Program-made: the position numbers and the translations under genes
From: an uncultured Saprospiraceae bacterium
Lineage (GTDB): Bacteria; Bacteroidota; Bacteroidia; Chitinophagales; Saprospiraceae
NCBI GenBank assembly: GCA_963793295.1
Contig: CAWBZX010000031.1
Span: 45 to 64,044 of the forward strand
Direction: 5' to 3'
Length of the DNA: 64,000 bases
The notes under the pieces: generated by a model
What the model saw: only the letters and a program-made list of their open reading frames with translations
Told to the model about the DNA's origin: nothing
Databases searched by the model: none
Part shown: one piece after another, positions 1-64,000 of the stretch
Position numbering within the stretch: position 1 is the first letter of the stretch
How the letters are laid out: each line of letters opens with the position of its first letter

Positions 1-149
1 AAATCCGGTAGCTTAATTTGTCGAATGTCAAAATAAACGGGTTCATCTGAAAAATGGGCAAACAATCTTTGCTTGAAAACCGATTGGAGGTAATCAAGGG
101 TTTTTGAAACTGTTGATTTGCTGATCGTTTTTTTAAAAGTTGTTGGCAT
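1..149 (-). CDS. 5' end of a gene that continues past the left edge; possibly the eCIS AAA+ ATPase (Afp15/Pvc15 position)
   Basis: ATG at 149..147 lies 9 nt after the stop of the DUF4157 gene. The frame stays open to base 1 (MPTTFKKTISKSTVSKTLDYLQSVFKQRLFAHFSDEPVYFDIRQIKLPD...). Identity is inferred only from gene order in Afp/PVC-type loci; no Walker motif is visible in the 49 codons present. Confidence 0.35.
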   Translation of the reverse strand, partial: MPTTFKKTISKSTVSKTLDYLQSVFKQRLFAHFSDEPVYFDIRQIKLPD

Positions 150-158
150 AATAAAATT

Positions 159-1517
159 TTAAGACCCGCAAACAATAGGAAAGGTTTCGCCCGGCTTAGC
201 ATTGGCCTGATGATATTTGTCAATGGTGTAACCTACACAATCCGTTCTTTTCTTACTGAATGCATCCATTTTATTACCGTATTCTCCTCGTGCTGTTTTA
301 TATGTTTCCACTGCTTTTAGAAAATCGGCTTTTTTCGTGCCAACGCCAGCCGGAAATTTCGGAAATGGATTATCCGTCAGATATTTCAAAAAATCAGTAC
401 CGTGACTTCCTTCATGAAAGCGTAAAGTAGTGTTTCCGGCTTTTTTATCCGCTGCGGTTGTGCCTTTTCCGTAGGCAGAAGTTCCACTTGGTTTTACGGT
501 CAGGCCGTAGGTAGTTTTGATAATTACTTTAGGAATTTTCGGAGGATTTTTGACTTTTGTAATAATTCCATTGGTATCTGTTTCATAGCCTCCATAACTC
601 CAACTTTTAGGTTTCATGCTGATTTCCGTTTCTCCACCACTTTTACCTTTTACAAAAACGTCAGGATGGATTTCAACTTTTACATCATTAATCGTCAAAG
701 AATGGATGCCCGTAGATTTGTTCTTAGTTGCAGTATCTGGGACAGGCGTGCTAACTTTGGAGTCATCTAATTTTTGGATTGATTCTCCTTTTTGCTGTAT
801 GGTATGTGTCAGTTCATGCGCCAATAAGTGTTTTCCTGCTGAAGTTTCAGGATTGTATTTCCCTTTGTTGAAATAAATATCTTTACCATGAGTGAAAGCC
901 TGAGCATTTATTGAAGCACTGAGCTTTTCAGCGTTTACATCTTTATGAATATTTACATTGCTAAAATCAGCGCCAAATCCCTTTTCCATTTCCTGTCTTA
1001 TTCCTTTTGAAAGTGGTTCACCACCGGAAGTTTGGGACCTCAATTTAGTTTCAAAACTTGGAGAGGCTTCTGCAGTCTGATGACTGTTTTCTTTCATTTG
1101 CAACTCTTCTTCCTCTTCTTCCAAAGGCTGCATCTGGAGTTCCTCCTCCTCTTCTTCTAAAGGTTGCATTTGCAACTCTTCTTCCTCCTCCTGCTCCTGA
1201 CGTTGGATTTCAAATTTTGCCTGGGCTTCTTCCTCCTCACAATCCTCGCATTTTGCCTGGATTTTTGGATTTAAAGCGGAGGAAGAATCCTTGGCTTTGG
1301 ACTCGTTGACCAATTGGTCAGCCATTGCATCAGCTTCCTGCTCGAATTTATCGTTGGGTGGTCCGATGGTGAGTTTCGGCTGAACAGTAAAAAATGGATT
1401 GGAGCTCTTTTGATCAAAGAACTTAGTATCTCCGGATTTTTCAGATAAGTTGAAAAAAGGTTTGAAGTTCGTGGCTTCTGAACTTTTTTCGTTTCTTTTT
1501 TTTGAAATTGTTTTCAT
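159..1517 (-). CDS. DUF4157 (eCIS-associated metallopeptidase-like) domain protein with an extra C-terminal HExxH domain; candidate effector or accessory protein
   Basis: N-terminal KLTIGPPNDKFEQEADAMADQLV motif is typical of DUF4157 proteins. DUF4157 core FSNVNIHKD...AQAFTHGKDIYFNKGKY...LLAHELTHTIQQ (HELTH at 804..818). Second HExxH (FHEGSHG, 402..416) lies in an unassigned C-terminal domain of about 200 aa. An acidic tandem repeat (EEEEEELQMQPL, three copies) occupies about 1095..1200. Confidence 0.75.
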   Translation of the reverse strand: MKTISKKRNEKSSEATNFKPFFNLSEKSGDTKFFDQKSSNPFFTVQPKLTIGPPNDKFEQEADAMADQLVNESKAKDSSSALNPKIQAKCEDCEEEEAQAKFEIQRQEQEEEEELQMQPLEEEEEELQMQPLEEEEEELQMKENSHQTAEASPSFETKLRSQTSGGEPLSKGIRQEMEKGFGADFSNVNIHKDVNAEKLSASINAQAFTHGKDIYFNKGKYNPETSAGKHLLAHELTHTIQQKGESIQKLDDSKVSTPVPDTATKNKSTGIHSLTINDVKVEIHPDVFVKGKSGGETEISMKPKSWSYGGYETDTNGIITKVKNPPKIPKVIIKTTYGLTVKPSGTSAYGKGTTAADKKAGNTTLRFHEGSHGTDFLKYLTDNPFPKFPAGVGTKKADFLKAVETYKTARGEYGNKMDAFSKKRTDCVGYTIDKYHQANAKPGETFPIVCGS

Positions 1518-1518
1518 A

Positions 1519-2928
1519 TTAAGCCCATTCTACCTGAAGCATATTTTTCATCCATGGCAATTTGATGATAGAAATGCTCCAGGGTAATTTAGAAATCAAA
1601 ATATCAAAAGTAGCGTGCTGAATAAATAAATTCCAGCTGCCGTTTTCATTTTTTGTGAGTTTTCCTTCTCGTTGTAAAAAGGTATTTCTCAAACTTTCGG
1701 GAGAAGTATTTTTTAAAGCTGACCAGTGTTTTATAACTGCATTTAATAATTGCTCAGCTTCGGCTTTTATTTTTTCATTTAAAATGAGGTCTTTTTCAAT
1801 AGGTACTGAAAGCGGAATATCACAAAGTATTTTGTTTAGGATCAATTCATTTTCAAAAGATTGTGACTTTCCGGTAGCCAAATATTGTAATAAAAGTGCA
1901 GCCTGATTTTTTGCATGGAAGTCTTTAAAAATATTTTTTTCAGTTAAACCTAAACTTTCAAAAAAGAGTACAAAGAAAGGATGCAATAATACGAGACCGG
2001 CATTGATGGTATACCACTCTTTTTGATCAGGTTTTAACTCAGTCTTTCGTTCAGATTTTTTTATTGTTTTTTTAATGGTCTTCTTTTCGGATATTGTTTT
2101 TTCTAAATTCTTTTCAATGTTCAAATGTATACTTTGAACTGCTTTTTGAAGTTTCATTAAAAACGCATTATCGACAATTTTCAATTCATTTAAAACTTTG
2201 TTGACTAGCTTTTTAGAAGAAATAACAGATTTTTCAGACTGTAAAAAGTAGTCGATTGTCGATTTGAAAATATCGATTTTGACTTCTTCAAAGGATTTGT
2301 TTTTAAAAAACAAGCCGTAAAAAACGAACAGCCACAATTGATTGCGGACTTCAGTGGAACGATAAAATGTTGACAATATCTGTTGCAAATCCTTAATAAA
2401 TTCAATCAGGTTTTGGTTTTTGACCAGGGTTTGTAAAAATGTATCACTAAACTGGAAAACCAATCTTTTTAACTTGTCCGGATCATTTCCCAAAATGGAA
2501 GCCACAGCTGGAATTTGATTTTCTCCCATTATTTTGTTCTCTAATTCCATGACTGACTCGGTTTTCGCCCACCAGGGGAAATATCCGTATTCTAGAAAGT
2601 ACCGAAATAGATCAGATTCCATTTCGGATGATTCTTCTGAATTTTGCTGAACTTTTTCCAGCTTTTGAGAAAGCTGCTCTAAAAATTGCCTGATAAACTG
2701 ATCTTCAAAACGGATCGGATCAGCAACATTCATTTCTATGGAAAGGTTGTCCAGACGAATATTCCGATCTCCACCAAATCGATCAAAGACCTTTTCCATT
2801 TCCGGCAGTAGTTTCTGTTGGAAAACTTCAACTGATCGTTTATCTAATTGTTTCCCGTTTCCTTCCGAAGGGGTATTAAACTCCAGGCAAAATTTTTCGA
2901 TGATATGTTTTGAACCGTTTGTCATCAA
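1519..2928 (-). CDS. Putative contractile-injection-system tape measure protein (Afp14/Pvc14 position)
   Basis: 469 aa with a helix-prone, K/E/L/Q-rich composition. Hydrophobic segment INAGLVLLHPFFVLFFESLGL resembles what I recall from Bacteroidota CIS tape-measure proteins. Sits between the baseplate-distal genes and the DUF4157 gene; start overlaps the upstream stop and it ends 1 nt before the next start. Confidence 0.5.
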   Translation of the reverse strand: MMTNGSKHIIEKFCLEFNTPSEGNGKQLDKRSVEVFQQKLLPEMEKVFDRFGGDRNIRLDNLSIEMNVADPIRFEDQFIRQFLEQLSQKLEKVQQNSEESSEMESDLFRYFLEYGYFPWWAKTESVMELENKIMGENQIPAVASILGNDPDKLKRLVFQFSDTFLQTLVKNQNLIEFIKDLQQILSTFYRSTEVRNQLWLFVFYGLFFKNKSFEEVKIDIFKSTIDYFLQSEKSVISSKKLVNKVLNELKIVDNAFLMKLQKAVQSIHLNIEKNLEKTISEKKTIKKTIKKSERKTELKPDQKEWYTINAGLVLLHPFFVLFFESLGLTEKNIFKDFHAKNQAALLLQYLATGKSQSFENELILNKILCDIPLSVPIEKDLILNEKIKAEAEQLLNAVIKHWSALKNTSPESLRNTFLQREGKLTKNENGSWNLFIQHATFDILISKLPWSISIIKLPWMKNMLQVEWA

Positions 2929-5702
2929 CCTATTTTAAATCTCGAAAGGATATCTTTCATCACGGGTTTGTTTGCTGCTGACCGTTTGATCTCTTTTACT
3001 TTTTTTGTCGTATTGGTCAGTTTCACCTTTTTTGAAAACGACTCGCTTTCTTTTCTAATAATTTCAAGTGCTTTTGCTTCATCTCCTGTTGCATCAACAT
3101 CGCTTCCCTTAGCTGCCATCATGCCGAGCATTGATGAAGCCATCGTATCAAAATTGGTTGAAAGGGCAACCAAAGTAGCTTTGTCCTCATTGCTTGGATT
3201 TTCTTTCGCCTCCAGGATACGGATCATTTCACCGGTTCTGGACATGTTTTCAGACATTAGTCCAAGCGCAGGATTTTCGAAAACGCGTCCCCCGGGATTG
3301 GTAATTCCTCCAGGCGTATCTATAACTGGACCAACTGGTCTGGTGCCAACACTTATCCCTCTTAGCCAACTTACGTCTGTAGTTATGGTTCCAATGTTTT
3401 GTTCAACCAACTGGAATTTACTACTCAAATCTAGTTGTGCTGTCAGCAGGTTTTTAGTTTCCGGAAATTTGAAAACATCAAATTTGTCAATAAAATTAAT
3501 CGTTGGCGGACGAAAAACGCCTATTGGTGGATCAACCTCAACCTTTGGAGGAGGAGTGGGTTCCACTTCGGGTTCGATCTCGATCACACAGCAACCCGGT
3601 AGACAAAAATCTGCGACAATCCGTTGTTTCTTTTCGTCTTCAGCGGAGACATAAACCAAAACGAAAGTGCCGCCTTTGGGTACTCCTGAAAGATGCTCCA
3701 ATCCAGTATTTTGATTATAAAATTTGTCAAAAATATATTGCTGGATCACCTTTTCTTTTTTCTTTCGGAAAAGATCAACCAGCCGATCAAAGCGTTTGAA
3801 TTGATTGTCCAGAACAAAACGGTGCAGTGGAGTCTCGTTTTTTGTTTGAGTTAAAGGATAGACTTTTTCATTTATTTTGTAACCGAGATCTACCGCTTCG
3901 TTGTAATTGCTTTTGAATGAAGTGAAATTTTTATCAAAGGTTCCAAGCTTCGCATACATCAAATTGTTGACCTGTTCGGTTTTGGTATTTAAAGTAGCAA
4001 CTTCCGTTTTTGCAATTTTTAATTTTGCGAGTGCTGCTTCGTTCTCCTTAAAATCATTGGATGCTTCAGCTTCTGTTGCCTTGGTAGTCAGTTCGTTGTT
4101 AAACTTTCCAACGACACTCATATTGGCATTCAGGTCTTCCCGATAATGATGCAGTAAAACATCAAGTGCCGGAAATTTCAATCTTGGCGGCCGAACTGTT
4201 TTAATTTCATCTTCAATTTGCACGGTAACGATATTGAAGGAAAGGTTAAACTCTTTTTTCAATTTTTCAAGATTCTTCTCAACCTCATTAACCGGTTGAC
4301 CAAGATGTCCTTCTATTCGATAAAAATTATATTCCTCAATATTGAAATTCAAAGGATTTCGGGCTTGGTCGGACTCGCTGTATTTATCTGCCCAGAAACC
4401 TAAAATTCCTGAAGATTGGTTTCTCACGGTCTTTTCAAAACTCCAAAATTGATTCAAATAAGGTTTCCGACTCTTGAATGCGTAATAGTAGGGGATAGAT
4501 TTTTGATCCAAAGTATAATCTCCATTTTTAGAAGGAGTGATTTTTAGCTTGAAACTATTGTTGTTGGGAATTTTAAAACCATCAATCATCGTGTCAATTC
4601 GCAGATGTAATTGCTGTGCTTTTTTTACATTTTTATCTTTATGATTCAAAATTGGTGATTCACAAAAATGGTGACGATATGCTGCTGGTAAATTACTGTT
4701 TTCAGCGACAAGCTCTCTAGCCATCACATGCTTAGGATGTTTGGATGGGTTCGGACAGCATTCCACAGAAATATCAAAAATCGCTTCCTTAAATTCAGTA
4801 TAAGCTTGAGCCAGATCTTTCATGAAATTGTAGATATAAAGTACATCCGGCCGATCATTGATATTGATGTTTTTGAAAGTAGAACTTAATTTTGAAACCC
4901 AGTTGTCAACGGGCCGTTTATTATAAAGCGGTGCGATTAAATGTTGAATAAAATCATCATCTCTGCCACCTCCGGCAACTTTTAAACCGCTGATCAGCGA
5001 TTCACTGGAAACCTGGATCGCGTTTCTAAACCTTTCCAATAAATTTTCTTCATGGGTGATGACTTTATTGTGAAAATTCACTCTTTGAATATGCACATCA
5101 GGCAGATTGAAAAAAGTGTTTTGTGACTTTCCACGGATGCGATCAAGGTCACTTTTTGCGATGAGCAGCGGGATGAGTTGTGCTCGTTGTTTCATACCCT
5201 GATTGTCGCAATCCACTTCCGTACAATCTTCGGGTGGTTCCAGATAGCTGTTGAGATACAATACCAAAACCATGTTACCGATCTTTCGATTTCGATTGGT
5301 AAATTTTTCAATTGGAGTCAATCCGTTTTCTTTTGCATCTTTCGGAAACAATTGCCAAAGTTCGAATGAAGCTTGAGCATCTTCCTTTTGAAAAGGTTGG
5401 TATTTAGCTCTTTTGTCATCAAACTTTTTGAATTGTGAAAAATTTGTCGCCTCATCAATATGAATCAGGTCGCCATCAGAAGTAATCGCAGCTCCTTTGG
5501 AAACGGTGATCGTTTTCTCATTCAAAGAAACATCCAGCCCGCAGACAATTCCTGTCCCGATGAGTTTGGTTCTTGTCAGGCGGTCTCTTCGATCCAAAAA
5601 ATCAATGACTGAATTTAGGTGGGTAGCTGTCAAAACCTGATTGTCTTCAAAGTAGTGGAATTCTTCAACCAGGTGATTCAATTTTATTGCAACATTTTCC
5701 AT
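2925..5702 (-). CDS. Uncharacterised 925-aa eCIS protein at the tail-fibre (Afp13) position
   Basis: Long ORF, ATGA overlap with the downstream gene. No family recognised by eye. Pro-rich linker (EIEPEVEPTPPPKVEVDPPIGVFRPPT) separates a large N-terminal region from a C-terminal region of about 200 aa. Function inferred from position only. Confidence 0.6.
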   Translation of the reverse strand: MENVAIKLNHLVEEFHYFEDNQVLTATHLNSVIDFLDRRDRLTRTKLIGTGIVCGLDVSLNEKTITVSKGAAITSDGDLIHIDEATNFSQFKKFDDKRAKYQPFQKEDAQASFELWQLFPKDAKENGLTPIEKFTNRNRKIGNMVLVLYLNSYLEPPEDCTEVDCDNQGMKQRAQLIPLLIAKSDLDRIRGKSQNTFFNLPDVHIQRVNFHNKVITHEENLLERFRNAIQVSSESLISGLKVAGGGRDDDFIQHLIAPLYNKRPVDNWVSKLSSTFKNININDRPDVLYIYNFMKDLAQAYTEFKEAIFDISVECCPNPSKHPKHVMARELVAENSNLPAAYRHHFCESPILNHKDKNVKKAQQLHLRIDTMIDGFKIPNNNSFKLKITPSKNGDYTLDQKSIPYYYAFKSRKPYLNQFWSFEKTVRNQSSGILGFWADKYSESDQARNPLNFNIEEYNFYRIEGHLGQPVNEVEKNLEKLKKEFNLSFNIVTVQIEDEIKTVRPPRLKFPALDVLLHHYREDLNANMSVVGKFNNELTTKATEAEASNDFKENEAALAKLKIAKTEVATLNTKTEQVNNLMYAKLGTFDKNFTSFKSNYNEAVDLGYKINEKVYPLTQTKNETPLHRFVLDNQFKRFDRLVDLFRKKKEKVIQQYIFDKFYNQNTGLEHLSGVPKGGTFVLVYVSAEDEKKQRIVADFCLPGCCVIEIEPEVEPTPPPKVEVDPPIGVFRPPTINFIDKFDVFKFPETKNLLTAQLDLSSKFQLVEQNIGTITTDVSWLRGISVGTRPVGPVIDTPGGITNPGGRVFENPALGLMSENMSRTGEMIRILEAKENPSNEDKATLVALSTNFDTMASSMLGMMAAKGSDVDATGDEAKALEIIRKESESFSKKVKLTNTTKKVKEIKRSAANKPVMKDILSRFKIG

Positions 5703-5813
5703 AGAACAGGTTTTTTATTCTTTTTAAAAATCAATTTGATTTTAACATTTTTCTTTATAGTTTAACTTGATAGGTTCTCAAAAAGAACCCAACTCAAATT
5801 GAAAATCATTTAC

Positions 5814-5883
5814 CACTTAGGCACTAAGTCCACTAAGTAGACACTAAGTCTTTGTGTTTCTAAGTGACCTTAGTGGCTTAGTG
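5814..5883. repeat. Heptamer dyad array: 4 x CACTAAG/CACTTAG followed by 3 x CTTAGTG/CTAAGTG
   Basis: Forward copies at 5814, 5822, 5831, 5842. Reverse-complement copies at 5860, 5869, 5877. It lies in the only large (206 bp) non-coding gap of the eCIS operon and can fold as a long imperfect stem-loop in several registers. A small GGTTC/GAACC hairpin sits at 5773..5789. Confidence 0.8.
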
Positions 5884-5908
5884 GTTATAAGTTTTTATGT
5901 CAATACCG

Positions 5909-8734
5909 CTAACCATTATTATTGTCGTCTTCTGGATCATTACTTTCAATAATTTCCTCTTGATTTCCGATATGTGTTTTGCCTAGAATCACCGGGTTTT
6001 CATCGTCTCCTTCCTCGCAATCATGTAATGTGCCGGGAGGATAAATCGTGTACAATTCATCCAGAAAATCAATTAATTCATTCAATGGAAATTGGCCCAG
6101 GCTAGGTTGTACACAATGCTCTTGTTGGTAATCCAGCCAGTTTTTATAAAGCTTTTCCAGTTGGCTCATTTGTTCTGCTCCGATCCAGCAAATTCGCGGT
6201 AGAATATGAGCGGGCAGTTCTGTCCGAATCAATTTTTCGACATATTTTCTGAAATCAATATTAGAAAATCGAGGCGTATATCCTGGAAAAACGATACTCA
6301 CTCTGAAAGAATAAGGATCAAGCGGACCGCAAACATCACAATCCGGTTCTGTGCAAACCGGTAAAAAGTTGTCGTCAGATTTTCTGTGGCGCAGCAGAAT
6401 GTTTTCGATCACATAAAATCCTTCTTCGCTGTACTTTTCGTTTAGAAAATCAATGAGGTAATCGATGGCATTGAGGCGATCATTTTCTGAATCGAAATAT
6501 TCAATTCTTCTGGCTACCACTTCACCGTCTTTGTTGATGATATTAAAATAAAACCGACCATCTTCTGTTTCCAAAAGATCGTAGTTTTCCATAAACAAAG
6601 CCAAATTGACCGATTGGCGCATTTCTTTTATTGCTTCGTTTTCATCATGATAATGCATGCTGCTACTCAAAATGATTTTGGCTTTGTCAGCATCTACGAC
6701 TCGCCACCGGTGTTCAACGACATCATCATCGTCTATTTCCTGGTAAATGGTGTACTCGATGCTGGAAAGGTTGCGCCGTTTATAATTGTGAATTCCTGCG
6801 AGCCTGGCTGCTCTGCGAACAATCCCGGAGGCATTAATTTGCTCAATGGGTACATCCATGTCTTCTTGCGTGTACCACATTAAATTTTCGAAAGTATTGC
6901 CTTGGCTATCAACTGAAGTTGCATTGCAATAATCAAAAGCTTTTGCCCTGTTTTGGCTGATAAACTGATATTCTTTAAGAAAAGCAATTTTATCACGAAT
7001 CAATTCCTGATCCGCTCGCTTTCTTCTGAAGAGTCGATGCATCAGCATGACGTATTCATTGAAGCTCTCCGCAAAACGAGCTAAAAGATGATCCAGAAAT
7101 TTGTTCTTGCGTTGGGTGAAAATATCGCTTGTTTCAGCATCATTATGTTCTCCGGTAAGATCATAAAAGATTGGACCCAACTTTTGAAAGAAGTCTTTAA
7201 TTTGCACGGAATCTGCTTTTTCTATTCCTTCTTCTGCAAGATATTGTTGGAAATAAGTGTAGATTTCTTCAATGCCTTTCACTTCATTTACGACCTGAGA
7301 AAAATAGGTTTTTCGAAATGAATTGTCTGCTGAAAGCAGATTTTTTACATTAGAAAGCTGAGCAAAATAGTTTGCTAAAACCTGATCAAAAAATAACAGG
7401 TAGCCTTTTAATTGCTTCGTTTGAGCGACTCTTTCAATGGTGACATTACCTGGTATTCCATCTTGCCCGATTCCATAAGTCAGCGGAAAATCATTTTGAA
7501 TCGAATGATATTGATCAATGTTTTTGAAATTCCCTAGAGGAATCGGAAGGTCCAGCTCTGTTTTTGCAATAGCTGTCAATTGCTCTTTTTCAGCTTCGTG
7601 CAGTTCCAAATATTTGCTTTCCATTTCTTCCCGGAAAGGGACAAAAGGCAACAAATCTTTATAAAAATTGAAAACCGATTTGGGTTTGTTTTCTTCCGTG
7701 TTTTCTCCGGCCGCTTTTTTGAGAATGGATTTGGTAAGGTCCAAAACGGGCTGATGTCCATCTTTTACAGGAAGGCACCATTTGTAGCCCTCCACTTCTT
7801 TCCGGTCTGCCGATTTGGAATAATTGAGAAACAATTCCCGAATTGCTTTTACACCCTCCACACTCATGATTACCCGGATCACATCGGAGACAAAAACATT
7901 CTTTCGCAGCGTTGCATTTTCAAGTTCTTCATCGTCGATAAAGCCGTTTTTAAGTATTGGCCCTTCAAATATTTGCTCAATAGATCGACCTTTTTCGAGA
8001 AGGTCTTTTATAGAATATCTTCTAATATTTGGTGTCAAATATTGTTCGAGATCAAAAAGTATCTGCGCCCAAACAGTTTCGATATCTGCATCATTTTCCA
8101 ATTCAATATCAGCGCAGACCATTATTTCCTGCTGCGGAACGATCATAATATTGTTTAAATCTTCACAAAGATTTCGGTTTCGATGGTATAAAGATTTGGC
8201 TTCGCGAAGGGTTGATTTTTTTTGTGTTTCGGATAAGTTTTCATCCAGTTCCAGCAAAATATCATACAAACCGTTCAGCTGAATGGTTGTTGAAGGATTG
8301 TTTTGTTTGGATAGTTTTTTGACAATTTCACTTTCCTTGCAATCAACCAAATAAGAGACAGCAGCTTTCGACAACCAGGCATTTTTTACCTTGGGAAGGT
8401 CGATAAAAAGCTTTCGGTAATCGTTTTCAGTAACTGGTCCGGAGGTTAAAATCTGAGCAGCGGTCAGAAACTGTTTGCGCATCTCCCCGTGATTATCCTT
8501 TTCAGAAGCCAGAATATCTTCAATAGGGAATGCCGTCCTTTGCCCAAGGTCAGTAATTGCGTAGCAAAGCATTTCGAGAATCGTAATTCCCGGATCATGT
8601 GTGTTGTAATCCGTCCAGATATCGCTAGCCAATTGTTCGATATACTTCAAGCCCTCTTCGCGCAAAAGCTGGTAGTTGAGCGCCGTAATTTTGGACTTTT
8701 CTTTCGATATGGTAATTGGTGCTTTCATTGACAA
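5909..8734 (-). CDS. Large baseplate wedge protein (Afp12/Pvc12-like position)
   Basis: 941 aa. N-terminal WTDYNTHDPGITILEMLCYAITDLGQRT resembles the conserved N-terminal motif of CIS/phage baseplate assembly proteins. The start overlaps the end of the baseplate-J gene by 10 nt. Confidence 0.55.
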   Translation of the reverse strand: MSMKAPITISKEKSKITALNYQLLREEGLKYIEQLASDIWTDYNTHDPGITILEMLCYAITDLGQRTAFPIEDILASEKDNHGEMRKQFLTAAQILTSGPVTENDYRKLFIDLPKVKNAWLSKAAVSYLVDCKESEIVKKLSKQNNPSTTIQLNGLYDILLELDENLSETQKKSTLREAKSLYHRNRNLCEDLNNIMIVPQQEIMVCADIELENDADIETVWAQILFDLEQYLTPNIRRYSIKDLLEKGRSIEQIFEGPILKNGFIDDEELENATLRKNVFVSDVIRVIMSVEGVKAIRELFLNYSKSADRKEVEGYKWCLPVKDGHQPVLDLTKSILKKAAGENTEENKPKSVFNFYKDLLPFVPFREEMESKYLELHEAEKEQLTAIAKTELDLPIPLGNFKNIDQYHSIQNDFPLTYGIGQDGIPGNVTIERVAQTKQLKGYLLFFDQVLANYFAQLSNVKNLLSADNSFRKTYFSQVVNEVKGIEEIYTYFQQYLAEEGIEKADSVQIKDFFQKLGPIFYDLTGEHNDAETSDIFTQRKNKFLDHLLARFAESFNEYVMLMHRLFRRKRADQELIRDKIAFLKEYQFISQNRAKAFDYCNATSVDSQGNTFENLMWYTQEDMDVPIEQINASGIVRRAARLAGIHNYKRRNLSSIEYTIYQEIDDDDVVEHRWRVVDADKAKIILSSSMHYHDENEAIKEMRQSVNLALFMENYDLLETEDGRFYFNIINKDGEVVARRIEYFDSENDRLNAIDYLIDFLNEKYSEEGFYVIENILLRHRKSDDNFLPVCTEPDCDVCGPLDPYSFRVSIVFPGYTPRFSNIDFRKYVEKLIRTELPAHILPRICWIGAEQMSQLEKLYKNWLDYQQEHCVQPSLGQFPLNELIDFLDELYTIYPPGTLHDCEEGDDENPVILGKTHIGNQEEIIESNDPEDDNNNG

Positions 8735-11700
8735 ATCAATTCTTTGCTGGTCTGTTTAATCAAATGAGCTTCTGCGGATACCAATATTGCTTTTGAACTC
8801 GAAGTCTCCACAACATCCAAATTGGGTGACCTGTTTCCATCTTCATCAACATGATACATATTAAAATTAGTGATGAAATCGACATACTCCAGTCCGTCAA
8901 TAAAATTGATGATCACACTTTTGTGTATTCGCCCTCCAAAGGAAATATCTTTTGTCTTTTCGTAGGCCCAGGGCGTGAGAAACTTTTTCAGATCTTCATT
9001 CAAAACCTGTTTGTAAAATCCGAATTCAAAGGCTTTGTGGAACGAGATATCAAACTCCAATAAGATTTCTTCGTAATCTGGATTCTGTGCTAAAATTGTA
9101 GTGAAAAGTGAAGATTTAGAAGTTAAAAAATCCTGAATTTCTGTGAGGATATTGGCTCTGGCTTTTGGTTTTAATATATTGATTGTATTTCGGTTTTGAA
9201 GATCAGGAATACAGATCATGTAAACATTGCCCGGCGAAAGTTCAGAGGTGGCTGATGTATGATTCAGGCATTTGACTTTATAGATTTCCGGAAAGTTTTC
9301 GAGCACCAGATGCTCATAATCCCAAATCGTTATAGCTCTGTTTTTATGTCGCAACCGCTCGCTTACCCTTGTATAAAAATCACTTGCATTTTCTTCGGTT
9401 TTTCCACCAAAAGAAGAATAGGGCTGCTGTACTTTTTTAATAGAAGGCAGGCGATTGGCCATTTTTGAAATAGTCTCTCCTTCTAAAGCAGTTTCCAGAT
9501 GTTTTGGGTCATTGTTTTGATTATTAAAAACAACAGTGATTGCCTGTGGATGAACTCCTTTAAACTGACAAACTGCATCGGTTGACCCAGCTATTGATGC
9601 CCGAAGCCAGTAATAATCCTCGTCTAATAAAGTGTTGTCATCCGTGGCATATCTAGGAATTATAAATTTGATAATGCCGGAAGTTAACAGGTGATTGGTA
9701 TGGTCCGCTAAAAGATGATTTTCATCAAAATCCATCCAGTGATTATTGGACAAGATACTCCATTTAATATCTTGAGCAGTTCTTTCAGGATTTGCTGTTC
9801 CTTCGTCCAATTGGAGTAAAAGGTTCAATGACTGATTGGGTTCAATATCTTTTAAGCCAATATAAAATTCTCCAATGTTGGGGTGTTGGGGCAACAAATT
9901 AACAGAAGTGTTGTGTTCAAACGGGAGTTCTGCTTTTAGATAACTATGTTCCTCAGAATGACCAAACGGTGCCAGGTGAAAATACTGGATTTCTCGCTCT
10001 TCAAAAGTATTTTCGGCCGCAGCACTGACCTTCATGTCCACCTCTTCAGTCTCCGCATGATAATCGAGCGTTAGCGATTCGATGCTTGGCGTATATGGTT
10101 CATTGGGCAAAGGAATATTGGTGACATCCGGATTTACCTGCGAAGAAATAGCGATGGCGTACAAACTTGGAAAAGCTTTGTGCCCAAAATCCTTCTCCAG
10201 CGCAAGGCGGATGAAACCATCTTTTAGGAGTGGTGATAAATTTAGTTTGCGGAGAAATTTTATTCTTCTTTTGCGTTTGCGTTTTTTCTTTTTTACAATT
10301 CGTTTAAACCGGGTTCCTTTTTCAAATAGAGGAACAAAGCTTTTGGGGGTGATTGTCCGAACATGGCTCTGAAGATAAACCTGTCTTGACTTTTTTGAAG
10401 TTTTGCTGATCCGATAACCTCCTTTTCTAGCGGAAGAAGTAGCATTTGCATTGTTTGAAAAATCAATAAAAGTTTCTTTGGTCGCTGAATTGTTTTTAAA
10501 AAGGGTAACAGATTCCCGATAATCCCAGTTTTTCCCACTTAGTACCTGAAGTTTGGCTTTAAAGCTCTCATTATTGGCAACTCCGTGTCCATTTTTGTAA
10601 TTTTTATAATGATTTTTTAAAGAAAGCGGCAAATCTTTCCACCTTGTATTTAATTGAAACGAAATCAATTTTTTGGTAAAAGCTTCTTTTGATCCAATGT
10701 AAAAATTAGAGCCAAACGTTGGGACCGGGCCAAATGGTAAAAATGGTTTGGAAGCATCCAGCAAACCCAGATCATTTTCGATGGTCAGGTTTTTAATACC
10801 GGTGACTTCTGCTTCAATTTTTAATTTTAGTAGTGTTGTGTTTTCTAATTGTGTAAAGGTTTCAGGCGAAGTTCCCGGATTCAGAACTATTCTCACAATT
10901 GGCGACTGAGAGTTAAAACCTCCTGATAAAACCGCTGGATTGTAATTCACAATCGCCTCTTCGTCGTTTGGGATTTCAAATTGAAGTTTTAATAAATAAG
11001 CACTAGAAGTTCTATCCACTTTTGAAATGGAAGATTCGTCATTCAAGTGAAAGGGCCCCAGCCAATCTTCTGCTCCGCTTGCGTAAATTTCGAAGCCGCT
11101 CCTCATTTGTTCTTCTGTAATGGATATAGCTTCCGGACTAAAAAGGGTCATCAGCAAGGAAACGGTCCTGACTCCTTCGTGCAGCTCCAGAATCGGAGAA
11201 GCCAGTGCAAAACCTATCGATGACACGGGAAGCAGGTCGTTTCCAAAGGCATCCCATGAGTCATTTTCGTCGATAGGTTCCTCTCCAAATCCGTCAGCTG
11301 AATTTGCGACTGCAGCGATATGTAATTGATTTTCATTTCGGTAGACAGAACGCAGCAGTTCGACTTTAGCTTTATTGATCACCGTATCTTCTTCTGCAGC
11401 ATAGGTCAGTGGCATTCCAATTGCATCCTTGCCGGCCAGAAATTTGGTTCCTTTTTCCAGCAATTGCTGCGAAGCATTTTTGGCCAATTCGATGATCAAA
11501 TGCGCTTTGTCGGGTTCTTCCCTTTTTTCTTTTAATTGAAGGACTTTTTTATAATAGAAATCAAGATGTCTGCCGGTGAGTGTATTTAGCTGATTTTGTG
11601 CGTGAGAGAACAATTTTAAGAAGCAAAGAAACAGTGCAAAATGTGGTTCATTGTTAGCGCTGGCTTCAATTTCTTCAATTGATTTTTCATTGATAATATC

Positions 11701-11907
11701 CCAGAAGGTTTCCCAGTTGCCATCGAAGTCATTTTCATTATTGAAATAATTGATCTGGCCCGCAAGTCGGAATGCATACTGAAGCAAATCCTCCGTGGAG
11801 CGATCATCTAATTTGGCAAATGATGGATCAAGCGCCAATAACTTTCGCTGCTGGCGGCTCAGGCCGCCTCTTTGTAATGGATTTTTATGATCACATTTTT
11901 CTTTCAT
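8725..11907 (-). CDS. Baseplate J / gp47 (gp6-like) family protein, Afp11-like
   Basis: 1060 aa. C-terminal region RAITIWDYEHLVLENFPEIYKVKCLNH is typical of the Baseplate_J domain. The N-terminal LDDRSTEDLLQYAFRLAGQINYF...DGNWETFW segment is common in CIS baseplate proteins. Follows gp25 directly. Contains a polybasic insert KRIVKKKKRKRKRRIKFLRK. Confidence 0.7.
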   Translation of the reverse strand: MKEKCDHKNPLQRGGLSRQQRKLLALDPSFAKLDDRSTEDLLQYAFRLAGQINYFNNENDFDGNWETFWDIINEKSIEEIEASANNEPHFALFLCFLKLFSHAQNQLNTLTGRHLDFYYKKVLQLKEKREEPDKAHLIIELAKNASQQLLEKGTKFLAGKDAIGMPLTYAAEEDTVINKAKVELLRSVYRNENQLHIAAVANSADGFGEEPIDENDSWDAFGNDLLPVSSIGFALASPILELHEGVRTVSLLMTLFSPEAISITEEQMRSGFEIYASGAEDWLGPFHLNDESSISKVDRTSSAYLLKLQFEIPNDEEAIVNYNPAVLSGGFNSQSPIVRIVLNPGTSPETFTQLENTTLLKLKIEAEVTGIKNLTIENDLGLLDASKPFLPFGPVPTFGSNFYIGSKEAFTKKLISFQLNTRWKDLPLSLKNHYKNYKNGHGVANNESFKAKLQVLSGKNWDYRESVTLFKNNSATKETFIDFSNNANATSSARKGGYRISKTSKKSRQVYLQSHVRTITPKSFVPLFEKGTRFKRIVKKKKRKRKRRIKFLRKLNLSPLLKDGFIRLALEKDFGHKAFPSLYAIAISSQVNPDVTNIPLPNEPYTPSIESLTLDYHAETEEVDMKVSAAAENTFEEREIQYFHLAPFGHSEEHSYLKAELPFEHNTSVNLLPQHPNIGEFYIGLKDIEPNQSLNLLLQLDEGTANPERTAQDIKWSILSNNHWMDFDENHLLADHTNHLLTSGIIKFIIPRYATDDNTLLDEDYYWLRASIAGSTDAVCQFKGVHPQAITVVFNNQNNDPKHLETALEGETISKMANRLPSIKKVQQPYSSFGGKTEENASDFYTRVSERLRHKNRAITIWDYEHLVLENFPEIYKVKCLNHTSATSELSPGNVYMICIPDLQNRNTINILKPKARANILTEIQDFLTSKSSLFTTILAQNPDYEEILLEFDISFHKAFEFGFYKQVLNEDLKKFLTPWAYEKTKDISFGGRIHKSVIINFIDGLEYVDFITNFNMYHVDEDGNRSPNLDVVETSSSKAILVSAEAHLIKQTSKELICQ

Positions 11908-11909
11908 TG

Positions 11910-12359
11910 CTAGACGTTAGAACCTTCTTTTTTATAAAAAGGAAATACAAAATTTTCTCTCGAATTGGTTGCTCTGATTTTATAATTGATCACAATCAAT
12001 AGGATTCCTTCATTAACATTATCTTTTTTGTATTCGATCGATTCCATATCAATTCTCGGCTCATGGTATAAAATGGCTATTCGGATGAGTTCGGTGATGA
12101 ATGTTTCAAAAGTGGTGTCCATAGACTCGAAAACCAGTTCGTCCAGATTGCAACCGTAGTTTGGAACCATAATCCGCTCTCCCAGGCGTGTCGTCAACAG
12201 GATGTTCAAACTGCTTTTGATATCCTCCACATCTGAGATCATTTTCACCCTTTTGGCTTTACGATCAAATGATGGCGGAAAACTCCAACCAGTTCCTAAA
12301 AATGTTGTTTCTGGTGATTTTGCCATATTTTTTAATTTTAAAAGGCGCTTAACCTCCAA
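11910..12359 (-). CDS. GPW/gp25-family baseplate protein (Afp9-like)
   Basis: 149 aa. GTGWSFPPSFD...DIKSSLNILLTTRLGERIMVPNYGCNLDELVFE matches the gp25/GPW signature. Confidence 0.85.
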   Translation of the reverse strand: MEVKRLLKLKNMAKSPETTFLGTGWSFPPSFDRKAKRVKMISDVEDIKSSLNILLTTRLGERIMVPNYGCNLDELVFESMDTTFETFITELIRIAILYHEPRIDMESIEYKKDNVNEGILLIVINYKIRATNSRENFVFPFYKKEGSNV

Positions 12360-12639
12360 TCATTACTGTCAGTGCTCCCGCTACGATTGTGCCTCCATGA
12401 GCAGTTGAATCTCCCATTCTGGCAGCAGGTATTCCCCCAATTAGCACAGTGCCGGAACCCATGACTATCGTGTCAGGAGGTCCAACACAAGTGACCATGT
12501 CTCCGATTACCGCTGCGGGCATACCCGCGATAAGAACCGTTGGAGCACCTGGTCCGATGATAGGCCCGCCAACATGTGGAACTACACCTGTGAACATCGG
12601 ACATACATGCATATCTGTAATTCTTGCTGCTGGTGGCAT
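12349..12639 (-). CDS. PAAR-domain spike-tip protein (Afp10-like)
   Basis: 96 aa and Gly/Pro-rich, with PAAR motifs (MPPAARITD, GIPAARMGD, GMPAAVIGD). Immediately downstream of VgrG. Confidence 0.9.
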   Translation of the reverse strand: MPPAARITDMHVCPMFTGVVPHVGGPIIGPGAPTVLIAGMPAAVIGDMVTCVGPPDTIVMGSGTVLIGGIPAARMGDSTAHGGTIVAGALTVMIGG

Positions 12640-12649
12640 ATTTTTGTTT

Positions 12650-14398
12650 TTAATTAATTTGAACTATTCCGCCTTTGACAGTTGTAGAGCCTCCAGCGCT
12701 TAATTCCGCGGTGGCGGAGCCCTCTGCTTTGAGCGCTACGTTTGCTTTTAGGTTGATATTCAATCCTTCGATATTGACATCTCCTGTTGCTTTGATATTG
12801 ATATCTGAGGCACTGTCCATAGTTATTCCATCCGAATCCATGTGGATTTTATTACCATTTTCGTCTTCAATAATTATTGAGCCTTCATCCTCAGAAAGTT
12901 GTATTTTATTTCCTTTGGGTGTTTCAATTAAAATTGATTTTTTATCATCATCAAAAAGTAATTTCATTTCACTTCGGGTCACAAATCCTTTTTCATGATT
13001 ATCATCCGTAGCGGTTATCGGTGCTGGTTTGGAACTGCTGTGAAGCATGCCCAAAACGATGGCTTCGCCGGGGTCGTCATTAATAAAGCCTACGATCACT
13101 TCGTCGCCAATTTCCGGTCGAAAGAAAGCGCCGCGGTTTTCTCCGGCATCAAGACTGGCAACCCTTGCCCAAATCCCCTGTTCTTCTTGATTGATGATTG
13201 GTAATCTGACTAAAATGCGATCTTCACCATCGGGATCATTCTCCAGTTGAGTGACCACACCAACCTGCAGTCCTTTTATGGCGGGAAAAAGGCCCGATGC
13301 TTCGGGATGACCGATGTCAAATTTTTCGGTAAACCACTCCGGATTAAAACCGAATTGCACATCGGTGAGCCAATTTCCTTCAGCGATTTGGTGGCGGACT
13401 GCGCTAACAAATACCTTTCCATTGAAGCGGTCACCTAGGCCTTGCAGTTCTATCAAATCACCAGGGATTACCTGTGGTGAACCTTGAAATTTTACACGTC
13501 CCTGTACTTTTGCCATACGGTTTCGGAGCAGTTGAGCATCTGCCCAGGCCTGTAATTCTGAGCTATCCGCTTTCCCACCATGTTGCATTGAAAAGTGATC
13601 TAAACCAATCACATCAGCTAAATCGGAAGCAGCTAAATTGCCGTTTTCTTCAATGGTGGGATTTGCTGCATCTACTTCAATCAGCTCCTGGTTTCCATAG
13701 TCCCAGGCTTTTGATTTTACTTCATTGTACTGAAAACGGGCATCTATCTCTGCTTCAAATTCGAAAATTGTCTGTCCATAATTTAATTGGATCACTGGGT
13801 CTTGATTGTAATCCGGGTCAGCAATTTTAATCGTTTCATCATCAATGATACAGATCTTACCATTCACTTCAGCTCTGTTAATAATGAAATCCCAGTCAGT
13901 AGAATGATATTGCACCAATTCGGCATGAGTAGTTGTGGTATCACTGATGTCCGTTGCAATGGAATAATTACCAATAATTTGCTCAATGACCTCGCTATCT
14001 TTTGATTCATAGAAGTATTTACTTTTCCTGCCTACGGTCATTTTAATCGCCGAAGCTTTGCAATCAATACTTAAAACAGATGCACCATTGGCATTGATCT
14101 TAATGGCATGTTTTATAATGATTCCTTTAAAAATAGAGTTGTCGTCAGAATCATATCCTGTGAAAATTTCGATTGTTTTTCCCGGAATGAAAAGATCCTG
14201 ATTGCTCCAATTGAAATCTTGCTCCGCAGCATCTCCATCGATTAACATTACATTAGCTGTAGGAATGCGATTGACTTCTTTGTGGGCTACAATACTCAAT
14301 ACACTGACCGTATCAGGGATTCGTTCTCCATCAATTTGGATAGAGAATGTAACGAGATTTTGAAATCTTGAAGGTCTTATTGCTCTTCTGTTTGCCAC
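12650..14398 (-). CDS. VgrG / phage late control gpD-like spike protein (Afp8-like)
   Basis: 582 aa with a gpD-like N-terminal half. gp5 OB-fold-like segment GLQVGVVTQLENDPDGEDRILVRLP...GAFFRPEIGDEVIVGFINDDPGEAIVLGMLHS. C-terminal beta-helix-like repeats (IIIEDENGNKIHMDSDGITMDS...). Confidence 0.9.
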   Translation of the reverse strand: MANRRAIRPSRFQNLVTFSIQIDGERIPDTVSVLSIVAHKEVNRIPTANVMLIDGDAAEQDFNWSNQDLFIPGKTIEIFTGYDSDDNSIFKGIIIKHAIKINANGASVLSIDCKASAIKMTVGRKSKYFYESKDSEVIEQIIGNYSIATDISDTTTTHAELVQYHSTDWDFIINRAEVNGKICIIDDETIKIADPDYNQDPVIQLNYGQTIFEFEAEIDARFQYNEVKSKAWDYGNQELIEVDAANPTIEENGNLAASDLADVIGLDHFSMQHGGKADSSELQAWADAQLLRNRMAKVQGRVKFQGSPQVIPGDLIELQGLGDRFNGKVFVSAVRHQIAEGNWLTDVQFGFNPEWFTEKFDIGHPEASGLFPAIKGLQVGVVTQLENDPDGEDRILVRLPIINQEEQGIWARVASLDAGENRGAFFRPEIGDEVIVGFINDDPGEAIVLGMLHSSSKPAPITATDDNHEKGFVTRSEMKLLFDDDKKSILIETPKGNKIQLSEDEGSIIIEDENGNKIHMDSDGITMDSASDINIKATGDVNIEGLNINLKANVALKAEGSATAELSAGGSTTVKGGIVQIN

Positions 14399-14403
14399 TG
14401 ATC

Positions 14404-15081
14404 TTATTTTTTAATTGGAGGGAAAAAAACTTTTTGCCCTATTTCCAGATTTCTAAAATTGGTAATTTCATTGACTCTGGCTACCTGGAGATATAAGTCG
14501 GAATCTCCATAAATTTTGTAGCACATTAAAGGCAAAGTATCTCCTTGCTTGACCATTCGAATGTGAGTGAGATCAGGAGAGTTGTTGTTTTCTTCTCTGA
14601 CCCGTTGTTCCTCTTCCCGGAATTCCTCAAAAGCAGCTCTTGCTGTAGCTCTCAAAGGAACTCCATCCGGACGAAATAATTTATAATTAATGCTGAGACT
14701 GGTCAAACAACATTTGAAAAGAAGCTTACCCCAACTGAGTATTAAAAAACGGGTTCTATGGATATTTCCATCATAACCAAGTGCAACTTCCCTTAATTTG
14801 TCTACGTCCTTCTGAACACCATCTTCACCAATGTCTCCGGCTCCTACGATAGCTCCGGTTCGGTCAAACAGAAATTCAAAATCGAGTTTTTGCGGTTTGA
14901 TTTTATCAAATTTCAGTTCGTGCCCACTGGTTCCCGGTGTTTGGTTTTCAGCAAATTGCACTTCATAATTCAGGGTGTAATTTCCTGGATTAAGCAATAC
15001 GGTAAACTCATCCACCTTTTGGTTGAATGTCGGATCCGAATAAGCATGGATCTTCATTTTAGGTGTTCCGATCAAATCCAT
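14404..15081 (-). CDS. LysM-domain tube initiator / baseplate hub protein (Afp7-like)
   Basis: 225 aa with a tube-like N-terminal half. C-terminal LysM: HIRMVKQGDTLPLMCYKIYGDSDLYLQVARVNEITNFRNLEIGQKVFFP. Confidence 0.8.
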   Translation of the reverse strand: MDLIGTPKMKIHAYSDPTFNQKVDEFTVLLNPGNYTLNYEVQFAENQTPGTSGHELKFDKIKPQKLDFEFLFDRTGAIVGAGDIGEDGVQKDVDKLREVALGYDGNIHRTRFLILSWGKLLFKCCLTSLSINYKLFRPDGVPLRATARAAFEEFREEEQRVREENNNSPDLTHIRMVKQGDTLPLMCYKIYGDSDLYLQVARVNEITNFRNLEIGQKVFFPPIKK

Positions 15082-15249
15082 CTACCTTTCTTTTTTATTT
15101 TCTAGCATTTTAGAAACCTGCTCCAGGCATTCATTGATCAATGCCTTCTTGTCAAATCTTGGTGTAGGGATTCCATTTCCATGAGGTGCTCCGTTTTGCG
15201 GCTCAGGATTTACGTTGACTTTTACTGATAACTCTCTGATTTCTATCAT
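15082..15249 (-). CDS. Small DUF5908-like protein (Afp6 position), absent from the supplied ORF track
   Basis: Hand translation: MIEIRELSVKVNVNPEPQNGAPHGNGIPTPRFDKKALINECLEQVSKMLENKKER (55 aa). Its TAG stop abuts the ATG of the LysM gene (TAGATG). The start lies 4 nt after the preceding tube gene. The IEIRELxVKV start is what I recall for DUF5908 proteins in eCIS loci. Confidence 0.6.
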   Translation of the reverse strand: MIEIRELSVKVNVNPEPQNGAPHGNGIPTPRFDKKALINECLEQVSKMLENKKER

Positions 15250-15253
15250 ATTA

Positions 15254-15703
15254 TCACATTTTTAGTAACTTAAAATATTGATACTTCAATTCAATGGTTT
15301 CTATCGCTAACTGGCTTTTTTCGGCATCAAAACCTGAAATGGACCATTTTAATGGAAAAGCATTGACTACATTCCAGGACATCAGGGGAACATGAGTTTC
15401 ATCGAGCAGAGAGACGACAAGATTTACCGGTTTTACTTCCATATTGTTGAAAGTATCCATGCACCAATCGATGACTTTTGAATCCGTAAGAAGTCCTCTT
15501 TTTAGAATCAGATTTGAATAGTTGGCCCGAACCGGAAGGGTATGGATAAATCGGTTTTCGCCACCTTCTTTGTAAGTTTCAGTTTCCAGATTTACATTTA
15601 GTCCTGAAACAGATTGAAAGTGAAAATCAGGAGCCATTTTAAAATCCAAAAATCCGACTAAAAAATGAAAACTAACCGGTGTGTAGTCAAGCAAAGCTGC
15701 CAT
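15254..15703 (-). CDS. Tail tube protein paralogue 2 (T4 gp19-like; Afp5-like)
   Basis: 149 aa. PVSFHFLVGF...FHFQSVSGLNVNLETETYKEGGEN matches the phage tail tube / Hcp-like family pattern. Confidence 0.85.
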   Translation of the reverse strand: MAALLDYTPVSFHFLVGFLDFKMAPDFHFQSVSGLNVNLETETYKEGGENRFIHTLPVRANYSNLILKRGLLTDSKVIDWCMDTFNNMEVKPVNLVVSLLDETHVPLMSWNVVNAFPLKWSISGFDAEKSQLAIETIELKYQYFKLLKM

Positions 15704-15706
15704 CGA

Positions 15707-16141
15707 TTAATCGTTTTGAATGACCAAACCTTCATGCGCGAGTTCCATTGATTCGATAGCTACTTCATTTCCATCAGACTTCAGGTCAGTAGATTGAACC
15801 TTTGTTGGCCAGGCGTTTTTTACTTTCCAAACGATCACCGGTTCGTGTGATTCATTCAAAAGGGAGATCGTAAGATCTCGCCTTTCAATTTGATTGAGTT
15901 GAACAGTATTGAACCAAAAATAGAATTCATTGTCTGATTGGAAGGTGCCTCGCTTAAGCGTAATGTTTGAATACTTTCGCATTCCGGGCATTTTGGTTTT
16001 GTGGTATTCAGGACTAGCGCCGTGGCGATATTCGATCACTTCGGTTTCAACATCGAGACCTGAGACTTCTGTGAATCCAATCTTAGAGCCTCCCCATTCA
16101 ACTTGAAAATGAAATTTTGGTAACGGATAATCTGCTGCCAT
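15707..16141 (-). CDS. Tail tube protein paralogue 1 (T4 gp19-like; Afp1-like)
   Basis: 144 aa. YPLPKFHFQVEWGGSKIGFTEVSGLDVETEVIEYRHG is the classic tube-protein N-terminus. Confidence 0.9.
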   Translation of the reverse strand: MAADYPLPKFHFQVEWGGSKIGFTEVSGLDVETEVIEYRHGASPEYHKTKMPGMRKYSNITLKRGTFQSDNEFYFWFNTVQLNQIERRDLTISLLNESHEPVIVWKVKNAWPTKVQSTDLKSDGNEVAIESMELAHEGLVIQND

Positions 16142-16178
16142 GATATTTTAATTTTTAATGTTTTTCTTAAATGATTAA

Positions 16179-17657
16179 TTAAGCTTCCTGCATTTTATGT
16201 GAAAATCGGAGAATGATAAACTCTGCCGGACGAACAGCTGCCATTCCAATTTCGACAATCATTCTTCCTTCAAGGATATCCTGAGCTGACATGGTTTCGC
16301 CAAGTCCTACTTTTACAAAAAAAGCTTGTTCAGGTTTAGCACCGGCTAAAGCGCCATCCCGCCATTGCAACGTGAGGAAATTTTCAATCATCGCCCTGAC
16401 TTTCACCCAGGTATTTGCATCATTGGGTTCAAAAACGAATTGCGCGGTTGCTTTTTTTACGGACTCTTCAACCATGTTAAAAAATCGTCGGACGGAAACA
16501 TAGCGCCACTCGTTATCATTTCCGGCAAGCGTTCTTGCTCCCCAGACCAGCGTTCCGCGACCTACAAAAGAGCGAATGGCATTGACACTTCTGCCACTTG
16601 TATGAACATTATAATCCATCTGATCTTCATGGGATATTTGAATCATTGGTTTCACAATGGCACCAACACCTACATTTGCGGGAGCTTTCCATACGCCACG
16701 TGTTCTGTCTACGGTCGCATAAATTCCAGCGATAAACGGACTTGGAGGTAGTTCGACTCGAAGTTTTCCGATCACTTCTTTAGCTTGTGTTTCCAGTTGG
16801 TTGGTAATGAGTGGATTAGAATCATCTTTTTCAGTTCCCCAATTTTTAGTGTCCAGTGGGCCGGCACTTCCGGTGCCATCATCAGGATGCGAAAAAGTAA
16901 CTCCAGCTTCGGCATAATCCGATCCGAGGTTGTAAGAAAAAATAGATTGTAGCCAAGGGTAATAAGCGGCACCATATTTTACATTGTCTCCAAGATTAGT
17001 TGTTGCTGCTCTGATCATTGTTACAGGGTTGTTCGGATCAGCAGGGGTAGGAGCAGCAGTATTGTTCATTTTTACATCAAGGATCGTAAAACGATCCTGT
17101 AAGGAAGCACATTCATCGAGCGCACTTTTATAAAGATTGTAATAATCAGAAGGCCCCAAAGATGCTGCATCCGGAAAAGCATAAAGTGTGATTTCATCAA
17201 CTTTTTTGGCAATGGTCAACCCGCCTTTATTGGAAGCCGTATTTGTGTTGTCCAATTTGTTTGCTGCGATGGCATCCGTATATGAACCAACTGAAATAAT
17301 ATAGCAAGGGCCTCCGCCATTTGCGAAAAAAGCTTGCATTGAATGATACATTTTATAATGAACGGTGGCAGCTAAACTAGCGGAAGCTGCAACAGTTTCA
17401 GTTGAACCATTGGCTAATTTGTTGGTGACCAGATTGACCGTAAAAGTCTGTGTTGGCGGGCCACCGTAAAGTTGCTCGAATTGTCTCATGGAAGTTATTC
17501 GGGTGGCTTTTCCGCGGAGGTCATCGTCTAATATCTCTTTTGCGATTTTTGTGTAACCGATGAATGCGGGAATTGCTGTTTCAACCTGAGCGACCGAAGG
17601 AGGAAACAAGGACACTTCTTCTACATAAACGCCGGGAGTTTTATAATTGCTAGGCAT
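16179..17657 (-). CDS. Contractile tail sheath protein (Afp2/3/4-like), single copy
   Basis: 492 aa. N-terminus YKTPGVYVEEVSLFPPSVAQVETAIPAFIGYT and C-terminal WKAPANVGV...VNAIRSF.GRGTLVWGARTL are canonical sheath motifs. Confidence 0.92.
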   Translation of the reverse strand: MPSNYKTPGVYVEEVSLFPPSVAQVETAIPAFIGYTKIAKEILDDDLRGKATRITSMRQFEQLYGGPPTQTFTVNLVTNKLANGSTETVAASASLAATVHYKMYHSMQAFFANGGGPCYIISVGSYTDAIAANKLDNTNTASNKGGLTIAKKVDEITLYAFPDAASLGPSDYYNLYKSALDECASLQDRFTILDVKMNNTAAPTPADPNNPVTMIRAATTNLGDNVKYGAAYYPWLQSIFSYNLGSDYAEAGVTFSHPDDGTGSAGPLDTKNWGTEKDDSNPLITNQLETQAKEVIGKLRVELPPSPFIAGIYATVDRTRGVWKAPANVGVGAIVKPMIQISHEDQMDYNVHTSGRSVNAIRSFVGRGTLVWGARTLAGNDNEWRYVSVRRFFNMVEESVKKATAQFVFEPNDANTWVKVRAMIENFLTLQWRDGALAGAKPEQAFFVKVGLGETMSAQDILEGRMIVEIGMAAVRPAEFIILRFSHKMQEA

Positions 17658-17677
17658 GTGTTAAAAAGTTTTAATTT

Positions 17678-18781
17678 TTACAAATAAGTTTCTGAAAATA
17701 TTTTGGTATCGTCTGTTGCGTCTGGTTTGATCATTTTTACATCTGGATTCGGTAGTTTGTCTTTTGCTTCGTTTCCTTTTTTTATTTCTATCAATCCGTT
17801 CGAGGTAAGTGGTTGATTTGCATTAGTTAATAATATTTTTTGGTTATCGGTTAAACCATCATCTTCTTTATCAAAAATGACATTTGCATCAACACCAAGC
17901 GTTTGATCTTTTTCGAAAATGTATTTCCAAATGGTGCTTCGGTTGTTGATACGAATATGGTATGCCGGAGGGCTGCTTTTAAATTCACCTGCAGCAGTTA
18001 ATGGTGCATAATCATTTTGTTCTGTTGTCTCACCAAATAGTTCGGCGAGGCCAAAGATTCCTGGAACGAAAGTGTTGTTGTTGAGGTAAAATTCTTCTGT
18101 GAAACCGCTGCCGTCATCTTCTTTCAAAGTGTACTTTCCAGAAGGGAATCTTCGTAAATCAATCTGATAGGTTTTTATGCCACCGGTCAAATCAACATTT
18201 TCTGAAAGCAACTCTTCTCCGTGAATATTTGTAAGCGTCAATTGTACACTGCCACCCACAGACTGAATCGAATGGTTATGAATGCTGTTGTAAAATTTGA
18301 TTAAATCATCTTCACCAGTATATTTTAAAGAAGGGCTACCTGTCGGCCCCGATTTGGAAAGGGACATGTTATCTGAATCGACTTTTTCGAGATTGTTGAA
18401 ATAGAAAATCTTATTTCTTGGAATGTCTAGATCAAGATCACTGAAATTAAAAAAGGAATTGTCTCTTAATTTCAAGATAAAAGTCAATTTCATAGTATCA
18501 TCTGGTGACAAAAAAGGTTTGTTTTCATTTTCCGGATCAGCGCTAGCAGCAATGATAAAGCCAGATGGCGTTGGAACGTATTTTTGTTTATAATTTTTTA
18601 TTTGGAGTAAACAATCTGGTGTTGGGACGATCTCCATAAAATTCAACACATGATATTGATTGAGTTGTTTTAGCTTTTCCTCATTGTTCATACTTTCAAA
18701 ATTTTGCAGTCCCTTATTTAGAAAATAATGGTGCAAAACATTCAACTCAAATAATATGTTAGCGGAAATCCTAATCTTCAT
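17678..18781 (-). CDS. Uncharacterised 367-aa eCIS protein between cap and sheath genes
   Basis: ORF with an ATGA overlap to the DUF4255 gene, ending 20 nt before the sheath gene. No family recognised by eye. Confidence 0.6.
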   Translation of the reverse strand: MKIRISANILFELNVLHHYFLNKGLQNFESMNNEEKLKQLNQYHVLNFMEIVPTPDCLLQIKNYKQKYVPTPSGFIIAASADPENENKPFLSPDDTMKLTFILKLRDNSFFNFSDLDLDIPRNKIFYFNNLEKVDSDNMSLSKSGPTGSPSLKYTGEDDLIKFYNSIHNHSIQSVGGSVQLTLTNIHGEELLSENVDLTGGIKTYQIDLRRFPSGKYTLKEDDGSGFTEEFYLNNNTFVPGIFGLAELFGETTEQNDYAPLTAAGEFKSSPPAYHIRINNRSTIWKYIFEKDQTLGVDANVIFDKEDDGLTDNQKILLTNANQPLTSNGLIEIKKGNEAKDKLPNPDVKMIKPDATDDTKIFSETYL

Positions 18782-19410
18782 ATTTCTGCAAGGTTTTCGT
18801 CAGAGATTTCAATTTGTTTGATCACGCCTCGTTCATCCTGTTTTCTTAGTAATTTCAATTCAAGGACACGCATTTTGTAAATCACGGATGGCAACTGTTT
18901 TCCGCCAAGCATGCCCCAAAGTTGATTGGCTTCTTCAAATCCGGGAGAATATAAATCGATGAGGATTTTAAATGAATCCACTTTGTCTAAGTCATTCAAA
19001 GTGCCATTGATTGGTTGTGTATTTTTATGGGTAAATACTTTTTTCGATTGAAAGAACCTTACCGTTCTGGAAAGGTAAGTCAACGCATTTTCGTAGTTCA
19101 ATGAGTTAAAACTGAAAAGCAAATACAAATTGACAAAAACCGGGGGTTGACTGTAAACCGTTGAAGAATTGTCAGCAGCAGGAGAATAATGCGGTGTGTT
19201 TTTTAAAGAGGATTCTTCCTGAACGCGGACCAAAGAAATCACGATTTTGTCATCAAGAGAAGAATCGTTGCTGTTTGGAACATATTTGTCAACGTCGTGA
19301 AAAGCAATGTTTCCAATCACGACCCTTTGCTCATCCGGAGTATCTCCAGAAAAAGTATCCAGAAAATGCTCTAATTCGGTTGATATTATTTTTAAAACTT
19401 GCAATATCAT
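18778..19410 (-). CDS. DUF4255 (Pvc16_N) tail terminator / cap protein (Afp16-like)
   Basis: The ORF track starts at a TTG (19434). The in-frame ATG at 19410 gives MILQVLKIISTELEHFL..., which is the usual DUF4255 N-terminus. First gene of the operon. Confidence 0.7.
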   Translation of the reverse strand: MILQVLKIISTELEHFLDTFSGDTPDEQRVVIGNIAFHDVDKYVPNSNDSSLDDKIVISLVRVQEESSLKNTPHYSPAADNSSTVYSQPPVFVNLYLLFSFNSLNYENALTYLSRTVRFFQSKKVFTHKNTQPINGTLNDLDKVDSFKILIDLYSPGFEEANQLWGMLGGKQLPSVIYKMRVLELKLLRKQDERGVIKQIEISDENLAEI

Positions 19411-19478
19411 ACTATGGGTTTTTTCATTTTGCAATCAATGAAAAATCGATTTTTACCTTCTGGATTTTGATAAATTCA

Positions 19479-19514
19479 CTCAATGATTATTGAAAAAATT
19501 CTAAAATCATTGAG
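19479..19514. promoter_or_regulatory. Inverted repeat CTCAATGATT-N16-AATCATTGAG upstream of the first eCIS gene
   Basis: Perfect 10-bp arms at 19479..19488 and 19505..19514, 70-105 nt upstream of the ATG at 19410. Candidate operator or 5' UTR hairpin. TAnnTTTG-type boxes on the minus strand lie at 19714..19721 and 19742..19749. Confidence 0.35.
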
Positions 19515-19789
19515 ACCTCGTAGTATGTTTGAAATTTTAAAAGTACCATTAATCCAAAACCTGGAAATGGAAGAACAGTATTTATTTAAGTAGAAAATTT
19601 GTCGAAAAGAGGATCATTTGGTTTTTGATTATTTAAAATTCGTTTCGTCGCCCTGCAACAATTTTTCAAAAAGAAATAAGATGTGAATTGTCGCTTATAA
19701 AATTGGGTTGAAACAAATATATAGAATATTATCTTTGATCGCAAAATTATTATCTGATGTTTTTTTTTAATATATAACTGATAGTAAAT

Positions 19790-20893
19790 TTATGCTTTAT
19801 TGTCAAAAACGACCTCTTTGGCTTGAAGTAACTCCGCTATCTTTTTAAGCGATTCAGCTATTTCCTTTTTCATTTTAGCATTAATTTTTTCAAAGAGATT
19901 TAAAGAGACTTCCATCTTAGTTCCTTTAAATCTGGAAGACCATGAGCCATGTGCTTTTCCATTGATCAGGATAGTGCCCAGGCCGTTTCCACCGGTGGCG
20001 CCAAGTTTTCCATAAATATGGTGTTGCATGTCGGTACTAACGAATCTTTCGCGCCCATCTGGGGCATAACCCATCATATAGCTATCCCATTGCGGCAAAA
20101 TATCAATGCAATCTTTTTGAGGAATTTTGAATGATTCAAAAGCTTGTTGGTCTTCTTTTAAAAGTAACAATCCTTCCCCTATTTCAATGGTTTCAATTGC
20201 TGAGAAAGCAGCCTTTGCTTTAGTTGCTGTAGTACCAACCCACCATTGAAAATCTTTGATCCGGGCCGGGCCGAATGCCTGTAGATATTTTTTAGCGAGC
20301 CAGATTTGTGCTCTTTCGGGATCGATGTTTTCAAAAGGAGTATGATTCCAGGCTTCGGTAGAAACGTAGCTAATAATATTGGATCGCAAACTTTTGGCAC
20401 CAACTCTCAACACCTTTTGTTCAAAAGCCATTCTGTTTAGGATGAATTTTAAAAGTTCATCCGGGACATTGGTGTTGCCTTTTAATTCCTTTACGGTTAA
20501 AGGTGAAGTAGCTGTTTTTAAAATGGTATTTGCCCAAGCGTCGTATTTTTCCGGTGGAATGTTTCTGCCAGGCTGAGCGTATCTTTTTTCCCAGGAGGGG
20601 GCATCGGGAGGATCTAGTGTTGCAGCCATTATCATTGGTGTATCTTCTTTTGGTAACCAATAAACTGATTGCCGCATGGCCGGGACTCTAATAGCCACTC
20701 GCTTTTCATCTAAGTCATAAAATGTTTGTTCGTCAAACTTTTGGGTACGAGCAAATAATGAGAGCGCAGCCGTGGGATGAGCGCTGTAAACACCAATAAT
20801 GGAATTTAAAACTTGTTCAAAACTGCTTGCTTGCTTTCCCAATAATTGGCGATGATGGGACCAATGGGTCAATTTACTTTTCAGGTCAGACAT
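19790..20893 (-). CDS. Winged-helix DUF1006 / YcaQ-AlkZ family protein (putative crosslink-repair DNA glycosylase)
   Basis: 367 aa. IIGVYSAHPTAALSLFARTQKF and VAIRVPAMRQSVYWLPKED resemble the family N-terminal region. Confidence 0.55.
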   Translation of the reverse strand: MSDLKSKLTHWSHHRQLLGKQASSFEQVLNSIIGVYSAHPTAALSLFARTQKFDEQTFYDLDEKRVAIRVPAMRQSVYWLPKEDTPMIMAATLDPPDAPSWEKRYAQPGRNIPPEKYDAWANTILKTATSPLTVKELKGNTNVPDELLKFILNRMAFEQKVLRVGAKSLRSNIISYVSTEAWNHTPFENIDPERAQIWLAKKYLQAFGPARIKDFQWWVGTTATKAKAAFSAIETIEIGEGLLLLKEDQQAFESFKIPQKDCIDILPQWDSYMMGYAPDGRERFVSTDMQHHIYGKLGATGGNGLGTILINGKAHGSWSSRFKGTKMEVSLNLFEKINAKMKKEIAESLKKIAELLQAKEVVFDNKA

Positions 20894-20960
20894 TTAAAAT
20901 GTTTTTTCGAAAAAACATGATTCTTCTGTGTTGAAAAAGAAATTTAAAACGCTATAAAAT

Positions 20961-21398
20961 TTAAGCTTCCGGTTTTTCCACTTCCTTTTTCAATGCTTCG
21001 TTCATCAATTTAAATCCCTTTTTGGTATTATCCAGAATACTTCCCATCAATCCCACCAAAATACCGTTGAATTTTTCTCCATGTATGAAAGTTGTGGTTC
21101 CATCCGGATTTTCTTTAAGCTGAAAATAATGCTCGCCATCAAAAATACCTTTGAAAAACAATTTTCCCAACCAACGGAATTCTTTGTTTTCGTCAAATAC
21201 AAGAACTTTAGGTTTGAATGTCATAGCCTTGCCATCAGGAGGCGTTAGGTGAACAGCTATTTGTTCACCAACGTTGAGATTGCCTTGTATCGATTCTATG
21301 AATGGATTCCATTCCGGATATTTTTCAACATTGGTAAATACTTTCCAAACTTTTTCTTTAGGCGCATTGATGATGATTTCTGTTTTTATCTCTTTCAT
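20961..21398 (-). CDS. SRPBCC (START/polyketide-cyclase-like) domain protein
   Basis: 145 aa. IIINAPKEKVWKVFTNVEKYPEWNPFI is the typical SRPBCC N-terminus. Confidence 0.7.
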   Translation of the reverse strand: MKEIKTEIIINAPKEKVWKVFTNVEKYPEWNPFIESIQGNLNVGEQIAVHLTPPDGKAMTFKPKVLVFDENKEFRWLGKLFFKGIFDGEHYFQLKENPDGTTTFIHGEKFNGILVGLMGSILDNTKKGFKLMNEALKKEVEKPEA

Positions 21399-21418
21399 GA
21401 TTTTCGAGTTTTTATTAT

Positions 21419-22231
21419 TTAGCCCAAATATCCGCCAACGCGGTTGTAAATCATTTGAGGACTCCAGTCGAATTCTTCACCTTTGATCATTCTTGAGGCG
21501 TATCGAAATGGTTTAAATCCTTGACTTTCAGCAAATTCGATGATCTCCAAATTTTCAGTTGGCAAGATAATTAATTCACTTTCCGTGGCCCATTTTATTT
21601 TCAAGAGCTCAAAACCAGCTTCGTGGTTTTTTGCTATAATCAGCCCATCACCTAATTTGGGTAGGTAAAACCCCATGAGTTCCTGATCAACGTATAGCAA
21701 AGCCTTTTCGGTAAAATATTTTAAAATTTCACTTCGGTCTTCGCCCATTGCTTGATAGTCTAAATCAGCAATTTGCTCATAATATTTTGGATCATAACTG
21801 ATGACTTTTTCTTTTTCTAAACTCCATTCCTTTTGGGCCTCTCTTTTTAAAAAAACATAATCGGATACATGCTCAAAACCTGATTTTTCATAAACCGATT
21901 GACCAATCGGGGTAGCTAAAAGCATCTGTGTTCCGATACCTTTCGAGGCGATATACTTTGAAAGATATTCGGTTATAAACCTTCCAATACCTTTGTTTCG
22001 GAAAGATTCATCAACGACAATTACACCAATCCATGCTGAATTTTTATTGAAAATAACTTCACCAATACCGATTACTTTATTTTGAAAAATGGCTTTTACC
22101 GGATAAAAGAAATCATAATCGATGAATTGATTAAAAACTTTTCGGATGTCATTCCAACCTTCTGGCTGAAGATGCAGGATTTTATCAATATCAGTTTTTA
22201 AAAGTGGTTGTATGTCAATTTGGTCAATCAA
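21419..22231 (-). CDS. GNAT family N-acetyltransferase
   Basis: 270 aa. GVIVVDESFRNKGIGRFITEYL is the acetyl-CoA binding motif A (R/Q-x-x-G-x-G/A). Confidence 0.75.
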   Translation of the reverse strand: MIDQIDIQPLLKTDIDKILHLQPEGWNDIRKVFNQFIDYDFFYPVKAIFQNKVIGIGEVIFNKNSAWIGVIVVDESFRNKGIGRFITEYLSKYIASKGIGTQMLLATPIGQSVYEKSGFEHVSDYVFLKREAQKEWSLEKEKVISYDPKYYEQIADLDYQAMGEDRSEILKYFTEKALLYVDQELMGFYLPKLGDGLIIAKNHEAGFELLKIKWATESELIILPTENLEIIEFAESQGFKPFRYASRMIKGEEFDWSPQMIYNRVGGYLG

Positions 22232-22243
22232 AGGTTTAATATT

Positions 22244-24013
22244 TTACTCCAATCCATTTGGAAAATATTGTGGTAATTCAGCGCCTTCCTCACCATATTT
22301 GTTGATCAATTGACGCAGAAACAAAGAATAAATTCCTTGATGCTGGAGATATTGTTTGTTTGAAATGTCAACATTCATTCCTGGTTGGAGTCCATATTTG
22401 ATAAAAGAATTTACAAATACTGTATCCTTACTGATAATATGTAAAGGTGTCGCTGCATCATCACTGTAATCCCAGATTTTATACTCCAAAGTTGGTGGCT
22501 GGTGATCACCCAGCAAAACGAAAATGCTGTTTTTGTTTGTTTTCTCTTTTATAAAGTCAGTGACTACCCGCAATTCGTATTCCATTGCTTTTTGATAACG
22601 ATCAATCGATTCCCCTTTCAGTTCAGGTGCTTTTTCATTTTTTATGTCATCCAATTTCCGCCAATCTGCAACTATTGGTGGAGGATCATACCATGGGCCA
22701 TGTGATGTCATCGTAATGAAAAACAGAAATTTTGGCGCGGAAACATTTTTGGTGATTTCATCTTCAAAATAGCCCAAAGCATATTGATCCGGCAAACCTC
22801 CCAGGTAATCATATTTATAGCCTTCATAAGGAATATCATTGTACATGATCCAATCATCAAATCCCCAAAACCGGTTAATTTTGTTTTCAGGAATTAAGGA
22901 ATCTGTATTAACATTTGACATCGTAGACATTCGATAAGTCTGATATCCTTGATTATTAAAATATCGGACCACATGCGGAAAATCATAATTCACATTAATC
23001 ATGTCATTGTATTGAACCTGATTTTCAATTTTCACACCGCTTAAGGTAGAAGTGAAAGCCAGCCAGGAACGCCCTCCTTTTATTGGAGAAATACTGTAGG
23101 CCGATGCCATATGCCATCCTTCATTTTTCAAGGATTGACTTAATTCTGATGACAATATTTTGTAAGTACTATCCAACTCAGGACTCAAAGTGGCGACGGT
23201 TCCATACGATTCAATAAAAATGAAAAAGACATCCGGTTTTTCGGTCAAAGTGAGTTTTAGATTCTTCCGGTAGGCTTGCTCATTTTCAATCGTTTTTAAT
23301 TTATCCGCGTTTTTCAATTGCATGCTATTTAAAATCCGGGGAGCCATCCACTGAACCGTCGGCCAATGGGGATTATATGGGTTGTTCCAATATTTAAAAG
23401 TGCTGATTAAAATGAATAAAGCAAGTCCGGTGAAAATCCATTTGGTACTTTTCAGTCGTTTAATTTGCTGAAAGCTTTTCACCAAAAGTTTTATTAAAAA
23501 AATGATAAAAACGGTAAGCAAAATAAACCCAATGAATGGTAAAATAAAGTTGGTTGCATATCCAAAACTAAGTTCTCTAAGAAAGATCGGCAACACTTCT
23601 TTCACCAAAGCAAAATCATTTATAAAGTAAGGTGTTTCTCCATAAAATTTTTGATAAAATTCATAATAGATATTATAATAAAGCTGCAAAATGTAATAAA
23701 CTGAGATCAATACAAATGATAAGGCTTGAAGCTTTTTGTTATTTCTGGAAAACCACAAAAGGCTGACTACTAATACAAAATCAGCAGCGATGCGAAATAT
23801 GTCGTGATTGTTGCGGATGAAAAATAATCTCAAATTTCCGGTCCAGGCTCCTGTTGGAATGGTCGATGAAGGGAAAAAAGTGGAAATTTCGTAATAAGCG
23901 ATAAAATTAGGGATATACAAAACCATGCTCAGTAGCACAAAAATACTCCAGAAAATCCATGCTACACGAGTTGTTGAATTTTTACCCAACTGGTTTTTGT
24001 TGATCAATTTCAT
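22244..24013 (-). CDS. Membrane-anchored sulfatase-like / LTA-synthase-family transferase
   Basis: 589 aa. Five or six N-terminal hydrophobic helices, then an alkaline-phosphatase-superfamily domain (DVFFIFIESYGT, LLGDHQPP). Confidence 0.65.
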   Translation of the reverse strand: MKLINKNQLGKNSTTRVAWIFWSIFVLLSMVLYIPNFIAYYEISTFFPSSTIPTGAWTGNLRLFFIRNNHDIFRIAADFVLVVSLLWFSRNNKKLQALSFVLISVYYILQLYYNIYYEFYQKFYGETPYFINDFALVKEVLPIFLRELSFGYATNFILPFIGFILLTVFIIFLIKLLVKSFQQIKRLKSTKWIFTGLALFILISTFKYWNNPYNPHWPTVQWMAPRILNSMQLKNADKLKTIENEQAYRKNLKLTLTEKPDVFFIFIESYGTVATLSPELDSTYKILSSELSQSLKNEGWHMASAYSISPIKGGRSWLAFTSTLSGVKIENQVQYNDMINVNYDFPHVVRYFNNQGYQTYRMSTMSNVNTDSLIPENKINRFWGFDDWIMYNDIPYEGYKYDYLGGLPDQYALGYFEDEITKNVSAPKFLFFITMTSHGPWYDPPPIVADWRKLDDIKNEKAPELKGESIDRYQKAMEYELRVVTDFIKEKTNKNSIFVLLGDHQPPTLEYKIWDYSDDAATPLHIISKDTVFVNSFIKYGLQPGMNVDISNKQYLQHQGIYSLFLRQLINKYGEEGAELPQYFPNGLE

Positions 24014-24114
24014 GTTTGCAAATAACGAAATTTGTTATGAAAAATGCAGCCTGAAGAACTTTAAAATATTGCTTTAGGTTTTCTCATGAATGTTGAAATC
24101 AAGCCTAAGATCAT

Positions 24115-24789
24115 TCAGGTTTTAAAGAAATTATATTTCAATACCGCCCAAAAGCTCATTCCGAAAGAATAAAATACCAAAATCGTAGCAATAATCAATG
24201 CTGGCCTCGCTATCGAAAAAGGTAAAGCAAATCCCGCAATAAGAGAACCCATTAAAATAACTGCAATTAATCGGGCTCGAAAAACTCGTTCTTCTTTTTG
24301 CTTGGGTTCCTTAAAAAATAACAAAGCGATGAAATACAAATATCGAAGCAGGCCAAGGGAAATGATCCATAATCCAAAAGTACCGTTTTGATAAAGCAAA
24401 CAGGTTAAAGTCAAAACATAAAGCGCATCTGTTTCCATATCGAGGTATTCACCGAAGCTGGATGTCGTTTTGTGTTTTCTGGCCAGGTAGCCATCCAGGC
24501 CATCTAAAACCAGAACAAGAAAAGCGATGCTTGCGATTTGTAAACTGGAAAATGAAAAAAAGACTAGCGTAATCAGTAAAAGTAATCGGATGCTGGTCAC
24601 TATGTTTGCGGCTTCAAAAAGGAAAGTCGTTTGCTGATCTTTGAAATACTTTATGAAATAAAAAGCACTGAAGGAAAACAAAGCGGCTATTCCGATGACT
24701 TCAATTTGGTAAGTTAAAAGAAAATAGAATGTGGTGGAAAGTAACAGGATTGCATGAACGGTCATCCATTTTTCAATCCAAATCCTCAT
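24115..24789 (-). CDS. CDP-alcohol phosphatidyltransferase family protein
   Basis: 224 aa polytopic membrane protein with the motif DGLDGYLARKHKTTSSFGEYLDMETDAL (D-x2-DG-x2-AR-x8-G-x3-D-x3-D). Confidence 0.85.
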   Translation of the reverse strand: MRIWIEKWMTVHAILLLSTTFYFLLTYQIEVIGIAALFSFSAFYFIKYFKDQQTTFLFEAANIVTSIRLLLLITLVFFSFSSLQIASIAFLVLVLDGLDGYLARKHKTTSSFGEYLDMETDALYVLTLTCLLYQNGTFGLWIISLGLLRYLYFIALLFFKEPKQKEERVFRARLIAVILMGSLIAGFALPFSIARPALIIATILVFYSFGMSFWAVLKYNFFKT

Positions 24790-24808
24790 AGCTTAGATTA
24801 GGTTTTTC

Positions 24809-25012
24809 TTAATCAACAGCAGGCATTTTACAAGCTTCATCGGGCGTTTTTCCACAAACAGAGCATTCGCCTATTTCATTTTTAAGCATTGGGTTGTTGG
24901 ATGAGCAGGATCCACGGAATTCCTGACCAGTGACAACCTGTCGAAGATTAATGAGGACAAATGAAACGCCGAAAACGACAAAAATGAGTAAGAAGACATA
25001 TAAAAACTCCAT
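24809..25012 (-). CDS. Small single-TM protein with Cys-rich tail (possibly NqrM/DUF539-like)
   Basis: 67 aa. N-terminal helix, then RGSCSSNN...GECSVCGKTPDEAC. The assignment is a weak recollection of the NqrM pattern. Confidence 0.4.
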   Translation of the reverse strand: MEFLYVFLLIFVVFGVSFVLINLRQVVTGQEFRGSCSSNNPMLKNEIGECSVCGKTPDEACKMPAVD

Positions 25013-25135
25013 GTGGTCAATATTTTTGATTTTGGCAAAAGGTGTTTAGAAGTAAACAATTTTTCGCCTAATCAGTTTAACTTTGCGCCTGTTTATCCAA
25101 CAGGTTTAAATCTAAATGCAAAGATACAACAAATT

Positions 25136-25903
25136 ATGAATCATAAATTGCAAGCATTCGATCGATTACTTAAAATCATGGATGAGCTCAGAGCGAAGTG
25201 TCCCTGGGATCGAAAGCAGACCTTTCAGAGCCTTCGAAATCTAACAATTGAAGAAACTTATGAATTGGCAGATGCGATCCTGAACGAAGACATGGAAGAG
25301 ATCAAAGAAGAGATTGGCGATATTCTGCTTCACATGATTTTTTATGCAAAAATAGCGGATGAAAAACAGGCTTTTGATATTGCAGATGCGATCAACGCGG
25401 TTTGTGAGAAGTTGATCAAAAGGCATCCGCATATTTACGGTGATGTAAAAGTTAAAGATGAAGAAGAGGTGAAAAAGAACTGGGAGCAACTGAAATTGAA
25501 AGAAGGAAAAAAATCCGTTTTGTCGGGAGTGCCCAACTCACTGCCGGCAATGGTAAAAGCATACCGTATGCAGGAGAAGACCGCTCAGGTTGGTTTTGAG
25601 TGGGAAAACAGTGAGCAGGTTTGGGAAAAGGTGGAAGAAGAATTAGCGGAATTTAAAGAAGTTGCCGATAACCCAGATGCGAAAGATAAGCAGGAAGAAG
25701 AATTTGGTGATGTGCTTTTTTCACTAATCAACTATGCGCGATTCAAAGGAATTGATCCTGAAACTGCACTCGAAAAGATCAACCGGAAATTTAAGCATCG
25801 CTTTGAATACATCGAAGCCCATGCGCATAAATCGATGGATGATATGACTTTGGAAGAGATGGATGCCTTGTGGAACGAAGCTAAATTGAAAAAACCAATG
25901 TAA
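25136..25903 (+). CDS. mazG: Nucleoside triphosphate pyrophosphohydrolase MazG
   Basis: FDRLLKIMDELRAKCPWDRKQT, EETYELADAI and EEFGDVLFSLINYARF are tandem MazG domains. I prefer the ATG at 25136 to the GTG at 25013 given by the ORF track. Confidence 0.85.
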   Translation: MNHKLQAFDRLLKIMDELRAKCPWDRKQTFQSLRNLTIEETYELADAILNEDMEEIKEEIGDILLHMIFYAKIADEKQAFDIADAINAVCEKLIKRHPHIYGDVKVKDEEEVKKNWEQLKLKEGKKSVLSGVPNSLPAMVKAYRMQEKTAQVGFEWENSEQVWEKVEEELAEFKEVADNPDAKDKQEEEFGDVLFSLINYARFKGIDPETALEKINRKFKHRFEYIEAHAHKSMDDMTLEEMDALWNEAKLKKPM

Positions 25904-25973
25904 GGGCAAAATATTTAAAATGCAGTTCATCTCACTTTTTTTCAATAAACTTTTAAACAACTAATAAAAAACG

Positions 25974-25981
25974 TACATTTG
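25974..25981 (+). promoter_or_regulatory. Candidate Bacteroidota -7 promoter box (TACATTTG = TAnnTTTG) for rpsO
   Basis: Exact match to the TAnnTTTG consensus, 60 nt upstream of the rpsO ATG. No clear -33 TTTG was seen. Confidence 0.35.
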
Positions 25982-26040
25982 CACCGCTAAAACTGATTTT
26001 CGTAATCACTATTGGTAAATATTTAAAACTTAAAATACAA

Positions 26041-26316
26041 ATGGCAGTTTATTTAACGAAAGAAAAGACAGAAGAAATTTTTAGTGAATATGGTGGTTCT
26101 GCAAAGAACACAGGCAATACCGAAGGTCAAATTGCTTTATTCACCTATCGTATCAATGAATTATCTCAGCACCTTCAAGCTAATAAGAAAGACCACTCCT
26201 GTCGGCGTACTTTATTATCTCTAGTAGGTAAAAGAAAGCGTTTGTTGGGATATTTGGCAAAGAAAGATATTACAAAATATCGTGAACTAATTGAAAAATT
26301 AGGACTACGTAAATAA
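26041..26316 (+). CDS. rpsO: 30S ribosomal protein S15
   Basis: 91 aa. GNTEGQIALFTYRINELSQHLQANKKDHSCRRTLLSLVGKRKRLLGYL is a typical S15 sequence. Sits upstream of pnp, as in most bacteria. Confidence 0.95.
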   Translation: MAVYLTKEKTEEIFSEYGGSAKNTGNTEGQIALFTYRINELSQHLQANKKDHSCRRTLLSLVGKRKRLLGYLAKKDITKYRELIEKLGLRK

Positions 26317-26330
26317 AAGTATAAACATAA

Positions 26331-26371
26331 GAAAGTGTTTCTCCTCTAATGAAACACTTTCTTTTTGTTTT
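26331..26371 (+). terminator. Rho-independent terminator/attenuator after rpsO
   Basis: GAAAGTGTTTC (26331..26341) pairs with GAAACACTTTC (26351..26361), followed by TTTTTGTTTT. Confidence 0.8.
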
Positions 26372-26783
26372 GCGTAAGATTTTTGAAAAGCAAATAGATG
26401 AAGAGATAATAGTTTTTTTAACAAAAATCTCTTCAAAATAGATATAAAGGCCTCCTTAATTGGAGTGAGATGGTTGACAAAAGATTTTTAAAAAACCATT
26501 CCAAGAATTTAGCTATTACCATCTCGCCTTAAATTTTTATAATGCTCATCTATATGATTGTGCTCTATATTAAAAATTCGTTTTTGATAATTTGTTAAAG
26601 AATTTTGAATGAGCGTTTTCGGACATTTAAAAACCGAAAAATCAAAGGAAGTATTGTCTTTCTTTATTTTTTGCTTGGTCCATTTTTAATGATTGCCACT
26701 TTACTTAACCTATTAGCATTTTAAATGTGAAATTTAGTACTATAGCAATCGAATTTAATTAATACATAAAATAAAAGAAAAGC

Positions 26784-28934
26784 ATGGGAAAGCAAATTCC
26801 TATTAGTACATCAGTAAATTTACCTGATGGCAGAACAATTACCCTCGAAACTGGAAAATTAGCTTCTCAGGCTGATGGATCCGTTGTCGTTAAATTGGGA
26901 AACACAATGATGTTTGTTTCAGTGGTTTCGGCCCATGAAGTAAGAGAAGGACAATCATTTTTCCCTTTGTCAGTTGATTATCAAGAAAAATTTGCGGCAG
27001 CGGGTAAGATTCCTGGCAATTTTTTCCGACGAGAATCAAGACTTTCTGATTATGAAATTTTGATTTCAAGGCTGGTTGACCGCGCGATCAGACCATTGTT
27101 TCCTGATGGATATATGTTCGATACTCAAGTTATTATTAACTTAATCTCTGCTGATGCGGAGGTGATGCCCGATACACTTGCTGCACTGGGAGCTTCCACA
27201 GCGCTGGCTATTTCGGATATTCCATGGGATGGTCCTTTGTCTGAGGTTCGCGTAGCGAAGATTGATGGTGAATTTGTTGTAAATCCAAATCGCACAGAAC
27301 TTAAGAAAGCTGAAATGGATATCATCGTAGCGGCAACAATGGAAAATGTGATGATGGTAGAAGGTGAAGCGAAAGAATGCAGCGAAGCAGATTTGATCAA
27401 AGCGATAAAAATTGGGCACGAAGCAATCAAGCCTCAATGCGAAGCGCAACTTGCTTTAGCAAAACTAGTTGGCGAAAAGGCTGCAACCAAGCGAGAACTT
27501 GAAGTAGTTGAAGAGGATGAAGACTTGAAAAAGCGAATAGAGGCTTTGGCAAAAGATAAGATTTACGAAGTCTCCAGAGGTGGACTTGAAAAGCATATTA
27601 GAAAAGACAAATTTAAAGAGATTAAAGAATCTGTTGTCGAAACGTTGACAGAAGAGCTTGGTGAAGAAGTTTGGGCAGAAAAAAGTGCTGAAGCTTCCAA
27701 TCACTTTAATAAACTCAAAAAAGAAGTGATCCGTGAAATGGTGATGAGCGAATCAGTACGTTTGGATGGTCGTGGTTTGGCTGATGTTCGTCCTATTTGG
27801 AGTGAAGTGGCTTACTTGCCATCGACACATGGTTCGGCAATATTTACTCGTGGAGAAACTCAAGCTTTGGCTTCATTGACATTAGGAACCAAGTTGGACA
27901 AACTGATGATCGACACTGCTTTGGATTTTTATTATGAAGACTTTATTTTGCATTATAATTTTCCAGCATTTTCTGTAGGTGAAACGAAACCTATGCGGGG
28001 CCCGGGTCGTCGCGAAGTAGGTCACGCCAATCTTGCTCAGCGATCTTTAAAACAGGTTTTGCCAGAAGATAATCCTTATACATTAAGGATTGTATCTGAT
28101 ATTTTGGAATCAAACGGTTCTTCTTCCATGGCAACTGTTTGTGCAGGATCGCTGGCCTTTATGGACGGTGGTGTGCAAATTAAAGCTCCAGTTTCAGGTA
28201 TCGCGATGGGAATGATTTCAGACGGTAAACGTCATGCGATTTTGACGGATATTTTGGGAGATGAAGATGCGCTTGGAGATATGGATTTTAAAGTGACAGG
28301 TACAGAAAAAGGAATTACCGGTTGCCAGATGGATATCAAAATTGATGGATTACCATACGAAACCCTTGAAAAGGCTTTGTCTCAGGCGCGAGAAGGTCGT
28401 TTACATATCTTAAATGAAATGAAAAAGACGATAGCCAAGCCAAATGATGATTATAAACCACATGCACCTCGGATCGTTGAATTGATTATTGATAAAAGCT
28501 TTATCGGAGCCGTTATTGGGCCTGGTGGAAGTATCATTCAGGAACTTCAAGCTGAAACAAATACGGTAATCAATATTGAAGAAGTAGACGAAAAAGGTAT
28601 TGTCAATATCTCCAGTAATGACAAAGCTTCCATTGATGCAGCTTTAGCTAGAATTAAAGCAATTACTCATGTTCCGGAAATTGGTGATGTGTATGATGCC
28701 AAAGTAGCTTCCGTAATGCCTTATGGTGTATTTGTTGATTTTTCTGGTAAAAGCGGATTGTTACACGTTTCGGAAATATCTCACTCCAGAATAGATAGAG
28801 TAGAAGATGTATTCAAACAAGGAGATGAAATCAAGGTAAAACTGATCGGGATAGATCCCAAAACGGGTAAATTCAGGTTGTCACATAAAGTTTTAATTCC
28901 TCGTCCGGAACACCAGGAGAATGATCGTTCATAA
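26784..28934 (+). CDS. pnp: Polyribonucleotide nucleotidyltransferase (PNPase)
   Basis: 716 aa. Two RNase PH-like domains, then KH (FIGAVIGPGGSIIQELQ) and S1 (GDVYDAKVASVMPYGVFVDF...GLLHVSEIS) domains. Confidence 0.97.
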   Translation: MGKQIPISTSVNLPDGRTITLETGKLASQADGSVVVKLGNTMMFVSVVSAHEVREGQSFFPLSVDYQEKFAAAGKIPGNFFRRESRLSDYEILISRLVDRAIRPLFPDGYMFDTQVIINLISADAEVMPDTLAALGASTALAISDIPWDGPLSEVRVAKIDGEFVVNPNRTELKKAEMDIIVAATMENVMMVEGEAKECSEADLIKAIKIGHEAIKPQCEAQLALAKLVGEKAATKRELEVVEEDEDLKKRIEALAKDKIYEVSRGGLEKHIRKDKFKEIKESVVETLTEELGEEVWAEKSAEASNHFNKLKKEVIREMVMSESVRLDGRGLADVRPIWSEVAYLPSTHGSAIFTRGETQALASLTLGTKLDKLMIDTALDFYYEDFILHYNFPAFSVGETKPMRGPGRREVGHANLAQRSLKQVLPEDNPYTLRIVSDILESNGSSSMATVCAGSLAFMDGGVQIKAPVSGIAMGMISDGKRHAILTDILGDEDALGDMDFKVTGTEKGITGCQMDIKIDGLPYETLEKALSQAREGRLHILNEMKKTIAKPNDDYKPHAPRIVELIIDKSFIGAVIGPGGSIIQELQAETNTVINIEEVDEKGIVNISSNDKASIDAALARIKAITHVPEIGDVYDAKVASVMPYGVFVDFSGKSGLLHVSEISHSRIDRVEDVFKQGDEIKVKLIGIDPKTGKFRLSHKVLIPRPEHQENDRS

Positions 28935-28976
28935 AATAATAAGTCGGATTTAGGAAATAACTGTTGTTATTAACGC

Positions 28977-29022
28977 AAAAATGCCCTCACTTTAATTTTT
29001 TTTTAAGTGAGGGCATTTTTTT
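28977..29022 (+). terminator. Rho-independent terminator after pnp
   Basis: AAAAATGCCCTCACTT pairs with AAGTGAGGGCATTTTT, followed by a T-run. Confidence 0.85.
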
Positions 29023-29203
29023 GTTTATTTTCGAAACCTTTTTGGCTTACATATTGTATTTACATAGAAATCCCCACTTATAAGGATTTTTATACAGAAA
29101 GTCAAGTTTTTTTTTTGAAAAGCAACTTTTTGTTTAAAAAAACGTATTATTATAACATCAAATATCCTCCGTAATTTTCTACTGAAAAAAAGCCCATACG
29201 AAC

Positions 29204-30070
29204 ATGCGTCAACTAAAGATTACAAACAAAATTACCGCTAGAGAAAGCTTATCATTGGATAAATATCTCAACGATATTGGTAAAATCCCAATGCTTACAG
29301 CTGATGATGAGGCTACACTTGCCAAAGCAATTCGCGAAGGAGATACAAACGCTTTAGATACACTCACAAAGTCTAACTTGCGATTTGTGGTTTCTGTTGC
29401 TAAGCAATATCAAAATCAGGGCCTTTCACTGAGCGACCTGATCAATGAAGGAAATGTTGGGTTGATGAAAGCTGCGAAGCGATTTGATGAAACCAAAGGG
29501 TTTAAATTTATATCTTACGCAGTTTGGTGGATTCGGCAATCGATTTTGCAATCCATTGTTGAATATTCCAGAATTGTTCGGCTGCCCTTAAATAAAGTTG
29601 GTTCGTATAATAAAGTAAATGAAGCATTTTTGAATTTCGTCCAGGAGTTTGAACGTGAACCAACCAATGAAGAATTGGCAGAGTTGCTTGAAATGACTCC
29701 TAAAGAAATTAATAATATGCTCAAAGGGAATGGTCGACACCTTTCTTTTGATGCACCTATAAGCGGCGACGAAGGCGATTCGACAATGTTGGATGTGGTT
29801 TCTAGTGCAGACGGAATCCTTCCTGACAATAACCTGATGGAACAATCTTTAAAAGAAGAAGTACAGCAGGGTTTGTCCATTTTGTCACCTCGTGAAGTGG
29901 AAGTGCTGTCGTCTTATTATGGCCTCAACAATTACAAATCACTTACTTTGGAAGAAATTGGTGATTTATACGGATTGACAAGAGAACGCGTTCGGCAAAT
30001 AAAAGAAAGGGCTATTCGAAGACTTCGCAAATCATATAATCGCAATAATTTAAAATCTTATCTCGGATAA
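29204..30070 (+). CDS. rpoD: Primary RNA polymerase sigma factor (Bacteroidota sigma-A type)
   Basis: 288 aa. [38 protein letters not shown] (region 2) and [29 protein letters not shown] (region 4). Confidence 0.9.
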
Positions 30071-30108
30071 AATAATAACAGCAATTTTGTTGTTTTATAA
30101 AATAAATG

Positions 30109-30144
30109 AAAATCCTGCTTCTTTACTGAGGTGGGATTTTTTTT
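30109..30144 (+). terminator. Probable terminator after rpoD
   Basis: AAAATCCTGCTTC pairs with GAGGTGGGATTTT (three G-U wobbles), followed by an 8-nt T-run. Confidence 0.55.
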
Positions 30145-30205
30145 GCGTAAATTTACCGTTAGACTATTTATGTTTTGAAAAAGCTAAAGCCAGTAGAAAA
30201 ATTTT

Positions 30206-31333
30206 ATGAATTTCACTTCAATTATAAAAACCGGATTCTTACTAGCACTAATTTTTACGCTCGGTTGTAAAGATGATAATTCTACCGAGATTAAAAACGA
30301 CATTAAAAAGCCTGAAGAGATTTCAACCAAACCAACTAAAATGATTGTCAATATTGACAATCTTCGGCTTCGTGCTGAACCTGGAGAAAAGGGCGAAGAA
30401 ATTGGCCGATTGAAGGAAGGAACCATTGTGTACGATTTGGGAGAAGTTAGCGACTTTACAACCAGAGTTCAATTGCGAGGAATTTGGTTTGATGAACCCT
30501 GGCTAAAGGTGAAAACTGAGCAAAATCTGGAAGGCTGGGTATACGGCGGAGCGGTCCATTTTGATTTGGATAATCCCACTGTTTTGTCAAATATGATGAT
30601 GGAAAAACGGCTTCAAACTTTTTTTGGTAAAGGATTGACTCTTCAGATAAATCGTTATAAAACCAACTATGACAGCTTGAAAACTAGCCATGATTTTGCA
30701 GCGAATTTGAGAGAAGGGCTAAAACTTAGAGACACATTAACGACTATTCTTGAAAATAAAATTGCAGTTTCTGATAATTACGACCAAATGCCTGACCTTT
30801 TTTGGGTCGAAAAGGCGATACCAGGCTATGTTGCACAATTGGTTGCTGAAGGGACGATCTACTTTCTTTTTCTGGATTTTAAACAGCTACAAAAAAAAGC
30901 CTTTAGAACAACAGGAGAAGAGGATGATGATTTTGTAAAACTGAATCTTCAGGTTTATGCGGTGGATAGTGTGGAGTATTTTTATCCATCTTGGTTTATT
31001 CAGACCTGGGATTATGGTGGTTGCAGTCTGCTGGGTAAAGGGGAGCATTTAAAGATGTTGAAGGAAATCGATAAGGTTTTAAGTAAAAGCGACTTGTTTG
31101 CTAGAGAAATCAAAAAAATTAAAAACAATTTGATAGACGACATCACAAATAAGGATATAGAATATTGGGAAAGTAAAGATAAAATCCTTGTTGAACTTGA
31201 TACGATTATTGCCGCAAACTTCAAGGTTCTGACGAATGAAGATTTGATTGCTCTGAAAACCCGAAGGAAGCAGTTTGAGTATCCTGCTGAAAACAGCATA
31301 AAAGTCAATGTCCGGTCCGGAGAGGTCAATTAA
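30206..31333 (+). CDS. Lipoprotein with bacterial SH3 domain, function unknown
   Basis: Lipobox LIFTLGC. SH3b-like LRLRAEPGEKGEEIGRLKEGTIVYDL...WLKVKTEQNLEGWVYGGAV. Confidence 0.6.
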   Translation: MNFTSIIKTGFLLALIFTLGCKDDNSTEIKNDIKKPEEISTKPTKMIVNIDNLRLRAEPGEKGEEIGRLKEGTIVYDLGEVSDFTTRVQLRGIWFDEPWLKVKTEQNLEGWVYGGAVHFDLDNPTVLSNMMMEKRLQTFFGKGLTLQINRYKTNYDSLKTSHDFAANLREGLKLRDTLTTILENKIAVSDNYDQMPDLFWVEKAIPGYVAQLVAEGTIYFLFLDFKQLQKKAFRTTGEEDDDFVKLNLQVYAVDSVEYFYPSWFIQTWDYGGCSLLGKGEHLKMLKEIDKVLSKSDLFAREIKKIKNNLIDDITNKDIEYWESKDKILVELDTIIAANFKVLTNEDLIALKTRRKQFEYPAENSIKVNVRSGEVN

Positions 31334-31347
31334 AACAAAGTAGAAAA

Positions 31348-32031
31348 ATGCGCATTTTATTTTTATTAGTGATAATAGGCTTGGTTGTTCTGTTTTCTTT
31401 TGCAGCGATTTATGCGTTGTACCAAGTGCTGGTCAATATTCAGCCAGGTAGATCAAAAATAAAAGCTGATTTGCAAAAAATGAAAGTAGAAATACAGCCA
31501 TTTATCGATGAATTAGTACCCTGGACAAAGGAGGAAATGGAATTGCTTTCCTTAAATCAAATCAACAAAAAAGTCAAAAAAGGAATCATAACAACAGCTA
31601 AGGGAGTGATCACCTCAATTTATCATGAACCGTTGATAGCCTGGTCTTATAAACGATATGTTTCACCTGATAATAATGCAGTGATTTATGCCCGAAGCTC
31701 TCATCATGAGTTCGTTTTTCGCATCCGAAAGGATAAAACAGAGTTCAAAATCGATAATCAAATAATTGGTTCTTTGAGAGAAAACGGTGTTTTGTATAGT
31801 GCTAAAACGAAAAAATTGCTGGCTCGCATCAATCGCCATCCTGATGAATTGTTGTTACCAGTTTTAGTTGGTGAAAAAGAAGTAGCCAGTTTAATTAATC
31901 CGAAATTGGCAACTAGAACAAATCCGCGTGCTTTTGAGTTTTTATCAGAGATGGACAAAGAGGAAGAAGCGGTTTTGCTATCATTAGCGATTTACGAATT
32001 TGTGAATAACGAAATTCCTGAAAAGCAATAA
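31348..32031 (+). CDS. Hypothetical membrane-anchored protein
   Basis: 227 aa ORF with an N-terminal hydrophobic helix, starting 14 nt after the previous gene. No family recognised. Confidence 0.5.
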   Translation: MRILFLLVIIGLVVLFSFAAIYALYQVLVNIQPGRSKIKADLQKMKVEIQPFIDELVPWTKEEMELLSLNQINKKVKKGIITTAKGVITSIYHEPLIAWSYKRYVSPDNNAVIYARSSHHEFVFRIRKDKTEFKIDNQIIGSLRENGVLYSAKTKKLLARINRHPDELLLPVLVGEKEVASLINPKLATRTNPRAFEFLSEMDKEEEAVLLSLAIYEFVNNEIPEKQ

Positions 32032-32056
32032 TACATTGACTTAAAAAATATAAATT

Positions 32057-32491
32057 ATGAAAAGGATCTATTTAAGCTTTGTTGTTTTATTAGTAGTCTT
32101 GAGTAATCTTTCTGCACAATATAATCAAGATGAAATCTTGAAAGAGATGCAAAAAATGCAGAAAGAAATGTTGAAACAATTTGAAAACCTCGAATTCAAT
32201 TTTGGAGATTCACAACTTTTTATAGATACTTTTTTTATCAAAGAGTTTGAGCATCAGGACGATTGGTTGCCTTTGGAGCCAAATGCAGAAAGCCTTTCCG
32301 GAATGATGGAGTTGTTACAAAAACAAATGCAAGAAATGGATCAGGATGATTGGGCTGAAATTGAGAAATTATTTAAATCTTTTGATGGGTTTTCACCTAT
32401 AGTTCCAGCGCCTGAAAAGCTCGATGAAGGTAAAAAAGAAGAAGATATTACAAAAAAACTTAATAAAAAACGCAAAGTTTATTCCCTTTAA
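32057..32491 (+). CDS. Hypothetical secreted protein
   Basis: 144 aa. Signal-peptide-like N-terminus, rich in M/Q/E/K. Confidence 0.45.
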   Translation: MKRIYLSFVVLLVVLSNLSAQYNQDEILKEMQKMQKEMLKQFENLEFNFGDSQLFIDTFFIKEFEHQDDWLPLEPNAESLSGMMELLQKQMQEMDQDDWAEIEKLFKSFDGFSPIVPAPEKLDEGKKEEDITKKLNKKRKVYSL

Positions 32492-32617
32492 CTTGAGTAG
32501 TACCACTTATTTATTATTTTTGCTCAGCCAACAGCGCAACAATATTGATCAATTGTTGTTAAACGCATATCTAAAATTCAACTTAATTAACGAACAGCAG
32601 ACTACAAAACTATTAAA

Positions 32618-33052
32618 ATGAAAGTTCTTGATTGCGCGAGAGTTATAATCTATAGAGTTAATAAGAAAGGATTGGAGATTTTTTTAGTCAATACCCAAAA
32701 AGAAGGACAAGACGTATGGGGAGTTCTTCAAGGAAACCTTGCTTCCCAGCACACCAATAGTCTGTCTCAAGAGGAAAGAGTCATTGAACTTGACCCTGTC
32801 AAAGAAGGCGAATCGCTTCACCAAGCATTAGCCATTGAATGTGATTGGCACGAAATACCATCCGTCCGTGCAATGATCAAAGAAGATGTGCGAATTGTAA
32901 AAAATCAAATCAAACTACATATTCCGGAACTTGAACAGGGTACTTTTTTTGCTGTAAAAGAAGCGTTCAAAAAAGTGCTTCCTCACGAATATGCTATGCT
33001 CAAAGAACTGAAAGATGTGCTCGTTGATCGTAATCAATCAAAATACATCTAA
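32618..33052 (+). CDS. Hypothetical protein
   Basis: 144-aa ORF with no motif recognised. Confidence 0.4.
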   Translation: MKVLDCARVIIYRVNKKGLEIFLVNTQKEGQDVWGVLQGNLASQHTNSLSQEERVIELDPVKEGESLHQALAIECDWHEIPSVRAMIKEDVRIVKNQIKLHIPELEQGTFFAVKEAFKKVLPHEYAMLKELKDVLVDRNQSKYI

Positions 33053-33074
33053 AATCAGATTTTCTTTTCAGCTG

Positions 33075-33845
33075 TTATTTTTCTAAAGTAAATACTTTTT
33101 CAAATTCACCTTCCGGTGAAGAGGGTGGAATATCATTCAAGGTTTTATCAAGATGTTCAAACGCTGCACTTTTGCAATAAGCGATAAAATCTTTGACACT
33201 AATTTTAGCTTGAAACGTTAAATCTTCCAGATTGGTTAGCTGGCTTTTAGAAATGCCGGCGTTTTGAAAACTACTTATTATTTGTTGATCCAAAATGTTG
33301 TAGAACTGGATTTGCTGATCAATAGCTTTATGCAATTTATTATGATCCGGGGCTTTCAGGTTTTCAATGGCCGCTGAATAATATTCGGGTACTTTTTTTA
33401 ATTTGCTTTCAACTATTTCTAATCGCTGTTCAATTGGAGTGCTTTCATTTTTCAAAATCGGATCAAAAGCTCCACGAAGATCATAATAAGTCGGGTCGGT
33501 TTCGTAGATTTTCCGGATTTCGAAATTGCGGATTTGATTAGTAAGGTAAGGTTTGATCTTATTGTATTCAAATTGCAGAGGAACACTCAATCTTGTGGTG
33601 TCAAATATCTGTAAAGAGTCATGGTATTTTTTATAAAATTGTAGATCAGATTCATGCTTTTTCCGGTTTGGAATTAGCAGGATTTTATCAAACTCCTTAT
33701 GCCCGGATTGAGCTGCCCAAAGTGGAAATTGTTTCCATTTAGATTGATGGAATGATTTTATAAAAACTTTAAAATCAGCATCTTGTGAAGATGGAGTGCA
33801 TGCAATAACTAGAAAGAGTAATCCAAAAGTACCATATTTTTTCAT
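33075..33845 (-). CDS. Lipoprotein resembling only the N-terminal half of DUF885-family proteins
   Basis: Lipobox VIACT. The pattern ...QRLEIVESKLKKVPEYYSAAIENL... recalls the DUF885 N-terminal region. It is 256 aa, whereas I recall that family being roughly twice as long. Confidence 0.35.
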   Translation of the reverse strand: MKKYGTFGLLFLVIACTPSSQDADFKVFIKSFHQSKWKQFPLWAAQSGHKEFDKILLIPNRKKHESDLQFYKKYHDSLQIFDTTRLSVPLQFEYNKIKPYLTNQIRNFEIRKIYETDPTYYDLRGAFDPILKNESTPIEQRLEIVESKLKKVPEYYSAAIENLKAPDHNKLHKAIDQQIQFYNILDQQIISSFQNAGISKSQLTNLEDLTFQAKISVKDFIAYCKSAAFEHLDKTLNDIPPSSPEGEFEKVFTLEK

Positions 33846-34002
33846 GCCTGAATTCCTCGATAAAAAGGAAAATTGGTTTTCGATAAAAGTAAAGTTAGCG
33901 TTAATATGTTCATCTCAAAAAAATCAGCGCTCAATTTTCTAATTCAAACTTTTACAAAAGGCTTAATAATCCTTACTTTTGCTGCAGCATAAATCTTGCC
34001 GC

Positions 34003-34968
34003 ATGTCAATAGAAAAAAAATCGATAGTCCAGACTAATTTTCATTTCGAGAATCAAACTGCATTTTATAAAGGAAAAGTTCGTGATGTTTACAGCATTGG
34101 CGACAAACTTGTCATGATTGCTTCAGATAGGATCTCCGCATTTGATCATGTCTTGCCACGACCCATTCCCTTCAAAGGGCAGGTGCTCAACCAGATTGCA
34201 ACTTATTTTCTCAATGCTACTAGCGATATTGTTCCCAACTGGCTTTTAGCGACTCCAGATCCAAACGTAGCGGTGGGTTTGAGATGTGAACCTTTTAAAA
34301 TTGAAATGGTCATCAGAGGCTATCTCACCGGCCATGCCTGGCGGACCTACAAATCAGGAAAACGAATGCTTTGCGGTATAGTGCTTCCTGAAGGCATGAA
34401 AGAAAACGACCCTTTTCCGGAACCAATAATTACACCGGCAACCAAAGCCGAGGAAGGTCATGATGAGGATATTTCCCGTGAGGAAATTTTGAAGCAAGGC
34501 ATAGTCAGGGAAGAAGATTACATTCTTTTAGAAAAATATACCAGGGCTCTTTTTCAGCGTGGATCTGAAATGGCTGCCAAACGCGGACTCATCCTTGTGG
34601 ATACCAAATATGAATTTGGAAAAAAAGACGGTAAAATTTATTTGATTGACGAAATCCATACGCCCGATAGTTCCAGGTATTTTTATGCGGAAGGTTACGA
34701 AGAACGGCAAAAACGTGGCGAACGGCAAAAACAGCTTTCCAAAGAATTTGTCAGAGAATGGCTGATGGAAAATGATTTTCAGGGACTAGAAGGCCAACAA
34801 ATGCCAGCAATGCCTGACGCTTTTGTTGAGAAAGTATCTTCCCGTTATATCGAATTGTTTGAAAAAATAACAGGACAAAAATTTCAAAAAGCAGATACTG
34901 AAAATATTCTTCAAAGGATTGAAAACAACGTAACCAACTATTTGAAAAGCGTCTCCGTTTTGAGCTGA
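34003..34968 (+). CDS. purC: Phosphoribosylaminoimidazole-succinocarboxamide (SAICAR) synthase
   Basis: [27 protein letters not shown] and [11 protein letters not shown] are PurC signatures. I prefer the ATG at 34003 to the TTG at 33979. Confidence 0.9.
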
Positions 34969-34984
34969 AAATGACTTTGCCGAA

Positions 34985-36208
34985 TTATCTTGAATTATTT
35001 CGGACTTTAAGCTCAACATAATCGCTCAGATATTCATATCCTTTGCCGAGATGCCCCTTAATTGCAATGGTGGCTCCATGTATTATTGCACTATTTTCAA
35101 TATCCAATAATTCTTCAATAATATACTTAATAAATTGGTCGCCGAAAGCCCGCGAAGCATCACGCGGCAATTCGTTTGGCAAATTGTCGATAGCCATAAC
35201 GTCAATGACATTTTCTTTAAAAGGCGCGGTCTCGGATTCGGTTAAAGGGTCATAACCGTAAACAGGATCTTCGATTGTCGAAGGGCGAAGCGTCGATGGA
35301 ATTGAACTATCGGGAGCAATATCGCAAGTAACATCAGCAATGACTTTTAAAGAAAAGTCAGTGTGTTTCATAACCTCATTACTAAAAAATGCTGGTGCCT
35401 GGTTTGCCCAAAAAATGCCATTGATCATAACGTCACTGACTTTTGTGTAGGGTTCAAATATGCTTTTGAATAACTCTGGTTGATTGTAAAAAGTATTTTT
35501 GTCATATGCACTGCCATCAATTCTGGCTGCATAATCCTCAGGTTCTAATTGCGTGAAAACAGGATAGCTAAACTTTTTGGACAAATATTCCGATGGATCT
35601 ACTTTTTTGATACCCATATCTTTCAACACAAGTGCTGCTCCATGACCAACTCTTCCAGTTCCTGTAAGGACGATCTTCATAGGAGGAAGCTTTAGTTTTT
35701 TATAAACTTCTTTTGCTTCAGCATAATCGTGGCAGTCTTTGATTCGCTTCAATTGAAAAAATCCTGTTCGCAAGCCATAGGTCATGATACCATTGTGTGC
35801 ACCCACCATTCCCGCAAATTTTCCGAATGCGATAACCCGTTGACCTTTTTCGTTTTTAAGCATTTCATAATCGATAAGGCGAATATCTTTTTTCAGGATT
35901 TCCTGTAACAGCTTTCGATTACGAGTTTGTTTTTTAATGGTATGAGAAAAGATGAAATAAACCTTATGGTTTTGTAACTGCTCAACAGGAACCTCTTTGA
36001 CCCCCATCAGGATATCACAATCAGAAAGATCTTCAATCACTTCGACGCTTTCTTTGAGGTATTCTGCATCTGAATAGCAACGATCCGGAGAGGATTGAAC
36101 AACTACATCGATGGGATAATTCTTTTTTATAAAAGCACATTGCCTGGGTGTCAGTGGCACTCTTGAGTCAGTTGGGATTTTCCCTTCTCTTATGATTCCT
36201 ATCTTCAT
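34985..36208 (-). CDS. Alanine dehydrogenase/PNT-fold oxidoreductase, saccharopine dehydrogenase (lysine-forming)-like
   Basis: 407 aa. MKIGIIREGKIPTDSRVPLTP N-terminus and Rossmann motif VLTGTGRVGHGA. Confidence 0.6.
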   Translation of the reverse strand: MKIGIIREGKIPTDSRVPLTPRQCAFIKKNYPIDVVVQSSPDRCYSDAEYLKESVEVIEDLSDCDILMGVKEVPVEQLQNHKVYFIFSHTIKKQTRNRKLLQEILKKDIRLIDYEMLKNEKGQRVIAFGKFAGMVGAHNGIMTYGLRTGFFQLKRIKDCHDYAEAKEVYKKLKLPPMKIVLTGTGRVGHGAALVLKDMGIKKVDPSEYLSKKFSYPVFTQLEPEDYAARIDGSAYDKNTFYNQPELFKSIFEPYTKVSDVMINGIFWANQAPAFFSNEVMKHTDFSLKVIADVTCDIAPDSSIPSTLRPSTIEDPVYGYDPLTESETAPFKENVIDVMAIDNLPNELPRDASRAFGDQFIKYIIEELLDIENSAIIHGATIAIKGHLGKGYEYLSDYVELKVRNNSR

Positions 36209-36367
36209 TTATTGTAGTTTTCAATTGGGAGGCAAAAATAGTGCAAACTTTTATAAAAGAACATTTAGTGTAGTTTTTAGTTTTTTATGATTTGTTGATT
36301 CAGCGTTCTTTTTGAAACATTGATTCAATGTAATAAGGAAAAGATTAAAGGAATAGGTAAGTTATTT

Positions 36368-36399
36368 TAAAAAAAATGCTCCGACGAAAACGCCGGAGC
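36368..36399 (-). terminator. Rho-independent terminator after the giant T9SS gene (minus strand)
   Basis: Minus strand reads GCTCCGGCG-TTTT-CGTCGGAGC followed by ATTTTTTTT. Confidence 0.7.
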
Positions 36400-36455
36400 A
36401 AATTGACATGTAGTCTTACAATTAAAGTTTGCTTTCCCGCAAAGCAGAGACCTAT

Positions 36456-39400
36456 TTATAGCCTCGTAACTTTAATTTTTTCACAAAAGGTAGTATCTCC
36501 AATTTCAATCTTCACAAAGTAAATTCCAGCGCTCCAATTGGAAACATCTACTTTTTGATGGGTGTTAGGATCAGAAAACTCAGTCATTAACTGGCCCAGG
36601 GTGTTATAAATCTTGATGCTTTGCATCAACTCGGTTCCATTATAATTAATGTTCAGAATATCATCTGTTGGATTTGGGAAGACCTCTAAATCTGATTCTA
36701 GTGGTGACACCGTACTTGTTGAGATTTCTACGATCTCTGTTGGAGTCCAAAGTGGCACAGGTAATTCATTGAAAGTGATGGCTTTGACATTTTTGATTTT
36801 CACTTCAACTTCTGATTTGCCCAGAATATCGTCTATTATTCCAATGAAGTAACCAACTGTTCCCTGACCACCCACATTTTCCTGGTTGTTTCGGGTCAGT
36901 GCTACTTCGATGATACCATCGGGAGCAAATTTCTTGCTTAGTGTAATCAGATTTTGCCCATTTTCGCCAAGCCAGCTTGAACCAAGTTCAACGGTGACCT
37001 GCGATTCATCCATCATGTCTACATCGAATTCGATGGTGAAGGCCAAACCGTAAATCTCTTCAACCGGAATATTTAGCGTTCCGAGCACAATTGGAGCTTC
37101 GAAAGGTACATTGAGTTCTATTTCATTGGCACCTGGCAAATCAACAAAAAGTGAAGGATCATTTGGCGTGCCTTCAAGAGGAACGAAGATTGGCACCTGG
37201 CCGTGGGTCAATCCGTAGTTTTCAAGGATAGCAACCCGGTCGTCAATATTGACTGTTCCGTCACCATTACAATCCGCATGTTTGAAATTTGTTTCATTTA
37301 AAAACTCATCAGCCCAATTTTCGCCAGGCATTGCAAACCAATCGTTGTTGATCACATCTCGTGCAGGACCTTCGGTGTTGAATGCAATTCCTACGTTTAA
37401 TAAATCAAAATGGTTTGCAGTATTGTCATAGTTAGCATCGCCAGGCCATACATCTGTCAAAGGATCATCCACATTGAAACACACATTGTCTATTTGGAAC
37501 TCAATTCCACCGGTGAATATTGATTCAATATTACCTTCAAAAGTAGCAATACCTTCGTCAGGATTGTTTTCGTCTACATCAAAATGTACGGTTACATTTG
37601 GCGTTAAGGAAAATGAATAATCCTGGTCAGGTAAAACATAGGTTACTGGCTGTTGACCATTGGCCGAGATTGCGAATGGTACCCCACAATTATGATAATT
37701 GAATACTACAAGGGTTGGATTTTCGTCCAATTCATTGAAATCGAAACGCAATCCATTAAACATGAACATTCGGATGCCGCTGGCCATTTCAAATGGAGAA
37801 CAAATATCCTGGTTAGTAGCAAAAAGATAGTCGTAATTAAGATTACCCAAAGGATCCATTACCCCTTCAATTGTAACATATACTCCATTTTCAATTAAAA
37901 GCAGATCCCCTGCTTCACTATTTGGCCCACCATAATTAACGCCGTTGTAAAGGCTTTCAAACTGGATACAGGTATTGGCTCCTTCAAAACAGACCGGTGC
38001 TTCAATTTCAGTGAAATTCCAGCAATCATCAACCAACAAATCGACTACTATGAATTCCAGGACTTGCCCGTTTGCTTCAAATGGTCCTAAAGTTATCGGC
38101 AAATTGTTATAATCAAATTCACCATAATTATTGCCATTGCCAAACACCTGGAATCCTTCATCACTGACATCCTGATAATCAAAATCAAGAATCACATAAA
38201 ATTCTCCATTTTCGCATTCTGTTGTTTCGGCATTTATTTCACCAATAATACATCCGGTATTGTAGCAATCAGGTATTTCAATTATAACTGCATCTCCACA
38301 AACATCATTTTCCTGATCAAATACTGCGAATGGAAGTATAATTCCTCCTGCACAATCTACTTCGTTGTTTGGAATTTGGATGATATAACTGTTTTGTCCA
38401 TATTCGAATGTTGCTAAATAATTGCAAGCAAGTACTTCAAAATGATCGCTTACTCCTGAATATTCAAAAGTGAATTCAACAAAAAGGTCGTCTCCATCAC
38501 AGAATGCCTCTGTAACCAAGTCGTAAATATGACAGGCTTCTTCACAATCTAATGCCTCGAATTCAGTGGTTGCGCAACAGTTAGGCATGTCGTTGATGCA
38601 AACTGTAATCACATCGAAGTCATTGCCGCTTGGTACAAAATGTTGAATAACAACTGGAAGCTCGTTCAAAGCAAAAAAACCGATTGGTTGATTGTTCGCA
38701 TCAAAGACCTCGAAGAAATCATTGCCAGGATTCTGGTATTGGAAATTAATTGCAATGCTGTAAGTTCCATCATCATTACACTCCAACGGATCAACGACTA
38801 ACTCGGTGATGTTGCAATCATTGTTTCCACAGTTTGGTGCTTCGAGAACGACCTCCGCATGACAGCTTTCATCCTGCTGATCGAAAACGACAAATTCTAA
38901 AAGCTGTCCATTACCATCAAATGGTCCAAGCGTAATATAAAGGTCAGCGTAAGCAAAAGTTCCATAGTTGTTTCCATTACCATGGACTTCAAAAGAATCG
39001 CTGGTATTTTGATAATTAAAATCAATATCAACAAGGAATTGGTTATTGTCATCGCAGTCATAAGCTTCAGCGATCAAATCCCAGATTTCGCAATTATTAG
39101 TTGGACAATCGAGTGCTTCAAACTCTGTAGTTGCGCAGCAGTTAGGCATATCGTTGATGCAGACGGTGATTACATCAAAGTTATTTCCGCTTGGGACGAA
39201 GTTATGATGAGTGACTGGCAATTCATTGAGAGCGTAGAATCCAATATTATTACCATTTCCATCAAAAAGGTCAAAGAAATCATTTCCAGGATTTTGATAT
39301 TGGAAATTGATAACAATATTGTAAGTACCATCGTCATTACAATCCAGCGGATCAACGACTAACTCAGTGATGTTGCAATCATTGTTTCCACAGTTAGGTG

Positions 39401-42365
39401 CTTCGAGAACGACCTCCGCATGACAGCTTTCATCCTGTTGATCGAAAACGACAAATTCTAAAAGCTGTCCATTACCATCAAAAGGCCCAAGCGTAATATA
39501 AAGGTCAGCGTAAGCAAAAGTGCCATAATTGTTTCCATTACCATGGACTTCAAAAGAATCGCTGGTATTTTGATAATTAAAATCAATATCAACAAGGAAT
39601 TGGTTATTGTCATCGCAGTCATAAGCTTCAGCGACCAAATCCCAGATTTCACAATTATTAGTTGGACAATCAAGTGCTTCAAATTCAGCAGTTGCGCAGC
39701 AGTTAGGCATATCGTTGATGCAGACGGTGATTACATCAAAGTTGTTTCCGCTTGGGACGAAGTGTTCGTAAGTGATGGGCAGGTCATTGAGAGCATAAAA
39801 TCCAAGGAAATTGCCGTTCCCATCAAAAAGGTCAAAGAAATCATTTCCAGGATTTTGATATTGGAAATTTATAACAATATTATAAGTCCCATCGTCATTA
39901 CAATCCAGCGGATCAACGACTAACTCAGTGATGTTGCAATCATTGTTTCCACAGTTTGGTGCTTCGAGAACGACCTCCGCATGACAGCTTTCATCCTGTT
40001 GATCGAAAACGACAAATTCTAAAAGCTGTCCATTACCATCAAACGGTCCGAGCGTAATAAAAAGATCAGCGTAAGCAAAAGTGCCATAGTTGTTTCCATT
40101 ACCATGGACTTCAAAAGAATCGCTGGTATTTTGATAATTAAAATCAATATCAACAAGGAATTGGTTATTGTCATCGCAGTCATAAGCTTCAGCGATTAAA
40201 TCCCAGATTTCGCAATTATTAGTTGGACAATCGAGTGCTTCAAATTCAGTGGTTGCACAGCAGTTAGGCATATCATTGATGCAAACCGTAATGACATCAA
40301 AATTATTTCCGCTTGGGACAAAGTTATGATGAGTGACCGGCAATTCATTGAGTGCGTAGAATCCAATATTATTACCATTTCCATCAAAAAGGTCAAAGAA
40401 ATCATTTCCAGGATTTTGATATTGGAAATTGATGACAATATTATAAGTACCATCGTCATTGCAATCCAGTGGATCGACTACCAGATCAAAGATATCGCAA
40501 TCGTTATTTCCGCAATTCGGTGCTTCGATGACAACTTCAGCATTGCAACCGTCAATAAGCTGATCATGAATATTGAATTCTAAGGTTTGTCCATTTCCGT
40601 TAAATGGCCCAAGCGTTATAAAAAGATCATCATAAGCGAAAGTCCCGTAGTTATTTCCGTTTCCAACAACAACAAAAGAATCGCTGGAACTTTGAAAGTT
40701 AAAATCTATATCGACAAAGAAAACTTCATTTGGAGTGCAATCACTGGCTTCAGCGACCAGATCCCAAATCTCACAATTGTTTACGGGACAGTTTGGTGCT
40801 TCAAATACTAATTCAGTGTTGCAATTATCATCCTGTTGATCGAAGATGAAAAATTCTAAGGTTTGTCCATTTCCTTCAAAAGGTCCAAGGGTGATGAAAA
40901 GATCAGCGAAGGCAAAGGTTCCATAATTATTTCCATTGCCAAGTACAACAAAGGAATCGCTGGTATTTTCAAAATTAAAATCTACATCGAGAAGGAACTG
41001 GTCATTATCATCACAATCATGTGCTTCCGCAACAACGTTCCAAATTTCGCAGTCAAGCCCTGGACAATACGGCGCTTCGATAACAACTTCAGCGGCACAA
41101 CCATCATTTTGTTGGTCAAAGACGACAAATTCTAAAGATTGACCATTACCTTCAAATGGACCAATCGTTATGACGAGGTCAGCGTAAGCAAAGGTTCCAT
41201 AGTTGTTTCCATTACCATGGACTTCAAAGGAATCGCTGGTATTTTCATAATTGAAATCAATATCTACGAGGAAAAATTCACCATCGCAATCATGTGCTTC
41301 AGCGACTAAACCCCAGATTTCGCAATCAATTCCCGGGCAATAAGGTGCTTCGATAACAACATCAGCGGCACAACCATCATTTTGTTGGTCAAAGACGACA
41401 AATTCTAAAGATTGACCATTACCTTCAAATGGACCAATCGTTATGACGAGGTCAGCGTAAGCAAAGGTTCCATAGTTGTTTCCATTACCATGGACTTCAA
41501 AGGAATCGCTGGTGTTTTCATAATTGAAATCAATATCTACGAGGAAAAACTCGCCATCGCAACTATGCGCTTCAGCAACCAAATCCCATATTTCACAAAT
41601 ATTTACATCACATTGTATCGGGTCGATTACTGTGAAATCTGAACAATTGGGATTGGCCAGATCAGTAACAACAAATTCGTAAATGGTGATTCCATCTCCA
41701 ACTAAGGGTCCAATTGTAACAGGAAGATCATTGTAATCAAAATCACCATAATCAGTGCCATTGCCATGAATGGAAAAAAGATCACCTGTGTTTTCATAAT
41801 CAAAATTAATCGTCACCCAAAAAAGCATCCCGTCACAAGGCCCCGGATCTGCAACTACATTTGAAATTTGACATTGCGGAGTCGGACAGTCTAGTGCAAG
41901 AAATTCTTCAGTTGCACAACAGTTTGGCATGTCATTGATGCAAACCGTGATGACATCAAAATCATTTCCGCTAGGAACAAAGTTTTCGTGGATTATTGGA
42001 AGATCGGCTAATGCATAAAAGCCAATATTATTACCACTTCCATCAAAAAGGTCAAAGAAATCGTTTCCAGGGTTTTCATAATTAAAATTGATGAAAATAT
42101 TGTAAGTCCCATCATTATTGCAATCTTGCGGATCTACGACCAATTCTATTATAGCACAGTCACCTTGCACATCACAGAAAACCGGATCGATGACTGTAAA
42201 TTCACTGCAATTGGGGTCAAGATTATCGGTTACCACAAATTCATAAATAGTAATTCCGTCTCCTTCAAGCGGACCGACTGTAATTGGCAATTCATTATAA
42301 TTGAAAGTGCCATAGTCATTTCCGTTACCAGCAACCGTAAAGAGATCGCTTGGATCTCCTGCCAC
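36456..42365 (-). CDS. Giant secreted Cys-rich tandem-module protein with dockerin-like, cohesin-like and T9SS type A C-terminal sorting domains
   Basis: 16 modules of 91-95 aa in two alternating types. Dockerin-like GDANYDNTANHFDLL...DCNGDGTVNIDDRVAILENYG. Cohesin-like LGTLNIPVEEIYGLAFTIEFD. CTD VFPNPTDDILNINYNG...GIYFVKIEIGDTTFCEKIKVTRL. The reading frame actually stays open upstream to 42521, and the called GTG start has no signal peptide. Confidence 0.85.
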   Translation of the reverse strand: MAGDPSDLFTVAGNGNDYGTFNYNELPITVGPLEGDGITIYEFVVTDNLDPNCSEFTVIDPVFCDVQGDCAIIELVVDPQDCNNDGTYNIFINFNYENPGNDFFDLFDGSGNNIGFYALADLPIIHENFVPSGNDFDVITVCINDMPNCCATEEFLALDCPTPQCQISNVVADPGPCDGMLFWVTINFDYENTGDLFSIHGNGTDYGDFDYNDLPVTIGPLVGDGITIYEFVVTDLANPNCSDFTVIDPIQCDVNICEIWDLVAEAHSCDGEFFLVDIDFNYENTSDSFEVHGNGNNYGTFAYADLVITIGPFEGNGQSLEFVVFDQQNDGCAADVVIEAPYCPGIDCEIWGLVAEAHDCDGEFFLVDIDFNYENTSDSFEVHGNGNNYGTFAYADLVITIGPFEGNGQSLEFVVFDQQNDGCAAEVVIEAPYCPGLDCEIWNVVAEAHDCDDNDQFLLDVDFNFENTSDSFVVLGNGNNYGTFAFADLFITLGPFEGNGQTLEFFIFDQQDDNCNTELVFEAPNCPVNNCEIWDLVAEASDCTPNEVFFVDIDFNFQSSSDSFVVVGNGNNYGTFAYDDLFITLGPFNGNGQTLEFNIHDQLIDGCNAEVVIEAPNCGNNDCDIFDLVVDPLDCNDDGTYNIVINFQYQNPGNDFFDLFDGNGNNIGFYALNELPVTHHNFVPSGNNFDVITVCINDMPNCCATTEFEALDCPTNNCEIWDLIAEAYDCDDNNQFLVDIDFNYQNTSDSFEVHGNGNNYGTFAYADLFITLGPFDGNGQLLEFVVFDQQDESCHAEVVLEAPNCGNNDCNITELVVDPLDCNDDGTYNIVINFQYQNPGNDFFDLFDGNGNFLGFYALNDLPITYEHFVPSGNNFDVITVCINDMPNCCATAEFEALDCPTNNCEIWDLVAEAYDCDDNNQFLVDIDFNYQNTSDSFEVHGNGNNYGTFAYADLYITLGPFDGNGQLLEFVVFDQQDESCHAEVVLEAPNCGNNDCNITELVVDPLDCNDDGTYNIVINFQYQNPGNDFFDLFDGNGNNIGFYALNELPVTHHNFVPSGNNFDVITVCINDMPNCCATTEFEALDCPTNNCEIWDLIAEAYDCDDNNQFLVDIDFNYQNTSDSFEVHGNGNNYGTFAYADLYITLGPFDGNGQLLEFVVFDQQDESCHAEVVLEAPNCGNNDCNITELVVDPLECNDDGTYSIAINFQYQNPGNDFFEVFDANNQPIGFFALNELPVVIQHFVPSGNDFDVITVCINDMPNCCATTEFEALDCEEACHIYDLVTEAFCDGDDLFVEFTFEYSGVSDHFEVLACNYLATFEYGQNSYIIQIPNNEVDCAGGIILPFAVFDQENDVCGDAVIIEIPDCYNTGCIIGEINAETTECENGEFYVILDFDYQDVSDEGFQVFGNGNNYGEFDYNNLPITLGPFEANGQVLEFIVVDLLVDDCWNFTEIEAPVCFEGANTCIQFESLYNGVNYGGPNSEAGDLLLIENGVYVTIEGVMDPLGNLNYDYLFATNQDICSPFEMASGIRMFMFNGLRFDFNELDENPTLVVFNYHNCGVPFAISANGQQPVTYVLPDQDYSFSLTPNVTVHFDVDENNPDEGIATFEGNIESIFTGGIEFQIDNVCFNVDDPLTDVWPGDANYDNTANHFDLLNVGIAFNTEGPARDVINNDWFAMPGENWADEFLNETNFKHADCNGDGTVNIDDRVAILENYGLTHGQVPIFVPLEGTPNDPSLFVDLPGANEIELNVPFEAPIVLGTLNIPVEEIYGLAFTIEFDVDMMDESQVTVELGSSWLGENGQNLITLSKKFAPDGIIEVALTRNNQENVGGQGTVGYFIGIIDDILGKSEVEVKIKNVKAITFNELPVPLWTPTEIVEISTSTVSPLESDLEVFPNPTDDILNINYNGTELMQSIKIYNTLGQLMTEFSDPNTHQKVDVSNWSAGIYFVKIEIGDTTFCEKIKVTRL
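38532..40499. repeat. About 3.5 near-identical tandem copies of a 561-bp unit (type A + type B modules) inside the giant gene
   Basis: Protein residues 623-1278 repeat with a 187-aa period. Plus-strand shadow ORFs at 38982..39362 and 39543..39923 are near-identical and offset by 561 bp. Confidence 0.9.
41052..41597. repeat. Two near-identical tandem copies of a 273-bp unit (type A module) inside the giant gene
   Basis: Residues 257-347 and 348-438 differ at only a few positions. The DNA string CCATCATTTTGTTGGTCAAAGACGACAAATTCTAAAG recurs at 41101 and 41374. Confidence 0.9.
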
Positions 42366-42480
42366 ATCAAAATTGATTTCTACGAAAAAAACACCATTAG
42401 GCGTACATGGCTGAGGCGTGGCGGTTAAGCCGAAAATTTCACAAGCTATTGAGGCTTCTTCGTGGAGGATTTTCGTTGTG

Positions 42481-42564
42481 TTAGCATCTGAAGAAGTATA
42501 ACAATACTGATAAACAGATGGTTATGAATGTAATTAGAGCGGCTTTTATTGAAACTGTATTCAT
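42481..42564 (-). other. Out-of-frame signal-peptide-like mini-ORF at the 5' end of the giant gene (apparent frameshift)
   Basis: ATG at 42564 gives MNTVSIKAALITFITICLSVLLYFFRC then a stop. It overlaps the upstream open part of the main frame (stop at 42522..42524, open from 42521) in a frame offset by one nucleotide. Confidence 0.6.
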
Positions 42565-42673
42565 GGTAAAATATGTTTTCCCGGTTAGAAACTTTCTACG
42601 TTACAAATATGCTCAGTAACTAATCAAATAAAAAACACAATTGCGCTTGTTTTTTGATTTTTTTATCTCTATA

Positions 42674-42733
42674 TTTAAAATATTGAATTTTATAAAACCA
42701 TGTAATTCAATGATTTAGATTCAATATTTTAAA
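42674..42733. promoter_or_regulatory. 15-bp inverted repeat in the divergent intergenic region
   Basis: TTTAAAATATTGAAT (42674..42688) and ATTCAATATTTTAAA (42719..42733) are perfect reverse complements. They lie between the giant gene and the 488-aa gene. Confidence 0.4.
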
Positions 42734-42754
42734 ATAAAAAATTGAAAAAAAATA

Positions 42755-44221
42755 GTGTTACGTAATAATTTAATTAGAATATTAAATTCTTTTTCAAGAA
42801 AAGAGATGACACGCTTTGTTGAATTTTCGCGGTCTCCTTACTTTAATAAACATCAGGAGGTGGGAATGCTAATTGATTATTTGAACAAATCTTATCCAGA
42901 CTTTAATAGTCAGAATTGTCAACGCAAGGTTATATACAAATCACTTTTTCCGCAGCAAAAACACAACCAAAGCCATTTGGCGCTTTTGTTCACATATTCG
43001 ATAAGATTGCTGGACAAGTTTCTGATTCAAGAGCAATTTAAAGAAAATATCGCTTATCATAAAGTTTTATTGCTTAGGAATTTACGGCAAAGGAAGCAAT
43101 ATAAGTATTATGAAAAAACAATGATGAGCCTGGAAAATGAATTAGAAACCAGTCAGTATAAAAATAGTACGCATTATAATTTGCGATTTTTAAAAGCATC
43201 TGAATCTGATGCTTATTTTACGCAGCGCTCAAAACATGAAAATGACGATAGCATACAACTGAAGCAAAATAACCTGGACAATTATTATCTCGCCGAAAAA
43301 TTAAGAGATGCCTGCGAGATGATCGTTCGAAGTAATATTCTGAAAGTAAATTATTCTACGGGTTTATTGGAATCTGTTCTATCTGAAGTGCGAAGGAATA
43401 TAAAATATTATGAAACCATTCCTTCAATAAGTGTATATTTTCATATTTATCAAATGATTGTGAAAACGGGACATGCATATTATTTTGAAGCCCTTCCTGT
43501 ATTACAAAAATACAGTTCCTTTTTTCCGTATGAAGAACTCCAAAATATCTATAACTACTTACAAAACTATTGTATTGAACAAATCAACAAAGGGGAAAGC
43601 CAGTTTTTGAAGGAGACGTTTAATTTGTTTAAAGACCAGTTAGATAAAGAACTATTGATGGACGAAAACGGCTTCCTCGATCAATGGCATTATAAAAATA
43701 TCGTCACAACAGCGATTCGACTGAAGGAAATGGAATGGGCGAAGCAGTTTATAGAAAATTATAAAGAACGTCTTCATCCTGAAGTGGTTGAAAATGCTTA
43801 CACTTACAATCTGGCTTCCTATTATTACAGTACCAAACAATTTGGTCAGGTACTCGATCTCCTTGTAAAAGTAGAATATACAGATATTCAGTATAATCTG
43901 GGTGCAAAATCTCTTTTGCTGCGAACCTATTATGATCTGGAAGAAAATGAAGCTTTACTTTCTCTTACTCGTTCGTTTAAGCAATATCTCAATCGTAATC
44001 GGTTGATTCCCGAAACGAGAAGGCAGGGGATGTCAAATCTTATTCGGTTTACGAACCGGGCTTGTTCAATTAAAGCGAATATCGGATTTGATTCAAAAAC
44101 AAAAAGTCAAAAAGAATTGAAAAAATTAATGGAAGAGATTCAGTCAAAAGATCCAATCATCAATCAGGATTGGCTTGATAGTAAGATAGAAGAGTTGAAA
44201 CGCTTAATATTTAAAAATTGA
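42755..44221 (+). CDS. Hypothetical all-helical (TPR-like?) protein
   Basis: 488-aa ORF with a GTG start, divergent from the giant gene. No family recognised. Confidence 0.5.
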   Translation: MLRNNLIRILNSFSRKEMTRFVEFSRSPYFNKHQEVGMLIDYLNKSYPDFNSQNCQRKVIYKSLFPQQKHNQSHLALLFTYSIRLLDKFLIQEQFKENIAYHKVLLLRNLRQRKQYKYYEKTMMSLENELETSQYKNSTHYNLRFLKASESDAYFTQRSKHENDDSIQLKQNNLDNYYLAEKLRDACEMIVRSNILKVNYSTGLLESVLSEVRRNIKYYETIPSISVYFHIYQMIVKTGHAYYFEALPVLQKYSSFFPYEELQNIYNYLQNYCIEQINKGESQFLKETFNLFKDQLDKELLMDENGFLDQWHYKNIVTTAIRLKEMEWAKQFIENYKERLHPEVVENAYTYNLASYYYSTKQFGQVLDLLVKVEYTDIQYNLGAKSLLLRTYYDLEENEALLSLTRSFKQYLNRNRLIPETRRQGMSNLIRFTNRACSIKANIGFDSKTKSQKELKKLMEEIQSKDPIINQDWLDSKIEELKRLIFKN

Positions 44222-44348
44222 ATTAAAACAAACCGTTAAGGAGCGGCGTGAATTTAACAAGGATTTAATACTTTTGCCCATCGCAATAATTTTCATCTAT
44301 ACGTTTAAGTTTTAACTTTGTTTTTTTAATCACATAAAAATATAAACT

Positions 44349-44936
44349 ATGAAAATTCGATTTTTATTACTAGCCCTTTCTGTAATTCTTATCGCATCTT
44401 GTAAAAAAGATGACCCAATTCCTGATGGCGAGGCAACTTTGAAATATGATGGAAATAACAACTCTGGTCCTGAACTTGAGGCGGGATACCATGAACTTGC
44501 GGTTTATTTTCCTTCAGGTACGATGTCGGCTTATAAAGACTGGAAACTTTCGGAAGTCACCTGGTTTAGCGGAGGTGTTGATCCAAATGTTTCTAACGAT
44601 TCTTGCGCTGTTAAAATATATGGCGCTGGAAATTCTTCAACTGAACCGGGAGCTTTATTGTATGAAGTTGATGTCACCGGAACCTTAATTGCCAATACAG
44701 ATGGGCAATGGCGGATACATCTCTTGCCTACTCCTTTGACTGTTTCTGGTGATGGCATTTGGATAAGCCTTGCAATTCGTCAGGACAGCAAAAGACAATT
44801 TATTGGTTGTGATGCCGGGCCTAATGTAGCCAATGGCGATTGGTTATTTCAGGATGCTGATAATCAATGGAAGACTTATGTCGAACGAACTACAGAAAGC
44901 GTAAATTGGAACATCAGAGCAAAAGTTGAACAGTAA
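44349..44936 (+). CDS. Hypothetical lipoprotein
   Basis: Lipobox VILIASC. 195 aa. A TAACTTTG (TAnnTTTG) box lies at 44313..44320. Confidence 0.55.
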   Translation: MKIRFLLLALSVILIASCKKDDPIPDGEATLKYDGNNNSGPELEAGYHELAVYFPSGTMSAYKDWKLSEVTWFSGGVDPNVSNDSCAVKIYGAGNSSTEPGALLYEVDVTGTLIANTDGQWRIHLLPTPLTVSGDGIWISLAIRQDSKRQFIGCDAGPNVANGDWLFQDADNQWKTYVERTTESVNWNIRAKVEQ

Positions 44937-45019
44937 CCCAGATAAAATAATTGAAATAAAAAAGCCTGCTATTCATTTGAATAGCAGGCTTTTTTATTAA
45001 TACAAACTTTATAAATCGA

Positions 45020-45907
45020 CTATGATTTCGAGCTCCATTCAGCCAATTTAGCTTCGATTTTAGCTTTGGATTCTGTGTAATAATTGTCTTCTTCAGAAGC
45101 TTCATCCAATGCAATACACTTCGCGACGCTTTGAACAGCACTTTTGTAATCCCCGTTAGCTGCTTCCGCTTCCGCTCGGATAAACCAATTCCAGCCGTGA
45201 CTGTATAAATCAGTGGAAGCTTTGGCCCATTTTAGTGCTATTTCTGGCTTTTCGTTTACACTTAAAAGCAAATCAGCTCCCTCGGCATAATAAGACCAAT
45301 GACGCTTTTGTTGGGTTGTATCAGCTACAGCAGCTTCTACATTTGCTATGGTCTGATCCAAATAATCTACGCTGAACCGGATAAACAGACGAGCCTTTTC
45401 CCATCCAATACGGATATACCCTTTATCCATTCCTTGAGCAACAATACCGTAGGTCAACAGTTTTTCACTCGATTTCTTAAACTTAGGGCTTATGGTTATC
45501 CGCAAGGCGTCTTGAGTTTCATCATAATCGTAAGCACCCCATTGATCAGCTATTTTATTGAAGATCAACGTCCAATCACCTTCTGCTTTTGGAATAATAA
45601 AAAAGGAATACTTTCCAGCGGGTATTTCTTGATTTTCTATCAATAGGTCGGTACTAAATTCCATAGTAGTCGCTTCATTAGCACCTGCACGCCAAACTTT
45701 ATCGTAAGGTACTAAAGCGCCCCAGATTTCCCGGTCATTAACAGATGGACTTCCATAATTGATGGTAATGTCGGTCAAGCCAATTGTGTAAGAAGTACTG
45801 GCTTTAGGACTTTTACGCGGTAAATTTAATTGGCTGAATGCTGAAAATGTAAAACTTGTTAAGACAAATAAGGTTAGCATTGATTTTAAAGAGAATACAA
45901 ATTTCAT
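45020..45907 (-). CDS. DUF2911 domain protein with C-terminal TPR-like region
   Basis: Signal peptide. GLTDITINYGSPSVNDREIWGALVPYDKVWRAGANEATTMEF...IPAGKYSFFIIP matches what I recall of the DUF2911 pattern. Confidence 0.7.
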   Translation of the reverse strand: MKFVFSLKSMLTLFVLTSFTFSAFSQLNLPRKSPKASTSYTIGLTDITINYGSPSVNDREIWGALVPYDKVWRAGANEATTMEFSTDLLIENQEIPAGKYSFFIIPKAEGDWTLIFNKIADQWGAYDYDETQDALRITISPKFKKSSEKLLTYGIVAQGMDKGYIRIGWEKARLFIRFSVDYLDQTIANVEAAVADTTQQKRHWSYYAEGADLLLSVNEKPEIALKWAKASTDLYSHGWNWFIRAEAEAANGDYKSAVQSVAKCIALDEASEEDNYYTESKAKIEAKLAEWSSKS

Positions 45908-46077
45908 AATTAAAAATATTTTGATTTTAATAATTTACAAAGCCGCGAATATACACCTTTACTATCAAATGAAAAATCGTTTGAATGACTGTAAGTAGTT
46001 AAAAAATGTTAAAGAATTGAATTCACTTTAAAAGGGGGGGCTTGTCGCAGCTGGATCAAAAGTTAGAAACGTCTTTT

Positions 46078-46569
46078 TTAATCCATTTCTTCTCCCTTAA
46101 GTTGTTGCAAAGTGTGAAACAATTCGCCTTTGGAGATCAAACATCCATTTTCCATCATTTCGAACAATTCCAATTCTCTTTGCCTGGAAAATTGTTTTTC
46201 AGCTTGATAGAGTTTGAGTTGAGCAGAAGAATTCTTCAATTGCTGAAGCATTTTATTAGGGGTGGTTGGTTTAGTGAAATCCAGCGTTGAATGCCCTTCA
46301 ATAAACAATCCCATCATCACGATTTTGTCTTCCAAACAATGAAAGAGCTTCATATCATTTGGTGTTTTAAATTCAAGGTGTTCTATTTTTCTAAGGGTTC
46401 TTTCAAAAATCAAGTCGCTAAATACATCAATAAGATCGTTTGATTTGTTAGGGCTCTTTTCTTTCATTTTGACCCAATCATCACCAATTATGCTATTGCT
46501 GGCTAGAAACCTTATAAAATCCTGTTCCAGTTCCTCAAGTTCTTCAATAGTGAGCCGTCTGTATTTCAT
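46078..46569 (-). CDS. Hypothetical conserved protein
   Basis: 163-aa ORF with no motif recognised with certainty. Confidence 0.45.
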   Translation of the reverse strand: MKYRRLTIEELEELEQDFIRFLASNSIIGDDWVKMKEKSPNKSNDLIDVFSDLIFERTLRKIEHLEFKTPNDMKLFHCLEDKIVMMGLFIEGHSTLDFTKPTTPNKMLQQLKNSSAQLKLYQAEKQFSRQRELELFEMMENGCLISKGELFHTLQQLKGEEMD

Positions 46570-46694
46570 CGGAATGTATTCTAGTATAAAAGTTATCCAA
46601 GTTACTGCTTTTCACTTATCCTGAAAAGAGAAAGTATAAAAACAAAACCATTTTTCGTAAAATTGCAAGAATTTTAAAACAAAATGCAAAATTT

Positions 46695-47567
46695 ATGGAT
46701 ATTCTTACCCTTTTTATAATGCCGGATTTTGGAGAACCTGAAATTTGGTTCAGTTTGTTGACATTAATTTTTTTGGAAATCGTTTTGGGCGTTGACAATA
46801 TTATATTTATTTCAATTACTTCAAGTAAATTACCAGAAGACCAACAAGCCAAAGCCACTAATATTGGATTGATTCTGGCTATGGTGCTACGCATTATTTT
46901 GCTTTTCGGAATATCCTGGCTCATAGCTATGGAAGCACCCTGGTTTCACGTCGATTTTATTGGTATCCACGGGGCTTTTTCAGGCCAAAGCATCATTCTT
47001 TTTGGGGGAGGGTTGTTTTTGTTGTATAAAAGCGTAACAGAAATTCACCATAAATTGGAAGGGGAAGACCACATTGATGGCATTTCGTCTGGCAAAAGAA
47101 CAACGAGCCTTCAAAGTGCGATTATTGAAATTACAATTATAAATATAGTTTTTAGTTTTGATTCTATCCTTACAGCCGTAGGGATGACAAGTGGTGTGAA
47201 AGGAGGTAATGGCCCCGAGGGAGAGTTGATTCTCATGATTATAGCAGTTGTTTTGTCTGTTATTATAATGATGATTTTTGCGGTACCGGTCGGCCGCTTT
47301 GTCAATAAGCACCCAACAGTTCAAATGCTGGGACTTTCTTTTTTACTATTGATTGGTTTCATGCTGATTGCAGAAGGAGCGCATTTGGCACATTTAAATG
47401 TTGCAGGAGCTGAGATTGGTTCTGTACCAAAAGGTTATTTGTATTTTGCAATCGCATTTTCCCTTTTGGTTGAATTTTTTAATACGAAACTGCGTAAAAA
47501 ACGGAAACCTATTCAATTGCATGGCGTTCAAAAAGAAGCCCTTGATAGTGGATTGTTAAAGGAATAA
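46695..47567 (+). CDS. TerC family integral membrane protein
   Basis: LEIVLGVDNIIFISI and FSFDSILTAVGM are TerC signatures. Polytopic. Confidence 0.8.
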   Translation: MDILTLFIMPDFGEPEIWFSLLTLIFLEIVLGVDNIIFISITSSKLPEDQQAKATNIGLILAMVLRIILLFGISWLIAMEAPWFHVDFIGIHGAFSGQSIILFGGGLFLLYKSVTEIHHKLEGEDHIDGISSGKRTTSLQSAIIEITIINIVFSFDSILTAVGMTSGVKGGNGPEGELILMIIAVVLSVIIMMIFAVPVGRFVNKHPTVQMLGLSFLLLIGFMLIAEGAHLAHLNVAGAEIGSVPKGYLYFAIAFSLLVEFFNTKLRKKRKPIQLHGVQKEALDSGLLKE

Positions 47568-47695
47568 AGTATTATATAGTAGATCATCTATTTGGTAAAA
47601 AGAATTTACTTTATTTAGTACCTTACGTTTCGATTTTTTTGATGGGGGGCAGGAAGTTTTCATTTGATAAATTATTAATTAAAAACGACTAGCAA

Positions 47696-48772
47696 TTGCT
47701 TTATTTTGTCAATTTGAGGAGCGTACTTTTTTATACGATTTTCATCTTTTTTTTCAGTTGTAAAACAGATACATCAACGCCTGTTTCTTATCTCAAGCTT
47801 AAAGGTGATACGATGGGTACCACTTATCATGTTACGTATGAAGATAGTTTGAACAGGGACTTTCAAAAAGAAATCGATGCGCTTTTAGAGACTATAAATA
47901 TGGATGTTTCCACTTACATCGACTCTTCTTTTATTTCAAAATTCAACCAGGCTGAAAAAGAAATAAAGTACCTGAATTTATTAGAAAAAAACGCATCTCA
48001 AAAACATAAACATTTTCGATTAAATTTTGAGAAAGCAGCTGAAGTATATAAAAAAAGCAGTGGATTCTTTGATCCGACCATTATGCCTTTGGTTAATTAT
48101 TGGGGCTTTGGTTATGCTGAAAAAAAAGCGGTTGAAAAAGTAGACAGCATGAAAGTGGATTCGCTGATGCAATTGGTAGGTTTTGATAAAATTGAAAAAC
48201 GCAGCCTGAAGGATGGATCTGTCTTTCTTGTAAAATTGGTTCCAGGAATTCAACTTGATTTTAGCGCTCTTGCCAAAGGTTACGGTGTCGATGCAATTGG
48301 AATGTTTTTAGAAAAAAAAGGTGTCGAAAATTATATGGTTGAAATAGGCGGAGAAGTTCGTGCAAAAGGAAAAAATCAAAATAATGAGTGGTGGAAAGTA
48401 GGGATTAATATACCTGACGAAAAAGCGGATATTAATGATTTTAATTCAAAAGTGTCCTTGAAAAACCGGTCATTGGCTACTTCAGGCAATTACCGGAATT
48501 ATTACAATGTCAATGGGATCCAATATGCGCACACCATAAATACTAAAACAGGTTTTCCTGAAAAGAACCAATTGTTAAGCGTTTCTGTTTTTGCAGAAGA
48601 TTGTATGACCGCTGATGCTTTTGCAACAGCTTGCATGGCCATGGGACTCGAAAAAGCTTTTGACCTTATTAGCAGAAGCAAAGGCTTAGATGGTTACTTT
48701 ATTTACAGCGAAGATGATGGAAATATGATGTATATGCATACAAAAGGACTGGAAGACATTTTAGTAGATTGA
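47696..48772 (+). CDS. apbE: FAD:protein FMN transferase (ApbE family) lipoprotein
   Basis: Lipobox FFFSC. TMGTTYHVTY, DFSALAKGYGVD, LATSGNYRNYY...YAHTINTKTG and ADAFATA motifs. TTG start as given by the ORF track. Confidence 0.85.
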   Translation: MLYFVNLRSVLFYTIFIFFFSCKTDTSTPVSYLKLKGDTMGTTYHVTYEDSLNRDFQKEIDALLETINMDVSTYIDSSFISKFNQAEKEIKYLNLLEKNASQKHKHFRLNFEKAAEVYKKSSGFFDPTIMPLVNYWGFGYAEKKAVEKVDSMKVDSLMQLVGFDKIEKRSLKDGSVFLVKLVPGIQLDFSALAKGYGVDAIGMFLEKKGVENYMVEIGGEVRAKGKNQNNEWWKVGINIPDEKADINDFNSKVSLKNRSLATSGNYRNYYNVNGIQYAHTINTKTGFPEKNQLLSVSVFAEDCMTADAFATACMAMGLEKAFDLISRSKGLDGYFIYSEDDGNMMYMHTKGLEDILVD

Positions 48773-48854
48773 TTTATTTGTAGTTAATAGTTTGAAATTT
48801 TTAACCCTTAACCCCAGCTCATAACCCCATAGAAAATAAAAAAAATACAAGCAT

Positions 48855-49676
48855 ATGAAATTAAATTTGGAACGAGATATTTGTTTTTTTGATTTGGAAG
48901 CCACCGGTTTGAATGTGATACGGGACCGGATCGTACAAATTGCCATTATCAAGTATTTTGCTAACGAACAAGAACCGGAGGAGTTTGAAATGCTGATTAA
49001 CCCGGGAATTCCAATTTCCGAAGAAGCCATGAATGTTCATGGAATCACCCCAAAGGATCTTTCGAATAAACCCACTTTTCAGCAGGTTGCTCAAAAAATC
49101 TATGATTTTATAGGAGATGCGGACTTGGGAGGATACAATTCCAATCGTTTCGACGTTCCTCTTTTGATGGAAGAATTTGCACGAGTAGGAATTGAATTCG
49201 ATGTAACATTCCGCAGAACCATTGATGTCCAGCGGGTATTTTACAAAATGGAACCTCGAACCCTCCAAGCAGCTTTGCGTTTTTATACTGGAAAAACAAT
49301 GGACAATGCACACAATGCATTGGCTGACGTTCAGGCGACAGTTGATGTTTTTAAAGGGCAACTCGAATATTATCAAGAGACAGATTTGCTTGATAATGAC
49401 GGAAACACTATTGAAAAGCCTATAAAAAATGACATTCAAGTTATTCATGATTTTACAACGGACCTTAAAACCATTGATGCAACCCAGCGGTTAAAATATA
49501 ACCAGGATGGGATCGTTGTATTCAATTTCGGCAAGTATATTGGTCAACCGGTTGCAGAAGTAATCTCAAAAGACAAGCCTTATTACCATTGGATTCAGAA
49601 CAAAGAATTTTCAACGCAAGTCAAACAAATTGTTAAAAAGATTTATAAAGACTATGAAAAAGAACAGCAGCAATAA
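48855..49676 (+). CDS. DEDDh 3'-5' exonuclease domain protein (DnaQ-like)
   Basis: ExoI FFDLEATGL, ExoII GYNSNRFDVPLL, ExoIII HNALADVQAT. Confidence 0.8.
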   Translation: MKLNLERDICFFDLEATGLNVIRDRIVQIAIIKYFANEQEPEEFEMLINPGIPISEEAMNVHGITPKDLSNKPTFQQVAQKIYDFIGDADLGGYNSNRFDVPLLMEEFARVGIEFDVTFRRTIDVQRVFYKMEPRTLQAALRFYTGKTMDNAHNALADVQATVDVFKGQLEYYQETDLLDNDGNTIEKPIKNDIQVIHDFTTDLKTIDATQRLKYNQDGIVVFNFGKYIGQPVAEVISKDKPYYHWIQNKEFSTQVKQIVKKIYKDYEKEQQQ

Positions 49677-50505
49677 ACGGTTTATTTTATTGCGAAATGC
49701 TATCTTTTTTTTGATACTTCTATTAAGTTTTTCCAATTGCAAAGAAAAGATTGAAGGTTGCCTGGATATTGAAGCATCTAATTTTGCCTTTTCGGCAGAC
49801 ATACCTTGTCCTGATGATTGCTGTAATTACCCGACTATGACTTTCGAAATATCTTTTCGAATGGATTCACTTAGTCTCGTTTATGGTAATCCATATGATT
49901 TGCCTTTTGATCAGGTGATAAAGATCACAAAAACTAAATTTTATATTTCGGATATTAGCCTTACAAATGATACAGAACGCTTTATCATCAGGGATCGGAT
50001 TGATCTGCCTCTAAATGATGGTTCGACAGGGCTTACTAGTTTTGTTGATGATTTCACTTTAGTGAGCCGTGATTTTTCATCTTTTGTTTATGAGATAGGA
50101 GAAATCCGTGGTTCCGGTTCATTCGATACACTACGTTTTTTTGTAGGGCTGGAGGAGACAGCCAACAAGGTTGAGCCAACGTCAGCGCCACAAGGGCATC
50201 CATTGTCGATTCAGGCTGATTCGATGTGGAGTGTCGAAAATGCGTATGTTTTTAATAAATTAATTATGATTCCGGACACTATTCCGCCATTGGACACTCT
50301 GGAGTTGGAGTTTAATATCACAGGAGTCAGAAAGGAAATTGTGCTTCCTTATAAAGTCAATTTAGAATTAGGAAATGATATAACGGTGCCGATCAAGGTA
50401 GATTATTTGAAATGGTTTGAGGGCATAGATTTTGAAGTTGATTCAACCATGGTCGTTAACGGTATTATTGGGAATACCAAGCAAGCATTTTCTATCAATG
50501 AATAA
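49654..50505 (+). CDS. MbnP-like lipoprotein, paralogue 1
   Basis: The ATG at 49654 gives MKKNSSNKRFILL...LLLSFSNC (lipobox). KTKFYISDISLTND and the overall layout parallel the next gene. Overlaps the exonuclease gene by 23 nt. Confidence 0.5.
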   Translation: MKKNSSNKRFILLRNAIFFLILLLSFSNCKEKIEGCLDIEASNFAFSADIPCPDDCCNYPTMTFEISFRMDSLSLVYGNPYDLPFDQVIKITKTKFYISDISLTNDTERFIIRDRIDLPLNDGSTGLTSFVDDFTLVSRDFSSFVYEIGEIRGSGSFDTLRFFVGLEETANKVEPTSAPQGHPLSIQADSMWSVENAYVFNKLIMIPDTIPPLDTLELEFNITGVRKEIVLPYKVNLELGNDITVPIKVDYLKWFEGIDFEVDSTMVVNGIIGNTKQAFSINE

Positions 50506-50603
50506 TTTGTGGATTTTAAAATGACTTTTTTCAACAACAACTGACCTATTATTGCTGTTAAAATAATTGAATCCCAAAATGGACTAATTTAAAATTTATA
50601 ACA

Positions 50604-51416
50604 ATGAAAAATCTATTATTTTTACTTTTATTTGGTGTTGTATTATTCGCAAATTCTTGTAAAGACAACCCACAAGTCGAACTCACCTCAGATGTCAATC
50701 TGAATTTTAATGCAAATTATAACGATGAGTTGCTTTTGCTCGAAAAGGAATATCTGTACGAAGGTGATATGCCGATCAAATTTTCCCAATTCAATTTTTA
50801 CGTTGCCAATATAGCATTAATCAAACAGATTGGAAATGAGTTTGAAGAAACCGAACTTCTTGAAATTGATTTTGTTGATTTTCCATACAATTTGAATCAG
50901 GCTGTTGAAGCCGAAAAAGGGCAAACCATCCAAATCAAAAAAATTCCTGTTGGCGAATATGACGGAATTAAAATCGGATTTGGTGTTCCTGCTGATCTCA
51001 ATCGGACTAAACCCAATGAATATAGTTCTGGAAATCCTTTGAGTATGGCTAGTCACTATTGGGATGGATGGAGTAGTTACATTTTTTCAAAAATTGAAGG
51101 AAAAGCCGATATGAATTTTGATGGATCTTTTGAAACTAACGATGGAGAAGGCCTGGCTTACCACATGGGGACAGATGAAGTTTATACGACGCGTACGTTG
51201 TTTGAAAACCTTTCTCTAAAAGACAATGAGACCTTAGAACTACAATTGAATATTGATTTAAAAGCATTGTTTTTGATGCCTAATCCAGATTATGATGCCA
51301 ATGGCGATGGTTATTTGGACATTGAGAATTTTGAAAGTGTGCATGCCGCAGATCGTTTGGAAATTGCAAAACAGATGATGAACAATTTTTCTGAGGCAAT
51401 TAGTTTAATTAACTGA
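50604..51416 (+). CDS. MbnP family (copper-binding partner of MbnH) lipoprotein, paralogue 2
   Basis: Lipobox LFANSC. FSQFNFYVANIALIK and SHYWDGWSSYIFSKIEGKADM resemble the MbnP family. Directly upstream of di-haem peroxidase genes. Confidence 0.6.
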   Translation: MKNLLFLLLFGVVLFANSCKDNPQVELTSDVNLNFNANYNDELLLLEKEYLYEGDMPIKFSQFNFYVANIALIKQIGNEFEETELLEIDFVDFPYNLNQAVEAEKGQTIQIKKIPVGEYDGIKIGFGVPADLNRTKPNEYSSGNPLSMASHYWDGWSSYIFSKIEGKADMNFDGSFETNDGEGLAYHMGTDEVYTTRTLFENLSLKDNETLELQLNIDLKALFLMPNPDYDANGDGYLDIENFESVHAADRLEIAKQMMNNFSEAISLIN

Positions 51417-51484
51417 TAGCACCTTTGATGAATCTATCACCACTTTAAACATACTGTGTTTTTAGTTTGTTTTATTCTTAAAAA

Positions 51485-52579
51485 ATGAGCAAAGTTGCCT
51501 CCATTATTGCTTTTTTGTTTGCACTTGTAAACTTATCTTGCAGTAATAATGGTGAAATTCAAAACCTTTCTTTAGTACCCTTTAACCCATCTGAATACAA
51601 ATTGATTATTCCCGATGGTTTTCCAGAGATGGAAATTCCTGAGGATAACCCATTGACCATAGAAGGCGTAACCCTTGGGAGGCATCTTTTTTATGATCCC
51701 ATACTATCAGCCGACAATAGTATGTCTTGTGCTTCTTGTCACCACACTCAATTGAGTTTTACAGATAATAGGGCATTTAGTAAAGGTGTTGATGGGCAGG
51801 AGGGAAGGCGAAGCGCGATGAGTTTGCTAAATTTGGGATATAACAGAAATGGTTTTTTTTGGGATGGGAGAGTAACTACTTTAGAAGAACAGGCAATAGT
51901 ACCAGTGGAAGATCCGATCGAACTACATAATAATTGGGATACTTTAGTTGAAAAAATAAAATTGCATACGACATATCCATTGATGTTCAGAAAGGCCTTT
52001 GGAATTGAAACCGCAGCAGAAATTAATAAGGAATTAGTCGTGAAAGCTATTGCGCAGTTTGAAAGATCATTGATAAGTAGCGGTGAATCAAAATTTGACA
52101 AAGTAAAAAGGGGAGAGGCTGAATTCACTCCTGATGAATTGATTGGCTTTGATATGTTTTTTGATATTAGCCCGGAGTACAAAGATGCAGAATGCGCCCA
52201 CTGCCACAATGTTCCTTTAATGACCACAAATGAGTATTTTAATAATGGAATTACGGAAGCATATACGCTTGAAGATTTTAAGGACAAAGGGCTTGGAGCG
52301 GTAACAGGGGATCCCTTTGATGTAGGAAAATTTAGAGCGCCTACTTTAAGGAATATAGAATTGACCGCGCCTTATATGCATGATGGAAGATTTGAAACAT
52401 TAGAAGAAGTGATCGAACATTATAATACTGGCGGGAAATACTCGGAATCCGTTTCTCCTTTGATCAGGCCTTTAAAATTGAATGAAACAGAGAAACGACA
52501 ATTACTTGCTTTTTTAAAAACATTAACTGATACTACTTTTGTAAAAAATCCCGAAATTCAAGCTCCGGATTTAAATTGA
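51485..52579 (+). CDS. Di-haem cytochrome c peroxidase / MauG family enzyme (MbnH-like), paralogue 1
   Basis: Two CxxCH motifs (CASCHH, CAHCHN). FWDGR, PVEDPIELHN and APYMHDGRF are CCP/MauG signatures. Confidence 0.85.
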   Translation: MSKVASIIAFLFALVNLSCSNNGEIQNLSLVPFNPSEYKLIIPDGFPEMEIPEDNPLTIEGVTLGRHLFYDPILSADNSMSCASCHHTQLSFTDNRAFSKGVDGQEGRRSAMSLLNLGYNRNGFFWDGRVTTLEEQAIVPVEDPIELHNNWDTLVEKIKLHTTYPLMFRKAFGIETAAEINKELVVKAIAQFERSLISSGESKFDKVKRGEAEFTPDELIGFDMFFDISPEYKDAECAHCHNVPLMTTNEYFNNGITEAYTLEDFKDKGLGAVTGDPFDVGKFRAPTLRNIELTAPYMHDGRFETLEEVIEHYNTGGKYSESVSPLIRPLKLNETEKRQLLAFLKTLTDTTFVKNPEIQAPDLN

Positions 52580-52593
52580 GAAATAAAAAAGAT

Positions 52594-53709
52594 ATGAATA
52601 GATTTAGTTTAATAGTAGTCGTTTTTTTTGTTTTCGTTTTTGGTTGTCGTAAAGATAATCCTACACCACCACCAGTAGGTGATCTGAGTGATATTCCTTA
52701 CAATCCAGTAGACTATGACCTTGTTGTGCCCGATGATTTTCCAGAGATGGAAATCCCGGCAGATAATCCACTAACCATAGATGGTGTTGAATTAGGGCGT
52801 TTTCTTTTTTGGGATCCTATTTTATCAGCAGACAATACCATGTCTTGTGGAAGTTGTCATTTTCCCGGAGGAGGATTTACAGATACATTGCCAGTGAGTA
52901 CCGGCATAGATGGAATAGCCGGGCGGCGCAGTTCAATGGCTTTGGTGAATGTCGGTTATTTTTATACCGGCTTATTTTGGGATGGCAGAGCCGCGACCCT
53001 TGAAGATCAGGCACTTATGCCGGTAGAAGATCCTATCGAGTTACACAATACCTGGCCAAATGTCGTTGAAGAATTTAAATCTCATTCCACCTATCCCAAA
53101 ATGTTTCGCAAAGCTTTTGGAATCAGCAATACCGCTGAGATAACCAAAGAATTGGCTGCAAAAGCCATTGCGCAGTTTGAACGAACGATGGTGAGTAGCG
53201 GACAATCCAAATACGATCGTCAACGCAGTGAAGCAGGAGTTTTCTTTACGCCGGAAGAAGCAGAAGGATTTGAACTTTTTAGCAATGAAATAGGTAACCA
53301 CCCCGGATGTACGCATTGTCATTCTTCGAGCAATCAATTGTTTACGAATAATAATTATGAAAACAACGGAATTGATTCAGTGGGTTTGGAGATCGATGAT
53401 TTAAATAATTTTCAGGATTGGGGAAGAGGAGAAGTTACGGGTAATATTTTTGATAATGGAAAATTCAGGATTCCCAGTCTTCGCAATATCATGTTGACTT
53501 ATCCTTACATGCACGACGGTCGATTTAAAACCATGGGCGAAGTGCTTGACCATTATAAAACGGGTGGTTTTTCTGCAGCCAATTCCAATTCTCTGCAGCA
53601 ACCATTTCCTTTGACCGAAGATGAAAAGGAAAAGATTATCATTTTTTTAGAAACATTAAATGATCCTGCTTTTCTTAATAATCCGGCTTTTTCGAATCCA
53701 TTTAATTAA
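52594..53709 (+). CDS. Di-haem cytochrome c peroxidase / MauG family enzyme (MbnH-like), paralogue 2
   Basis: CGSCHF and CTHCHS haem motifs, FWDGR, YPYMHDGRF. I prefer the ATG at 52594 (MNRFSLIVVVFFVFVFGC lipobox) to the TTG at 52576. Confidence 0.85.
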   Translation: MNRFSLIVVVFFVFVFGCRKDNPTPPPVGDLSDIPYNPVDYDLVVPDDFPEMEIPADNPLTIDGVELGRFLFWDPILSADNTMSCGSCHFPGGGFTDTLPVSTGIDGIAGRRSSMALVNVGYFYTGLFWDGRAATLEDQALMPVEDPIELHNTWPNVVEEFKSHSTYPKMFRKAFGISNTAEITKELAAKAIAQFERTMVSSGQSKYDRQRSEAGVFFTPEEAEGFELFSNEIGNHPGCTHCHSSSNQLFTNNNYENNGIDSVGLEIDDLNNFQDWGRGEVTGNIFDNGKFRIPSLRNIMLTYPYMHDGRFKTMGEVLDHYKTGGFSAANSNSLQQPFPLTEDEKEKIIIFLETLNDPAFLNNPAFSNPFN

Positions 53710-53734
53710 AGAAAAATTGATCTAAATTTAAATA

Positions 53735-53772
53735 AAAGAAGAATGAAGTTGTTAAATGTCATTCTTCTTTTT
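53735..53772 (+). terminator. Rho-independent terminator after the MbnH-like pair
   Basis: AAAGAAGAATGA pairs with TCATTCTTCTTT, followed by T-rich sequence. Confidence 0.7.
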
Positions 53773-54036
53773 GTATTGGTAAAGATTCAACCTCAAAATA
53801 ATATAGTTTGTAAAAATATTTAATGTAATTATTTTCGTTTTTTAAAACCTGATTTCGGCATGCTGTTTGTCTAATGTTAAAATGAAAATCACAGTAATTA
53901 AGTTTTCTTTAACCTTCCCTCCCTTAGACTTAATTATACTCCCACAAAATTTTTCATCCCCTTTAATTAAAAACCCCTCAATTACATTCCCCCGTAATTG
54001 AAACAATTTATTCAAGGCCCTTAATTTTAATTAATA

Positions 54037-57000
54037 ATGAGAAAGCTACGCAAAGTCTTAATGGCAATGCCATTACTATGCCTGTCTGTAAGTATTATCT
54101 TAGCCCAGACCAACGAAAATTCCGTTAATCAAGGATTAAAAGATTTTTATCAAAAAAGAGCAGCGTTCCAGGATGCTAAATCCGGGAATAATTATTATGT
54201 TTTGATCCAGTTTGATAAACTTCCGAATAAAAGCCAAATTTTAGAATTAGAAAAGAAGCATATTCAATTAATTGAATATCGCTCAAAGAATACTTACCTG
54301 GCTATTGTTCCAAAAAATATAGATGAATCGACACTGAAGCGCCTAAATGTAATCGACGTACAGAAGCCGGTTGCGACGCAAAAGCTCTTTGAATCGCTCC
54401 TGAATAAAGACTATCCAGAATGGGCAGTTCAAGAACCTGGAACAGTAGATATCGCAATTGTTTTTTACGAAAAAACACCTCAATCAAAAATACAATCCGT
54501 TCTCAATAATTTTAATATTAATATTCTTGAAAACAAACATCGGGGCAATACAACGATTGTTGGTCGTATTGCTCATAATAAAATTGAAGAATTAACAAAG
54601 TCTGCACTTGTTGCTTATGTTGATGTGATTCAGGAACCCGTTTACATATTGAATCATGAAAGTCGATTAGCTCTGCGAACTAATGTTTTAAACAGCACTG
54701 CACCTGGAGGTTATGGTTTGTTAGGACATGGCGTGGTAGTAGGAGTAGGTGACGGAGGCCAGTTAGGGGAACATTTGGATTTTGGATCTCGGGTATTTAA
54801 CGAAGCAAATGGAACTTATAGCTCTTTTGGAGACCATGGAGACCATGTTGCAGGAATCATTGGAGGTGATGGAAGTCTTAATCCACGACACCACGGAATG
54901 GCTCCTGATTGTCAGCTGGTCACACAAAAAACCAGCTTGATTACCTATAATGTTGAAGAATATTTTAACAATTATGGAATGGTGCTGACGAATAATTCTT
55001 ATGGCACTAGTTTTAACTGCACTACAAATGGTTCATACAATTATTCTGCTCAGACCTTGGATTGGCAGATGCGTGAATTTCCAGAAGTATTACATGTTTA
55101 TGCCGCTGGAAATAGCGGTGGTGGTACCTGTGAACCCTATCCGCAAGGATACAAAACCGTATTAAGATATTATCAAAGTGCAAAAAATGTATTGACGGTC
55201 GGTAATGTTGGAGAAGATAGGATAATTGCATCAGGCAGTAGTAGAGGACCCGTTTTAGATGGGCGTATTAAGCCTGAGATTTGCGGCATCGGAAAAAGTG
55301 TGATTTCTACAGGCCGTGAATATAACTACAAACAAAAAGGAGGGACCAGTATGGCTGCTCCTTCCGTAACAGGTATATTGGCATTATTAGTTGAAAAATA
55401 TAGAAATATTAATGCTGGACAAAATCCGGAAGGTGGACTTTTAAAAGCAATAGCTTGTAATACTGCAGATGATTTAGGTAATCCAGGTCCTGATTATATC
55501 TATGGATTTGGATTGATCAATGCCAGGCGAGCAATAGAAACCCTTGAAGACACAAATTATTTCATAGATAATATTGACCAGGGAGACAATCACTTACACA
55601 ATATTACAGTGCCATCAGATACCAGACAATTGAAATTGATGTTGTATTGGCATGACAAAGAGGCGGCAGTCTATCCTCAAAAAGCTTTAGTAAACGACCT
55701 CGATATTGAATTAATAACGCCAGATGGTTCAACAATTTTACCTTGGGTTTTAAATATTGATCCCTCTCATGTAGCTGATATTGCTAGTAGAGGAAATGAT
55801 ACTTTAAATAATATTGAACAAATTACCATTGATTTACCGATGGCGGGTGATTATACAATCATTGTTAATGGAACAAATATTCCATTTGGCAATCAACGCT
55901 ATTTTGTTACTTATGAAACGATTGCTAATGAAATCGTTGTAACGCATCCTTTTGGTGGGGAAGATCTGATTCCTGGTGATACTGAGTATGTTCAATGGGA
56001 TGCTGATCCTAATAATACTAATTCTTTTAAAGTAGAATATTCATTAGATGGAGGAAATTCATGGCTATTGATTGCTCCTGCAGTTGAGTCGGATAAGCGT
56101 TTTGTTAATTGGACTTTGCCAGAGGTAAGTGTGGATAATGCAATCGTAAGAGTTTCAAAAAATGGAGATGCTGTTTATGGAGAAAGCAATATGTTTTTTA
56201 GCATTCTAAGTCCACCCGAAAACTTTGTTGCCGAGACGGTATGCGAGGGAATGATTGAATTAAGTTGGGATGCAGTGGATTATGCAGTTAGATACCAAGT
56301 TTTGATGGACACTGGAGATGAGATGGCCGTAATTGGCACAACCTCCGACACAAGTTATGTTGTTGATGATGAACTGGGATTTGGTGAAAAGTATTGGTTT
56401 TCTGTAAAAGCTATAAATGTGAATAATCAATCAAGCGAACGCGTCACTGCTCAATATGGTATTCCGGAAGATATCGAGACTTGTCCCTGGGAAGATGATC
56501 CGATAGCGGAGGCCATTATTACTTCAACAAGAGGTCGGGAAAAAACCCAAAAAAGTCTTTCTAATGCGGAATCAATTTCTGTGATGGTGAGAAATATGGG
56601 TACAAACAGTATAGCTGATTTTAATCTTTATTATAGTATTAATGGAGGCGTTCCAATTGAGGAAACATTTACAGGAACAATCGAACCAGGAGATTCGGTG
56701 ATTTATGAATTTTCGCAAACTGCTGATTTATCTGAAGGAGGGATCCATAATATCGATTCATGGGTATTCCTAGATAATGACACCCATAACTTCAATGATA
56801 GTATTGTTGGTCAATATGCTGTGGTTCAGATTGAAAACAAGCCTGTTTCATTACCGTTTTTTGAAAAATTTGATGGAATTGAAAATAATGTTTACACAGA
56901 AAACAAACTAGGTTTGGTTGGAGCGCAGAGATGGGATTTTGAAACACAGGGTTTTGGGAAGCTGATAGCAAATTCATCAGATGGATCACTGGCGATGAGT

Positions 57001-57942
57001 CCAACGGTGTTTTCGCAAGCTACGGATATAGATAATTTTTCCATTCTTACGCTTAATATGACCAACTTCAATGTTGAAAATAAAAAAGTCGGATTAAATT
57101 TTAAATATAAAACTACACCACTGCATGGTACGGTGGAAGCAGCAGAACTTGACAATAAAGTACAGATAAGAGGCTCTGATAATGATGAATGGATTATACT
57201 TTATAAACTGAATGATAATGAATTGGAATGGAAGTCAGTGGAAGGTCTGAATCTGAGTGAATTATTACAGGTAAATGGACAAGAATACAGCTCCAGCTTT
57301 CAAATTCGATTCAGTCAAAATAATATTTCTGAATGTGAGATTGATGAGATTTCATTATTTGATTTGGAGCTAGATACTCCTCACGAAGTCTTACAGATTG
57401 TAAACTTTACAGGTGAGTTGGTAGGTGAGAATGTAATTCTTTCCTGGTCTACGACTATTGAACCAGTAGACGAAATTTTTGAAATACAGGTAGCCGATAA
57501 TTATGATTTAGGAAATGATGATGAATTTGAGGTAATCGGAACTGTAAACGGAATTGGCACAACAACACAACCATATATTTTTAACGACACCAGGCCCGGG
57601 AAAAAAGGAAAAAAGTATTATCGTTTAAAGCAGTTTGATGCTGAAGGCAACTTTACCTTTTCACCGGTGCTTATGGTGGATTATGATTTCCAAAAAAACG
57701 AAGTATTTCCAAATCCTTTCTCTGACTTATTGATTGTTCAGTATAATGGGGAAATTGAAACAACTGTTGATTTATTTCTTTCTGATAATAACGGACGAAT
57801 TATTGAACAATTGAGCGCTATAGCTCAAGTTGGAACAAAGGATATAACATTTGAAATTAATAAAGAATTACCAGCAGGGATGTATTTTCTCCGGATTGTT
57901 AGCCAAGGAAAGGCAAGCTTCCATAAGTTATTTAAAAAATAA
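54037..57942 (+). CDS. S8 (subtilisin-like) serine peptidase with T9SS type A C-terminal sorting domain
   Basis: Catalytic triad contexts VVVGVGDGG (Asp), GDHGDHVAGIIGG (His), GGTSMAAPSVTGILALL (Ser). Signal peptide present. CTD VFPNPFSDLLIVQYNG...GMYFLRIVSQGKASFHKLFKK. Confidence 0.9.
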   Translation: MRKLRKVLMAMPLLCLSVSIILAQTNENSVNQGLKDFYQKRAAFQDAKSGNNYYVLIQFDKLPNKSQILELEKKHIQLIEYRSKNTYLAIVPKNIDESTLKRLNVIDVQKPVATQKLFESLLNKDYPEWAVQEPGTVDIAIVFYEKTPQSKIQSVLNNFNINILENKHRGNTTIVGRIAHNKIEELTKSALVAYVDVIQEPVYILNHESRLALRTNVLNSTAPGGYGLLGHGVVVGVGDGGQLGEHLDFGSRVFNEANGTYSSFGDHGDHVAGIIGGDGSLNPRHHGMAPDCQLVTQKTSLITYNVEEYFNNYGMVLTNNSYGTSFNCTTNGSYNYSAQTLDWQMREFPEVLHVYAAGNSGGGTCEPYPQGYKTVLRYYQSAKNVLTVGNVGEDRIIASGSSRGPVLDGRIKPEICGIGKSVISTGREYNYKQKGGTSMAAPSVTGILALLVEKYRNINAGQNPEGGLLKAIACNTADDLGNPGPDYIYGFGLINARRAIETLEDTNYFIDNIDQGDNHLHNITVPSDTRQLKLMLYWHDKEAAVYPQKALVNDLDIELITPDGSTILPWVLNIDPSHVADIASRGNDTLNNIEQITIDLPMAGDYTIIVNGTNIPFGNQRYFVTYETIANEIVVTHPFGGEDLIPGDTEYVQWDADPNNTNSFKVEYSLDGGNSWLLIAPAVESDKRFVNWTLPEVSVDNAIVRVSKNGDAVYGESNMFFSILSPPENFVAETVCEGMIELSWDAVDYAVRYQVLMDTGDEMAVIGTTSDTSYVVDDELGFGEKYWFSVKAINVNNQSSERVTAQYGIPEDIETCPWEDDPIAEAIITSTRGREKTQKSLSNAESISVMVRNMGTNSIADFNLYYSINGGVPIEETFTGTIEPGDSVIYEFSQTADLSEGGIHNIDSWVFLDNDTHNFNDSIVGQYAVVQIENKPVSLPFFEKFDGIENNVYTENKLGLVGAQRWDFETQGFGKLIANSSDGSLAMSPTVFSQATDIDNFSILTLNMTNFNVENKKVGLNFKYKTTPLHGTVEAAELDNKVQIRGSDNDEWIILYKLNDNELEWKSVEGLNLSELLQVNGQEYSSSFQIRFSQNNISECEIDEISLFDLELDTPHEVLQIVNFTGELVGENVILSWSTTIEPVDEIFEIQVADNYDLGNDDEFEVIGTVNGIGTTTQPYIFNDTRPGKKGKKYYRLKQFDAEGNFTFSPVLMVDYDFQKNEVFPNPFSDLLIVQYNGEIETTVDLFLSDNNGRIIEQLSAIAQVGTKDITFEINKELPAGMYFLRIVSQGKASFHKLFKK

Positions 57943-58001
57943 AGAAGATATTCCATGAAGATACCTTGATAAGTTGCATAGCAATGATTCTCATTTTGTT
58001 G

Positions 58002-58033
58002 AAAGCACCTCTTAATATTAGAGGTGTTTTTTT
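58002..58033 (+). terminator. Rho-independent terminator after the S8 peptidase gene
   Basis: CACCTCT pairs with AGAGGTG, followed by TTTTTTT. Confidence 0.7.
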
Positions 58034-58043
58034 AATTAGGTAT

Positions 58044-58085
58044 AAAATGTCAACTTTTTTTTAATAAAAGTTGACATTTTTTTTC
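58044..58085. terminator. Second, bidirectional-looking hairpin terminator
   Basis: AAAATGTCAACTTTT pairs with AAAAGTTGACATTTT, flanked by A- and T-runs. Confidence 0.6.
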
Positions 58086-58328
58086 ATTAATTAAAATTAT
58101 TTTTTCACAATTATTAAGTAAATACGGTTAATGTATTTTACTATAACATTGATAATGAATGTTTTACGAAAAATAGATATTATTTTATAAAATCATAAAA
58201 ATCACACAACATGGTAAAAATGTCTTTGTTCTAGGCATGTAATAGCTTTATAATTGTATTGTGATTGATAGGGAAATGAAGAAGTAAGGAAAAGTTAGCT
58301 AAAAGAGGTTAACAAAATTTAAAAAGAA

Positions 58329-58392
58329 ATATGTTCATGGGATTATAATTTGTTAATAGTGAGTCGTCTTGTTCCCAACACGACGACTCGCT
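58329..58392 (+). ncRNA. Conserved 26-nt core plus hairpin element, copy 1 (candidate small RNA or cis element)
   Basis: ATATGTTCATGGGATTATAATTTGTT, then TAGTGAGTCG, then stem GAGTCGTC...GACGACTC. No family recognised; strand assigned from copy 2. Confidence 0.35.
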
Positions 58393-58512
58393 GTTATCAG
58401 CTTCTCGGAACAAAATAGTTTTCAACTTTGTTTTATTGGTGAGTTGAATAACTAAAGATCTTGGTCGCAACGTCGATCAACAGCTGGTTGAAAAATCGGC
58501 ACACAAATTTGG

Positions 58513-58585
58513 ATATGTTCATGGGATTATAATTTGTTGTAGTGAGTCGCGTTTCCACCTAAGGTTACGCGACTTTCTATTTTTT
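58513..58585 (+). ncRNA. Conserved 26-nt core plus hairpin element, copy 2 (with T-run)
   Basis: Identical 26-nt core and TAGTGAGTCG. Stem GAGTCGCG...CGCGACTT followed by TCTATTTTTT, which is terminator-like on the plus strand. Starts 184 bp after copy 1. Confidence 0.4.
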
Positions 58586-58638
58586 AGGCCATTCCAAAAT
58601 GCTTTTCTACCCTTAAAATATCAAACTGAATACGACAT

Positions 58639-58679
58639 TAAAAAATAAGGAGCGACCTGCTCAGCACGGGCAGATCGCT
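58639..58679 (-). terminator. Probable terminator after the SprB-repeat gene (minus strand)
   Basis: Minus strand reads AGCGATCTGC-loop-GCAGGTCGCT (one G-U wobble) followed by CCTTATTTTTT. An additional hairpin lies at 58712..58746, directly after the stop. Confidence 0.55.
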
Positions 58680-58748
58680 ACCTTTATAGTTAACAATTGG
58701 TTTACAGTTTGAATTGACTGAAAATTAAAATTATTTTCGGTCAATTGA

Positions 58749-61700
58749 TTATTGAGGAGTAATGCTCACATCACCTTTATGCAATTTTGTTTTGCCATCA
58801 ATATATTCTACTTCAATCAAATACACATAAACTCCTGATTGTAATCTTTGCCCTTTAAAAGTACCATTCCATCCTTCCTCTTCATGGCTAGGAGCAAAAT
58901 CAGTTTTGCTGAAAATTTCCCCGCCCCAACGATCAAATAAATGCATTGATTTGATACTGCTGACATTTTCTCCAGCATAGACTGTGAAGTAATCATTTAC
59001 TCCATCATTATTTGGGGTGAAGGCATTTGGTATATAAACATCTCTCTTTGGTATTACATGCACTATTATCTCATCAGATGCAGTACATCCAAATTCGTTT
59101 GTTACAGTTAAGGTATAAACACCTGATTCGGTTGGTCTTAATGTGGGACTTGGGCAAGTTCTACAACTTAATCCTTCTACTTCTTCCCAGCTATATGTTA
59201 CGCCATCAGTAATATTTACAATCGTTTCGATTTGGAAATAATCCCCAAGCGTTAATTGTATATCGTCATTAATCGCTACCTGAATACCTGGGGTTTGTTC
59301 TATGGTGACGGTTTCTATTGTTGTGCAACCATATTCATTTGAAATGATCACTGAATAAGAACCAGTTTTTAAATTTTCTGCATGATTGCTATAGCTGACA
59401 GGTTTGCCATCATTATTTAACCATTCAAAAGTATAAGTCATTGTTGAATCAAGTAAAACGATTCCTGCTGCTCCATTGTCTCCTTCACAATCTGCTTGAT
59501 CAACAATAATACTTTGGACTTCAGGAACTTCATTTTTGCCCATTTCAATTTGTCCGATTGCAGAGCATCCGATTGCATCTGTTACCGTCACTGTATATTT
59601 ACCGTAGGATAAATCTGTAAGCAGGTTTTTATTTTCTCCATTCATCCATTCATAAGAGTAAGGTTCTGTTCCTCCGATACCTTCAATTTCAATAATTCCA
59701 TCCGCATTGCCACAATTTTCAAATCCAATTTCTAAAATTTCAACAGTTACATGATTCACTTTAATAGAGATGGGATTGGAAATAGCTGTCGACAATGATT
59801 CACAGGCATCAGGGTTTGTGATCAGACAAGTCACAGTTTGCTGACTACTTAGACCAGTTGTGATAAAAATGGAGTCGTTAGTAGAAACCGGAGTACCATC
59901 AATCATCCACTGGAAAGAGGCGTTTAATCCAAAATTGCTGCCAGATGCAGTAATAATAACTTCTTCTCCTGCACAAATTTCAGAAGTGTTTGATTCAATA
60001 TTAATTACTGGACTGATGCCGTCTGTGATAATTATTGATACTGGTTCAGATTCAACTACATTATTTTCGGAGCAGGTTATGTCAGCAGTTAAAATACAAG
60101 AAACAAGCTGGCCATTCAATAGTTGGCTGGTTGTAAATTCAGGTAAGTTAGCACCAACATTTAAACCATCGATTTGCCATTGAAACATGGGGTTTTGTCC
60201 AAAATTATTTCCAGAAGCGATAAAAGTAATTGGTTCGCCCGGGCAAGTTTCAGTAACATTTGGTGTGATAGTGATTGATGGAGGTGTTGAAGATATTACG
60301 TTCACAGAAATAGTGTTTGTGATGATTGTGTTTGTCGTAGCACAATTTTGATTAGTGTTGATAATGCATGTTATGTTTTGTCCCTCAGAAAGAATATCTG
60401 TTGTAAAAACCGGACTGTTATTTCCTGTATTAACGCCATCGATTTGCCATTGGAAACTTGGATTGTTGCCTAATTGGCTACCGATAACTGTAAAAGTTAT
60501 TGTTTCTCCTTCACATATTATTGCCTGATCCGCTTCGATGATTGCTTCTGGATTAGCTGAAGGGACAATGGTTAAAATAATTGGAGCTGATGATATGGTA
60601 TTTGCTGATAAACAATTATTATCGAAAGTCAATAAGCAATTTACGGAATCCTGATTGATAAGATTTGAAGCAGTAAAACTCTCTGTGTTTGCACCGATTA
60701 CCGGAACACCATTTATAGTCCATTGGTAGATTAGGTTAGTTTCATTTTCGATACCTGAAGTTATGACATTGAAAGTAGCCGATTCATTTTCACAAAAAGT
60801 GTTTTCATCTGCAATAATTTCAATAGAAACATTTGAAACAGGATTAATTGGTGCAATGAGTACTGGATTGGAAATGTGTGAATAAGAAGTGCAAAAAGTT
60901 GATAGTGTCAATTTACATTCAACTACGTCACCATCCATTAAACTTGAACTTGTGAAAGAAACATCAGATGCTCCGATTACATTTATACCATTAACAAACC
61001 ATTGTAACTCTGAGCCTGCCATGTCATTTTCAATAGTGGTGTTAAAAGTGTAAATAATATCATCGCAAGGGCCTTCTTGTGTTGCCTCAATTGAAACGGT
61101 AGGAAGGGCAGAAAGTGGCATGTGGGTTACAAGATAGTTTAATATGTTGGCTATTAATTCTTCGCTATTTAATGTACGGACCCAGTCCTGGTCACTTGTT
61201 GTAATTATTTTTCCATAAGTTGGCGTAACCGGGCAAAATATAAAGCCCCAATCAAAACCGTTATACTCTAGAATTGAATGAATCGTTGAATCGCCAGACC
61301 CGTAAGTTCCATACCAAAAATAAGTAAGGGCAGTGACGTTGTTTAGGTTATCTGCCAGGTCCCCAACTACATACATTGGCGCCAAACTACCTGTCAATTC
61401 TCCATCCCAGCTAAAGCTTCCTCCGAGGTTATTTATCAAATAGCTAAATAACTCATTTCCAGGAAGGTTGGTTAAATATTCTGATTGAATGTAAAGATTG
61501 CCACCTTGTTCGACAAATTGTTTGATAGTTTGTTGACGGTTTTCCGGTAAATTAATCAAGCCAGATGAAATAATTAAGATATCTGAGTTACCCAAATTAT
61601 TGATGTCGTCTAGAAATTCTTGAGAAGAGATGGTCGCATTATAGCCAAGGCTAATGGCTATGTTTTGCCAGTTTTCATCCATTTTATGGAGCGGATGGAT

Positions 61701-61796
61701 TGACTGACTTTCAATAATAGTAATGTTAGTGCTGAAAAGTGAGGCAGTGGCAAAGAAATATACCACCCCCACTAAAATGGTTTTGGTTAAATTCAT
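58749..61796 (-). CDS. Large cell-surface protein with Ig-like repeats, SprB repeats and a T9SS type B (gliding-motility-associated) C-terminal domain
   Basis: CTD YIPNAFTPNNDGVNDYFTVY...FDRWGGEIF...GWNGTFKGQRLQSGVYVYLIEV. SprB repeats CGNADGIIEIEGIGGTEPYSYEW and CEGDNGAAGIVLLD...YTFEW. About five Cys-framed Ig-like repeats. I prefer the ATG at 61796 (MNLTKTILVGVVYFFATASLFS signal peptide) to the TTG at 61940. Confidence 0.85.
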   Translation of the reverse strand: MNLTKTILVGVVYFFATASLFSTNITIIESQSIHPLHKMDENWQNIAISLGYNATISSQEFLDDINNLGNSDILIISSGLINLPENRQQTIKQFVEQGGNLYIQSEYLTNLPGNELFSYLINNLGGSFSWDGELTGSLAPMYVVGDLADNLNNVTALTYFWYGTYGSGDSTIHSILEYNGFDWGFIFCPVTPTYGKIITTSDQDWVRTLNSEELIANILNYLVTHMPLSALPTVSIEATQEGPCDDIIYTFNTTIENDMAGSELQWFVNGINVIGASDVSFTSSSLMDGDVVECKLTLSTFCTSYSHISNPVLIAPINPVSNVSIEIIADENTFCENESATFNVITSGIENETNLIYQWTINGVPVIGANTESFTASNLINQDSVNCLLTFDNNCLSANTISSAPIILTIVPSANPEAIIEADQAIICEGETITFTVIGSQLGNNPSFQWQIDGVNTGNNSPVFTTDILSEGQNITCIINTNQNCATTNTIITNTISVNVISSTPPSITITPNVTETCPGEPITFIASGNNFGQNPMFQWQIDGLNVGANLPEFTTSQLLNGQLVSCILTADITCSENNVVESEPVSIIITDGISPVINIESNTSEICAGEEVIITASGSNFGLNASFQWMIDGTPVSTNDSIFITTGLSSQQTVTCLITNPDACESLSTAISNPISIKVNHVTVEILEIGFENCGNADGIIEIEGIGGTEPYSYEWMNGENKNLLTDLSYGKYTVTVTDAIGCSAIGQIEMGKNEVPEVQSIIVDQADCEGDNGAAGIVLLDSTMTYTFEWLNNDGKPVSYSNHAENLKTGSYSVIISNEYGCTTIETVTIEQTPGIQVAINDDIQLTLGDYFQIETIVNITDGVTYSWEEVEGLSCRTCPSPTLRPTESGVYTLTVTNEFGCTASDEIIVHVIPKRDVYIPNAFTPNNDGVNDYFTVYAGENVSSIKSMHLFDRWGGEIFSKTDFAPSHEEEGWNGTFKGQRLQSGVYVYLIEVEYIDGKTKLHKGDVSITPQ

Positions 61797-62253
61797 GGAT
61801 ATTGGGATTCGTTTCCTAGGGGAGAAGTCTGTTAATAAACCAATTGTCTTCGGAGGGAAAGTTTTGTAAAATTGTAAATGGAGGGTGGTTAAGTTTTGGA
61901 TAAGTGATTCAAATATAGTAGCTAAACTAAAACAGCGCAAGTTTTATTTCTTTTATTCAATCCTTTTACTCGAATTAATGTGACAGGCAATTTTGGTTAT
62001 AAAAATTTGAAAGTCAATTATTTGAGTAATTATTAAGAATAAATATGACAAAATAATATATTGAAATATATCAATCTTAACTAAAAATGACCTTTCTTTT
62101 TTAAAAACAGGTATCGTTTTAGCAATGAAGAATGGTTTTGCTATTTTTTTGAAGTTTCGTGACTTGCCAAAATTTGACAAACACCAACTTAGGAAAGTGT
62201 GCTATTATTTTAAAAATTCAGCAAAGTTGATTTTGTGCAATATCGAGAGGTCT

Positions 62254-64000
62254 TTAGGACGAATAAGGTTTTTCTACAAAGTACATATCAATTTCCCCTT
62301 TGTTCTTTGCAGTGACTTTTCCCCGGTGATCGCATTTAAAATAATCTTTCACCAATTCATAGGTAGTGCCCGAGATATTTACTTTCCCTGATTCGCTATT
62401 GTCTTCCATTCGTGCAGCTACATTGACAGTATCTCCCCATACATCATATTGAAATTTTTTGGTTCCAACAATTCCGGCGACAACTTGTCCGGTATGAACA
62501 CCTATTCTAATTCCAAAACATGTTTTGCCATTTCGGGCGCGTTTTTCAGCGAGATTAGCCATGAAATCACGGATTTCAAGAGCTGCAAAAATAACATTTT
62601 GTGGATCTCTATTTTCACTGGTTGGAATTCCACCGACACACATATAAGCATCACCGATGGTTTTTATTTTTTCAATATTATACTTTTCAATAATAGCATC
62701 AAAATTTCTAAAACAATAATCGATTTCGGCAACTAATTCTTCAGGCTCAAGATGTTCAGCAATTTGTGTAAAACCTTTAAAATCAGTAAAAAGTACGGTA
62801 ACAGGTTCATGTCTTTTTGCTTTGGCTTTCCCAAATTTTTTAAGTTCTTCTGCAGTTTCTGCAGGAAGGATATTTAGCAGAAGTTCATCAGATTTTTTCA
62901 TCTCACGCTCCAATTCAGCAGTTCGTGCTTTTACCTGCCGCTGCAGTTCTCTTTTTTGTTGTTTACTACGAAATAACTGGTATTCAAGTATCCCAAATAC
63001 GGAGGCCAAAATCAATAAAAAGCATAGGCCAATAAACCACCAGGTTTTATAAAAAGCTTCATTTACAATTACCTTGATTGACATTTCCTCATTATTCCAA
63101 AGTCCTTTTCCTGAGGAGGCCCGAACCCTGAAAGTATATTCACCGGGAGGAATTCCATTGTATTTTGCTGAATTAACGGGAGATGGTTTTGACCAATCTT
63201 TATCATAACCATCAAGCATATAGCTAAAAGTATTCGAAGTAGGATTTTGATAATTTGCCAATGCAAACTGGAAAGAAAAGAACTTGTCGTTGTGTGATAA
63301 TTCAATGGTATTTACAGAAGACAAACCGATTTTTTTTGTGATAATACTATCGTAATTGCCATCTAATTTTGAAAATTCGGTAAATAAAATTTTATTGTCC
63401 TTGTATTTTCGTTCATATGAAAATTTGTCGGAAGGATAAAAGGCATTGATCCCGTTCATGCCACCAAAAAACATTCTGCCATTTTTTGCTCGATAAAATG
63501 ACACTCTGTTGAATTCATTAGCTGCTAGGCCATCTTGTTTATAAAAGTTAGTAGATTTTTCAGCATTCACATCAAATCGCGAAAGTCCATTGTCCGTGCT
63601 TAACCAAATGCAGCTATCTCCTTCAGAAAGTAACCCATTAATAAAATTATTAGGCAATCCTTGGCTTTTATCATAAATCTTTAATTTATCGGAAGACAGG
63701 TTCCATTTGTGCAAACCATTTCCTGTAGCAATCCAAAGGATACTATCCGCACTTTCGTAAACGCCATTAATTTTGTCATGTCGAAGCAAAGGTTTGCTTT
63801 GTTCATGAGTCCCATAATGAGCAATAACTCCCTTATTTTTATCTATTTTATACAAACCGCTTTCCAAAGTACACAGCCAAATCGCATCATCAATATTACT
63901 TTGGTAGAGATAATGGATATCCAGTTTGGCTGTGTCAATTAAATTTGATTGAAAATTGTATTTCGTAATATCACCGCTTTCAGGATTGTATTGATAAAGC
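62254..64000 (-). CDS. Beta-propeller (Reg_prop) / Y_Y_Y sensor fused via one TM helix to a class III adenylate/guanylate cyclase; 5' end outside the window
   Basis: Y_Y_Y region GIPPGEYTFRVRASSGKGLWNNEEMSIKV. TM helix WWFIGLCFLLILASVFGIL. Cyclase motifs VTVLFTDFKGFT, KTIGDAYMCVGGIP, WGDTVNVAARME. The frame is open from the called TTG (63867) to base 64000 (...YQYNPESGDITKYNFQSNLIDTAKLDIHYLYQ...). Confidence 0.85.
   Translation of the reverse strand, partial: LYQYNPESGDITKYNFQSNLIDTAKLDIHYLYQSNIDDAIWLCTLESGLYKIDKNKGVIAHYGTHEQSKPLLRHDKINGVYESADSILWIATGNGLHKWNLSSDKLKIYDKSQGLPNNFINGLLSEGDSCIWLSTDNGLSRFDVNAEKSTNFYKQDGLAANEFNRVSFYRAKNGRMFFGGMNGINAFYPSDKFSYERKYKDNKILFTEFSKLDGNYDSIITKKIGLSSVNTIELSHNDKFFSFQFALANYQNPTSNTFSYMLDGYDKDWSKPSPVNSAKYNGIPPGEYTFRVRASSGKGLWNNEEMSIKVIVNEAFYKTWWFIGLCFLLILASVFGILEYQLFRSKQQKRELQRQVKARTAELEREMKKSDELLLNILPAETAEELKKFGKAKAKRHEPVTVLFTDFKGFTQIAEHLEPEELVAEIDYCFRNFDAIIEKYNIEKIKTIGDAYMCVGGIPTSENRDPQNVIFAALEIRDFMANLAEKRARNGKTCFGIRIGVHTGQVVAGIVGTKKFQYDVWGDTVNVAARMEDNSESGKVNISGTTYELVKDYFKCDHRGKVTAKNKGEIDMYFVEKPYSS

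Follow-up and report, generated by a model that had tools for sequence, protein, structure and literature searches.

A predicted cargo protein of a Saprospiraceae contractile injection system with an unclassified HExxH domain at its C-terminus

Roughly one in two predicted eCIS effectors is a DUF4157 protein with an unannotated toxic part (Danov 2024). The gene analysed here encodes a DUF4157 protein whose C-terminal domain bears a second HExxH motif, and this raises the question whether the protein is loaded into the eCIS particle as an effector or serves the producing cell as a maturation protease. An initial annotation of the window (the whole 64,000-nt stretch of DNA from an uncultured Saprospiraceae bacterium) had put these two possibilities side by side. 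The motifs it described are all in place in the 452-aa translation, and a protein of identical sequence is encoded on a 64,284-nt contig of the public collection. Our analysis suggests that the gene likely encodes an eCIS cargo or effector, the C-terminal domain of which is predicted to be a portable, metal-dependent toxin module.

The gene and its place in the operon

The putative cargo gene is located directly behind the gene for the tape measure protein, from whose stop its start is separated by a single nucleotide (Table 1). Nine nucleotides past the cargo gene begins an ORF which is cut by the window edge. Over its first 48 residues it shares 65% identity with the N-terminus of an AAA+ protein in locus L060, a 451-aa PF00004 protein encoded by the next gene after the closest orthologue. 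Since this truncated ORF follows, the cargo gene was correctly described as the penultimate visible gene. The order of tape measure gene, cargo gene and AAA+ gene is the same in the closest relatives (L016, L033 and L060). In addition to CIS_TMP, the window operon harbours genes for tube, VgrG, gp25, baseplate J and Pvc16_N proteins. Its sheath protein and its cap adaptor homologue match AlgoCIS structures: the former matches 7b5h at 6.9e-158 and 7adz at 2.6e-156, the latter 7adz_1A at 4e-19. On these sequence matches, the contractile injection system of this operon is placed in the AlgoCIS/Anabaena-tCIS clade. An Rfam search of the window gave no match.

Table 1. Position of the cargo-type gene, its parts and its neighbours in the window
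Feature	Position (nt)	Strand	Evidence
AAA+ ATPase N-terminus (Afp15/Alg15 type), downstream, truncated by the window edge	1..149	-	
DUF4157 eCIS cargo-type protein gene, complete	159..1517	-	452 aa (ORF list, translation)
C-terminal domain, residues 246-452, unclassified HExxH, toxin-type	162..782	-	675 cluster representatives; AlphaFold2 model
C450, tail cysteine co-varying with C427	168..170	-	
D426 (candidate third metal ligand) and C427	237..242	-	conservation, helix boundaries
Second HExxH, HEGSH, residues 368-372	402..416	-	translation; on predicted helix 365-382
Loop G350-x-G352-T-T-x-x-D357 just before the HExxH helix	447..470	-	conservation
DUF4157 / eCIS_core / 'PVC-metallopeptidase', residues 168-245	783..1016	-	PF13699, E 2.5e-32
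36-nt tandem repeat, acidic EEEEEELQMQPL linker	1095..1187	-	Tandem Repeats Finder score 130; translation
Conserved motif KLTIGPPNDKFEQEAD, residues 48-63	1329..1376	-	translation
N-terminal region, residues 1-47, candidate loading sequence	1377..1517	-	sequence, composition
Tape measure protein gene, upstream	1519..2928	-	PF19268 CIS_TMP, E 8e-109

The N-terminal region has a basic start with a net charge of +4 and three FF motifs; residues 21-43 read FFNLSEKSGDTKFFDQKSSNPFF. Its PFF...FF pattern recurs in homologues (alignment A6). In the motif which follows, E59 and A62 are invariant in the same alignment, and L49, D56, D63 and A66 are conserved to at least 90%. Of 325 family sequences, 152 have a motif of this type upstream of the C-terminal domain, and four of these 152 do not contain DUF4157. 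The linker (residues 71-165) has a net charge of -21 and consists by composition to 76% of disorder-promoting residues. The acidic tandem repeat seen in the initial annotation is real, but instead of three copies Tandem Repeats Finder counted 2.6 with 75% matches, that is, two full EEEEEELQMQPL units and a partial third one.

The central domain reaches 111.3 bits in the search with PF13699, named DUF4157 and now eCIS_core in Pfam, for which the cutoff is 22. It ends with the HExxHxxQ signature HELTHTIQQ (residues 234-242). HELTH corresponds to residues 234-238 and nt 804-818, and H234, E235, L236, T237, H238, Q241 and Q242 are invariant in alignment A6.

In its architecture the protein resembles Cgo1 (ALPR1_12695, A3HTB0, 498 aa) and Cgo2 (A3HTA9), the AlgoCIS cargo of Algoriphagus machipongonensis. 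Both are composed of a low-complexity N-terminal region, a central DUF4157 and a variable C-terminal domain, and their genes lie between those for the tape measure and the AAA+ protein in an eCIS of the same clade. The likeness described here is one of architecture, and no Algoriphagus protein is among the best 120 full-length matches. AlgoCIS differs in having two cargo genes, while one is visible in the window. A second HExxH in the C-terminal domain is also found in Cgo1 (PMC8894135). Two such motifs on one DUF4157 polypeptide, correctly observed before, are not unusual. Several HExxH toxin domains were also catalogued behind the DUF4157 peptidase (Zhang et al. 2012, PMC3482391). Further, the DUF4157-bearing eCIS-associated toxins (EATs) are likewise encoded at the 3' end of eCIS operons (Geller 2021, Danov 2024), and the window protein fits the class of 983 predicted DUF4157 EATs without a second annotated domain (Danov 2024).

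Conservation and predicted structure of the C-terminal domain

The second HExxH is part of FHEGSHG (residues 367-373). With the composition of this protein, 0.028 HExxH motifs per protein are expected by chance, and the identity of H368, E369 and H372 in 312 of 312 distinct homologues excludes a chance occurrence. The conservation, on which the initial annotation had made its proposal depend, is thus complete. In the loop preceding the HExxH helix, G350 and G352 are each present in 313 of 313 sequences and D357 in 310 of 313. D286 was found in 308 of 308 homologues, and P386 is essentially invariant. Position 426, just beyond the end of a long predicted helix (396-425), is occupied by D in 296, by E in eight and by H in six sequences, which adds up to 310 of 313. 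From the predicted helix boundaries we infer that H368, H372 and D426 may be close to each other. The invariant motif set of the domain can be written as STPxP ... PD ... SxYGxGTTxxD ... LxFHExxHG ... P ... Y ... D[C]VG.

The Cys pair already recognized at the end of the protein lies in CVGY (residues 427-430) and IVCGS (residues 448-452). Its two members co-vary: the tail Cys is present in all 214 sequences having Cys427, and 43 of the 58 sequences without Cys427 are also devoid of it. A disulfide-like conserved Cys pair is unusual for a protein acting in the reducing cytoplasm, and this counts against the explanation we prefer.

The AlphaFold2 model of the domain, built with 49 diverse sequences, has a pLDDT of 94.4 and a pTM of 0.89. 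In the model, a beta region of seven strands precedes the helices, and HEGSH is in helix 120-137 (domain numbering; pLDDT 94.4). Foldseek did not find a match of this model in the PDB (best E 0.15, TM at most 0.19) or in BFVD (best E 0.009, TM 0.24), and was also negative with an earlier model based on 12 sequences (pLDDT 83.6, the other four models about 70). A profile search of the PDB with the domain gave nothing below E 0.9, NCBIfam gave no match, and Pfam, when run over 134 family members, gave sporadic weak matches only (in one or two of the 134). That the domain could not be assigned by eye to any family therefore agrees with Pfam, NCBIfam, PDB sequences and Foldseek alike. Profile searches, hhalign and Foldseek revealed no similarity of the domain to a zincin fold or to a peptidase-family profile, so that it is solely the HExxH motif and its conservation which suggest a peptidase.

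Two candidate assignments were discarded. A diverged copy of DUF4157 was rejected at an hhalign probability of 0.9%. An M91/NleD-like or M35-like toxin was rejected at this sensitivity, with Pfam matches in 0 of 134 members and an hhalign probability of 1% in the comparison with a DUF4157 protein whose annotation includes M91 and M35 domains. A literature search for 'HEGSH' returned irrelevant matches only.

The HExxH toxin domains described among the PVC-metallopeptidase toxins are Tox-HopH1/NleD-like, Tox-ALF and Tox-MPTase1-5 (PMC3482391). The Pfam models of M91 (PF14891) and of the Tox-MPTase families match none of the 134 members at E <= 0.01. By description, the Tox-MPTases are small and Wss1-like, whereas the C-terminal domain appears larger (about 190 aa with a seven-stranded beta region). 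Tox-MPTase1 is not known to have a Pfam model, and the C-terminal domain might be identical with this family.

Distribution and carriers of the C-terminal domain

Word-indexed searches retrieved no more than 17 and 28 sequences related to the C-terminal domain, numbers which alone would have implied a rare domain. The exhaustive profile search yielded 675 cluster representatives, 629 of them at E <= 1e-10. In a genome scan the domain was detected in 59 loci from at least 12 phyla. DUF4157 is present in 38 of these loci, and in about 21 there are structural genes of an eCIS no more than 10 kb away; at the level of family members, 70 of 134 contain DUF4157. Plasmid and phage collections gave no match to the domain.

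In 322 of 325 sequences the domain is located within 30 residues of the protein C-terminus, and its carriers are diverse. Three proteins (P0066, P0128 and P0163) have it immediately behind the Rhs core TIGR03696, P0120 has it behind WXG100, and it forms the end of a 2,468-aa SpvB + TcdB_midN + RHS protein, a TcB-TcC fusion (L008). In another locus (L044) the gene with the domain adjoins vgrG. In Rhs and TcC proteins this position holds the encapsulated toxic payload. The window protein shares the domain with them and differs in the carrier, which is DUF4157 and an eCIS and not an Rhs cocoon. The presence of the same domain on Rhs, TcB-TcC and WXG100 proteins points to a polymorphic toxin module and not to a particle-maturation enzyme. 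Judged by its sequences, it probably represents a large unnamed family of metal-dependent toxin domains. The PVC-metallopeptidase polymorphic toxins are built in the same way, with a constant N-terminal DUF4157 and a variable C-terminal toxin domain that is common to Rhs, TcdB/TcaC and WXG100 carriers, and they too often lack an adjacent immunity gene (Zhang et al. 2012, PMC3482391).

A conserved immunity gene was not found downstream of the domain in the 59 loci, one WXG100 contig and one Rhs contig, which counts against the explanation we prefer. The genes at this place encode an AAA+ protein, a conserved protein of about 215-220 aa or a second DUF4157 protein, and no small downstream ORF is conserved beyond close relatives. 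According to Zhang 2012 (PMC3482391), however, toxins delivered by PVCs commonly lack such a gene.

Proposed function and alternative explanations

By analogy to AlgoCIS, the N-terminal region, which is basic, rich in Phe, of low complexity and marked by the motif KLxxGxPxDxxEQEAD, would be the loading sequence. [quoted passage not shown] The central zincin-like DUF4157 would be an accessory module, possibly a self-releasing peptidase or a chaperone, while the toxic part would be the C-terminal 207-aa domain. There, H368 and H372 could serve as metal ligands, D426 probably as the third one and E369 as general base, with the G350-x-G352-T-T-x-x-D357 loop placed beside the active site. The most likely chemistry would be a metal-dependent hydrolysis in the target cell, probably of a peptide bond.

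The suggestion that the protein is a loaded effector gains support from the Rhs, TcB-TcC and WXG100 proteins which end in the same module. The maturation protease would instead remain in the producer and cleave eCIS components or cargo by its HExxH site or sites. Such a role could be expected from the near-universal occurrence of DUF4157 in eCIS loci (Geller 2021), from its prediction as a processing ('releasing') peptidase (Zhang et al. 2012, PMC3482391) and from the position of the gene among assembly genes, with the tape measure on one side and the AAA+ ATPase on the other. However, only part of the eCIS loci contain the C-terminal domain, which also terminates proteins of other delivery systems, where there is no eCIS to mature, and for this domain the maturation proposal is not supported. 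Moreover, AlgoCIS particles are formed even when Cgo1 and Cgo2 are missing, two proteins that were found in the tube lumen (PMC8894135), and loading in AlgoCIS requires the N-terminal region and the Alg15 AAA+ ATPase but not DUF4157 (bioRxiv 10.64898/2026.05.27.728243). A maturation protease is very improbable. The initial annotation called the role of DUF4157 in eCIS poorly understood, which is only partly true now that DUF4157 proteins have been shown to be tube-lumen cargo. We consider it still less probable that the protein is a non-delivered accessory factor, such as a component of a tube plug or a helper of another effector (chaperone or adaptor), with the C-terminal domain as interaction module. 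A chaperone function of DUF4157, in cis or in trans, was speculated on by Danov et al. (2024), and in several related loci, among them L004 and L037, a second, larger DUF4157 protein is encoded alongside. In the window, however, the AAA+ gene comes directly next and no second effector is visible, and what Rhs and Tc proteins carry at their extreme end is a toxic payload and not an adaptor.

A different objection accepts the protein as cargo and concerns its chemistry. The HExxH could be a structural metal or ligand site of a domain that is no metal-dependent hydrolase and is toxic by other means, for example by sequestration of a target. In line with this, neither the fold of the confident model nor the profile searches relate the domain to any zincin, the conserved Cys pair hints at a fold driven by stability, and the toxicity of Cgo1 in E. 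coli is independent of either of its HExxH motifs (PMC8894135). All three points also count against the hydrolase that we favour. On the other hand, a purely structural site would not need the Glu that is retained in 312 of 312 homologues, the adjacent GxGTTxxD loop is invariant, and the restriction of position 426 to D, E and H is as expected of a catalytic metal centre. For these reasons a non-catalytic cargo seems unlikely to us, and a metal-dependent hydrolase delivered as cargo is the explanation that we prefer. It is tempting to go further and to speculate that the domain represents a structurally new class of HExxH metalloenzymes with a non-zincin fold, with a chemistry or target unlike those of known peptidase toxins, which would be delivered in at least a dozen phyla via four unrelated routes (eCIS, Rhs/T6SS-linked, Tc toxins and T7SS). 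This idea is tentative, and we regard it as rather doubtful.

While the DUF4157 eCIS effector class was known, an undescribed toxin domain, probably a metal-dependent hydrolase as judged from its motifs, is new. One of the unannotated toxic parts of this class is now defined by its boundaries, invariant motifs, a confident model and about 675 sequence clusters, and the domain is seen to switch among carriers of the eCIS, Rhs, Tc and T7SS types. Our understanding of eCIS function is unchanged by this finding. The domain is a concrete target for biochemistry and a natural candidate payload for engineered AlgoCIS-type particles. Last but not least, neighbouring second cargo genes combine DUF4157 with a known toxin domain. 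In L020, for example, this is Transglut_prok, a combination reminiscent of EAT14 (DUF4157 + LysM + Transglut_prok), whereas the C-terminal domain of the window protein belongs to another, unannotated family.

The operon and the gene at its 3' end

The gene under study encodes a 452-aa protein within an extracellular contractile injection system (eCIS) operon, which runs on the minus strand from about position 19434 down to the window edge. The cap-adaptor homologue of this operon, which has no match in Pfam, ties the system to the clade of AlgoCIS (Algoriphagus machipongonensis) and tCIS (Anabaena). Judged by such sequence matches, the gene is located inside an AlgoCIS/tCIS-clade system. The PAAR-like ORF was missed at first, since the initial ORF cut-off was 100 aa. 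The truncated ORF at the edge shares 65% identity over 48 residues with the N-terminus of an AAA+ ATPase (P0207), which in its own locus (L060) is the gene after the closest orthologue of the gene under study. The local order is thus tape measure, DUF4157 protein, AAA+ ATPase.

Features of the window, with the operon in the order of its genes
Feature	Coordinates	Strand	Remarks
Pvc16_N cap		-	gene 1
Cap-adaptor homologue	17678-18781	-	367 aa; 7adz_1A (AlgoCIS cap adaptor) E 4e-19; Anabaena All3326 3.8e-14
Sheath		-	best matches Anabaena tCIS 7b5h (6.9e-158) and AlgoCIS 7adz (2.6e-156)
Two gp19-type tube proteins, CIS_tube protein, VgrG		-
PAAR-like ORF	12349-12639	-	96 aa (MPPAARITDMHVCPMF...); between the VgrG and gp25 genes
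gp25, baseplate J-like protein, two large baseplate or fibre proteins		-
CIS_TMP (tape measure)		-
Gene under study	159-1517	-	452 aa
Acidic repeat	1095-1187		36-nt unit, 2.6 copies
Truncated ORF	1-149	-
T9SS sorting-domain protein	36456-42365	-
T9SS sorting-domain protein	54037-57942	+
T9SS sorting-domain protein	58749-61940	-

All motifs listed in the initial annotation were recovered in the translated ORF at the positions assigned to them, and the acidic repeat is a genuine tandem repeat. PF13699, formerly DUF4157, now eCIS_core and called 'PVC-metallopeptidase' in Zhang et al. 2012 (PMC3482391), matches residues 168-245 (Pfam, E 2.5e-32). Given the composition of the protein, the chance expectation is 0.028 HExxH motifs.

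Elsewhere in the window, T9SS C-terminal sorting domains (Por_Secre_tail, CHU_C) are present on three very large proteins and point to a Bacteroidota host. One of these proteins, of 1,969 aa, has the sorting domain as its sole recognisable domain.

The C-terminal domain family and its predicted structure

Word-indexed searches returned only 17 to 28 relatives of the C-terminal domain (residues 246-452); an exhaustive profile search of 1.84 billion cluster representatives matched 675, 629 of them at E <= 1e-10, and a genome scan located the domain at 59 loci, spread over at least 12 phyla. Conservation was counted in 313 distinct sequences aligned to the domain profile. The main refuting condition of the initial annotation, a second HExxH that is not conserved, clearly does not hold for HEGSH (368-372), H368, E369 and H372 being identical in all 312 sequences with a residue there. 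G350 and G352 (313/313), D286 (308/308) and P386 (311/311) are likewise invariant, and D357 (310/313), T335 (309 sequences), Y349 (306) and S347 (304) are conserved; position 426 is D in 296 sequences, E in 8 and H in 6. The tail Cys is present in 214/214 sequences having Cys427 and absent in 43 of the 58 without it, a covariation that fits a disulfide or a paired site.

A first AlphaFold2 model from 12 sequences reached pLDDT 83.6, and a second from 49 diverse sequences pLDDT 94.4 and pTM 0.89, all five models being at 92 or above. In the second model the chain forms seven beta-strands, then a short helix, the HEGSH helix (365-382), a loop, a 30-residue helix (396-425) and a final short helix; D426 comes immediately after the 30-residue helix. 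Were the two long helices packed antiparallel, D426 would be next to H368 and H372. In its pattern, the putative active site resembles that of zincins; the zincin fold, the defining trait, was not recovered by Foldseek or profile comparisons. Foldseek gave nothing significant in the PDB (best E 0.15, TM <= 0.19) or in BFVD (best E 0.009, TM 0.24).

The first impression that the domain fits no family by eye agrees with the searches of Pfam, NCBIfam, PDB sequences and Foldseek. Pfam gave nothing on 134 members beyond sporadic weak matches in one or two, NCBIfam gave no match, and no PDB sequence scored below E 0.9 in a profile search. In NCBI, the homologues bear no other name than DUF4157 or eCIS core domain-containing protein. 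Comparisons by hhalign with DUF4157 and with a protein bearing M91 and M35 annotations were negative. Tox-MPTase1 is not known to have a Pfam model. The family itself appears to be undescribed, and it may prove identical with the C-terminal domain of the AlgoCIS cargo protein Cgo1 or with the Tox-MPTase1 of Zhang.

Carriers and downstream genes

In 322 of 325 sequences the domain forms the very C-terminal end of the protein. DUF4157 is the carrier in 70 of the 134 members and at 38 of the 59 loci; at about 21 of these loci, eCIS structural genes lie no more than 10 kb away. The Rhs-associated core TIGR03696 lies directly N-terminal of the domain in three proteins (P0066, P0128, P0163), and a WXG100 carrier (P0120) adjoins a WXG100-calpain-like protein on its contig. 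Other carriers are a 2,468-aa SpvB, TcdB_midN, FG-GAP and RHS protein (L008), which is a TcB-TcC fusion, and proteins with short N-terminal leaders containing an LQxxxGN motif. A standalone copy is located directly upstream of a T6SS-type vgrG (L044).

A leader of the LQRxxGNxAVxRLL type was seen in at least 23 of the 325 sequences, on many homologues without DUF4157 (P0025, P0030, P0048, P0058, P0061, P0102, P0158 and others), and may serve other lineages as a signal for delivery. Another recurrent N-terminal module is helical, measures about 150-250 aa, has no match in Pfam and ends with '...IP(D/E)W(A)' immediately ahead of the domain (P0102, P0112, P0130, P0134, P0164, P0078); it may represent an adaptor or delivery domain of an uncharacterised type. 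On a metagenome contig (L063, 286-2877) a WXG100-Peptidase_C2 protein, a 158-aa ORF and P0120 lie in tandem, followed by an FHA-domain protein, in what looks like a T7SS toxin array. P0065 (L022, 9428-12379), one of only three sequences with an internal domain, has the reversed order of an EQEAD-type motif, the HExxH toxin-type domain, a second EQEAD motif, DUF4157 and a long tail, which shows the EQEAD motif to be a module of its own, not tied to DUF4157.

In eCIS loci, the genes 3' of the domain gene fall into three groups: an AAA+ ATPase, a conserved protein of about 215-220 aa without a match in Pfam, and a second DUF4157 protein. The latter has 540 aa and a Transglut_prok domain like the validated toxin EAT14 in L020 (10449-12068), and 1,193-1,631 aa in L004 (10820-15712) and L037 (10616-14194); these tandem genes resemble the Cgo1/Cgo2 cargo pair of AlgoCIS. 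A conserved immunity gene was sought 3' of the domain gene at the 59 loci and on one WXG100 and one Rhs contig, and none was found; such absence is common among PVC-type toxins (Zhang et al. 2012, PMC3482391).

Probable role of the protein

Zhang et al. 2012 (PMC3482391) defined a class in which an N-terminal PVC-metallopeptidase, proposed as a releasing peptidase, precedes variable toxin domains; among these are several HExxH families common to Rhs, TcdB/TcaC and WXG carriers. DUF4157 is a marker of eCIS toxins, and 983 predicted DUF4157 effectors have no second annotated domain (Geller 2021, Danov 2024). Cgo1 and Cgo2 occupy the AlgoCIS tube lumen and exit upon contraction; the toxicity of Cgo1 in E. 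coli is independent of both of its HExxH motifs (Xu et al. 2022, PMC8894135). AlgoCIS loading needs Alg15, the AAA+ ATPase, together with the N-terminal region of the cargo, and does not require DUF4157 or the C-terminal domain (2026 preprint, bioRxiv 10.64898/2026.05.27.728243).

Based on the operon order, the carriers and the AlgoCIS cargo precedent, the loaded effector put forward in the initial annotation is the best reading, and we consider it rather likely that the protein is such a cargo. Its N-terminal region would serve as a loading signal read by the adjacent AAA+ ATPase, DUF4157 would be an accessory module, and the C-terminal domain would be a portable toxin whose activity is probably that of a metal-dependent hydrolase. 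Because the C-terminal domain has a patchy distribution over eCIS loci and turns up in eCIS-free systems as well, the maturation protease offered alongside is an unlikely role for it. It is possible that the domain is non-catalytic, as the fold searches were negative and Cgo1 sets a precedent, but the invariant Glu and the invariant loop around it argue against this.

One Planctomycetota MAG holds two separate copies of the domain (L038 and L042), and Piscinibacter sakaiensis 201-F6, in two assemblies, has two distinct paralogues with HESCH and HEACH (L051 and L053). Toxin cassettes typically occur as several paralogues in one genome.
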